Origin: Lentisphaerota bacterium
GTDB lineage: Bacteria; Verrucomicrobiota; Lentisphaeria; Victivallales; GWF2-50-93
Direction of reading: 5' to 3'
NCBI GenBank assembly: GCA_025360875.1
Contig: JANYBI010000767.1
Span: forward strand, 1 to 33,824
DNA length: 33,824 nt
Position numbers and translations under genes: made by a program
Shown: positions 1 through 33,824 of the stretch, in pieces
How positions within the stretch are numbered: the first letter of the stretch is position 1
Layout of the letters: each line of letters opens with the position of its first letter
Notes under the pieces: generated by a model
Database searches by the model: none
What the model saw: the letters and a program-made list of their open reading frames with translations, nothing else
Told to the model about the DNA's origin: nothing

Positions 1-1496
1 TGTGTTGCGGGATGTGCGGCGAGGCGCTGGTCGATGGTCCCGTAGCAGCCGGCCATTTCTGTAGGCCCCTCGTTGATGCTGAAGCGTCCGTCGGGATACA
101 GCACGCTGTTGACGACGAGCGGATAACGGCAGTTGAGGAGACGCAACCGCATCCAGTCCGGCATATCGGTCCCGTCCATGAGTTCATTCAGCGACGACGC
201 CTCCTTCATGATGGCATCGAACTTTGCGAACACATGGTCCAGGGCCTTTCCACTGTCTGCGAAATTATTGCGCCAGTAGATTCCGCGGTCGACGCCAAGC
301 GAGTCGACCCAGTGCGGCATGTCCCAGAACAGCACCATCTCCACGGTCTGCGACGATTTAGGCGGAACAGACACTTCGGCAAACACCGATCCTCTCGTCG
401 CGTTCAAATCGGCGCTGACACCTTTTCCTTCGCGGACGGCAAGCAGATGCGCACCGTCGGCGGAAGCGCAGACCTTGCTCGGTTTATTTCCGTAGCGCAG
501 ACCTTTCCAGCCGTTACCTTTCACGGATTTGCAGACCGGAGAATCCGGCGGCGTCCAGAACCTGTAGAAACCGTCTCCGTAGCCGGTGCGTTTCTCGGTC
601 TCACCAATGCCGCCGCCCTGTCCGACAATGTTCGGCCAGGCCCATCGGCAGGTCACCTTGACCGCCTTGGCTCCGGTGTTGCGGACTTCCCAGCGCAGGA
701 GCGCGCATGGCAGCGACGAGTTTTTCAGATCATGCGGAATGTGCGGTCCAGAGAATTTCGCGGAGACACTGACACCTTTGAATATTTCCGTGGCGGTCAG
801 TTCCACCTGCGGGAACATGAGATCTGCGGCGAGTCTGGGTGACGGCGGGATGCCCGCCATCGGACGGGTTGCAAGCAGCCGTTCAACACCATCAACAGAA
901 GCCGATATGAAAGCTCCGTCGAGGCCTTCGGGCTCCTCGAATGGCATGTCCTGGTTGTTGTTGCCCGAGAAGTTGCGGAACCGGCCGTCACGGCAGATGT
1001 CGACGCGTCCGGTGCCGATGCCTCCCAGCGGAACGCCGCCTGTCGCCCAGAACGGATCTTCCTGGCACTTCATCCAGTCATCGGCCTGTCCCGACTCGAC
1101 GAAACGTTTCCAGGTGCACAGGAGCAGATCAACTTTTCCTAAATCCTCCGGAAGACCGCTGAACATCATCGGCCCTTCTCCGCGCGCCAATGGAATCCTG
1201 GCAAGGAACAGCCACACGTAACCATTGATCTTCGAAGGAAGAACCGGATCTCCGGCCACCCCGTCCCCCCATCTGACATCGGAATCCGTGCTATGGAGTC
1301 CGTCAAGCTTGGCCTTGACACGGACTTCCGTGAAACAGTTGATCATCTTTTTTGGAATTCTCAGGATGACAAAATAATGCAGATGTCCAAGCGCGCTTGG
1401 GATCCGCACCTGCAAAGGCCTGGAAAGGTCGGCCTGCGGATAGAAAAGTTCCTGATGTTCCGTCTCGTCATAACACTTTGATTCTGGAAATTTCAT
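1..1496 (-). CDS. GH116-family beta-glucosidase / glucosylceramidase-like protein, N-terminal ~498 aa; the 3' part runs off the left window edge
   Basis: Absent from the supplied ORF track because no stop codon lies inside the window. Hand translation of the minus strand from the ATG at 1496..1494 is open all the way to position 1: MKFPESKCYDETEHQELFYPQADLSRPLQVRIPS...WKRFVESGQADDWMKCQEDPFWATGGVPLGGIGTGRVDICRDGRFRNFSGNNNQDMPFEEPEGL...RWEVRNTGAKAVKVTCRWAWPNIVGQGGG...GPTEMAGCYGTIDQR. The 'GGIGTG..(d)G.F' motif followed by a beta-sandwich is the hallmark of the GH116 N-terminal domain. No signal peptide. Confidence 0.8.
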   Translation of the reverse strand, partial: MKFPESKCYDETEHQELFYPQADLSRPLQVRIPSALGHLHYFVILRIPKKMINCFTEVRVKAKLDGLHSTDSDVRWGDGVAGDPVLPSKINGYVWLFLARIPLARGEGPMMFSGLPEDLGKVDLLLCTWKRFVESGQADDWMKCQEDPFWATGGVPLGGIGTGRVDICRDGRFRNFSGNNNQDMPFEEPEGLDGAFISASVDGVERLLATRPMAGIPPSPRLAADLMFPQVELTATEIFKGVSVSAKFSGPHIPHDLKNSSLPCALLRWEVRNTGAKAVKVTCRWAWPNIVGQGGGIGETEKRTGYGDGFYRFWTPPDSPVCKSVKGNGWKGLRYGNKPSKVCASADGAHLLAVREGKGVSADLNATRGSVFAEVSVPPKSSQTVEMVLFWDMPHWVDSLGVDRGIYWRNNFADSGKALDHVFAKFDAIMKEASSLNELMDGTDMPDWMRLRLLNCRYPLVVNSVLYPDGRFSINEGPTEMAGCYGTIDQRLAAHPAT

Positions 1497-1613
1497 AATT
1501 CATCGTCCAATCTGATTTTTTGATTTTCTATTTTCAATTTAAAGAACAACCTATATCCATACTACAAATGGAAGCATTTTCAATTTCATTAAAAGTTCAA
1601 ACACAGCCGTCAC

Positions 1614-3092
1614 CTACTTCCCGTCCTTTGGGGCTGGAACAGTCTTCTCAGCCTTCAACTCGGTGGCAGTCTTGGCGCCTTGTTCTCTGAGCAAGAGGAT
1701 GACCATATTTGCTTCAAGCAGTTTCCTGTTTTTATCTTCCAATTCAAGCAAAAATCTTTCATGAGACATTCTTGGTTGGCTACGAATATTTTGGATCTCT
1801 TTTAATCTAAGGTTGGCAAAATCCAATGCAGTCATCAAATCACTTGTCTTGTTGTTGATAATATTGACTGAAGCTTTGAATCTGAGCAATATTCTCAGGT
1901 GCTCAATTTTCCCTTTAGATGCGGCCTCAATCAAAGCTGTATTGCCAAAAGAATTGATTTTATTTATGTCAGCTCCTTTTTGGCAGAGATAATCCGTATA
2001 GAGAGGTGAGAGGTTGATGGAATCAGTCAACACCGTACTCCCATATCCCGACATCGAATTGATGTTTACACCGAACTTTAGCAATAAATCCATTATCATA
2101 TATGTGTTGATATCAGGCAAGTTAGTCCTGAGTGCAAGGAAAAGTTCAGAATCTCCCCAATATGCACTATCTCCTTCAACGTTTACTTTAGCTCCATTTT
2201 CCAACAAGAGTTTGACAATTTTGCAGCTGCCTGTCGAAACAGCCAGTTTTAAAGATGTATATCCCCCTTTAGTGGAACAGTTGTCATCCGCATTCTTGCT
2301 AATCAAATATTTGACCATGTTTTCATTATCCAACGCAGAGGCAAACATTAATGGTGACCAGCCGTCAGCATCTTTTTTGTTTATTAAATCATCGACATTT
2401 GATATTTTTTCTGCTGTAACAACATCGTTTAAAATTGCTGCTCGGATAAGAGGCGTTGAATCTTGATGTTCAAAATCCCTAATATCAGCTCCTGCTTCAA
2501 TAAGCATCTTTGTCAATTCGAAAAAATGTTGGTCTTTTAAAATTGAAGTTCCATCTTTTTTCTTAAGATTGACATCAGCGCCATATCTCAAAAGCAGTCG
2601 TATCATTTCTGGACTGGCGGCTTCATATAAAGCCGTTCTGCCAAATTTATCAGCAGCATTGACATTAGCCCCGTTTTCTAATAGCAGTCGAACAATTTCA
2701 TAACAGTGCATCACATAGAATGGAAGTGGGTTTCCTGTTATATGGTCATACAAGACATTTGCATTATTATATTGACAGACAGCTTTAATTAGTACGGGTT
2801 CTTCATCTGCAGGCTTTATATTTGCATCAGCGCCATTTTCTAAAAGAAGCCTTACCAACTCAGGACTCCCCTGTGCCATTGCCAAAGACAGTAATGTAGA
2901 ACCGTCAGGCAATTTCTGGTTGACATCAATTCCATCTCTTATGGCTTCACAGACAATAGCACGTCCATCCTTGCCCTCATTATGGCAGTGCCTCAAAGAA
3001 CAGCAACCCGCCAGGATAAACACTGCGGATAATGCAATCACCGATTTTGATAATTCATGTAAGAAAAGTTTCATCTCGCCCCTCTGGTTCAT
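1614..3092 (-). CDS. Ankyrin-repeat lipoprotein (~10 ANK repeats, C-terminal charged/coiled tail)
   Basis: 492-aa ORF. Repeated ANK signatures: G.TLLSLA...ELVRLLLENGADANI, LLENGANVNAADKFGRTALYEA, LLRYGADVNLKKKDGTS, IEAGADIRD, LLENGAKVNV, CQKGADINKINSFGNTALIEAA, LLRFKASVNI. The N-terminus MKLFLHELSKSVIALSAVFILAGC contains a lipobox (L-A-G-C). An alternative start at 3074 (M7) has GAGGGG 5 nt upstream. Codon usage is strongly AT-rich: sampled 60-nt lines give ~35-37% GC versus ~55-65% in the neighbours. Confidence 0.85.
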   Translation of the reverse strand: MNQRGEMKLFLHELSKSVIALSAVFILAGCCSLRHCHNEGKDGRAIVCEAIRDGIDVNQKLPDGSTLLSLAMAQGSPELVRLLLENGADANIKPADEEPVLIKAVCQYNNANVLYDHITGNPLPFYVMHCYEIVRLLLENGANVNAADKFGRTALYEAASPEMIRLLLRYGADVNLKKKDGTSILKDQHFFELTKMLIEAGADIRDFEHQDSTPLIRAAILNDVVTAEKISNVDDLINKKDADGWSPLMFASALDNENMVKYLISKNADDNCSTKGGYTSLKLAVSTGSCKIVKLLLENGAKVNVEGDSAYWGDSELFLALRTNLPDINTYMIMDLLLKFGVNINSMSGYGSTVLTDSINLSPLYTDYLCQKGADINKINSFGNTALIEAASKGKIEHLRILLRFKASVNIINNKTSDLMTALDFANLRLKEIQNIRSQPRMSHERFLLELEDKNRKLLEANMVILLLREQGAKTATELKAEKTVPAPKDGK

Positions 3093-3253
3093 AGTTGCCT
3101 TACATTTGCTTTCCCAACTTCCTTCCTGTTGACATGTGCGATGTCAAAAACGGTGCTGATAATCCTTCTTTGCTTATCAGCCATATTTTTTCTATCTTTA
3201 CGCATGGAATGCGTTGAATAACATAGCCTATGGTTTCAACCATAGGTAATGGA

Positions 3254-3286
3254 TTAAAAAATATATCCACCCTGAAGGGGTGGGAT
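3254..3286 (-). terminator. Rho-independent terminator candidate downstream of the 3368..6526 gene
   Basis: Minus-strand reading: CCACCC-cttca-GGGTGG (3267..3283, extendable with one bulge to 3265..3286), followed directly by ATATATTTTTT. It lies ~80 nt after the stop at 3368. Confidence 0.55.
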
Positions 3287-3367
3287 AAATTTCTTCCGTC
3301 CCTGCAGGGCGAACCACCTTTTATACTAAACCTGTGTCTGAAGCCACAGTTTATATTACTCACTCCC

Positions 3368-6300
3368 TCACGGTTTCCATCTGAAGAAATTGTTTTTGCC
3401 GCCCCAGCCGCTGTTCTCGGTGAAGATCAGGTATTCGCCGTTCTTGCATTTGAAGGCGCGAATCCCCATGGCGGCGTCCTCCCAGGCTGACTGTCCGATT
3501 ACTTCAGGTCCCATTGAAAGGATTTCCACAAGCTTGCCGGTATTGAGATCGAAGACGTGTATCTCCCCATGGATATAGGCCATGAAGAGATAATCTCCTG
3601 CGACCTGTATTCCCATGTATCCGCCGTACTGGTAGGGATTGATCTCGTACATGAAATAGTCGGGATCGGTCCAGGGTGAGAACGCCTTGACCTTCCATTT
3701 CGGGATGCGATTGCCCTTGCTCCAATTGTCGTAGCGGCCCATGAAGTATTGCGCAGGAGACGTGTCGCCTTCGCCTTTGCGCGGCACGGCCGGATAGAAG
3801 GCGACCATGATGTCCCTGTCAGCATCGTAGTCCATCCTGCATGACATGCCCCAGGCGTTGGTCTTGTCGCCCTCTTCAGGAAACCGTACATCCTCATATC
3901 CATCGCCCTTTACTCCACTATATAAAGGAACACCCTTGTCGTTCATCCCTTTGAATGTGAAATGGCGCATGAAAGAGCCGTCGGTGGCGGGATTACCGGC
4001 CCAGATGTCGCCTTTGGAGTCGATACACAATGCGGTGACCCAGCCGATGCCGCGTTCCATTTTTACTATCTCCTCAGGCTGCTGTTTGCCGTCGCCGTTG
4101 GCATCGGTCCAGAATGTGTTTCCATTCTCGCGCGTGCCTCCGCAGGGAACCGCGATTTCGCCTTCATACCGATAAATATTGATCTCTCCGACAGTTCCCT
4201 GTCCGCTGGTGAACATTACAAGTTTCCTGTCATCTCCGAGACGCCGGACGATGGACTGCGAGCCGCCGGCGCGGGCAGGTTCCCCGTAGTTGCGGAGATC
4301 CCAGTTGTACCCGACGTACTTCTGTTCCTTGCCGGGTTCCTTCCGGGAAAGATCGAGTTTCAGATGGTTGTACGTGCCATAGATATCGGCGCCGTCGCTG
4401 TCAGGATCGACATCATATGTATTGCAGAACATCAGGCTGTTGAGCATCCAGCCCATCTTTCCGTCCGGTGCGAACATGCGCAGGTCGGATCCCTGGAAAC
4501 CGCCCCCGACGTAGAGGTTGCCTTTTGCGTCGACGCCCACGCCAGCGATACCGGCAAAACGTGCAAAGCCGCCGGACGCCGGATCGTTGACCAGCCCCGG
4601 ATTTTTCCCGCTGTAGATGCCGCCTTTCTCACCGAAAGTTCTGGCAAGAACCGGTTTCGAATCGAGCTTGTCATAGAAACGCACATTCAAGTCCGGACCA
4701 TTTTCCGCGACGAGAAGCTGATCCTTGGCGGCGTCATATCCCAGGGCGCGCGGATTGACCGCATCGGTGATTTCGCGGCCTTTAAACTTGCCGTCGATCC
4801 CATAGCATTTTACCGCCGGCTTATATTTCGCAGTGGTGGCGGCCGGACCAGGATAATCATTTCCACGCTGTATGATCCACAGGTCGCCGCGCTTGTCGAA
4901 AATCATCGGGCCGGGACGTTCAAACGGGAAATTCCTGCTGACCAGTTCGGCGGATTCCCCCTTGAAATCGCCTACCGCGGGACCGCCGCAGTTGATGGCG
5001 AAAAGCCTTTTCCCTTTCTGATCCAGGACTTCGAGACCGCAGATGCCGGGTCCGCCGTAGGATCCGGTGTTGACAATGACATTGCCCTTGTCGTCCGCCT
5101 TGCAGCCGGGGAAATCCTTGACGAGCGGTTTCAGAACTCCGCCGGCGAGTTCAGCCACGTTGACCGTGACGCCGTTGACATCCCTGACCCTGTTCCGGGG
5201 ATCGCCTTTTGCGGGACGTTCGACATATTCTGCGAAATGGCAGCGGACTGTGTATTCGGAACCTGCGGTGAATCCGGGAAGAGTGTAACGGAACCCTTCG
5301 CCGACGCGCTGGGTCTGGTAGACAATTTCCGGTGCGAACTTCGCATCTTTCCCGGGCACTGCGACAGGCGTCGGAGCGGTTGCAACACCGTCATTGGCCG
5401 CCAAAGGCACTTCGAATGTTTTAACGGGTTCCGTGGACACCACGCGGACAATGTTCTCGCGGGAATCGGCCACGAAAAGCTCACGTCCATTCGACGCCAT
5501 GCCGCTGATCACGCACATGTTTGATTTCTTGTCGAGCATACCGACCGAGAGGGTCACGGGCCGCGGCGCGAAATCAGGTTTTGCGGGATCAAGCTCGGTA
5601 ATGCGGTCGACAGTCGCCACGTAGATATGCCTGTCATCGCCTGTGATGCCGCCATCGGCAGTCTGCGGCGTACCGATCGGAAGCGGCCTCAGCACCTTGC
5701 CGTCGCGATATGAAGTGCAGGGAGTGCCCGCCTCATCCCAGTAGGAACTGGTATAGCAGGTGCCGTCAGGCGCCACCCACATTGCCGAAAGACTGTTCGC
5801 CACGTGGCCTTCATCCGGAGGGCAGCCGAAACTGTTGCCGACCCAGCTGGTCTTGTAGCGCATGTTTGGAGCGCCGATGGAGATATTGTCAAAAACCGCC
5901 GTAGCTACCTTGCCCGGATCTCCGCTGTTGACAAAAAATCCGATTTCAAGAGCGCCTTCAGAAGCAAATCCTCCGCCGCTCACATTGCTGATCATCACCC
6001 AGAGGCGGCCATCAGGAGATTTGTAAACTGCGAAGTTCTTTCCCTGCCTGACAAATCGCAACCAGATCGGCGCATCCCGTTTTGTACCTATCCCGCCGCC
6101 GGACTGCCCGGACGTTGCCGGCTCCTTTGCGCTCCAACTCAAACTGTTCTGGCCTTCTTTTGTGTCCTTGACGCAGAAGCTGACCTGCGCAGTTGCGGGT
6201 TTCGCAGATTCGCCAGCCTCCCGGACCATGATGCCGGCACGGGCCTGGGGCATTTCGGAAATTGACGCGATCCGGACCACTATCTCAAAATCCCCGCCCG

Positions 6301-6526
6301 GATGGGAACTGTATGCGAAGTGGCCTTCCACGTCACCTTTGCCTGCGCCCTTGACCGTAAGCTTGCCTTCAGACTGCGAATATCCTCCGGGCAAGACAAG
6401 TCCGCCAAAGTCCTTGCTCTGCCATGACGGCTTGAAGACAGGCGCGGCTCCACAACTCAGCATGATTCCGGCAGCGGCTGCCAGAATGAAAATACTTTTA
6501 ATCCTGTTCATAGCAATCCTTTCCAT
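3368..6526 (-). CDS. Large secreted protein: N-terminal concanavalin-like jelly roll, malectin-like insert, C-terminal multi-blade beta-propeller. Function unknown. Paralog of 9255..12863.
   Basis: 1052-aa ORF. Signal peptide MNRIKSIFILAAAAGIMLSCG, possibly a lipoprotein; the alternative start at 6511 has AAAGGA upstream. The jelly-roll-like head runs roughly over residues 35-215 and ends ...VATAVFDNISIG. Malectin-like stretch: IVYQTQRVGEGFRYTLPGFTAGSEYTVRCHFAEYV...RVRDVNGVTVNVAELAGG. Propeller/NHL-like strands include GVGVDAKGNLYVGG and a DANGDGK Ca-binding-like loop. The C-terminal ~680 aa align by eye with 9255..12863: SWVGNSFG/SWFGNTFS, FCNTYDVDPDSDGADIY/FCTCSDFDPATDGADIY, GIRAFKCKNGEYLIFTE/GVRAFTCKNGEIILLVE. 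Confidence 0.8.
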   Translation of the reverse strand: MERIAMNRIKSIFILAAAAGIMLSCGAAPVFKPSWQSKDFGGLVLPGGYSQSEGKLTVKGAGKGDVEGHFAYSSHPGGDFEIVVRIASISEMPQARAGIMVREAGESAKPATAQVSFCVKDTKEGQNSLSWSAKEPATSGQSGGGIGTKRDAPIWLRFVRQGKNFAVYKSPDGRLWVMISNVSGGGFASEGALEIGFFVNSGDPGKVATAVFDNISIGAPNMRYKTSWVGNSFGCPPDEGHVANSLSAMWVAPDGTCYTSSYWDEAGTPCTSYRDGKVLRPLPIGTPQTADGGITGDDRHIYVATVDRITELDPAKPDFAPRPVTLSVGMLDKKSNMCVISGMASNGRELFVADSRENIVRVVSTEPVKTFEVPLAANDGVATAPTPVAVPGKDAKFAPEIVYQTQRVGEGFRYTLPGFTAGSEYTVRCHFAEYVERPAKGDPRNRVRDVNGVTVNVAELAGGVLKPLVKDFPGCKADDKGNVIVNTGSYGGPGICGLEVLDQKGKRLFAINCGGPAVGDFKGESAELVSRNFPFERPGPMIFDKRGDLWIIQRGNDYPGPAATTAKYKPAVKCYGIDGKFKGREITDAVNPRALGYDAAKDQLLVAENGPDLNVRFYDKLDSKPVLARTFGEKGGIYSGKNPGLVNDPASGGFARFAGIAGVGVDAKGNLYVGGGFQGSDLRMFAPDGKMGWMLNSLMFCNTYDVDPDSDGADIYGTYNHLKLDLSRKEPGKEQKYVGYNWDLRNYGEPARAGGSQSIVRRLGDDRKLVMFTSGQGTVGEINIYRYEGEIAVPCGGTRENGNTFWTDANGDGKQQPEEIVKMERGIGWVTALCIDSKGDIWAGNPATDGSFMRHFTFKGMNDKGVPLYSGVKGDGYEDVRFPEEGDKTNAWGMSCRMDYDADRDIMVAFYPAVPRKGEGDTSPAQYFMGRYDNWSKGNRIPKWKVKAFSPWTDPDYFMYEINPYQYGGYMGIQVAGDYLFMAYIHGEIHVFDLNTGKLVEILSMGPEVIGQSAWEDAAMGIRAFKCKNGEYLIFTENSGWGGKNNFFRWKP

Positions 6527-6532
6527 GTATCA

Positions 6533-8761
6533 TCACCTTGTTGGTTTGAAGTTCAGAAATTCCTGGGCCAGCACCGAAAGCGCGGCGGTCGGATCAGTGG
6601 TGACAGCCGCAGCGTCGAACGGCGCCTGCAGGACCCAGTCCCAGTCGTCGCGCTGGTAGTCGATCTCGTCGAGCCATGCGCGGAAGACGTTGAAGGAATA
6701 TGTGAACACGTAAACTTCGCCCTTGCCGATCTTCCGTTTGTAGAGAAGCGGCGACCACGGGCTGACCTTCTGCTGCTGGATGAAATATTTTTTCAGCTCT
6801 TCCGGATCGCTGCCCTTGTACGGCGATGGCGCGACAGCTTCCGCGAGAATCTGGGCGTCCGACGGCAGTTTCACCCATTTGAAGACCAGTTCCTTTTCAC
6901 GGCGGCCTGGCATGTAACGGCCACGGCGCATGTTCCAGTACGGCAGGAAATCGTCGCGCAACTGCCAGCGCAGGCTGACAGTCCACGGATTCCAATGCTG
7001 GTGATATGTGGATTCGACCTCAAGCGCGCCAGCCAGCTTGTTCCAGGCGGACTGGTCCATCGTTGCGCCGCGCGGATCGTACATCTTGCCATCCTCGCCG
7101 AAACTCAGGAGAACACGTCCACCCTGTTTTGCGTACGCGAGCAATGTCGCCGGCAGTTCGGGGAAGTCGCGCTGGTACTCGTCGGCGGAGACGATAACCA
7201 CCTTGAAAGGTGTCAGTTCCTCGAGGGCGATCGGACCGCGTCCCTGGAACCAGCTGTGCTTGACTTCCGGCTGGACACCGAGCCGGGCGCAGGCCGAAGC
7301 GATGCAGGCGTTGGTCATGTTGGCATCGATCTGTTCGAGGCCAAGCCGGTGTCCGGTAGGCACAAGAAGCAGGACTTCGTCAGACACGCGCGGCGTCGGA
7401 ACTTTTGCCGAAAGATAGGTGCGCATCCGGCGCGCCACGGGACGGTATTTATGCTGCATGTCGATCACGCCCATCTGCTCGCCTTCACGATGGAAATATT
7501 CAGGTTCGGGACGTGACGAGGAATCGTCGTCCGACCAGCACCACCAGCCGATGCCGTCGGCGCCGGCTTCCATGTAGACGCGCTGCAGGCGTTCGAAGAG
7601 GATGCGCTGGTCCTTCTCCTCGCGCGCCCAGCGGAGGAAGGCTGTCATGACCGAGCCGTGGCACGGGATGAGCGCCGTTTCCGGCGCGGCAGCCTTGAGA
7701 TAGCGGCAGCGTTCCCAGGCTTCAGTACAGGTGGAAAGGGAATCTATCTGGTCCTTGCCGGTGGTCGGTTCGACAAATCCCTGGCGCTGCCAGTTCGGGG
7801 CGACGTTCGAGCCATAGGACATGTTGAACCCGTACATCTCGATCCACACCGCATCGACGTTCATCAGACCTGGAATATAATTCTCCTGCGGCCCGCTGCA
7901 CCACTCGCATCCCTCATGGACGCTCATCGTCTTGATTTTAGGCGCGATCTTCCTGATCTCACCGTAGAAACGGTTATGGGTCCGGACCATGGTTTCGCTC
8001 TGGAACGCCAGGAAATCGAAACTGCGGGAATCGGCGCGCGTGAACTGTCCGAGCACTTCAGTGGGCAACGCGACCTCGCCCCACTTCTTCGGTTTTTCAG
8101 GCAGGTACGGGTTTGCCTTCAGGAAAGCCTTGAAATCGTCCTTGTACTTTTTCCGCAGCCATTCCTGCCAGAAGGGTTTGACCGGGAGAAGTTCCGCGGC
8201 TTCCGGTTCACCGGGACGGAATCCTGCGTATGCGGTCCAGAGACGTCCGCCGGACCGTCCCATGATCAGCGGTACTGCCGTATCGTCGGCGAAACGCCGT
8301 GCGAATTCGCCAAACGCCTTGACCTGCGCATCGAACAGGTAATCGCTGAAAGCATGCTGGTTCAGAGTCATCCCTTTCGGCGAAGGGTTTGCCTTGCCAA
8401 GGACATGCCGTACGGCTTCGCTGCTGTCATCACCATCAAGATTGGGAAACGGAATCAGGTAGATATCCTGTGAACGCGCTATCTCCACCATCTTCGCAAC
8501 GTTCTTCCACTGCGCCTCGACCGGCTTGCCATTTTTGAAGAAGGGCTTGAGGTTGATGAAAGGGACAGCCCAGGTCAGCCCGACCTTTTTCATCAGTTCA
8601 AAATCGTTTGCCAGATCCTTCTCATTGGCTTTCCAATATTCCTCGGCAAACCAGTCGCCGCCGCAGGTCCCGGGCGTACGTCCGAAATAAACCGGACCCG
8701 TTGGCAAAATCTTTTTCCCGCCGCGAAAGAATGATCCGTTCCTGATTTCCAGTGGTAGCAT
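6533..8761 (-). CDS. Cytoplasmic glycoside-hydrolase-like protein: N-terminal (beta/alpha)8-like domain plus a GH42-trimerisation/GATase1-like domain. Paralog A of 23715..25958. Family unassigned.
   Basis: 742-aa ORF with GGAGGG 6 nt upstream of the ATG and no signal peptide. The N-terminus YFGRTPGTCGGDWFAEEYWKANEKDLANDFELMKKVGL resembles the start of clan GH-A barrels (GH42/GH35 style). The middle/C-terminal stretch FKVVIVSADEYQRDFPELPATLLAYAKQGGRVLLSF resembles the GATase1-like beta-galactosidase trimerisation domain. It shares blocks with 23715..25958: YYGRFPGACGPDWW, IRKVAP, ADGW.YWNW.DD, RIGKGWVYV..W.NNVFR. I could not find a canonical NEP acid/base motif. Confidence 0.6.
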   Translation of the reverse strand: MLPLEIRNGSFFRGGKKILPTGPVYFGRTPGTCGGDWFAEEYWKANEKDLANDFELMKKVGLTWAVPFINLKPFFKNGKPVEAQWKNVAKMVEIARSQDIYLIPFPNLDGDDSSEAVRHVLGKANPSPKGMTLNQHAFSDYLFDAQVKAFGEFARRFADDTAVPLIMGRSGGRLWTAYAGFRPGEPEAAELLPVKPFWQEWLRKKYKDDFKAFLKANPYLPEKPKKWGEVALPTEVLGQFTRADSRSFDFLAFQSETMVRTHNRFYGEIRKIAPKIKTMSVHEGCEWCSGPQENYIPGLMNVDAVWIEMYGFNMSYGSNVAPNWQRQGFVEPTTGKDQIDSLSTCTEAWERCRYLKAAAPETALIPCHGSVMTAFLRWAREEKDQRILFERLQRVYMEAGADGIGWWCWSDDDSSSRPEPEYFHREGEQMGVIDMQHKYRPVARRMRTYLSAKVPTPRVSDEVLLLVPTGHRLGLEQIDANMTNACIASACARLGVQPEVKHSWFQGRGPIALEELTPFKVVIVSADEYQRDFPELPATLLAYAKQGGRVLLSFGEDGKMYDPRGATMDQSAWNKLAGALEVESTYHQHWNPWTVSLRWQLRDDFLPYWNMRRGRYMPGRREKELVFKWVKLPSDAQILAEAVAPSPYKGSDPEELKKYFIQQQKVSPWSPLLYKRKIGKGEVYVFTYSFNVFRAWLDEIDYQRDDWDWVLQAPFDAAAVTTDPTAALSVLAQEFLNFKPTR

Positions 8762-8801
8762 ATTATCCCTCCATATTTATTTTTAAACTAATTTCAGTAG
8801 A

Positions 8802-8875
8802 AGTCAGAATTCAGGAGTCAGGAGTCAGAATAAATCCAGATTCGAGTTTGAATTTCATTCTGTCTTCTGACTCCT
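8802..8875. repeat. Direct repeats (AGTCAGAAT x2, AGGAGTC x2) plus an 11-bp perfect inverted repeat AGGAGTCAGAA (8820..8830) / TTCTGACTCCT (8865..8875)
   Basis: Read directly from the sequence. The stem encloses a 34-nt loop. It lies ~40-110 nt upstream of the 6533..8761 start on the minus strand. Confidence 0.7.
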
Positions 8876-8881
8876 GTCTTC

Positions 8882-8903
8882 CTGCAAAACTCAAGTTTTG
8901 CAG
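8882..8903. repeat. Perfect 9-bp hairpin CTGCAAAAC-tcaa-GTTTTGCAG
   Basis: Read directly from the sequence. A second hairpin, CCTCCG-ttatagc-CGGAGG, lies at 8911..8929. Confidence 0.7.
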
Positions 8904-9051
8904 TCATATACCTCCGTTATAGCCGGAGGCTTGAATTCTGTTATCCGCTTTGAGCGGCAAACCACATTCACAGTCCATGATAAATTCCATACTCCTGCGG
9001 AGGACACTTTCCAAAATCCAAACAAGTTCTAAATTTCAAATCCTAAATACG

Positions 9052-9135
9052 CAAACTGAAGTTTGTACTCCAACGACTATTTTCTAATTTTACCGTTACA
9101 TGTCAAGCATATGTTGGAGTCCAAGCTTTAGCTTG
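9052..9135. repeat. Imperfect 23-bp inverted repeat of the GTTGGAGT..CTTTAG family, with 38-nt spacer
   Basis: The left arm caaactgaagtttgtactccaac (9052..9074) pairs with the right arm gttggagtccaagctttagcttg (9113..9135) at 19 of 23 positions. The arms are ~80% identical to the arms of the 22117..22186 inverted repeat. Confidence 0.65.
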
Positions 9136-9254
9136 TCTTCCAAAACAGTCAAAACAGCTAGCTCACTATTTCCGCAACTACCGTTTTTCGTATTTTCTTC
9201 CTTTCATCGGTTGGATATTCCGTGTTGGATATTGGATATTCATATTTTACTAAA

Positions 9255-12200
9255 TTATTTTTCATTCTGCGGTTTAAACGTAATCGGCGGCACCGACTTG
9301 GCGCCGGGCTTTACGCGGTATACCATCTGCTTCTGCGCCCAGCTGTCCTCGACCAGCAGGATTATTTCCCCGTTCTTGCAGGTGAAGGCGCGCACTCCGC
9401 CGTCAATGTCAATCCATCCGATCCCTCCGAACAGATTTGCGTCCGGTTCGATCACGCCGTGCAACTTGCCAGTTTTCGTGTCATATGCGAAAACCGCATT
9501 ATTCTGCATTTCGCCGACGAACGCGAGATTGGAACGGTCCGCGATCGAGATGGCCTTGATGTCCTGGGCTTCTTCGGGAAACGGCATCCGGCAGCGGAGT
9601 TTGCGCGCTGGCTTCATCCAGTTGTCATAGCAGATAAGCTCGTGACCGCTGTTGCCCCATCCATATTCTTTGCCGGTCAGCGGACAGTTCCAGGTATAGC
9701 CTGAAAGATACATCGTGTCGGTCGCAGGAAAATACCAGGCCCTCAGCACACGGCTGAACTCCACCGGTTTCGGATACCAAACTTCACTTGCAAAATCATA
9801 TTTCGGAATGCCGGCCTCAGTGAATCCTTTCAGCGGAAGATAGCGGACGCCCCAGCGGTCCTGAGGCTCCCAGATCCCGCCATTGTCATCCACGTAGCAG
9901 CTGAAAGATTCGCGGCTGGGTTCGGCTTTCTCGTCCGGCAGACTTATCTCATCCTTTCCGATCTGGCCATTGCCGTCAGCGTCGATCCACAGGAACCGGT
10001 TTTTCTTTTCGGGCGCTTCCTTCGGACGGAACCCGTTGCGGAATCCCGGCGCATAATATCCGCATGGAATGAAAATTTCGCTGTCCTTTTCCTGACGGTG
10101 GATTGCCATCGACTCGCCCCAGGAATAGCGGAAAAGCTGTCCGTTCAGGCGGCGCAGGATCTGGCTCTGCCCGTATCCGTCCGCCAGCTCTGGAAACCTC
10201 GACGGATCGGACGTGATACCGGCAAGCTTCCAGTCTTTTCCCGGAACCTGGCCCGGCACATATTTATAATGGTGCAAGGAACTGTAGATGTCGGCGCCGT
10301 CGGTGGCGGGATCAAAGTCCGAGCACGTGCAGAATACAGTCGATTCGAGCTGCCAGAGGAATTTCCCTTCCGGCGAATATGCGCGCATGATCTGGCCGTT
10401 GCATTCGACATAGACATTTCCGGAAGCGTCCACGGCAAGCCCCATCATGTTCCAGAGACGGTTCTCGCCCATCTCTCCGCGGCGCGGTCCCGCGAACACG
10501 CCGCCGCGTTCGCCGATCGTTCCTATTTCCTTCGGCTGCGCGCCGCTGACATCGTAACGTATGATCTGGTTCCGTCCGCCATTGGCGGCGACAAGCAGGC
10601 GTCCCTGCGGATCAAAAGCCAGCGCGCCAACCTTCAGATCAGGAATCGCCTTGCCGGCAGCTTTGCCGTCCATCTTGAACTGCACGACTCCGCTTTCGTT
10701 GCCAAGCCAGATCGTGCTGTCCTTGCCAAGGACAATCGGACCTGCCTGATCGATTGCGATGGAACGTTTGTATGAAGCGTCGGATTTGCCGTAGACACGT
10801 ATTTCCTTGAGCCCCTTGGCGGTCACATAGATCTCATCGTTCCCGACTGCAAGACCGCAGACCTCGTTCCATATCGCCGGTGTTTCGAAACTGATCCGTT
10901 TCGCCTCGCCAAGCTGGGTCCAGGGAACTTCCGCGCCGATGAAAGACTTGTCAATCGCATGACGCCGGATGCCCGCTGTCGGTTTCCCCATACCCGAGTT
11001 GCCGACATAGAAATATTTGTCGTCAAAAACGATCTGGCTGGAACCGCCGCTGGTCACAGGACCAACCGGTTTTCCATCCTTGTAGAACCCGATCTCCTTG
11101 TGCGGCTCATCCCAGATGCTCGTGGCGACGACGGTCCCGTCCGGAAGAACGTTTATGCCTGAAATTCCCGACTGCACCCATTCCGTCTTGCCGCTGAACG
11201 TATTGCCGAACCAGCTCAGGGCCGTGGGAACGCGCGCCATCGTCAGCGTCCAGTGCGAACGCGCGTCCTTCTCCAGTTCCAGCTGTTCCTTGCTCTTGAT
11301 TGTGATGCCATATTTTTCCGCGAGATACGCATCGGTCTGCTTCCGTTCGTCGGCGCTCAGGACATGATCGTAGATCAGCACTTCCGCAATATCGCCGTTG
11401 AACTGCGTCTCTCCGGTATTGTTCGTGCCGATTGCGGATTTCGCAAAAAGGACCGGGACAGACTGGTCCGGATCTTCCATGCGCATCTGCTGATGGCCGT
11501 TGGCATAGGTTTCAATATATTGGCCGTTATCGCCAATCTTTCCGACAACCACGGAAATCATCTGCGGTCCGGGCTGATATTGCAGCATCGGGAACGGATC
11601 TCCGGCAAGTTTGCTTCCGCAAAGCTGGAGAACACCGAGTGTCCGCAGGCAGCTGTTCTGACCCGGCGCACTGTCGAACACGCCTGCGCCAGACAGTTTC
11701 GCTCCGGCAACCACCAGCGTCATTTCCGGATATTTGCCTTCGACCGGCAGATTGAAATAATGTACGATTTTAGGTTTCGCATTGCCGTCGCCCTCGAACC
11801 GGAGCACCGGACGCCTGTTAATTCCCCTTGGAATGAACTTTGGACTGTTTGCGATATCCGCAGTCGTAAGATCCTTCTTTTCACCTGCGGAATTCTGCCA
11901 GGTCTCGACAGGCGTCCTTTCCTTCAGGCCCTTGATAGTGTCGGCACTCGACCACAGCAGCAGCCCGTCCGTCGCAGGTTTCGTTTTTACAGGCGGAGGC
12001 TGAGACAGCTGTTCGGGCGGTTTCGGCGGCGTGTAGGCAAGCGGAAATTTCGGATCGTCAGGCTTCGCTTTGGCAAGTCCATATTTCGACATCAGATAAC
12101 GTTCGACATTCTGGCGTCCGTCATCCGAAAGCGTGCCTTTGTAGATGAGCGCTTCGGAAATCTCGCCGTTGAAGACATTTTCACCGCCGTTGTTGTTCCC

Positions 12201-12863
12201 AATCCGGCTGTTTGCGAATATCACACTGTAGATCGGACTTGGATCGGCAGCAGTCACCTGCAGCTGTCCGTTGACGTATGTGCTGACAGTGATCGATCCG
12301 GCATCGTTCATCACCGCGGTTATGGTTCCGACGGCAAAATCATCCTTTCCGGCAATTGAAGGGAACGGTGCATCCATGGCGATCTTGGTTCCGCAAAGCT
12401 GGAGGAACCCCATCGTGCGCAGACAGCCTACGCCACCCGGCGCCGTGTCGAGCAATCCTGCATGACTGATGTTTTTCCCGGCCACGAAAAAGGTGAAGCT
12501 TCTCCATTCGCCGTTAAGCGGCAGGCTGAACGACTCGTTGATCTTCGGCTTGGCGTTCAAGTCTCCTGCGAAAACCACGCCGGGATGCCCTGCCGTCCCA
12601 TCCATTTTCAAAGTTGGCCGCCCGTCCCCGTCAGCTCTCAGATCAACCTTGTTCCCGCTGGCATCGGGCCACAGGTTTATCCTGGCTCCATCCTTGAACA
12701 AAGATTTGAGATCATCGGACTTCACCCAGAACATCAGCTTCGGCTGCTGCATCTTCTGCTGATCAGGAGAGCGTTCATCAGCTGCGGATCCCAGTACTGC
12801 TGCACCGAAGAGAATGCCGCCAAAGAGCAATATTTTCGAGCTGATTCTTTTGAACATGACCAC
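9255..12863 (-). CDS. Large secreted protein: two tandem LamG (concanavalin-like lectin) domains plus a C-terminal multi-blade beta-propeller. Function unknown. Paralog of 3368..6526.
   Basis: 1202-aa ORF with GAGGAGG upstream of the ATG. Signal peptide MVMFKRISSKILLFGGILFGAAVLGSAA. Two LamG_3-type ends: FNGEISEALIYKGTLSDDGRQNVERYLMSKYGL and FNGDIAEVLIYDHVLSADERKQTDAYLAEKYGI. Each is preceded by NAKPKI...LP..G...AG...AG..D.APG..CLRT.G.LQLCG.K. Propeller strands include GLAVDASGNVYVE and a DADGNGQIGKDEI loop. The C-terminus is homologous to that of 3368..6526. Confidence 0.85.
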   Translation of the reverse strand: MVMFKRISSKILLFGGILFGAAVLGSAADERSPDQQKMQQPKLMFWVKSDDLKSLFKDGARINLWPDASGNKVDLRADGDGRPTLKMDGTAGHPGVVFAGDLNAKPKINESFSLPLNGEWRSFTFFVAGKNISHAGLLDTAPGGVGCLRTMGFLQLCGTKIAMDAPFPSIAGKDDFAVGTITAVMNDAGSITVSTYVNGQLQVTAADPSPIYSVIFANSRIGNNNGGENVFNGEISEALIYKGTLSDDGRQNVERYLMSKYGLAKAKPDDPKFPLAYTPPKPPEQLSQPPPVKTKPATDGLLLWSSADTIKGLKERTPVETWQNSAGEKKDLTTADIANSPKFIPRGINRRPVLRFEGDGNAKPKIVHYFNLPVEGKYPEMTLVVAGAKLSGAGVFDSAPGQNSCLRTLGVLQLCGSKLAGDPFPMLQYQPGPQMISVVVGKIGDNGQYIETYANGHQQMRMEDPDQSVPVLFAKSAIGTNNTGETQFNGDIAEVLIYDHVLSADERKQTDAYLAEKYGITIKSKEQLELEKDARSHWTLTMARVPTALSWFGNTFSGKTEWVQSGISGINVLPDGTVVATSIWDEPHKEIGFYKDGKPVGPVTSGGSSQIVFDDKYFYVGNSGMGKPTAGIRRHAIDKSFIGAEVPWTQLGEAKRISFETPAIWNEVCGLAVGNDEIYVTAKGLKEIRVYGKSDASYKRSIAIDQAGPIVLGKDSTIWLGNESGVVQFKMDGKAAGKAIPDLKVGALAFDPQGRLLVAANGGRNQIIRYDVSGAQPKEIGTIGERGGVFAGPRRGEMGENRLWNMMGLAVDASGNVYVECNGQIMRAYSPEGKFLWQLESTVFCTCSDFDPATDGADIYSSLHHYKYVPGQVPGKDWKLAGITSDPSRFPELADGYGQSQILRRLNGQLFRYSWGESMAIHRQEKDSEIFIPCGYYAPGFRNGFRPKEAPEKKNRFLWIDADGNGQIGKDEISLPDEKAEPSRESFSCYVDDNGGIWEPQDRWGVRYLPLKGFTEAGIPKYDFASEVWYPKPVEFSRVLRAWYFPATDTMYLSGYTWNCPLTGKEYGWGNSGHELICYDNWMKPARKLRCRMPFPEEAQDIKAISIADRSNLAFVGEMQNNAVFAYDTKTGKLHGVIEPDANLFGGIGWIDIDGGVRAFTCKNGEIILLVEDSWAQKQMVYRVKPGAKSVPPITFKPQNEK

Positions 12864-13033
12864 CCCTCCTCAATTATTTATCTTCACTTCTGTTCCATCT
12901 TTCTCATTAATCTTACAGGACTTCGTTTACTTCTTCCATTTGTCATGTGCAGCCTGGCTCCCCTTGTCACTCCTTAGCCTGCTAAAAATCCTCATACTGA
13001 TAATCCCCAGACTACTTTTGCCTCTCATGCAGA

Positions 13034-13576
13034 TTAATAATACGGGAATCTTTTCAGGGAATCGGGAGTCAAGTCATTATGCAACATCTGATTTTTCAAA
13101 TCTTCTTCCTTTTGCCTTTCCGTTTTCAACTGACCCGTCTTGTAGAGCTTCTCGTAGACGTCTTTAAGAATCATCATCCCTTTTTCCGAATAAGGATCTT
13201 TGGTCAGTGCCTTCTCGCATAATTCCCTTGCTCTCAAAAGTTCCTTTGGCTTTCCTGATGAACACAGTTCCTCGGCATTTGCCAATAATTCCTCTTGTTC
13301 CTTCATGTTGACGATATATGCCTTGAAATCATAATGGACTGTCTTTTCGGCAAGATAATCATATCCCCAGAACGACTTGGCTCTAACTGGAGTCAGTCTC
13401 TCTTCCGTCCAATATACATATCCATTTTCATTCCGTTCTGACAGGATTCTTCCTTGTGCTTTGCTTTCCAGATAACTCGAATATGAAGCATCACTTGGCA
13501 AGCTGGCAGGGGTTTGAGTAGAACAGCCTGGGAGAAGCAGCAAAAGCAGGGCATATAATGTTGGTTTGATTGTCAT
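13034..13576 (-). CDS. Small lipoprotein of unknown function; helical/TPR-like C-terminal half
   Basis: 180-aa ORF. N-terminus MTIKPTLYALLLLLLPGCSTQ contains a lipobox-like L-P-G-C. AT-rich. Only a 3-nt gap to the upstream gene. Confidence 0.6.
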   Translation of the reverse strand: MTIKPTLYALLLLLLPGCSTQTPASLPSDASYSSYLESKAQGRILSERNENGYVYWTEERLTPVRAKSFWGYDYLAEKTVHYDFKAYIVNMKEQEELLANAEELCSSGKPKELLRARELCEKALTKDPYSEKGMMILKDVYEKLYKTGQLKTERQKEEDLKNQMLHNDLTPDSLKRFPYY

Positions 13577-13579
13577 AGG

Positions 13580-14062
13580 TTAAAATTCCCCCTTGCCCAG
13601 CTTTTCCTTAGCCCTTGCAAATCTATCGACGATATCGAGTTCATTGAAATGCTCGTTTATTGCTTTGTTAATAATATCATTTGCATATTTCTGCCCATCA
13701 CTGCCACCCTCATAATAAGCCGTGCTTTGCTTCTGGCTGACGCTGGGGGAGAAGGCTCCATCTCTTGCGATGCAAATGTATATCCCGCTGTATCCTTTGT
13801 GGACAATCTGCTCTTTGATTTCATCGGAGAAATCCTCAACGGAAACACCATTGAATACATCCATATATCCAAATTTATATCCCGACAGATAAAAATTTTT
13901 AGATGTTGAATCATATGATTTAATCTTTCCTGGCATATTAAAGATGAAAATATCATTTTGAACAGTAGTGGCAGCTCTGCTTGAGAATCTGAAATACATC
14001 AATGTTATCAGTATGGTAACAAATGCTACAGCAAGAAAGAGGATGATTAAGAACTTTTTCAT
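13580..14062 (-). CDS. Small N-terminally membrane-anchored protein of unknown function
   Basis: 160-aa ORF. MKKFLIILFLAVAFVTILITLMYF is a signal-anchor helix. AT-rich (hand count on a sampled line ~35% GC). Confidence 0.6.
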   Translation of the reverse strand: MKKFLIILFLAVAFVTILITLMYFRFSSRAATTVQNDIFIFNMPGKIKSYDSTSKNFYLSGYKFGYMDVFNGVSVEDFSDEIKEQIVHKGYSGIYICIARDGAFSPSVSQKQSTAYYEGGSDGQKYANDIINKAINEHFNELDIVDRFARAKEKLGKGEF

Positions 14063-14113
14063 TTTATTTACCTAGTTTATCCATACTCTACTTTTACCTG
14101 TCTCACCTGTCCA

Positions 14114-14605
14114 TCATTTCATATTGTCAACGGGGGCTGTATTGTCCTTAACTGAGACGCCATTTTCATCTGCAAAAGCCTTTGTAATATCTTCTTTTAT
14201 TGTAGGCCAGTCTTTTTCACAGTTAGGATTATAAATGTAAATGCTATATTTCTTGGTAACTGCTAATGGTTTAATACTTGGGTCTTTAAATTCAGGTGGT
14301 AAAAAACATAAAAGATAGTCACATTTCCACATAGCATATGACCCCGCCCATTCGCCTTTTCCAGCAATAAGACCAACGGTGAAATAATGATATCCCGGAA
14401 ATAAAGTTCTTGCATGTTCTGGCGTATATAAAGACCTGCCTATGCTCCATCCTTCTGGCAGAATTGAACGGACTCTATCGACGATACCTTCGCTAAACAA
14501 TTTTTCCTTTTCATAATCGTGTGTCTTGGTTGTCGGGGAATTGCAAGAAATAGAATAGAACGGCAATAAAAACAGGACTAATGCTAATCGTATTATTCGA
14601 CTCAT
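14114..14605 (-). CDS. Small exported protein / possible lipoprotein of unknown function
   Basis: I moved the start from 14797 to the internal ATG at 14605 (MSRIIRLALVLFLLPFYSISCNS...). The longer ORF overlaps the AGE gene by 172 nt in another frame and its extra 64 aa look non-protein-like. The 14605 start gives a signal peptide and has AAGAAGGG upstream. Very AT-rich (a sampled line is ~27% GC). Confidence 0.6.
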   Translation of the reverse strand: MSRIIRLALVLFLLPFYSISCNSPTTKTHDYEKEKLFSEGIVDRVRSILPEGWSIGRSLYTPEHARTLFPGYHYFTVGLIAGKGEWAGSYAMWKCDYLLCFLPPEFKDPSIKPLAVTKKYSIYIYNPNCEKDWPTIKEDITKAFADENGVSVKDNTAPVDNMK

Positions 14606-14625
14606 AGTAAGCCCTTCTTTTATTC

Positions 14626-15810
14626 TTATTTCATCTCGCTGCCACGCATAAGCCGTGTTCCAAACAGCAGGCAGCGGGGCAGATGGAAGAAACATTTCCA
14701 GCGGCCGCCTTTCAAAGTATGCGTCGGTTCGCCATGGCGGTTCAGGTAGGCGTACCACTCGCCGTGTTCCGGATCCGGGAAACGCCGCCAGGTCCATTCG
14801 TCCAGACGCTGGAACCAGTCCAGGAAATTGGAATCACGGGACGCCTCATAGGCGAAAAGCGAAGCAAGTATCGCCTCGTTGTGGACCCACCACAGCTTCA
14901 TGTCCCACTGCAGTTCCGCGTGCGGCAGACCTTTTGCATCCATGAAATAGAAGAGTCCGCCGTGCACCGGATCCCATCCGAACTCCAGCAGGGATTTGAC
15001 CACATAACATGCTTTTGCCGCCAGCCTCCTGTCGCCTGTCCTGCGGGCGTATTGCAGGAGAAACCACATGGCTTCAAGCCCGTGGCCGGGATTGATATGG
15101 CGGCCATCGCAGCTTTCAAGATCCACGCTGCCGTCAAGATTCACATTCTCGAACAGCAGGTCCAGTTCCGGATTCCAGAACATGTCCAGCACCGTGTCCG
15201 CAGCCCGCCGGATATCCGCCTCGTACTGCTCCGTTCCCAGACACTCGTTGAGCACATACCCCAGGTTGGCCATCATCATATAATGACCGAGCGTTTTCCG
15301 TTTCGGTTTGCCCGGCATGCTCTTCTCCCACTTCCCTTTCGGATTGTCGACACGTGAAAGGTAATGGGACATGGACAGTTCGGCCTCCTTGCGGTATTTC
15401 GTCTCGCCGGTGGCCTTGAAAAGCGCGGCAGCGCCCATGGCGGCGAAACAGTCGGAATAGATATTGTAGGCCGCCACCATCGGCTCGCCTTTCCGGTTGA
15501 GCGAGAAATAATAGTTGCCATGCTGGTCTTTTCCGTGCTGGGTCAGAAACTCATATCCGTGGCGTGACAGTTCCAGCCACCGGTCCTGACGGTATTCCGA
15601 GGCATACAGGGTCGCGAACATATAGACCATGCGCCACTGCATCCACATGGATTTCTCGTTGTCGAACACCTTGCCGTCGCGGGTGAGGAAATTGAAGTAG
15701 CCGCCGCATTCGCGGTCGATGCTGTGTTTCTCCCAGAACGGAACTACCGATTCCAGCAGTTCACGTTCGTAGCGGGCGGCAGCTTTTTCCAATTGCAGTT
15801 TTATTTCCAT
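14626..15810 (-). CDS. AGE-family epimerase/isomerase (N-acylglucosamine 2-epimerase / cellobiose- or mannose-2-epimerase-like, (alpha/alpha)6 barrel)
   Basis: 394-aa ORF. LLESVVPFWEKHSIDRECGGYFNFLTRDGKVFDNEKSMWMQWRMVYMFATLY matches the characteristic AGE N-terminal block. Further down: GHGLEAMWFLL, GGLFYFMD, WWVHNEA. Confidence 0.85.
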   Translation of the reverse strand: MEIKLQLEKAAARYERELLESVVPFWEKHSIDRECGGYFNFLTRDGKVFDNEKSMWMQWRMVYMFATLYASEYRQDRWLELSRHGYEFLTQHGKDQHGNYYFSLNRKGEPMVAAYNIYSDCFAAMGAAALFKATGETKYRKEAELSMSHYLSRVDNPKGKWEKSMPGKPKRKTLGHYMMMANLGYVLNECLGTEQYEADIRRAADTVLDMFWNPELDLLFENVNLDGSVDLESCDGRHINPGHGLEAMWFLLQYARRTGDRRLAAKACYVVKSLLEFGWDPVHGGLFYFMDAKGLPHAELQWDMKLWWVHNEAILASLFAYEASRDSNFLDWFQRLDEWTWRRFPDPEHGEWYAYLNRHGEPTHTLKGGRWKCFFHLPRCLLFGTRLMRGSEMK

Positions 15811-15896
15811 CTATCGTATCTCCATCCATTCCCTGGCGCCCCAGTTTGCAGAAGGAATGTCATACGTGATCTCGTCAAGAAATGTCCCTGTGATCC

Positions 15897-16097
15897 CTAA
15901 CATATGCAAGCTCCTGTCCTGTTGTTGAGTTTAAAATTATAAGGTTCCTCATTTTTATTTTTTCCTGAACTCAAACCCAATAATCCGGCAATCCAGCCGC
16001 CTGAGGAACCTATCGGACTTAGTAATGAGTTCAAATATGGGTGATTTGGCTCGTAGTAGCGCATGTTTGCGCGTTCTTTGGTGTTTTCAGATTCCAT
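15897..16097 (-). CDS. Hypothetical small protein with a glycine-zipper segment (doubtful)
   Basis: 66-aa ORF in a 394-nt AT-rich gap. It contains SSGGWIAGLLGLSSG and ends in ...TGACIC. No convincing Shine-Dalgarno before either ATG (16097 or 16064). Confidence 0.25.
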   Translation of the reverse strand: MESENTKERANMRYYEPNHPYLNSLLSPIGSSGGWIAGLLGLSSGKNKNEEPYNFKLNNRTGACIC

Positions 16098-16204
16098 TAA
16101 GAACGCTCGAACACGAGCTACTACAAACGAATAACCTTAAGTCCTTCACCATCCCGTGGAGGACCATTCACCGTTTCCTGTAATTCCTCCCTGGCCGGGC
16201 ATGA

Positions 16205-18925
16205 TCATGCTGCCGGTTTTTTACCCTTGTTTTTTTCTTTAGGAGACTGGGACGCGTTTTGCGAAATCCGCAGCCGCAGGACAGCGAGTCCGCGCGGCGG
16301 AACTTCGAACGAGACCGCACCGTTTTTGACTTCAAGCTCATTTTCCGCAGAACCGAAAATGTCGCAACGGACTGCGGCATCAATGCGCAGGATTCCCGAA
16401 CCGACAACCGCCTTTTGCGCGACATCGGATGCGTTGACCATCCGCAGAAGTATTCCTTCCTGGGCATCCGCACCGGCCCATGACGACGGAAGGAGATGGA
16501 GCACGGTGACAGGAGGTTCCGGCAGGCGCAGCAGACTGCCGCTGGATGGCAGAGTGGTCTTCGGGCGCGGCGTCTCATTGCAGGTCTGTATGAAACAGGG
16601 AGTGGCGGATTCAAGTCCGAACTGGTTCGCGGCTGTCTCGTCAAAACCTCTGGCATGAGGTTTGACAACATAGCGCGCCGTAACGCGTCCCGGCTGGTAG
16701 CCGCGGAAGTTGGTTCCCCAGTAATTGTTGGAGATCCAGCCCAGGAACATTGCGCGTTCAAGCTTGACTTCACACTGGTCGTGTGCAAAATGGAAATCTC
16801 CGAGCTGGGCGAGAGGATTTTCCGGCGTGGCTATGGTGACACCGAATTTTTTGTCCGAGAAATCCACCCAGTTCTGGATGTTGAAATAGTCGCGGCAGCT
16901 GCCGGCGAGCTGCTGGCGTCCCGGCTCGATCGCCTGCGCTCCGACATCGAGATGCGCTATGGCATCCGGAATATTGAACGGCATTGCGACATAGGTGGAT
17001 TCAGGATGCTGGACAAGCCCCATGTTCCAGTGCGCCTGCAGTTCCATCGTGTTTTCGTGGTGCGGCATGATGAAGCGCAAGGTGGCCGGAGATGGAAGTC
17101 CGGCTACTTCGACAGTCTGCTCGACCTCGACCGCCACCGGTGTCCTGAATACCTTGTGGCTCAGAAGTCTCACGTGGCTGCCGCGTTCCGCTCTCCAGTC
17201 GGGATGCCAGGCGCGTTTGTGCAATGACAGGTCCCAGTGGATCGGTCCGTTCATTTTCATGCGGGCCCATCCGTCGCGGTCGGCGACAGTCTCGTGCACC
17301 ACGCTGCCGAAGCGCCATGGCACGCTGCTGTCGATCAGTTCGCGGCCGAGAACCTTGTCGGACCAGGAAACTATCCCGCCGCGTTCGCGATCAAACACGA
17401 TCCTCCGCAGACCGTCTTCCACCACCGCAGTTTCAGAGTACGTTTCCGGCATACTGACCGGATGCACTTTCTTTTTTTGGACAACCGTGTATCCGGCTGC
17501 AGGCACTGACACAGGTTCCAGTCGCCACGGAGTTCCGCAGGCCAGTTCCTGTCCATGTCGGGATGACGACGGATCTTCGCCTGAACCCATGATGGCGTTG
17601 TAGTCCATGCAGGCTGCCGGTACCGCGCCCCAGGCCTTCCGTTCCCATGGCAGAGGATTGAAAAGTATCAGGGCATCATCAGGACCGCGGGCAATGCGGA
17701 TACCGAGTTCGGCGGCACCGTCGCGCGCCAGAAGACGGCTGTAGCTGCGGGCAAGATATGCCAGATGCGCCTTGTGGTTCCATTGCGTGGCCGCGTCTTC
17801 GTGTTCAGGATCGCCGACATGCCCGAACCAACCCCAGGTGTGCTCATGCCATGTCTCGAGCGCCTTCCACGCCTGCCTGCGATATTCGCAAGCAGCAGAC
17901 AGGACGACGCGCGGATCACGTCCCGGAAAATCGGCTCCGGAATTATCTGCGTCACGGCCGACGCCCAGACCTTCAAGCCAGGCATGCAAGGTGTCGGCAG
18001 TGCGGAGACGGGCGCGGCTGTGGCGGGCAACCGCCGTTTCGCGCGCTGAACTGCCAGCTCCGAAATTCCAGTAGTCAGTCCAGTCGCCACCATGTACTGG
18101 CAGCTTATTGAGGAACGGGCGGACTTCTTTCCAGAATTCGCGCCAGGTGATCATGTGCAGACGCGGTTTTTTTCTGCGCTTGTTCCAGGCTTTTATGAAA
18201 TCCGAGTAATGGATATCGGCGCCGCGGTTGTCGCCGCCGTACGCCATGACCTGCATTATGGCAAATGGGAACGGCCAGCCGGCTTTGCCCAGCTTCTCTT
18301 CTATTAGCGGAATGGACGCGGTCAGTTTATCAGGCTTGTCGGGAATGCCGACCCAGGTTCCGGCTCCGTAGTGCCAGCCGTTCAGCGCCGGCAGCAGACG
18401 TCCGCTCGGAGTCTGCCAGCGGAAGACATTGGGGCGTGTGAAAGGCGCACCGCCAAAATCCTCGTTGATCGCCATGGAGGTGGTCTCTATGCCCGCATCC
18501 AGTAGCACATCGGCATACGGCCAGTTGTGTCCGTTGATGTCGGCGCTCATGGCGTGCGTGATCCGCATCCCGTAATCCTTGCGCAGCTTGGCCAGCGGCT
18601 GCAGCATCTCGATATAGTCGGCACTGTCAGCGAGCGGCGTGATGTTGAGGAACGAGCCGGTGACTTCGATGCGTCCGGCCTTCTCCATCTTCAGGAAACG
18701 TTCGATCTGGCGGTCGCTGGAACGTTCCATCCAGTATTGCAGGGGCGCGATCGTTTCCACCACCCACTTGAAAGCGTGATCGCCGTCGTGGTGTGAATGA
18801 CGTTCGGCCGCGTCTATCGCCATGTCTATGAAACGCCTCTCCAGTTCCCAGAGAATCGGCTGGTCATGCGTGAATCCGATGTCCGTGTGCGAATGGTGCA
18901 AGAGGAAAATTGTGTCAAGACCCAT
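16205..18925 (-). CDS. GH38-family alpha-mannosidase-like glycoside hydrolase
   Basis: 906-aa ORF with TGGAG 7 nt upstream. The N-terminal block IFLLHHSHTDIGFTHDQP matches the GH38 metal-binding H-x-H-x-D motif. Its length and multi-domain beta-rich C-terminus are typical of GH38. No signal peptide. Confidence 0.75.
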   Translation of the reverse strand: MGLDTIFLLHHSHTDIGFTHDQPILWELERRFIDMAIDAAERHSHHDGDHAFKWVVETIAPLQYWMERSSDRQIERFLKMEKAGRIEVTGSFLNITPLADSADYIEMLQPLAKLRKDYGMRITHAMSADINGHNWPYADVLLDAGIETTSMAINEDFGGAPFTRPNVFRWQTPSGRLLPALNGWHYGAGTWVGIPDKPDKLTASIPLIEEKLGKAGWPFPFAIMQVMAYGGDNRGADIHYSDFIKAWNKRRKKPRLHMITWREFWKEVRPFLNKLPVHGGDWTDYWNFGAGSSARETAVARHSRARLRTADTLHAWLEGLGVGRDADNSGADFPGRDPRVVLSAACEYRRQAWKALETWHEHTWGWFGHVGDPEHEDAATQWNHKAHLAYLARSYSRLLARDGAAELGIRIARGPDDALILFNPLPWERKAWGAVPAACMDYNAIMGSGEDPSSSRHGQELACGTPWRLEPVSVPAAGYTVVQKKKVHPVSMPETYSETAVVEDGLRRIVFDRERGGIVSWSDKVLGRELIDSSVPWRFGSVVHETVADRDGWARMKMNGPIHWDLSLHKRAWHPDWRAERGSHVRLLSHKVFRTPVAVEVEQTVEVAGLPSPATLRFIMPHHENTMELQAHWNMGLVQHPESTYVAMPFNIPDAIAHLDVGAQAIEPGRQQLAGSCRDYFNIQNWVDFSDKKFGVTIATPENPLAQLGDFHFAHDQCEVKLERAMFLGWISNNYWGTNFRGYQPGRVTARYVVKPHARGFDETAANQFGLESATPCFIQTCNETPRPKTTLPSSGSLLRLPEPPVTVLHLLPSSWAGADAQEGILLRMVNASDVAQKAVVGSGILRIDAAVRCDIFGSAENELEVKNGAVSFEVPPRGLAVLRLRISQNASQSPKEKNKGKKPAA

Positions 18926-18945
18926 TTGTAAACTCCAATTGTTAT

Positions 18946-21900
18946 TTAAAAGTTACCTTTAGATTTTGTATATGACTCATCCAATATTTTTCCGGTGCGC
19001 GGATTTAAGAAAACAAGTCTGGCGCTGTTGGCGGGTACGTCGGCAGATGTCTGCCAGCTGCCTCCGGTACTGAGCGCAGCACCCCGCATGTTCGCCGTCT
19101 GTCCACAGTCTGATTCATTGACCAGGATGAACAATGCGGATTCCGCAAATTCTACCGGACGGACCAGCAGTCCGGGTCCGCCATCTGCGAATTCCGCACG
19201 CTTTCCGCAGACGAGTCCGGCCGCATCGGCGGCGAGACGGTAGACGGCTTCCGTGTGTTCCTCGGCAAGCGCGTGTTCGATCGGAACCGGACAGAACAGT
19301 ATTTTTCCTTTGCCATATTTGATCACGCGTCCGGCAAGCGGACCGCCACCGACGTCCACGGCCTTCTGGAATTTCTGTATGACTCCCGACTGTATCGGCA
19401 TGGCGACATGTAATTCCACATCCGTCTTTGTCCAGTGCAGCTTAATCCGCTCCTCATGCATCACCGGAGCCGGTTTCTGCGGAATGCCCATGGTTGCGAG
19501 CCGTGAAGTTTCACGCCAGTATTCGTCCGCCTCGCAATATCCAGTAAGGAGCAGCGTAGCTCCAGCTTTCACTTTTTCCAGAATCGCCAGCCAGCATTCC
19601 TGCCGCAGGATGCGCGGCGACGGCAGCACGATAAGGCTGGCATCACCGAGTTTTTCGGGATAATATTCACTGACGCCGCGTGTCGCCAGACCAAGCCGGT
19701 ATTCAAGAGTCCGGACACAGCGGCGCGTCGTCGCGGAGGCCGTTTCGCGAACACTGAAAAGATTGCTGTGCGGAATTATGACTGCGACACGTTCCGCTTT
19801 CCGCCCGACGAACCGTCCGGCGTTGCGCGCCGTGAACGCGGAAACGCGCCGGAAAACTTGCAGTTCAGGTTTCTCACCGCCATCGGCGCGCAGCAGGCCG
19901 ATACCGGCCTCATTGTCGGAATAGTTGTAGATGCAGGTGTTCCACAGCCACTGTATGACACCGGCTCCGCCGCAGGTGAATGCAAGTGCCATTTTGCGTT
20001 CCAGCAGACCGGCGACGAACTCAGGAGTGCGGTACGGCAGCGAGTCGGCTGTCTCCGCAAACATGATCCCGGTCTCCTCCATAAGATGCGGCTTGCCCTG
20101 AACCTTGGTGACAACCGCATCCCATAACAGATCGTCGTTCTGCCACCAGGAATGGTTGGAGGTGAAGTCAACCGCATCAGCATGGAAATGTGGCGACGGA
20201 CTGGTGCTTGTACCACCTTCGTCCTGACCGACCGTGATCAGCTGCGGCGGATTTGCACAGGCGCGCAGAGTACCGGAAATTGTTGCAGCCCACTGTCTGA
20301 AGATCTCCTGGGCGAAGCGGACAAAATCCATGCAGCGCAGCGGTTTTGCATCATCCCAGTTGTGCCGGTCCTCAAACTCTTCAAGACGTGGCAGGCCAAG
20401 ATTGTCGCTGGATGTAATGCGCCAGCGTTCGCGCCACTCGTCATCGCTGACGCCCTGTCCTGCAAGCCAGCGACTCCAGGCTTCGGTCTCGAACCTGTCA
20501 GCAGTCGGACGGCAGCTCCACAGATGGCGTGGAGAAGCGATGGACGGTTCATTGATGAGATCCCAGAGAAGATGCGGAACGTCCGACATGCGGCGTGCAA
20601 GTGCGGCGGCGAAAGAACATTGCGCCTGCACTGCGGCGGGATCGAGATACGGATTGGCGCCGGTCCATGTTTCCGGCAGGAACGCGAACAGAGTCATTAT
20701 CACCGGCATGTTGTGCTGGGCGGCGGAAAGCAGGAATGCCCGCATGGCGCGGATGACGCCTTCGTCCATGGCACCCGGCTCGGTCATCGCCCTTTTCCAG
20801 CCCATCCAGAGTCCGGTACGCACCACGTTTACTCCGGCGCTCTTCATGGCGGCAAAATCTTTTTCCCAGGCAAGCGGTGTCGGCTCGAACATCCAGCTGC
20901 GATGGGTAACTGTGGACATGTATGTCGTTCCGGTCACAGGAAACGGTTTTCCGTGCCGGTGGAAATAATCGCCTTCAATTTTGATAGGCGCTGGAGAAAT
21001 GATCAGACCTTCCGGTTCGATCCAGAACCCGTTTTCCGCTCTTGCAACGACGCCATATCCGGCACAATGCGCTTCTGCGCATATGCGATAAAATCCCGGT
21101 TTCAGATTTTTCATTGGCTCCGTGTAAAGCCAGGCATCGGCTCCGCCTGCGGTGATCGTACCGCGTTTTTCAAGGATCATTTTACCGCTGTCGATTTGCG
21201 AGATTCGCAAGTTCAGCTCGAGTTTCTGCGGCGCGGACGTTGAAACTCTGACTGAAGCGGTGGGAGTTTCTCCGATAGAATAGGAAGCGAATCCCGGTCT
21301 GGCAAAAATGTCCACAAGCGGCACCAGTGCCACGCGCGCCAATGCTCCGATCAGTTCAGATGTCCAGTTCACATTGCAGCTGGCGAGAATCCAGCGGCCA
21401 CCGGAGAAAGATCCGTTCACGTGATCGATCGCCACCACCGGCGCCGTCAGGATACGTCCATCTGCTGCAGATGCATGTACCAGCGGGCGCAGAACTGCAT
21501 CGCGAGTTCCTGAGGATCCTATTTCTCCGGACATGATACCGGTGCCATGGGTCAGCAACACCTGAAGAGCCCAGGCGCGGGAAGGCGGTCGCTTCTGCAA
21601 AATATCTGCGAGTTTCGCAACTCCTGCCAGAGGCGCCACTGCCTCAGGCACAGAAAGCTGGGTTCCTGACGGCAGTTCGATTTCGAACGTATGGCGGATC
21701 ATCAGCTCTTTCCCGTAGGAAGTCTGCGCGGTTTCAAGATGCCATCCGTTTCCCTCACGGCGGACCGGCCGCGTCACAGGGGCGCCGCCTAGGTTCAGCC
21801 AGTGGCCGCCGTGCTTAAGGAATTCCAAAATAAAAGGCCAGGCTTCTTTTGGAAACGCGGAACCGTACGGAGTTATGAATAGATCAGGCTTGGCCGCCAG

Positions 21901-22047
21901 TGCGGCTGGCAGGGATCCGGCATCGGCCCAGATGATTTTGCCCAGTGGGTTCAGCGCAGATTTCAACGCGGCTTCCGAAACATGCGCGGAATCCGCAACC
22001 GGAAAACCTGGTTCGCGGAAAATAAGCAATGTAGCTTTCTTAGTCAC
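18946..22047 (-). CDS. Large cytoplasmic clan GH-A (GH5/GH42-like) glycoside hydrolase flanked by GATase1-like domains
   Basis: 1033-aa ORF starting with GTG (22047..22045), with AAGGAG 7 nt upstream. Barrel start: IEGDYFHRHGKPFPVTGTTYMS...WEKDFAAMKSAGVNVVRTGLWMGW. Acid/base-type motif LLWDLINEPS. Nucleophile-type motif GKPHLMEETGIM. The N-terminal (TLLIFREPGFP...LKHGGHWLNLGG) and C-terminal (ASLIVLPSPR...VKAGATLLLTGY) segments resemble GATase1/ThuA-like folds. Confidence 0.7.
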   Translation of the reverse strand: MTKKATLLIFREPGFPVADSAHVSEAALKSALNPLGKIIWADAGSLPAALAAKPDLFITPYGSAFPKEAWPFILEFLKHGGHWLNLGGAPVTRPVRREGNGWHLETAQTSYGKELMIRHTFEIELPSGTQLSVPEAVAPLAGVAKLADILQKRPPSRAWALQVLLTHGTGIMSGEIGSSGTRDAVLRPLVHASAADGRILTAPVVAIDHVNGSFSGGRWILASCNVNWTSELIGALARVALVPLVDIFARPGFASYSIGETPTASVRVSTSAPQKLELNLRISQIDSGKMILEKRGTITAGGADAWLYTEPMKNLKPGFYRICAEAHCAGYGVVARAENGFWIEPEGLIISPAPIKIEGDYFHRHGKPFPVTGTTYMSTVTHRSWMFEPTPLAWEKDFAAMKSAGVNVVRTGLWMGWKRAMTEPGAMDEGVIRAMRAFLLSAAQHNMPVIMTLFAFLPETWTGANPYLDPAAVQAQCSFAAALARRMSDVPHLLWDLINEPSIASPRHLWSCRPTADRFETEAWSRWLAGQGVSDDEWRERWRITSSDNLGLPRLEEFEDRHNWDDAKPLRCMDFVRFAQEIFRQWAATISGTLRACANPPQLITVGQDEGGTSTSPSPHFHADAVDFTSNHSWWQNDDLLWDAVVTKVQGKPHLMEETGIMFAETADSLPYRTPEFVAGLLERKMALAFTCGGAGVIQWLWNTCIYNYSDNEAGIGLLRADGGEKPELQVFRRVSAFTARNAGRFVGRKAERVAVIIPHSNLFSVRETASATTRRCVRTLEYRLGLATRGVSEYYPEKLGDASLIVLPSPRILRQECWLAILEKVKAGATLLLTGYCEADEYWRETSRLATMGIPQKPAPVMHEERIKLHWTKTDVELHVAMPIQSGVIQKFQKAVDVGGGPLAGRVIKYGKGKILFCPVPIEHALAEEHTEAVYRLAADAAGLVCGKRAEFADGGPGLLVRPVEFAESALFILVNESDCGQTANMRGAALSTGGSWQTSADVPANSARLVFLNPRTGKILDESYTKSKGNF

Positions 22048-22068
22048 TCAAGTTCTCCTTAATATAAT

Positions 22069-22227
22069 GGAGCTGATTTCAAAATTGCCAAAACGGTTGT
22101 TGCGGCAATACACTTCGTTGGAGTTCACAACTTTAGTGTGTCTTGGCATTTAATAGTTTACACACGCTAAAGCTGTGAACTCCAACTTTAGAAATCAGCT
22201 CAAAAGAGGCAATTTTGAAATTGCCTC
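22069..22227. repeat. Nested palindromic element: an 11-bp outer inverted repeat, a 25-bp inner inverted repeat (GTTGGAGT..CTTTAG family) and flanking AAATTGCC/GGCAATTT hairpins
   Basis: Outer arms: gagctgatttc (22070..22080) and gaaatcagctc (22191..22201), a perfect match. Inner arms: gttggagttcacaactttagtgtgt (22117..22141) versus 22162..22186, with 2 mismatches in 25. Left hairpin: attgcc-14 nt-ggcaat (22084..22110). Right hairpin: gaggcaattt-tg-aaattgcctc (22206..22227), a perfect 10-bp stem. The right part overlaps the last ~11 codons and the stop of the SGNH gene. Confidence 0.75.
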
Positions 22228-22875
22228 AATGGAAACAATAGCATCAAACACGGCAGTCGCCCAGACTTCGTGCCCTTTGTCGTTCGGATGGCAGTCCTTC
22301 TCGCCGCCGTGGAACTCGGCCCAGCGAGCGCCGCCGTCCGTGGCCTTCAGAATATTCCCGAGGATGTCAACGCACTGGACGTCGCGCGCATCCGCAGCTT
22401 TGCGAATTTCGCAACGTGTCTCGTCAAGATGCATGAACCCGCTGCATTTCGGATTTTCACCTGTCGGCAGGACAACCATCACGTCGGCCTTGTGTATCGC
22501 CCTGATCGCATCTATCATCTGCCCTACCGCAAATCCTGTCACTTCCGGCGGAAGAAGATGAAACGCGCAGTCGTTCGTTCCGAATTCAATGATCACAAGA
22601 TCGGGCTTGAACTGACCAAGCCAGTCCATCCTGCCAAGACCTTCGTAGGCGTTCTGTCCGCCAATTCCAAAGTTTGAAACGGAGAATTTGCATAAAGGAT
22701 ATTTTGCGCGCAGCATTCCACCGAGACGCTGTCCCCAGTTTTTTTCCGCCGACGAAGCGCCGCCAAACCAGTTAGGAGTCCTGCCGACCTCGCTGATGGA
22801 GTCGCCGTACATGACGATCTTCACCTCTTTCCTGGAGGCCAGGCATTTGCCGACTTTGACAAGGCTTCTTTTCAT
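22195..22875 (-). CDS. SGNH/GDSL-family hydrolase (probable carbohydrate acetyl-esterase)
   Basis: 226-aa ORF with AAGGAAGAGG upstream. All four SGNH blocks are present: VMYGDSISE (block I, Ser), GIGGQNAYEG (block II), IEFGTNDC (block III), DCHPNDKGHEV (block V, D-x-x-H). No signal peptide. Confidence 0.85.
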   Translation of the reverse strand: MKRSLVKVGKCLASRKEVKIVMYGDSISEVGRTPNWFGGASSAEKNWGQRLGGMLRAKYPLCKFSVSNFGIGGQNAYEGLGRMDWLGQFKPDLVIIEFGTNDCAFHLLPPEVTGFAVGQMIDAIRAIHKADVMVVLPTGENPKCSGFMHLDETRCEIRKAADARDVQCVDILGNILKATDGGARWAEFHGGEKDCHPNDKGHEVWATAVFDAIVSIEAISKLPLLS

Positions 22876-22887
22876 TTTACCTCTTCC

Positions 22888-23703
22888 TTATTTTTGAGCC
22901 AGGCTATCCTTGAGCAGATCCTTCATGTGGCAGTTGATTTCCCACAGGTTGGACAGAGGCTGCCGGGTGTATGGCAATGTGGGCATATATTCAGGCGGTC
23001 CGAACTCAGGACAGATCGTCAGGACTTTGCGCCCCTCGTCCCGCTGATGCTCCACGATCTTCCGCCACCAGCGCATATGCGCTTCAAGCGCCTGCTTCCA
23101 TTCCGGCGCCCTGGGATCATTCACCTGCGGCCCTTCCTCATAGCCGACACGGGCGTGTATGTGGCAGCTATGCAAGATCGCCCGTTCGACGGACTCAGCC
23201 TGATCCTGCAGCAGCGATTCATGCACGCAGCACCAGTGGGAAAAATCGGCGGTGAGCCTGATCTCCGGCATCGCCTCGATCAGGGCCATCGTCGCCACAG
23301 TGGAAAAGGTCGCCCGTCCCCGGTGGATTTCGTGCATGACCTGGAATCCGCATTTTTCCTCGAGTTCACGGGCCGCATCTATGAGGAGCATGTTCTCGGC
23401 TGTCGTATAGTAGTCCTTGCCGGTCTGGGAATTGACGAAGAGCGGGTTGAGTTCGACGCCCCTGCGGTACTGCTCTTCAAAGCTCCGGGCATGCTCCCCG
23501 GGCGAACTGCCGAAGGTCCATTGCTGGACGACCAGATCCAGGCCAAGGTCGTCCAGGATGGAGCGCAGTTCCGTGCGCCGCCTCTTGTCCTCCGGAGCAC
23601 CCATTTCCACTCCGTCGAAACCGCCCTCCTTGATCATCCTGAGATTGGCTTCGAGGGTCGGCTGCTCCATCCCCCACATCCCGCGGATATATTTTATTTT
23701 CAT
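22888..23703 (-). CDS. Xylose-isomerase-like TIM-barrel protein (sugar phosphate isomerase/epimerase superfamily)
   Basis: I moved the start to the ATG at 23703 (MKIKYIRGMWGME...). It has a perfect GAAGGAG 7 nt upstream and does not overlap the upstream gene, whereas the ORF-track start at 23742 overlaps it by 28 nt. Motifs: GFDGVEMG, HEIHRGR, ADFSHWCCVHE, HIHARVG, ICPEFGPPEY. These are metal-ligand-type His/Asp/Glu residues typical of this fold. Confidence 0.75.
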   Translation of the reverse strand: MKIKYIRGMWGMEQPTLEANLRMIKEGGFDGVEMGAPEDKRRRTELRSILDDLGLDLVVQQWTFGSSPGEHARSFEEQYRRGVELNPLFVNSQTGKDYYTTAENMLLIDAARELEEKCGFQVMHEIHRGRATFSTVATMALIEAMPEIRLTADFSHWCCVHESLLQDQAESVERAILHSCHIHARVGYEEGPQVNDPRAPEWKQALEAHMRWWRKIVEHQRDEGRKVLTICPEFGPPEYMPTLPYTRQPLSNLWEINCHMKDLLKDSLAQK

Positions 23704-23714
23704 CGCCGGCTCCT

Positions 23715-25958
23715 TCACATCTGCTTCCAGAAATATCCCCATGTGTTACGCAGCCAGATTGACGCGCCTTTTGTCAAGTCTACGTCGCGCGCGCCGCTGG
23801 TGGCAAGAGGGATGTCCAGCATCCAGTCAAATTCCCAGCCGCCATAATCCTGGCGTGTCTCGCAGTCGCGGAAGACATTGTTGGTCCAGGTGTTCACATA
23901 AACCCATCCTTTCCCTATCCGGTGGCGGTACAGGAACGGACGCGAGCCTGCGGGGAATTTCCCGACTGCGATCACTTCCGCGCCCTTGACCAGGGCCGGG
24001 ACCGGAGTGAAGGTGTCGTCATCAGTTGAACGGAATCCGAGAAGGCTCAGTTTTTCAGGATACGGGGCGAGATGGCGGAACTGCGGGCAGATGCCCCATT
24101 GCAGGCGGGGGAAGCATTGGACATCCATGTTCGCCTCCTGCGAAGCCGGAGTCGGGTACGGCCAGTTGGTACAGGGTATCTTCGCGTCCGGCCAGTCTTC
24201 CACGCCTTTCGGATCTACGCCGCTCAATCTGGCAAGCGATGCGTTGGAGTATGCCACGCCATGCTCGTCCTTGAAGGAGTCATATCGGTCAAGCGGGAAA
24301 TAGAGGACGCCTCCCTTTTCGACATATGAGAGCAGTTTGTCCGGCATGTCGCGGAAATCGCGTTCGTACATGTTGTCGGCTATCGCCACAAACTTGTACG
24401 AGTCCAGCGTCTCCTGCGAAATATGGATGTCGTTCTGCGAACTCCAGTAGTAGTCCGGCTCGACGCCGATCCGCGCAAAGGCGCCGTTCACTGCGCATGC
24501 CGTCGGCAGCGCCATGCGTCGGAACAGGCTGTACATGCGCGGCGAAGATGACAGCACCATCACGTCGCTTTTCTTCACCGGACGGTTTTCGTCCGCCCTC
24601 CGGGCCGCCTCGCGCGAATACCGGGACACAAGCGATATCACAGGCTTTGGAAATCCGTTGAAATCATTCATGCCAAGGGATTCTCCCTGGAAGAAATACT
24701 TGGTGGGATTCTCGAAACGCTCTTTCTGGTGCGCGCACCATGAGGCATTGTCGTCGCGCCAGTTCCAGTAATGCCAGCCGTCGGCATCGGCCGCAAGACA
24801 GGCGGCGTTCACGCGGTCGATGATTGCGGCCTGCTGTTCGAGCGTCTCAGTCCCGTACGCAGGGGAATCCTGCCAGCCGCCATGGCAGATTACTACTGGC
24901 TGCTGGACAGATTTCTTGAGGAACCTCGCCATGAGATAGGCCGCGTTGTAGACTACAGGAACCTGGTGCGAGAGGCGTGCGTGGTGCACTTCGCGGGTAT
25001 GCACCCATTCCTCGAACGGCTGAACATAGCTTGGCCGGGTCATCTCAAAGAAATAATATTCCATCCAGACCGCCTGCAGGAGTTTTGTCTCGGGGGAGAA
25101 ACCGTCGAGCATTGCCCAGGTGTTCGTGTTGCCCTCGAACGGAGTCCAGATGAACTGCGATGGCGCCACTTTCCTTATTGCCGCATCGAAACGCGCCTGC
25201 GCCTCCCCGATGCTTTTCTTCTGCCAGAGGATGTAGTCGTAGCTGAGCGGATTGCGCAGGGAACCGTTCCACTTGCTTTCCTGCGGAAGCATCACTTCAT
25301 TGAAATCGCGCGGACGGTTTTCAAGCGCGTCAGGTCCACCCATCGCATCAATGAGTCCTTTGAATGTTCCGTAGCGCTGTTTCAGCCAGGAATGCCATTC
25401 GTCCTTCAGGTTGAACGGTATTGAGACGTTGTCGAATCCCTTGTGAAAACGGTCGATGCGGTCGGTATACGCCATCACCGTCGGCTCATTCTTGTACCGT
25501 TCGGCGAACGGTTTCATCTGCATGACATATGCTTCATGCAGCGCAGGATTGAAGCTAGGAAGGAAACGGTTGTCGAACTCCCATTCGCGTCCGGAGATCT
25601 GCTTGTAGGCCGCTGGCGTGTCGATGAAAGGTCCGATGAAAATGCTGATGCGTACGCCAGCCTTCTTCGCGGACTCCACGATCGTGTCCATGCGCTCCAT
25701 GCTCTGCTGAATGACACGGCCGTTTTCGAAGAACATGTCGTTGTGGAAGAACATCGCCGCATGGTTGATGCCCACGTCCGACATGCGCCCGAAATCGCGG
25801 TCGAGTTCCTTGGCGTTCAATTCCCAGCGGCCATCGCGCCACCAGTCGGGACCGCATGCACCGGGAAAACGCCCGTAGTAGATCACCGAGTTGCAATACC
25901 AGCGTTTACCTTCGAGCTCAAACTGCCCTTTCGAGTTTATGCTGACAAAATTTTTCAT
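23715..25958 (-). CDS. Cytoplasmic glycoside-hydrolase-like TIM-barrel + GATase1-like protein. Paralog B of 6533..8761. Family unassigned.
   Basis: 747-aa ORF with AAAGGAAAAG upstream. Blocks: YYGRFPGACGPDWWRDGRWELNAKELDRDFGRMSDVGINH..., AVWMEYYFFE, ADGWHYWNWRDDN, YKFVAIADNMYERDFRDMPDKLLSYVEKGGVLYFP, RIGKGWVYVNTWTNNVFR. By-eye identity to 6533..8761 is about 25-30%. Confidence 0.6.
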   Translation of the reverse strand: MKNFVSINSKGQFELEGKRWYCNSVIYYGRFPGACGPDWWRDGRWELNAKELDRDFGRMSDVGINHAAMFFHNDMFFENGRVIQQSMERMDTIVESAKKAGVRISIFIGPFIDTPAAYKQISGREWEFDNRFLPSFNPALHEAYVMQMKPFAERYKNEPTVMAYTDRIDRFHKGFDNVSIPFNLKDEWHSWLKQRYGTFKGLIDAMGGPDALENRPRDFNEVMLPQESKWNGSLRNPLSYDYILWQKKSIGEAQARFDAAIRKVAPSQFIWTPFEGNTNTWAMLDGFSPETKLLQAVWMEYYFFEMTRPSYVQPFEEWVHTREVHHARLSHQVPVVYNAAYLMARFLKKSVQQPVVICHGGWQDSPAYGTETLEQQAAIIDRVNAACLAADADGWHYWNWRDDNASWCAHQKERFENPTKYFFQGESLGMNDFNGFPKPVISLVSRYSREAARRADENRPVKKSDVMVLSSSPRMYSLFRRMALPTACAVNGAFARIGVEPDYYWSSQNDIHISQETLDSYKFVAIADNMYERDFRDMPDKLLSYVEKGGVLYFPLDRYDSFKDEHGVAYSNASLARLSGVDPKGVEDWPDAKIPCTNWPYPTPASQEANMDVQCFPRLQWGICPQFRHLAPYPEKLSLLGFRSTDDDTFTPVPALVKGAEVIAVGKFPAGSRPFLYRHRIGKGWVYVNTWTNNVFRDCETRQDYGGWEFDWMLDIPLATSGARDVDLTKGASIWLRNTWGYFWKQM

Positions 25959-26049
25959 CCAACTTTTCCTTTATTTAAGTTCTTAGTATTATAGAACGTA
26001 GATATTTTTAGACAGGATTACAGGATTTTCATGATTTATTGAATTCAAT

Positions 26050-28053
26050 TCACGCCTCCAGATCCAGCCATTTCATTTCATCAGGGCTCAGCTTCACTTC
26101 GAGCGCGGCCAGGCAGCTCCTGATCTCGGCAGGCCGCTTGGGACCGATGAGCGGGAACGTCGGAAACGGCAGATTCAGAACCCAGGCAAGCGCGATGTTG
26201 ATCGGTTCCACGCCGCGTTTTTTCGCCAGTTCGTTGACGCGTTCCTTGCGCCGGAAATTCTCCTCGCCGTACCAGCAGCGGCACAGTTCCGGATCAGACT
26301 TGTTCTCCCTGGAGGCGCGGTCCGTGAAGAATCCGCGCGCCTGGCTCGACCATGACAACATCGGCGTCTGCGTCTTTTCAAACCATTTGCGAGATTCGCA
26401 ATCAGACGAGGATACCAGATGCATGTCCCAGAGCGGCGCCAGCACGCGCGCCAGGCTGAGCTGGTTGCTGACCACGCTGAAACTTGCCAGCCCTTTGCTG
26501 CGGGCATATTCATCGAACGCCTTGAGACGCGGAATTGAAAAATTCGAAAGACCGAAGATTTTCATGCGTCCGGCTTTGAGATTTTCATTGAGCACATCAG
26601 CCCATTCGCCGATCGGCACCTGCTCATTGTCGCGGTGGATCATGTAGATGTCCACGCAGTCCATCTGCAGGCGTTCAAGGCCGTGGACAAGTTCGTAGGT
26701 GAGCCCTTCGGGATTTCCTTTTGCGAAGTTCGCACCTTTCTCGATGACGACCACCTGATCACGGACTCCTCTTTGGCGTACCCACGAGCCAAGATTGATT
26801 TCCGGTGCCCCGTTGGGGTTTCCATAGGCGTACGAAGTGTCAAAAGCGTTTCCGCCACGTGTGAAAAATTCGTCCAGCATGATCGAGGTGTCAGGCATGG
26901 TGTTGTTGGAATCGCATCCGAACACGAGACGTGAAACGGGCTTTTCCAGACCTTTGATTTTGCCGTATTTCATCGGGGCGTCCGCAGATTTCCGGAGAGG
27001 GCGGTGCGTGATCGTCTGTAATGCGTTCTCCGGTTTCTCAAGATCATAGACAAGTCCGATCTCCCTGCGCCAGCGGTCCAGGGCGCGGATGTTTCCAAGC
27101 GAGTCGTCCCAGCTCATTTCCGGCGCCTGGCGCTTTTCGATTGAGGCCGCAACAGCATCAGCCTCGACTGCGTAGAGATCCTTGTCGTGACGCACAATTA
27201 TTTCCTGTGAATCTGCGGCATAGTTCTTGCGCAGGATCAGCTTGCTCTCGGAATATCCGTATCCGGCGACCCATGGCGTAGGCACGAAAAGGCTTGCTTC
27301 GGAACCGTAGATCCAGACGACCTCCTCCTGCGCGACCCGCAGTCCGGTTGAAAGTTCAGCACATATCCCGCCGGGGAAACGCAATGACGCGACAGCGCAA
27401 TCGTCCGTGCCGGTCACGCCGAGATGGCCGCAGCCTTTCAGTTCGGCAGGTTCGTCGAACGGTTTGCCGGTGGCGGCACCTGCGATCAGGCGCGCCATCG
27501 ACAGCGGATAGCAGCCGACGTCCAATATTCCCCCTCCTCCGAGAGCCTGCGAAAAGAATCTGCTGTCGGCTGGCGCATTCGTGTTGTAGCTGAATGAGGC
27601 GTGGATCATCCGGATCTCCCCAAGAACACCGCTACGGACGATTTCCACAATCTTCCGGGTCTGCGGCGTGCACCGGTACATAAAAGCTTCCATCAGGAAC
27701 ACGTCATGTTCGCGGGCGGCGTCGATCATCGCCAGCGCTTCCGGCGTGTTCATGCCGATAGGTTTTTCCACCAGGATATGCTTGCCCGCCTCCGCGGCCT
27801 TTATTGTCCATTCCGCATGCATCGGATGCGGTGTCGAGACATAGACGGCATCCACGCCGGAGTCGGCGAGCAGTTCCTCATAGCTGGCATATGCACGCGG
27901 GATTTCGAACTCTTTCGCGAAGGATTCAGCCGTGCTCCTGGAACGGCTGCCTACAGCGACGAGTTCTCCAGTATCGGAGGCCTTGACGCCTTTGGCGAAA
28001 CGTTTGGCGATAAGTCCGGTTCCCAATATTCCCCAGCGAAGCCTGTCATTCAT
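26050..28053 (-). CDS. Two-domain oxidoreductase: N-terminal Gfo/Idh/MocA NAD(P)-dependent dehydrogenase fused to a C-terminal aldo/keto reductase
   Basis: 667-aa ORF with AAGGAG 7 nt upstream. N-terminal domain: LRWGILGTGLIAKRFAKG (Rossmann GxGxxA), VYVSTPHPMHAEW, HILVEKP (EKP motif). C-terminal domain from about residue 355: GGNAFDTSYAYG...INLG (Asp/Tyr of the AKR tetrad), VVVIEKG (Lys), VDIYMIHRDN (His), IFGLSNFS, PLIGPKRPAEI. Confidence 0.85.
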   Translation of the reverse strand: MNDRLRWGILGTGLIAKRFAKGVKASDTGELVAVGSRSRSTAESFAKEFEIPRAYASYEELLADSGVDAVYVSTPHPMHAEWTIKAAEAGKHILVEKPIGMNTPEALAMIDAAREHDVFLMEAFMYRCTPQTRKIVEIVRSGVLGEIRMIHASFSYNTNAPADSRFFSQALGGGGILDVGCYPLSMARLIAGAATGKPFDEPAELKGCGHLGVTGTDDCAVASLRFPGGICAELSTGLRVAQEEVVWIYGSEASLFVPTPWVAGYGYSESKLILRKNYAADSQEIIVRHDKDLYAVEADAVAASIEKRQAPEMSWDDSLGNIRALDRWRREIGLVYDLEKPENALQTITHRPLRKSADAPMKYGKIKGLEKPVSRLVFGCDSNNTMPDTSIMLDEFFTRGGNAFDTSYAYGNPNGAPEINLGSWVRQRGVRDQVVVIEKGANFAKGNPEGLTYELVHGLERLQMDCVDIYMIHRDNEQVPIGEWADVLNENLKAGRMKIFGLSNFSIPRLKAFDEYARSKGLASFSVVSNQLSLARVLAPLWDMHLVSSSDCESRKWFEKTQTPMLSWSSQARGFFTDRASRENKSDPELCRCWYGEENFRRKERVNELAKKRGVEPINIALAWVLNLPFPTFPLIGPKRPAEIRSCLAALEVKLSPDEMKWLDLEA

Positions 28054-28067
28054 AACACGACTCCTTT

Positions 28068-30113
28068 TTATTTTATTGTCGTAGGCAGTTCTACCCCGCT
28101 TATCGCATAGGTATGCAGAGCTTCAAGGACGTATGAATCCGATTTCGGCAACGCCCTGCCGGCAGTGACATCGTAGACTTTCCCGGGCAGAGCCACACTG
28201 CGTTTCTTGAAATTGAAGACTGTCGCCTTCTTCCCTTTCTCATCGTGCCACAGGACGGAAAGCCCGTCCTCCTGCATATAACGGCGCTTCATGTCCGACA
28301 TGACCGCGTGATAATCGGCAAGAGCCTGCCTGAAGTCATCGCCCCAGACCGTATCGATGCGTTTGCCGTCAATTTCAAGAGGTATTCCGAGACACGCCTT
28401 GTTGGCGAGCTGGTAATAGAGGCCGTCGGCACCTTTCGGGTTGAGATCCTTCAATGCCTGTGTTCCGGGAACAGTGGTGTAGTCGTTGCCCATGCCGACC
28501 TTGTAGCAGGCGAATATGGTTTCCATGTTGTAGCTGGAAGGATGCCCGTGCATCGGCTGTGTCCAGGGGCCGAAGGACTCGATCGTCCAGGTCACGCCCT
28601 TGTCCTGCGCCTTCTTGAACAGGTCCAGTAGGCCGCGCCACATGGTCCGCGGCGCCATCTCATTATAGTTTATCGCCATGAAGGCCAGATTGTAGAAGCT
28701 GTCGAAGAAGAAATGCGTGCCGGTCTCCTTATGGATCTTAACATGCGAGTCGAGGAAATATTTCTTCGCCTCAGGACAGCTGAAGTCGAGCACGCTCATG
28801 CAGCCCATGTAGGCGCCGCCGTACTTCTGGCGCGAATCCTCGAGCAGCACATACCAGCACTCCTTGCCCAGCGACCGTTCCGACCTGTTGAGCGGACTGG
28901 AGAGCGCCTGGTCGTTGTTCGTCCAGCTCAGCACCTCTATGCCGTGCTTCGCGCACTCGTCGGCAAAGGCCTTGACCTTTTTCGTGCCTCCGAGCTTTTC
29001 TGACAGCTCGTACTCATGTCCGCAGCACATGTTCCAGTTGAACACTCCGGGCATCGGCGCGGACTCGGTAAATGCGGACTTCTTGAGATTGTCCACGAAG
29101 AGGCGTTTGACCCCGAGCTTGACGGCCGCAGGCAGCAGATCCTTGTAGTAGCTGTCAACCATGAAATTGCACCAGAAATTCTGGGCTATCGTAGGTACTA
29201 TGGGGAAATCCCTCAGTCCGAACTCGGCGCGCGCCCTGGTATCGACTTCGTCTGAAACCCAGGTCCACAGGTTCTTCTGGTCTGTTTCCGTTTTCGGCGC
29301 CGAGTTGATGAGTATCTTCTTTGCGGAAGTCGCATATTTTTTCGTCTGGTCGAAAATGTGCTTGTCAAAGACCTTCAGTTCCGGTTTTCCCGCATCGCGC
29401 ACAACAACGGAACGTATCAGCTCGAGCTTCTCAAAGACGCCGATGAGAGTCCTGCCGCCCTTGAACTGGTAGTCGAATGAACCGTGTCCGGCCCAGCGCG
29501 GAAGATTGTGGGTCATCACCGGATTCTGGTTGCCGCCCTCGATGAGGAAGAACAGTATTCCTTCGGTGGTCCAGGAGTTTTTCCGGTCGAACTTGATGGC
29601 GGGAGAGGAACATGAGGACTGCGAATAAGCCGTGGCGCCGCTTATGTCGCCGTCGAGTTCCCAGCTCGCCATGTCCATCAACCAGAAGGCCGGCACATCA
29701 GCGCTGGCGTATTCCCAGTGGTATGAGAATCCTTCGAAGCCGGTCCCGTTGAAAGTGTCCTTGGCCTGTTTTAGGACGAGATCTAGCTTCGCGGTGCCGG
29801 CGACAGGATCCTTGTCCCAGTCGCCTACCTCATGGATCGGATCGAAGCTGTGGTCGCGCATGAGCTTGACCGGAAGCTTTTTGAAGTTGGCTTCAAGGCA
29901 GATGCGGATTTCGTTTTTTCCCTTGACGATCTTCTTCAGATCCAGCCTGGAAAGCTCAAGTCCCGTGAAAGTCTGCATGAAGCATCTGAGCGGAAGACGT
30001 CCCGAGCGTACCAATGTCTTCCCGATCCAGATCCGTCCAAGTCCTACGAATTCGCCTTTTTCAGAAACGACTTCAAACCTGCAATCCTTGAGATCAACTA
30101 TCTGCTTGCTCAT
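28068..30113 (-). CDS. Uncharacterised 681-aa protein with a glycoside-hydrolase-like (beta/alpha)8 C-terminal half and a novel N-terminal beta-rich half
   Basis: I moved the start from 30509 to the ATG at 30113 (MSKQIVDLKDCRFEVV...). The 132-aa extension overlaps the regulator gene out of frame and is Gly/Pro/Arg-rich low-complexity sequence. The 30113 start has AAAGGAAG upstream and lies 14 nt after the regulator stop. GH-like blocks: VLDFSCPEAKKYFLDSHVKIHKETGTHFFFDSFYN (a strand ending in Asp, as in GH13/GH31-type barrels) and VTWTIESFGPW (candidate Glu). Confidence 0.65.
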   Translation of the reverse strand: MSKQIVDLKDCRFEVVSEKGEFVGLGRIWIGKTLVRSGRLPLRCFMQTFTGLELSRLDLKKIVKGKNEIRICLEANFKKLPVKLMRDHSFDPIHEVGDWDKDPVAGTAKLDLVLKQAKDTFNGTGFEGFSYHWEYASADVPAFWLMDMASWELDGDISGATAYSQSSCSSPAIKFDRKNSWTTEGILFFLIEGGNQNPVMTHNLPRWAGHGSFDYQFKGGRTLIGVFEKLELIRSVVVRDAGKPELKVFDKHIFDQTKKYATSAKKILINSAPKTETDQKNLWTWVSDEVDTRARAEFGLRDFPIVPTIAQNFWCNFMVDSYYKDLLPAAVKLGVKRLFVDNLKKSAFTESAPMPGVFNWNMCCGHEYELSEKLGGTKKVKAFADECAKHGIEVLSWTNNDQALSSPLNRSERSLGKECWYVLLEDSRQKYGGAYMGCMSVLDFSCPEAKKYFLDSHVKIHKETGTHFFFDSFYNLAFMAINYNEMAPRTMWRGLLDLFKKAQDKGVTWTIESFGPWTQPMHGHPSSYNMETIFACYKVGMGNDYTTVPGTQALKDLNPKGADGLYYQLANKACLGIPLEIDGKRIDTVWGDDFRQALADYHAVMSDMKRRYMQEDGLSVLWHDEKGKKATVFNFKKRSVALPGKVYDVTAGRALPKSDSYVLEALHTYAISGVELPTTIK

Positions 30114-30127
30114 TTTCTTCTTCCTTT

Positions 30128-31192
30128 CTATATGTTTATTGCGGAAACCGCCAATGGCAGTTCGGATTCGAAAACTGGTCTTATATCCGTATCCTTCTGG
30201 AATTTCTTCTTCTCGCGCTGCGCCACCAGGCATCTGATGGAACGTGCAAGGACATCCTGGCAGTCCATTCCAAGACGTGTCACCGGCACACTGCTCGGGG
30301 AACGGTCCGGGAAATTGCAGTGCGCGACAACCTCCAGGTTCTGCGGAACTCTCACTCCCGAATGGAGGAGACCTTCGGTTGCCGCCTCGACCAGATGGTC
30401 GTCGCGTATGATCAGGGCATCCGGGCGGTTTTTTTCCGAGATCCCCATGAGAAGCATCGCAGCCTGATGCGCCGACCATGGATAGTCCGGTGAACATGCC
30501 TGGACCCACATCCCCCTGCCCACGCCCTTCTTCTCAAGATAGGCTGTGTCCTCTTCGACCGCCCATCTGTTGATATATGCGCCGATCAGGGCGATCTTCC
30601 TGCGCCCTTTTTTCATCAGATGCTCCACGGCCCTCTCGATGAAATTACGGCAATTCAAATTCATATGGCAGAGATCCGGATAGCATTCCGGATCGCATAT
30701 GGCGACTCTCGGCAGATCCTTCTGCTCCAGGACTGGTGTCCTTTCAAGATGGTATGGGGGCGCGATGAAGATCAGTCCAGCCACCCTGTGCGCCTCCACA
30801 TCCGACATGAGACGCCTGTAGCCTTCGGACTGGATGTGCCCGCCATCATAGCAATATGAGGAAAATTTCATCGGACCTCCGCCTGCGATCTTCTGGGCGG
30901 CCTGCTGGAACGCCATGGCGAAACGGGAGCCTGAGAACGGTATGCCCGAGACTAGGCCATAGTGGTTCAGGTGCGGCGGATTTTCCGCAACGACAGTCCC
31001 TCCGGACCGGTTCGTGCAGACGAATCCGTCGCGGATCAGGCTGTTCATGGCAAGCTGGACGGTCTGCCTGCTAGCATTGAACCGCAGCTGGAGATCATCG
31101 CGCGTGGGAAGCTTGGAACCCGGGGGATATTTCCCGCCGACTATTTCCATCCTGACCTGTGACAGGATATTGCTCTGCTTGGCGTTGATCAT
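30128..31192 (-). CDS. Transcriptional regulator: GntR-type winged HTH fused to a LacI/PBP1-type sugar-binding domain
   Basis: 354-aa ORF. N-terminus KLPTRDDLQLRFNASRQTVQLAMNSLIRDGFVCTNRSGGTVVAE is a GntR HTH. The C-terminal blocks are those of a periplasmic-binding-protein-like I fold: GLIFIAPPY, RKIALIGAY, PDALIIRDDHLVEAATEGLLHSGVRVPQNLEVVAHCNFP. It is the first gene of the co-directional cluster. Confidence 0.8.
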   Translation of the reverse strand: MINAKQSNILSQVRMEIVGGKYPPGSKLPTRDDLQLRFNASRQTVQLAMNSLIRDGFVCTNRSGGTVVAENPPHLNHYGLVSGIPFSGSRFAMAFQQAAQKIAGGGPMKFSSYCYDGGHIQSEGYRRLMSDVEAHRVAGLIFIAPPYHLERTPVLEQKDLPRVAICDPECYPDLCHMNLNCRNFIERAVEHLMKKGRRKIALIGAYINRWAVEEDTAYLEKKGVGRGMWVQACSPDYPWSAHQAAMLLMGISEKNRPDALIIRDDHLVEAATEGLLHSGVRVPQNLEVVAHCNFPDRSPSSVPVTRLGMDCQDVLARSIRCLVAQREKKKFQKDTDIRPVFESELPLAVSAINI

Positions 31193-31511
31193 GGCGCTTA
31201 GTTCATTGATTTTTCTTTTAGTCTATATTTAGCTTATACTATTATGAACTATGTGTCAAGCCGCCATGGCAAAAGTTTTCAATAAACTTCTTGCTTTACT
31301 TGCACGGCCTATGGCTGGAATTATCTCGCACAAAGGCACAAAGCCACTGAGTAAAAATTCGATTTCCCATGATTTGTCCTATCTGCAATACTATCCGTCA
31401 TCTTGTTGTGTTTCTGCACGTTTATTAAATGGGCTATTGTCAAGTTTTTGCGTAGCAAAACCTTAACTATGATTTATTTTCGTGTGATTAGTGTGTTTCG
31501 TGGTTAATGTT

Positions 31512-31538
31512 TTCTGTGTATTCTGTGTGTTCTGTGGT
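31512..31538 (+). promoter_or_regulatory. Three tandem 9-mers TTCTGTGTA / TTCTGTGTG / TTCTGTGGT upstream of rubrerythrin; candidate regulator-binding repeats
   Basis: Read directly from the sequence. More degenerate copies (ttcgtgtga, agtgtgttt, cgtggtt) lie just upstream at ~31483..31506. The repeats sit ~100-125 nt before the rbr ATG, in the divergent intergenic region. Confidence 0.35.
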
Positions 31539-31565
31539 TTATAATTTCGGCTGGAGGATTTTTCT

Positions 31566-31594
31566 TTGAAAATCTGGTAAGAGGAATGTATCTT
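31566..31594 (+). promoter_or_regulatory. Candidate sigma70-type promoter for rubrerythrin (TTGAAA-17 nt-TATCTT)
   Basis: -35 TTGAAA at 31566..31571, exactly 17-nt spacer, -10 TATCTT at 31589..31594, ~40 nt upstream of the ATG. AGGAGG RBS at 31622..31627. Confidence 0.35.
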
Positions 31595-31635
31595 CATGCA
31601 TCAACGGATAATTTCCAACTACAGGAGGATATGTC

Positions 31636-32172
31636 ATGGCGGAGTTAAAAGGCAGCAAGACCGAGAAGAACCTGATGGCGGCGTTTGCCGGAGAATCACA
31701 GGCCAGGAACAAATACACCTATTTCGCGTCTGTCGCAAAAAAGGAAGGCTACGAACAGATCGCCTCCATCTTCCTTGAGACTGCCGAACAGGAGAAGGAA
31801 CATGCCAAACTGCATTTCCAGCACCTCTCCGGCATAGGCGACACGATTGCGAACCTCAAGGCGGCAGCCGCCGGCGAAGGCGACGAATGGACCGACATGT
31901 ATCCCCGGATGGCGAAGGAAGCCCGTGACGAAGGATTCACCGAGCTCGCCCGCATCTTCGAAGGTATTGGCAAGATCGAAAAGGAACATCAGGAACGCTA
32001 CAAGATCCTGCTGAAAAACGTCGAGGAAGGCGCTGTCTTCCAGAAGAAGGAAAAGACCAAGTGGCGCTGCCGCAACTGCGGTTTCACGCACGAAGGCACG
32101 AAATCCGTGGACAAATGCCCGATATGCCAGCATCCGAAAGCCTATTTCGAGGTTGTACCCTATAACTATTGA
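31636..32172 (+). CDS. rbr: Rubrerythrin (di-iron four-helix bundle plus C-terminal rubredoxin-like Cys4 domain)
   Basis: 178-aa ORF with AGGAGG 8 nt upstream. KGSKTEKNLMAAFAGESQARNKYTYFASVAKKEGYEQIASIFLETAEQEKEHAKLHF and EFTELARIF..I..IEKEHQERY supply the E..E..H di-iron ligands. WRCRNCGFTHEG....CPICQHPKAYFE is the CxxC...CxxC rubredoxin motif. Confidence 0.95.
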   Translation: MAELKGSKTEKNLMAAFAGESQARNKYTYFASVAKKEGYEQIASIFLETAEQEKEHAKLHFQHLSGIGDTIANLKAAAAGEGDEWTDMYPRMAKEARDEGFTELARIFEGIGKIEKEHQERYKILLKNVEEGAVFQKKEKTKWRCRNCGFTHEGTKSVDKCPICQHPKAYFEVVPYNY

Positions 32173-32440
32173 GGGTTGAATCCGGGTTGAAACAAAACTG
32201 TTTTATCACGGAGCGCCCAGAGGCACTATGCGCTCGGGGCAATGTAATACAGGCATACTTCGACAAGCTCAGTACAGGTCTTGCCTGTGTCTTTTGGAAC
32301 GCTGGCGTCCCGCCGGCAATGACATGATGTAGCGTTCGCCGCCTGCCCCGCCGGATGGCTGGGTCTCGGCGAAGAATCTTAATTCTCTTGTCTGTGACGG
32401 ACAAGGGAAATTGATCTCGTCTGGAACAGACGACACTACA

Positions 32441-32470
32441 TCGGGAAAGAAATTACAGGCAAGCGCCTGT
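32441..32470 (-). terminator. Rho-independent terminator candidate for the prepilin-type gene
   Basis: Minus-strand reading: ACAGGC-gctt-GCCTGT (32455..32470) begins 3 nt after the stop and is followed by AATTTCTTT. Further hairpins lie at 32418..32432 (CGTCTG-gaa-CAGACG) and 32387..32405. Confidence 0.45.
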
Positions 32471-32472
32471 CG

Positions 32473-33441
32473 TCAGTCATCCGTCGCGCTTCTGCTGGAA
32501 ATATACCTGACATGGCCGTCAACGTAGAGGCGGTGTACGGCCTTCTTTTCCAGGGCCGGCACCCACCATTGCTCGCCTGCCTGCGGAGCACTTACGAGAT
32601 TGTAATTGCCATGCGGGTCGTGCACGGTACTCTGTGGCCAGGCGATGATGTGGAACATGCGCGGACATGAAAGCAGCACCTGTTTGGAGCCGTCGCTGCC
32701 GAGCAGAGGATCCATCCAGTCCCATAGGTTGTCATACCGCACATGCACACTCCGCGGCCGAAGCGTAGCGAAATGGCTTGGGGCAACATAATTGCTGTCG
32801 CTGTATCCCCAGCTCCAGCCCCAAATATAAGCACGGAAGGAATCGGTACCTGGGCCGGCATACTGGTAGGCGGAACGATATTCGCCACCGACCACGCTGT
32901 CCTTGCCCGTAGGGGAATACCAGCTGCCGTTTGATTCCAGGAGGGGGCTGGTCTCATGCAGCACCTCCTTAGTACAGTATCCGGCGTCAATCATTTTAGT
33001 GTACCAGGAGTAACCGCTGAAACCGTCCGGGGCCTGACCATAATCCGTTGCCAGACCGCTACCTCCGCCGCGCCCTATGTCCCAGGCAGGCTTGGCAACG
33101 TCGAGTCCCCATGGGTTCCAGTCGGGATTGCCCGGAAAGTCGCCGGCGTCGACGGCGTAGCAAAGGACAGCAACTCCACCCTGGCGAATATTGTTCATGC
33201 AGCGTATGCAATTGGCCTTTTCCTTTGCCTGTCTAAGCACGGGCAGAAGCAGGGCTGCGAGGATAGAGATTATCGCAATGACCACAAGCAATTCGATCAA
33301 AGTAAAGAGCTTTGGTCGAATTGGCCTACGTCCCCTAACGGGTAACTTCGGCTGGCACGCCACCAGAAGCTCGATCAAGGTAAAAATTTTTCCTGTGGGA
33401 AAATTTTTATGTGAACGGCAGCTTTCCTTTTTGCAATCCAT
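32473..33441 (-). CDS. Prepilin-type N-terminal cleavage/methylation-domain protein (DUF1559 / H-X9-DG-like pseudopilin class) with a duplicated FTLIELLV motif
   Basis: 322-aa ORF with GGGGGA ~8 nt upstream. [33 protein letters not shown] is the canonical type IV pilin-like hydrophobic N-terminus. The C-terminal [11 protein letters not shown] resembles the conserved ..DGHV tail of the DUF1559/H-X9-DG class, although the His spacing is not canonical. A second, truncated FTLIELLVA lies 26 residues upstream. Confidence 0.85.
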
Positions 33442-33479
33442 AAAATATCCCCCCGATTGGTTTCTGTAAATAATGCCAT

Positions 33480-33508
33480 AATATCATTTAATATCATGGT
33501 ATTTGCAA
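33480..33508 (-). promoter_or_regulatory. Candidate promoter of the prepilin-type gene (TTGCAA-17 nt-GATATT), overlapping a direct repeat AATATCAT x2
   Basis: Minus-strand -35 TTGCAA (33503..33508), 17-nt spacer, -10 GATATT (33480..33485), ~39 nt before the ATG. On the plus strand, ccatAATATCATttAATATCATgg lies at 33476..33499. Confidence 0.3.
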
Positions 33509-33609
33509 GTTAACATATTATTAAACACAGCGTCAGAAATAATAGCTGATGAGCGTGGGTCAAGCATAAATAAGCAAGCGTTAAGCTGGAGATTTTTCCC
33601 AATAAGTAG

Positions 33610-33653
33610 GGCGGTTTTTAAACCGCCAACCACCCGTCGGGTTAAAACCCGAC
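33610..33653. repeat. Twin 8-bp hairpins GGCGGTTT-tt-AAACCGCC and GTCGGGTT-aa-AACCCGAC separated by aaccaccc
   Basis: Read directly from the sequence (33610..33627 and 33636..33653). Neither strand has a strong U-tract. The function is unknown; REP-like element, terminator and small RNA are all possible. Confidence 0.5.
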
Positions 33654-33824
33654 ATACTTTCAAGTGAATATGGGGTTACGCCCGAATGGCGCTAAGTTAA
33701 GCAAGTTTTGCTGTACCTCTTGATGTGTTGGATTTCCATGAAGACATGTCTTGGAGAGGTCATAAGTTGATAGGGTTTGGGTCTTCTTTTTACCGCTCGT
33801 GGTTCTCTCCTTAAAGGTCTTTCT

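Follow-up and report, generated by a model that had tools for sequence, protein, structure and literature searches.

Two open reading frames in the window (the whole stretch of 33,824 nucleotides from a Lentisphaerota bacterium) were present as previously described: ProtA (1052 aa; 3368..6526) and ProtB (1202 aa; 9255..12863), both on the minus strand, as are all of the features below. By open reading frame, Pfam, and AF2 analyses, ProtA consisted of a signal peptide, a DUF1349-like jelly-roll head, and a BceP-like tandem propeller into which a malectin-like module was inserted, and its AF2 model was rigid and all-beta (pLDDT 91.3, pTM 0.87). The signal peptide (aa 1-26; 6449..6526), assigned by eye from the N-terminal sequence, contained a helix with low pLDDT in the model (residues 6-24) and the sequence MLSC, a possible lipobox that was not kept among orthologues. 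The head (aa ~35-220; 5867..6424) was a ConA-like jelly roll, all-beta in the model, with a DUF1349 match (PF07081, E 1.9e-6) under the Pfam cut-off, and was the least conserved domain of ProtA: 41% mean identity among orthologues, versus 64-70% for the core. The core was divided into an N-terminal part (aa 224-365; 5432..5857) and, aligned by BLASTP, the rest of propeller 1 together with propeller 2 (aa 513-1052; 3371..4990). Between these two parts, inside propeller 1, lay the malectin-like module (aa ~366-512; 4991..5431; PF11721, E 7e-4), an insertion of ~150 aa that was absent from BceP and, in the alignment, left a gap in ProtB and the core-only members. This module had gone unmentioned in the preliminary description; malectin matches recurred in ProtA orthologues, which formed 73 clusters (45-69% identity), every one of them named 'hypothetical'. 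Two terminator-like hairpins with T runs, found by consensus scan only, followed the ProtA stop codon (3227..3283).

ProtB (ORF, Pfam) consisted of a signal peptide, a head of two LamG domains, and a BceP-like tandem propeller. Laminin_G_3 (PF13385, E 1.6e-16) matched two stretches of the head (11304..12737), giving two ConA-like domains that span about aa 43-262 and about aa 300-520 and that appeared as two blocks in the family alignment, while the core, a BceP-like tandem beta-propeller by AF2, Foldseek, and tblastn, occupied aa ~545-1190 (9294..11231). Full-length orthologues of ProtB were found in two other sequences (P0001 and L007; 59% identity).

A colinear core of ~650 aa was common to ProtA and ProtB by BLASTP, in two segments: aa 495-1052 of ProtA against aa 668-1186 of ProtB (28% identity, E 7e-44), and aa 227-303 against aa 550-620 (35% identity, E 9e-8). 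The core was ~646 aa long in ProtB and ~640-680 aa in ProtA, where it was split by the insertion. These pairwise alignments upheld the proposed homology of the two proteins, and all five of the motif blocks named earlier fell inside them: SWVGNSF in ProtA (SWFGNTF in ProtB); PDGT..WDE.. followed by RDGK (KDGK); FCNTYDVDPDSDGADIY (FCTCSDFDPATDGADIY); DANGDG (DADGNG); and GIRAFKCKNGE (GVRAFTCKNGE). The N-terminal heads were different, as had also been claimed, and shared no detectable sequence similarity: a profile-sequence comparison of the two by hhalign gave a probability of 0.2%. The possibility that the similarity reflected generic NHL repeats only was ruled out, because the alignment was colinear over both propellers and took in family-specific motifs outside the NHL-like region. 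Judged by sequence comparison, ProtA and ProtB are ancient paralogues and not products of a recent local duplication, since each showed ~30% identity to BceP and 28% to the other, and each had its own orthologues in other genomes (45-70% identity).

The core, which had been suggested as a possible new family, proved to be that of BceP from the cepacian cluster of Burkholderia, a family that is named but biochemically uncharacterised (PMC3417362). The ProtB core matched Burkholderia cenocepacia BceP with 30.2% identity over 97% of the query (tblastn, E 1e-70), and the ProtA core matched with E 2e-50 and, for the N-terminal block, E 2e-9 (BLASTP). The Burkholderia homologue was identified as bceP because the order of its neighbours (RMD-like, GDP-mannose dehydratase, and acyltransferase on one side; Wzx flippase, GT4-GT1, acyltransferase, and UGPase on the other) agreed with the published bceM-T order (PMC7378592). 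The bce-II cepacian cluster was first described by Ferreira et al. 2010, as cited in PMC7378592; bceP is the first gene of its bcePQR operon and is co-transcribed with a flippase and a glycosyltransferase (PMC7378592). BceP has been proposed as polysaccharide-processing and "putatively polysaccharide-degrading" (PMC3417362, PMC4432689). BceP shares with ProtA and ProtB the SWxGN and WDE motifs, an EF-hand-like WxDxNGxG...E loop, VDxxGxIW, and the C-terminal G(I/V)xAF..NGE, and it is likewise predicted to be non-cytoplasmic and all-beta (PMC3417362). It differs in being core-only (~746 aa) and in being encoded within an EPS biosynthesis operon, alongside a flippase and a glycosyltransferase, whereas ProtA and ProtB have lectin-like heads (and, in ProtA, the malectin-like insert) and lie in a locus of catabolic enzymes where Pfam detected no EPS biosynthesis gene. 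This EPS-operon location, which was not found here, describes the role of the orthologue and not membership in the protein family.

About 25 polar or aromatic positions were conserved in at least 85% of 159 family members, including ProtA, ProtB, and BceP. All 25 were present in ProtB and BceP, and ProtA lacked two: R634 of ProtB aligned to L350 beside the insert, and Y1182 was F1048. The family-invariant Asp, Glu, Arg, Lys, Tyr, Trp, and Asn residues (acidic examples in ProtB are E586, D851, D1049, D1152, and E1172) were spread over both propellers, at an overall identity of 25-30%. A putative Ca2+ site was found by motif scan in each protein: the EF-hand-like loop DANGDGKQQPEE of ProtA (aa 808-819; 4070..4105), in which D808 and E819 were kept in 99% and 98% of the 159 members, respectively, and the loop DADGNGQIGKDE of ProtB (aa 961-972; 9948..9983), also assigned by conservation, which matched the canonical pattern D-x-[DN]-x-[DN]-G-x-I-x-x-x-E. 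ProtA and ProtB probably bind Ca2+, to judge from these loops.

The ProtB core was predicted by AF2 to be a rigid all-beta tandem propeller (pLDDT 93.3, pTM 0.92), in which ~47 strands suggest ~12 blades. Among the best 50 Foldseek matches in the PDB for each model, only generic tandem propellers and glycan-sensor domains were found, with low TM-scores; against BFVD, one propeller superposed on a viral six-bladed NHL protein (TM 0.69). The family profile matched only NHL, WD40, or YncE-type blades among all PDB sequences, and profiles of NHL six-bladed propellers (the PknD sensor domain, TRIM-NHL, and virginiamycin B lyase) matched the first-propeller blades of ProtA and ProtB. The NHL/SGL similarity was confined to these generic blades, about a third of the core, while the second propeller, the N-terminal SWxGN strand, and the putative Ca2+ loop were family-specific. 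The core may thus be described as an NHL-like first propeller rigidly packed against a second, family-specific propeller that carries the conserved EF-hand-like loop, a putative Ca2+ site. Single-sequence PDB searches with the core proteins returned designed propeller blades and nothing further. Pfam and NCBIfam scans of ProtA and ProtB gave only the head domains and marginal Reg_prop matches (one weak match per protein, 21.3 and 14 bits, with no stretch passing alone), and Pfam detected no other HTCS domain in either.

As had been anticipated, no characterised CAZy family was found for the core by Pfam, NCBIfam, PDB-sequence, or Foldseek searches, and the BNR/Asp-box motif (S.D.G..W) was absent from both proteins. 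PL11, PL22, PL24, PL25, and PL42 gave no match in the PDB profile search or among the best 50 Foldseek matches. A literature search for double-propeller CAZymes and for the accession numbers of members returned nothing relevant; no structure exists behind the old beta-propeller prediction for the GH150 lambda-carrageenase (PMC12549532), and an AI model of GH150 cannot be classed as a propeller (PMC8602953). The tblastn against plasmids gave no Pseudoalteromonas record, in a collection that may lack the P. carrageenovora plasmid.

ProtA and ProtB flanked a GH42-like gene, as had been stated, although the GH42 assignment was weak and distant. This gene (mid742; 6533..8761) encoded a 742-aa protein with neither a signal peptide nor a Pfam match, which is probably cytoplasmic. 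A profile built from four sequences (mid742 and three homologues) matched only GH42 beta-galactosidases in the PDB: its four best matches were all of this family and colinear but weak (E 4e-4 to 0.45; 9ta3, E 4e-4; 1kwg, E 0.014), and the 'GH42-like' label is therefore plausible but distant. The TIM barrel that had been placed in one module with the two propellers corresponded only to this separate gene between ProtA and ProtB, and lay inside neither protein. Since mid742 ends 6 nt before the start of ProtA, the two probably form one transcription unit. A promoter-like site (TTGACA-16-GAAAAT; 9079..9106) in the 493-nt spacer upstream of mid742-ProtA was found by consensus scan only, and the number of such sites in this region was not above that in shuffles.

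Among the glycan-related genes of the window, signal peptides (judged by eye) were found only in ProtA and ProtB; the enzymes of the locus without one were two GH42-like paralogues, a GH38-like and a GH5-like protein, a GDSL esterase, an AGE-type epimerase, and oxidoreductases. The neighbours were of the catabolic type, and the scanned ORFs of the window contained no detectable flippase, glycosyltransferase, or polymerase domain. PDB searches with u813 and the GH5-like neighbour gave nothing informative.

The family comprised at least 150 diverged representatives at the 50% clustering level (full-length matches, E<1e-168); the 2,526 profile matches at E<=1e-30 may take in unrelated NHL proteins. 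Members were distributed in Planctomycetota, Lentisphaerota, Verrucomicrobiota, Bacteroidota, Fibrobacterota, Myxococcota, Cyanobacteria, Actinobacteria, and Burkholderiales. Among the domains appended to 44 long members were Malectin, LamG, PA14, Ricin-B, CBM6, CBM35, CBM9, F5/8-C, Ig-like spacers, and T9SS tails, the last marking a Bacteroidota member as a non-cytoplasmic protein; by CBM number, the long members had families 6, 9, 13, 32, 35, and 57. The module swapping proposed from the two proteins was therefore borne out, and far more widely than had been seen in the window, while none of the 25 commonest appended families was a catalytic domain of a known kind. Recurrent carbohydrate contexts of the family were the GH42-like partner, a sialidase with an SASA esterase, GT4 pairs in cyanobacteria, and LacI with GH2 in Streptomyces. 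A 741-aa neighbour in Streptomyces, considered as a mid742 homologue, was ruled out because it showed no homology.

The core is a strong candidate for a new polysaccharide-cleaving family because it is repeatedly fused to sugar-binding modules: many CBMs with no catalytic partner among the 25 commonest families is a pattern typical of catalytic modules. We consider the chances about even that ProtA and ProtB are Sec-exported, carbohydrate-active proteins whose core cleaves glycans and is targeted by the lectin heads. The ConA-like heads, and the malectin-like insert of ProtA, would bind a heteropolysaccharide or glycoconjugate outside the cell and hold it in position; the propeller core would cleave the bound glycan as a hydrolase or lyase; and the fragments would be imported and finished by the locus enzymes without signal peptides. 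In EPS producers (Burkholderia with BceP, and cyanobacteria), the bare core may trim the cell's own polymer. A more tentative proposal, to which we give somewhat less than even weight, is that catalysis is performed by the BceP-like tandem propeller, as the active module in a large and new CAZy-type family of Ca2+-dependent endo-glycanases (lyases or hydrolases) acting on complex, probably acidic, heteropolysaccharides, which would trim self-made EPS (cepacian and cyanobacterial) and, with swapped lectin or CBM heads, attack foreign glycans outside the cells of PVC bacteria, Bacteroidota, and actinobacteria.

Several observations count against an enzyme. No catalytic motif or known catalytic family was found in the core by Pfam, NCBIfam, or PDB profile searches, and the closest fold matches were to scaffolds without enzymatic function and to glycan-sensing domains from hybrid two-component systems. 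The neighbourhoods of most ProtA orthologues were heterogeneous (Pfam enrichment among the 43 neighbours of eight ProtA-type loci revealed no conserved operon), one Paraburkholderia member adjoined sulfonate-utilisation genes, and the bcePQR products were treated as transport-related structural proteins in a 2024 paper (PMC11341992). The lack of a catalytic signature, the nearest folds, and the transport-related description suit a tandem propeller that is a non-catalytic glycan-binding scaffold, with cleavage left to other enzymes, serving surface capture in PVC bacteria and, in Burkholderia, guiding nascent EPS in the periplasm or at the outer membrane; the weak Reg_prop matches and the co-transcription of BceP with a flippase and a glycosyltransferase (PMC7378592, PMC11341992) also agree with this. 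The oligosaccharide-recognising double beta-propellers of the Bacteroides HTCS sensors BT4663 and BT4673 were among its best fold matches, but their TM-scores to the ProtA and ProtB models were 0.18-0.29, and ProtA and ProtB are free secreted proteins without Y_Y_Y, a transmembrane segment, a kinase, or a receiver domain. We regard a pure scaffold as rather unlikely: the module is decorated across phyla by varied bona fide CBMs, about 25 polar or aromatic residues persist in spite of the low overall identity, and the lectin heads are less conserved than the core. Between enzyme and binding scaffold, the domain-fusion statistics favour the enzyme.

It is improbable that the core is a Ca2+-dependent lactonase or esterase of the SGL/NHL type acting on small sugar-derived molecules, such as lactones produced by GFO/IDH/MocA oxidoreductases. 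Some members gave weak SGL and NHL Pfam matches or bore the automatic names 'sugar lactone lactonase YvrE' and 'SMP-30/gluconolactonase', the putative Ca2+ loop would fit, and GFO/IDH/MocA genes were found nearby in the window and in three other loci (L001, L013, and L026). These genes, however, are very common in PVC genomes, the SGL/NHL similarity does not extend beyond generic blades of the first propeller, and SGL (PF08450) had no match in ProtA or ProtB at E<0.1 and only weak ones in 2 of the 44 other members; export and fusion to CBMs, PA14, and T9SS tails would also make little sense for a small-molecule enzyme. A divergent GH74-type endoglucanase or xyloglucanase is less probable still, since, although GH74 xyloglucanases (Clostridium thermocellum Xgh74A, PDB 2cn2) are likewise secreted tandem beta-propellers and the 2011 homology model of BceP was built on 2cn2 (PMC3417362), ProtA and ProtB lack Asp-box repeats, no GH74 chain occurred among the PDB profile matches down to E~1e-3, and none was among the best 50 Foldseek matches of either model.

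PVC bacteria play a major part in degrading recalcitrant glycans, and many of their genes are annotated without a function; assigning the BceP family would therefore improve carbon-cycle annotation. If the core is catalytic, a new, widespread family of polysaccharide-degrading enzymes would be defined, and the role of BceP in cepacian production by cystic-fibrosis pathogens would be answered. The link between ProtA/ProtB and BceP points to a concrete first substrate, namely cepacian, with BceP as the protein.

A second GH42-like paralogue (mid747; 23715..25958) was related to mid742 by BLASTP (E 9e-55). Its orthologues were located directly upstream of ProtA orthologues in two other loci (86% identity in L029 and 60% in L017), and elsewhere ProtA-type genes usually have a mid747 orthologue as their upstream partner.

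The proteins encoded at positions 3368..6526 (minus strand; ProtA, 1052 aa when translated) and 9255..12863 (minus strand; ProtB, 1202 aa), in a window with coding almost wholly on the minus strand (ORF listing), were firmly supported as secreted, carbohydrate-associated tandem propellers of the BceP family with swapped lectin heads. Their C-termini were homologous, as claimed in the preliminary description: BLASTP of ProtA against ProtB yielded two colinear segments, residues 495-1052 against 668-1186 (28% identity, E 7e-44) and 227-303 against 550-620 (35% identity, E 9e-8), and every motif quoted in that description was present in the alignments. The segments were separated in ProtA by an insertion of ~150 residues with weak similarity to Malectin (Pfam), absent in ProtB and core-only relatives in the alignment. 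The claim of unrelated heads also held: ProtB carried two Laminin_G_3 stretches (Pfam, E 1.6e-16) and ProtA a DUF1349-like jelly roll (Pfam, E 1.9e-6, sub-threshold), and profile-sequence comparison revealed no relation between them (hhalign probability of 0.2%).

Confident AlphaFold2 models from family alignments were obtained for the ProtB core (pLDDT 93.3, pTM 0.92; ~47 strands, almost without helix) and full-length ProtA (pLDDT 91.3, pTM 0.87). In the Foldseek comparison with the PDB, a check that had been proposed beforehand, both matched only generic tandem double propellers, including Aip1 (1nr0), Utp21 (4nsx), CFAP52, and the domains with which two Bacteroides hybrid two-component systems, BT4663 and BT4673, sense glycans, with TM-scores of 0.2-0.45 and no CAZyme among the top 50. 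When the family profile was compared with all PDB sequences, the sole matches were blades of the NHL type, such as those of PknD, TRIM-NHL, virginiamycin B lyase, and the designed Pizza proteins, and they covered profile positions ~130-360. A 262-aa viral NHL protein from a viral structure library superposed on one propeller (TM 0.69). The models, tandem propeller matches, and NHL-blade matches together indicated that the core is an NHL-like propeller rigidly packed on a second, family-specific propeller. No TIM barrel was found within ProtA or ProtB; the one previously placed in the module corresponded to a separate gene between them.

When plasmid and megareplicon records were searched by tblastn, 97% of the core aligned at ~30% identity (E 1e-70) in three species, Burkholderia cenocepacia, B. 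multivorans, and B. arboris. The B. cenocepacia homologue (746 aa) was preceded by genes for an RMD-like reductase, GDP-mannose 4,6-dehydratase, and an Acyl_transf_3 protein, and followed by those for a Polysacc_synt flippase, a GT4-GT1 glycosyltransferase, another acyltransferase, and an NTP-transferase. This order equals that published for the cepacian bce-II cluster, bceM-N-O-P-Q-R-S-T, in which bceP heads the bcePQR operon (PMC7378592), and the homologue is BceP. The ProtA core was 30% identical to it (E 2e-50) with every signature motif kept. Across 159 members, 25 polar or aromatic positions reached a conservation of at least 85%; in ProtB the invariant residues include W551, N554, E586, D812, D851, R923, D961/E972, D992, W998, R1041, Y1044, D1049, D1152, E1172, and K1178. 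All 25 were present in ProtB and BceP, and ProtA lacked two, one of which was beside its insertion. BceP has been described as all-beta and non-cytoplasmic (PMC3417362), and a 2024 paper named it merely a beta-propeller protein (PMC11341992). Since the distance of ProtA and of ProtB to BceP was similar to that between the two, each had its own orthologues in other genomes, and both types occurred together on one metagenomic contig (L002), they are ancient paralogues inside the family. The preliminary interpretation was thus supported in part, the corrections being membership of the BceP family, the ancient duplication, and the Malectin-like insert in ProtA.

A word-seeded search returned 35 relatives of the ProtB core, all unnamed, and 73 clusters of ProtA-type orthologues (45-69% identical, 1040-1100 aa). 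An exhaustive profile search covering 1.84 billion representatives yielded at least 150 (50% clustering level) that matched over the full length of the core at E<1e-168; at E<=1e-30 there were 2,526 matches, a number that may include unrelated NHL proteins. Members were distributed among Planctomycetota, Lentisphaerales, Verrucomicrobiota, Sphingobacteriales, Fibrobacteria, Polyangiaceae, Streptomyces, Calothrix, Paraburkholderia, Burkholderia, Caballeronia, and Cupriavidus. The most frequent architecture was a leader plus the undecorated core (~700-750 aa). Among 44 long members, the commonest appendages were lectin or carbohydrate-binding types (Malectin, Laminin_G_3, PA14, and Ricin-B; also CBM6, CBM35, CBM9, F5/8-type C, and DUF1349), Ig-like or spacer domains (Big_7, fn3, Big_2, and PKD), and the secretion signal Por_Secre_tail; one Sphingobacteriales member ended C-terminally in a T9SS sorting domain.

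We favour a catalytic, glycan-cleaving core, putatively a lyase or hydrolase, because it is the module that collects CBMs, Ig-like spacers, and secretion tails across phyla, with no recognised catalytic domain as a partner among the 25 commonest appended families of the 44 long members. The same reading is favoured by ~25 invariant Asp, Glu, Arg, Lys, Tyr, Trp, and Asn residues at an overall identity of only 25-30%, including a canonical EF-hand-type loop (ProtB, DADGNGQIGKDE; ProtA, DANGDGKQQPEE), by conservation of the core above the heads (64-70% against 41% identity among ProtA orthologues), and by the polymer-trimming glycanase that EPS clusters commonly encode, a role already guessed for BceP. 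The chief alternative is a binding or scaffold module without catalytic activity, supported by the fold matches by Foldseek, which are of that nature, and by the lack of a catalytic signature in the core; the invariant polar residues and missing catalytic partner argue for catalysis instead. Membership of GH74 was unlikely. In its favour is the published BceP homology model, built on the GH74 xyloglucanase 2cn2 (PMC3417362); against it, a motif scan found no BNR/Asp-box motif in ProtA or ProtB, in agreement with the preliminary description. A lactonase-type enzyme, as in the few automated names ("sugar lactone lactonase YvrE", for example) among ProtA-type clusters that were essentially all unnamed or "hypothetical", was also unlikely. 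With glycan cleavage as the favoured reading, the core stands as a good candidate to define a new family of CAZymes; it was not new in itself, since it belongs to a family already named but uncharacterised, from whose namesake ProtA and ProtB differ by lectin decoration and a catabolic locus.

Of the window's glycan-related products, ProtA and ProtB alone carried signal peptides; none was present in either GH42-like paralogue, the GH38-like and GH5-like proteins, AGE-type epimerase, GDSL esterase, xylose-isomerase-like TIM protein, or GFO/IDH/MocA-AKR fusion. The gene between ProtA and ProtB (6533..8761, minus strand; 742 aa) ended 6 nt before ProtA and was preceded by a 493-nt spacer with a promoter-like site, and terminator-like hairpins lay 3' of ProtA (both consensus matches only). 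Its product was 25% identical (BLASTP, E 9e-55) to a 747-aa paralogue (23715..25958, minus strand). Neither had a Pfam or NCBIfam match, and the only PDB matches to the family profile of the former were weak ones to GH42 beta-galactosidases; they may constitute a distant GH42-like family. In L017, a Lentisphaerales MAG, and in another locus, L029, the gene immediately upstream of the ProtA orthologue was an orthologue of the 747-aa paralogue (60% and 86% identity, respectively), suggesting a conserved functional pair, and a further ProtA orthologue was followed by a GH42/DUF4832 gene.

L029 also retained a homologue of an 813-aa window protein (28068..30509, minus strand) adjoining a GntR-type regulator (GntR/Peripla_BP_3), at 70% and 61% identity, and a homologue of the 813-aa protein was near the ProtA orthologue of another locus (L023). 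The 813-aa ORF, without a Pfam or PDB match, overlaps the regulator ORF (30128..31192, minus strand), and its true start is therefore probably near aa 132. In L002 (3685..13459), orthologues of ProtA (46% identity) and ProtB (59%), found also in L003, flanked a sialidase (BNR_2) and a sialate O-acetylesterase (SASA), and a 1338-aa beta-helix/CBM9 protein followed the block. Sialidase and SASA esterase genes recurred near family members, and those of L002, taken with the window's AGE-type epimerase, hint that the substrates may contain sialic acid. Cyanobacterial members adjoined two GT4 glycosyltransferases, and a Streptomyces member LacI regulators and GH2. Many other ProtA-type neighbourhoods consisted of unrelated housekeeping genes, a heterogeneity that fits the weak operon organisation of planctomycete genomes. 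A core-only member of Paraburkholderia caballeronis (L031, 10001..12196), distinct from BceP, followed sulfonate/organosulfur genes (luciferase-like monooxygenases, NMT1 binding proteins, CDO, and rhodanese), a context for which no carbohydrate explanation accounts.

Directly after ProtA, where GC content drops (~0.43 against ~0.57), was a 492-aa protein with ankyrin repeats and a lipoprotein-like leader (1614..3092, minus strand); an ankyrin protein also adjoined a ProtA orthologue in L030 (7975..8820). A second low-GC stretch (~12900..14800) contained three short ORFs, of 180, 160, and 227 aa. Signal or lipoprotein N-termini were present in two, a family match in none, and the 227-aa ORF overlapped the start of the AGE-type epimerase gene. 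The oxidoreductase-aldo-keto reductase fusion was a single 667-aa ORF (26050..28053, minus strand), neighbouring the xylose-isomerase-like TIM protein (22888..23742). In the ORF at 32473..33441 (minus strand), the prepilin N-methylation motif FTLIELLV occurred twice within the first ~60 residues, the result either of a wrongly placed start codon or of leader duplication.

Follow-up and report, generated by a model that had tools for sequence, protein, structure and literature searches.

Does a Gfo/Idh/MocA–aldo/keto reductase (AKR) fusion, encoded close to a GH42-like protein and a xylose-isomerase-like TIM barrel, mark an oxidative route of glycoside cleavage? The question is raised by a contig of a Lentisphaerota bacterium (the window, 33,824 nucleotides in full), for which an earlier note had proposed that the fusion and the TIM barrel are the signature of 3-keto glycoside cleavage. 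Our analysis covered the domain make-up of the fusion, its conserved catalytic residues, its distribution and its gene neighbourhoods. The family is widespread and is usually accompanied by sugar importers, not by barrel enzymes. The fusion is therefore more likely to convert a free sugar while recycling its cofactor than to take part in oxidative glycoside cleavage.

The three genes lie on the minus strand where the earlier note had placed them, apart from the start of the TIM-barrel gene. Homologues of the TIM barrel begin at the second methionine, so the gene spans 22888–23703 (271 aa) and not 22888–23742. The GH42-like gene does lie between the fusion and TIM-barrel genes, as had been described, but the two are separated by this one gene and are not two genes apart. 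All three belong to a row of six tightly packed minus-strand genes. The row is headed by a gene (30128–31192) for a GntR-type helix-turn-helix domain with a periplasmic-binding-protein-like sugar sensor (Pfam GntR and Peripla_BP_3), which is likely the regulator; homologues of it adjoin genes of the GH42-like family in genome G262 and at loci L133, L134 and L139. There follow the genes for a 681-aa cytoplasmic protein (28068–30113), the fusion (26050–28053), the GH42-like protein (23715–25958) and the TIM barrel, with that for an SGNH/GDSL esterase (22195–22875; PF13472, 90.7 bits) as the last. A homologue of the esterase gene also directly follows the GH42-like homologue at L134. The intergenic gaps are 11–91 nt and a terminator scan of the row gave no signal exceeding background, which together suggest that the six genes are co-transcribed.

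For the 681-aa protein, the start of which was shortened to fit a 682-aa homologue in G262, Pfam and NCBIfam scans gave no match. Its ESM look-alike clusters contain DUF6259, DUF5696 and GH31, a language-model likeness that serves as a lead only. Homologues occur at L132, at L134 (two copies) and in G262, and on this homology the protein is a conserved partner of the GH42-like gene.

The fusion is a single reading frame of 667 aa. Its Gfo/Idh/MocA half (residues 1–340; 27034–28053) is joined through a linker (residues 341–359; 26977–27033), which lies between the Pfam domain limits and varies across the family alignment, to the AKR half (residues 360–667 with the stop codon; 26050–26976). The translation was checked and has no stop codon or frameshift between the halves. 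Pfam recognized GFO_IDH_MocA (PF01408) at residues 5–123 with 96 bits, C-terminal Gfo domains at 133–326 (PF22725, 70 bits; PF02894, 30 bits) and Aldo_ket_red (PF00248) at 384–664 with 140 bits, covering profile positions 16–287 of 291. The covalent fusion described in the earlier note is thus borne out by one reading frame with matches for both halves. In an alignment of 17 diverse fusions (54–67% identity), the AKR tetrad D405/Y410/K439/H473, which had been noted as apparently intact, was invariant, as were the EKP motif E96-K97-P98 and D178/Y182 of the Gfo half; GxGxxA and S36-R37 were conserved. The N-terminal half has the Rossmann and C-terminal alpha/beta domains, the EKP lysine and the Asp-x3-Tyr pair of Gfo/Idh/MocA oxidoreductases, and the C-terminal half has the PF00248 barrel and Asp-Tyr-Lys-His tetrad of the AKR superfamily. 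Both halves are predicted to be catalytically intact.

The closest solved relatives of the Gfo half are DHDH (2o48, E 8.8e-38), KijD10 (3rbv, 3.7e-34) and AFR (2glx, 5.9e-27), all of them NADP(H) enzymes; glucose-fructose oxidoreductase (GFOR) and an aldose–aldose oxidoreductase were also matched. DHDH is the dimeric dihydrodiol dehydrogenase, which is also a D-xylose 1-dehydrogenase; KijD10 is a sugar 3-ketoreductase and AFR is 1,5-anhydro-D-fructose reductase. The Gfo half has the EKP lysine in common with these three, and its D178/Y182 pair fits the DHDH pattern. However, DHDH, KijD10 and AFR are single-domain proteins that lack an AKR, their identity to the Gfo half is only moderate, and no equivalog model was reached. 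From S36-R37, which come after strand 2, and from the cofactor of these relatives, we infer that the Gfo half is of the NADP(H) type. In the AKR half, K639 and R645 occupy the position of an IPKS-x4-R motif and can be read as a putative NADP feature.

The solved relatives of the AKR half include 7utf, perakine reductase, DepB, IolS and YghZ. It matched the full barrel of AKR families 11–14 (IolS 1pyf, YhdN 1pz1, YghZ 3n6q, perakine reductase 3uyi and DepB 8hwn; E 1e-12 to 2e-17) and keeps their tetrad, but none of these five is fused to a Gfo/Idh/MocA domain; their substrates are diverse and the similarity is too low for specificity to be transferred to the fusion. DepB carries out the reduction in an epimerisation that two enzymes achieve by oxidising and then reducing, and this is the logic that we propose for the fusion. 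GFOR and the Caulobacter aldose–aldose oxidoreductase are Gfo/Idh/MocA enzymes that couple the oxidation and reduction of sugars by way of NADP(H), so that no cofactor is consumed overall. In them a single active site, which binds NADP tightly, serves both half-reactions, whereas the reducing site of the fusion would be a separate AKR barrel. A literature search of incomplete coverage ('Gfo/Idh/MocA' is poorly searchable) found no characterised Gfo–AKR fusion or member of the family, in keeping with the earlier note, which had not recognized the fusion from any characterised pathway.

The Gfo–AKR architecture is not rare or unusual, being found in many phyla, on rhizobial plasmids and, split, in Bacillota. 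The best 120 database matches to the fusion were all fusions of ∼665 aa from many phyla, and ∼40 full-length clusters at 50% identity were present among the best 150 profile matches. The fusion is carried by 197 rhizobial plasmid records and is annotated only as 'aldo/keto reductase'. At nine loci, eight from Bacillota and one from a Chloroflexi MAG, Gfo and AKR are separate adjoining genes, in reversed order in the Chloroflexi case. In a quick tree, a fused Evansella sequence fell inside the split Bacillota clade (support 95) and a fused Geminisphaera sequence and a stand-alone Chthoniobacterales gene were sisters (support 99). These placements indicate that fusion or fission has recurred in the family. 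Where the AKR partner is present in a locus it is either fused to the Gfo domain or directly adjoining it, and was never seen elsewhere within the 10-kb flanks. The Gfo domain itself occurs alone in many genomes. The source genome has a second fusion paralogue, on a 2.1-kb contig without informative context.

The 129 neighbours at 24 loci included 13 ABC permeases, seven binding proteins, six ATPases, nine AraC regulators and three LacI regulators. On the three rhizobial plasmids examined (Rhizobium etli pC and p42b, and Sinorhizobium meliloti pSymA), the operon comprises, in this order, a regulator, a binding protein, permeases, an ATPase and the fusion, with the fusion as its only enzyme. 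Most genomes place the fusion in a sugar-importer operon that has no other enzyme. The Paenibacillus pair has alpha/beta-hydrolase esterases after it and, in one case, an aldose 1-epimerase. The earlier note had seen in the fusion a possible marker of a pathway; the neighbourhoods that we mapped show mainly importers and regulators, and no homologue of the TIM barrel of the window.

The reading of the fusion that we favour, at roughly 0.45, is a cofactor-neutral oxidise/reduce converter of a free small sugar, for which we infer the cofactor coupling, the order of steps and the substrate. An NADP(H)-type Gfo protein of the DHDH/AFR/KijD10 branch, fused to or encoded beside a catalytically complete AKR, would act in sequence with its partner, both working in the cytoplasm on a single small carbohydrate in its free form. 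Oxidation at a hydroxyl or at the anomeric carbon would fall to one half and reduction of a carbonyl to its partner, with the NADP(H) formed by either half consumed by the other. The net outcome would be epimerisation or interconversion of an aldose with a ketose or alditol. In the source genome, the fusion would have been recruited to the GntR-controlled row of six genes, where it would act on a sugar, perhaps of galacto configuration, that the glycosidase-like proteins set free. The suggestion in the earlier note that the fusion could oxidise and then re-reduce an intermediate in a redox-neutral way fits two apparently intact halves and a pair that is kept across phyla, whether fused or adjacent.

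Several points weigh against this conversion of a free sugar. The literature search, of incomplete coverage, found no member of the family for which biochemistry or genetics had been reported, and the cofactor preferences are taken from motifs alone. There are close stand-alone Gfo orthologues (41–51% identity) that have no AKR gene within 10 kb; the Gfo step can thus proceed by itself, and a common substrate for the two halves is not required. Moreover, stand-alone Gfo dehydrogenases that are not orthologous to the fusion recur beside homologues of the GH42-like protein (L132, L134, L136, L137 and L138), leaving room for a dehydrogenase that acts with, not after, the glycosidase-like proteins.

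The freedom of the Gfo step bears on an unlikely alternative, in which the halves do not act in sequence on one molecule. In one form of it, the Gfo half would be an aldose 1-dehydrogenase that forms a lactone and a second sugar or an aldehyde would be reduced by the AKR half, a dismutation like that of GFOR or aldose–aldose oxidoreductase but with exchangeable NADP; in the other, the AKR would simply regenerate NADP+. It is consistent with DHDH as the best solved relative, with the matches to GFOR and aldose–aldose oxidoreductase and with the many solitary Gfo domains, and the Paenibacillus esterases that follow the pair could be lactonases, the single aldose 1-epimerase fitting the same scheme. 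Against it, the rhizobial operons have no lactonase, dehydratase or kinase for further use of a sugar acid, and an AKR that is so strictly adjoining or fused would seem to do more than balance the bulk cofactor pool.

In the reading of the earlier note, which we regard as quite improbable, the Gfo half would oxidise a glycoside at C3, the TIM barrel would eliminate the aglycone and the AKR half would re-reduce the keto-sugar, a cytoplasmic non-hydrolytic deglycosylation resembling the AL/BT2156-2160, LgdA/LgdB and DgpA/DgpBC systems. The tight row with its fusion, GH-like protein and TIM barrel argues for it. The barrel had been called xylose-isomerase-like, and this held: it has a weak Pfam match to AP_endonuc_2 (PF01261; 32.7 bits against a cut-off of 31.1), an AF2 model (pLDDT 92.3) with eight strand–helix units, and residues of the metal-binding type. 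E125, D153, H183 and E233 are invariant in the family and fit the E-D-H-E metal/catalytic pattern of ketose 3-epimerases; such a site could also bind a keto group, a point in favour of glycoside cleavage. Sequence and profile searches against solved structures gave nothing significant, and nor did NCBIfam; the family comprises >7,500 clusters named 'sugar phosphate isomerase/epimerase'. The model aligned over 230–245 residues, with Z about 20, to many xylose-isomerase-fold enzymes. The top matches were ketose 3-epimerases, UlaE and the Art22 isomerase (Foldseek 9e-10; VIA Z 20.0–20.4), although identity to D-tagatose/D-psicose 3-epimerase, UlaE and Art22 is just 12–15%; YcjR was matched with a Foldseek E of 1.9e-8. 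In favour of cleavage, the model aligned to the deglycosidase subunits DgpB-C and CarB-C (Z 19.9–20.2 by VIA-align), but these are tied with ketose 3-epimerases, Art22, UlaE and IolE (Z 18.5–20.4). Fold searches do not separate the two groups and assign the barrel to no functional subgroup.

The pairing itself is not conserved. At none of 24 loci with the fusion or the split pair did a homologue of the TIM barrel lie within 10 kb of it, PF01261 was absent from the 25 most frequent families among the 129 neighbours, and neither a Gfo nor an AKR gene was found within 9 kb of TIM-family genes at 17 loci. The genes around homologues of the barrel (33–53% identical) show no partner that is shared throughout and point to no pathway; those for Rieske, desaturase, NMT1 and AraC proteins each occur in a few loci, a heterogeneity, Rieske oxygenases included, that sets the family apart from ketose 3-epimerases, UlaE and Art22. 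At two Bacillota loci, another type of TIM barrel does lie beside another Gfo gene, 4–8 kb from the split pair, and the Gfo genes adjoining GH42-like homologues likewise favour cleavage. In contrast, the Gfo half scored far below the cut-offs of the equivalog models for levoglucosan dehydrogenase (LgdA, NF052479; 87 bits against 650), glycoside 3-dehydrogenase (BT_2158, NF058561; 43 against 750) and disaccharide 3-dehydrogenase (BT_2159, NF058563; 29 against 650), and is nearer to DHDH, AFR and KijD10 than to LgdA or DgpA. The window resembles the AL/BT2156-2160, LgdA–LgdB, DgpA–DgpBC, YcjS–YcjR and ThuAB systems in that one row combines a Gfo dehydrogenase with a metal enzyme of the xylose-isomerase fold, but this dehydrogenase–TIM pairing is not conserved at other loci. 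The AL/BT system also needs a DUF1080 hydratase, and its dehydrogenase and lyase are exported (Tat/Sec), the AL1-3 proteins being periplasmic (bioRxiv 10.1101/2024.03.25.586180). No ORF of the row matched DUF1080 (GH16-like), and the N-termini of the fusion, the GH42-like protein and the TIM barrel, read by eye, have no signal-like hydrophobic stretch, unlike AL1-3. The rhizobial fusions, as the sole enzymes of their operons, also speak against cleavage. The TIM barrel would instead be a separate metal-dependent enzyme of the keto-sugar isomerase/epimerase type, placed in the operon of the fusion only in this lineage. The presence of a Gfo gene close to a TIM barrel is not, on its own, grounds for calling a locus one of oxidative glycoside cleavage.

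The GH42-like protein (P0003, 747 aa) had no match in Pfam (PF02449 included) or NCBIfam scans. Its family profile reached GH42 structures (5xb7, E 6.6e-5), its AF2 model (pLDDT 85) matched the GH42 beta-galactosidase 4uoz over the whole length (Foldseek E 9e-23), and five family members have a precomputed PF02449 match; the 'GH42-like' label of the earlier note therefore holds at the level of the fold. The model has the complete three-domain architecture of the beta-galactosidases/alpha-L-arabinopyranosidases BlGal42A (4uoz) and BlArap42B (5xb7). E300 ('WMEYY') is invariant in the family, at what is presumably the GH42 nucleophile position. Unlike canonical GH42 enzymes, the protein has neither its own Pfam GH42 match nor the Asn-Glu pair: this canonical acid/base motif is not conserved and aligns to Arg-Phe or, without the gap, to Ile-Asp in 'RIDRF'. 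The family is small (about 60 clusters among 5.8 billion proteins) and occurs in two of 401 genomes of the phylum. The nearest relative carrying the gene, G262, has neither fusion nor TIM barrel at that locus, a further point against the cleavage signature.

A detoxifying or salvaging double reduction, in which both halves would reduce a dicarbonyl or anhydro-keto sugar such as 1,5-anhydro-D-fructose or a glycosulose from the upstream GH31-like protein, is very unlikely: AFR and KijD10 are keto-sugar reductases, GH31 includes alpha-glucan lyases producing anhydrofructose and the 681-aa protein has GH31/DUF6259-like features, but that assignment is a language-model look-alike alone, the fusion mostly occurs without this protein, and a net double reduction would leave it unexplained why these two halves, as opposed to any two reductases, stay together.

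A cofactor-recycling isomerisation or epimerisation of sugars, as in our preferred reading, could be one that needs neither metal nor nucleotide activation. In sugar-degrading bacteria, few 'predicted oxidoreductase' genes are as abundant as those for Gfo/Idh/MocA and AKR proteins, and most of these have no assigned substrate. Here the function is directly testable, given the fixed pairing, the position as sole enzyme of rhizobial importer operons and the adjoining galactose-type binding proteins. The rhizobia that carry these operons are culturable and genetically tractable, and a functional result would annotate thousands of genes together.

The substrate of the fusion may be galacto-configured. 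A narrower proposal, which we hold to be quite improbable, is that Gfo–AKR provides a bacterial cofactor-neutral oxidoreductive entry step for such sugars (for example D-galactose, L-arabinose or a short beta-galactoside). Using NADPH, the AKR half would turn the aldose into its alditol, which the Gfo half would then re-oxidise, with NADP+, to a ketose or epimer; the fungal route through aldose reductase and polyol dehydrogenase would be its unfused equivalent. If true, this entry step, beside GH42-type enzymes and galactose-type importers, would replace Leloir or De Ley-Doudoroff entry. The lead towards galacto-configured sugars, which belongs equally to our preferred reading, comes from the resemblance of the binding proteins to galactose and β-1,6-galactoside receptors, from a GH42 gene in Mesobacillus and from the GH42-like gene that comes after the fusion in the window; against it, GH42 was found at only one of 80 genome loci. 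The S. meliloti binding protein beside the fusion is closest to AcbH (3.9e-52), a beta-D-galactopyranose receptor (PMC8233162). For the Mesorhizobium-type binding protein, the nearest match was Bal6GBP (6H0H, 1.4e-29), which binds beta-1,6-galactoside (PMC8106489), but a resemblance between binding proteins at E 1e-29 does not settle the ligand. In Mesobacillus, a canonical GH42 gene lies directly before the split pair.

The 667-residue protein encoded at 26050–28053 (−) combines in a single reading frame a complete Gfo/Idh/MocA enzyme (residues 5–326) and a nearly complete aldo/keto reductase (AKR) barrel (residues 384–664), as assigned by Pfam. In an alignment of 17 fusions that are 54–67% identical, the Rossmann glycines, R37, E96-K97-P98, D178 and Y182 of the Gfo half were all invariant, and S36 was nearly so. 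The AKR tetrad (D405, Y410, K439 and H473) was also invariant, bearing out the intact D-Y-K-H set described in the earlier note, and the dehydrogenase site is intact as well. The closest solved relative of the N-terminal half was dimeric dihydrodiol dehydrogenase (E-value 8.8e-38), followed by the sugar 3-ketoreductase KijD10 (3.7e-34) and 1,5-anhydrofructose reductase (5.9e-27), all of them NADP(H) enzymes. These relatives, the Ser-Arg that follows strand 2 in the Gfo half and the AKR half's Lys...Arg cofactor motif together suggest that both halves use NADP(H). LgdA (6a3f; 1.4e-20) and DgpA (8.7e-19) ranked lower, with only the Rossmann part aligned. The protein also fell far under the NCBIfam equivalog models for levoglucosan dehydrogenase (87 of 650 bits), glycoside 3-dehydrogenase (43 of 750 bits) and disaccharide 3-dehydrogenase (29 of 650 bits).

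Every one of the best 120 matches in 5.8 billion proteins was a fusion of ∼665 residues, named only ‘aldo/keto reductase’ in the database and drawn from Planctomycetota, Omnitrophota, Chloroflexota, Armatimonadota and other phyla. When 1.84 billion representatives were searched with a profile, the best 150 matches contained ∼40 full-length clusters (50% identity), with stand-alone Gfo (∼340 residues) and stand-alone AKR (∼300–315 residues) proteins ranked below them. Species genomes with the fusion include Geminisphaera, Kribbella, Abditibacterium, Mesorhizobium, Rhizobium, Chelativorans, Evansella, SAR86 and more, and 197 rhizobial plasmid records carry it. The architecture is already catalogued, yet uncharacterised; being so common, and present in tractable rhizobia, it is worth testing. 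The source genome encodes a second, 54% identical paralogue (contig C174:839–2107), which the contig end cuts at residue 425 and which has a ∼580-nt non-coding stretch upstream. One 1316-residue protein of the representative library (P0341) aligned to the fusion profile over four separate segments and may be a double fusion in tandem; its best segment (residues 675–1008) corresponds to the Gfo half (profile positions 5–343).

Separate, adjacent genes encode the two halves in eight Bacillota genomes and in one Chloroflexi MAG, where their order is reversed. Of 80 loci, 26 contained an AKR of the fusion type, and in every one of them it was either joined to the Gfo domain or encoded immediately next to it, with no copy farther out in the flanks; no such AKR lay within 10 kb of stand-alone Gfo orthologues (41–51% identity). 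In a Gfo-domain tree from a quick maximum-likelihood search, the fused Evansella gene nested among the split genes of Bacillota (support 95), and the fused Geminisphaera gene formed a sister pair with a Chthoniobacterales gene that stands alone (support 99). With midpoint rooting, the starred branches of this tree require the state (fused, split or alone) to have changed at least three times. Since the same pair has repeatedly been fused or split, there is good comparative evidence that the Gfo and AKR halves work together.

We grouped by Pfam family the 129 neighbours lying within 3.3 kb of the fusion or of the split pair. The commonest were ABC permeases (13), AraC regulators (9) and family-1 binding proteins (7), followed by ABC ATPases (6) and LacI regulators (3); PF01261 did not rank among the 25 commonest. 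The operon on plasmids of Rhizobium etli (fusion orthologue RHE_RS22745 on p42b) and Sinorhizobium meliloti (pSymA) consists of a regulator (AraC or ROK), a binding protein, two permeases, an ATPase and the fusion as sole enzyme, and in S. meliloti the fusion start overlaps the ATPase stop. Downstream of the split pair in Paenibacillus come alpha/beta-hydrolase esterases and, in one case, an aldose 1-epimerase. This pattern of importers and regulators, with the fusion as the only enzyme, points to a substrate that would be a free, imported small carbohydrate. In 24 loci, no homologue of the window's xylose-isomerase-like TIM barrel, GH42-like P0003, 681-residue orphan, esterase, GH5-like or GH38-like proteins was found within 10 kb of the fusion or pair.

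The earlier note had read the fusion and TIM barrel as an oxidative (3-keto) glycoside-cleavage route, and neither family placement nor comparative context supports this. Its proposal of a redox-neutral pair that oxidises and then re-reduces an intermediate fares better: this is the best-supported mechanism, and it would most likely act on a free sugar rather than in glycoside cleavage.

Four partly independent pointers lead towards galactose. The S. meliloti binding protein beside the fusion most closely matched AcbH (3.9e-52), a beta-D-galactopyranose-specific receptor (Licht et al. 2011, cited in PMC8233162). A second, different kind of binding protein (Mesorhizobium/Rhizobium/Kribbella type) most closely matched Bal6GBP (PDB 6H0H; 1.4e-29), whose ligand is a beta-1,6-galactoside (PMC8106489). 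A tight row in Mesobacillus foraminis encodes a LacY-like symporter, a membrane protein, a canonical GH42 (PF02449, 408 bits), Gfo, AKR, a second AKR and an SDR epimerase. In the window, P0003 comes next after the fusion, and the beta-1,6-galactosidase BlGal42A is its closest match by fold. Both binding-protein likenesses are moderate, however, and GH42 occurred in only 1 of 80 genome loci; we put the probability of a galacto-configured substrate at about one in four.

The TIM barrel (22888–23703, −) has 271 residues, as its homologues begin at the second Met, and belongs to a large family (>7500 clusters) named ‘sugar phosphate isomerase/epimerase’. Searches of solved structures with its sequence and profile gave no match. 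The predicted model was confident (pLDDT 92.3), and Foldseek matched it to ketose 3-epimerases, UlaE, YcjR, IolE, AsbF and C-glycoside deglycosidases, all with E-values of 1e-9 to 1e-7. VIA-align gave ties at Z 18.5–20.4 between Art22, tagatose/ribulose/psicose epimerases, UlaE, CarB-C, DgpB-C and IolE. E125, D153, H183 and E233 are invariant, lie at strand ends and fit the E-D-H-E metal/catalytic pattern of ketose epimerases. Given these residues and fold matches, the protein is a genuine metal enzyme of the xylose-isomerase fold, able in principle to act beside a carbonyl group, but the matches do not place it in any one subgroup.

The family was present in 18 of the 401 phylum genomes searched, none of them from the window's own family or order. 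At 17 of its loci the neighbours were heterogeneous, with no Gfo, AKR or other window gene within 9 kb. The pairing of TIM barrel and fusion is therefore specific to the window's lineage. The best database match (74% identity) is labelled Spirochaetales, which, with the gene's patchy spread in the phylum and its absence from those searched genomes that belong to the window's own family or order, suggests lateral acquisition.

The observation that the fusion lies near a GH42-like protein and a TIM barrel was correct. The co-directional row comprises a GntR/PBP regulator (30128–31192, −), the orphan (28068–30113, −), the fusion, P0003 (747 residues; 23715–25958, −), the TIM barrel and an SGNH esterase (22195–22875, −), tightly packed with gaps of 14, 14, 91, 11 and 12 nt from regulator to esterase. 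Terminator-like sites were no commoner than in shuffled sequence (16 against an expected 18.5), so co-transcription of the six genes is likely. The source genome is a 4.58-Mb MAG (784 contigs, 78% complete) that encodes DUF1559/N-methyl prepilin proteins, which we associate with Planctomycetota.

The P0003 family is small (∼60 clusters in 5.8 billion proteins; 2 of 401 phylum genomes), and a 27% identical paralogue lies in the window at 6533–8761 (−). In place of the canonical GH42 Asn-Glu acid/base pair stands ‘RIDRF’, whereas a nucleophile-like Glu (E300, in ‘WMEYY’) shows no variation; this may be a new family in clan GH-A or a relative without hydrolytic activity. We compared P0003 loci from the nearest relative with a homologue (G262) and from metagenomes; AKR and TIM barrel were both absent from these. 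The recurrent partners were the GntR/PBP regulator, the orphan family, the SGNH esterase, an AGE-family protein and stand-alone Gfo dehydrogenases of different subfamilies. These dehydrogenase genes adjoin P0003 homologues (L132:8696–9745; L136:2919–4028), are divergent to one (L134:6–1121) or lie 5 kb away (L137:15931–17055 and L138:16897–18021, similar loci from one metagenome and not independent). The conserved core is thus regulator, orphan and GH42-like protein, often with the esterase and some dehydrogenase, a slot that the Gfo-AKR fusion fills in the window's genome. Because Gfo dehydrogenases recur at these loci, a modest opening remains for the idea of a dehydrogenase cooperating with glycosidase-like proteins.

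Gfo genes beside P0003 homologues exceed the expectation from ∼28 such genes per 4.6 Mb. Two loci from Bacillota encode another kind of xylose-isomerase-like TIM barrel adjoining a further Gfo/Idh/MocA gene 4–8 kb from the split pair (L064:1369–2334 and 2668–3777; L023:15853–17780), which is the classic TIM and Gfo pairing but with a dehydrogenase other than that of the split pair. In an Anaerolineae MAG, a 709-residue protein with DUF6421 and a GIFT/ABC-auxiliary-like domain is encoded two genes upstream of the fusion (L009:118–2244). The orphan, which had no Pfam match, was the most constant P0003 partner (in G262 and L132, and as a tandem pair in L134), and its language-model look-alikes carry DUF6259, DUF5696 or GH31.
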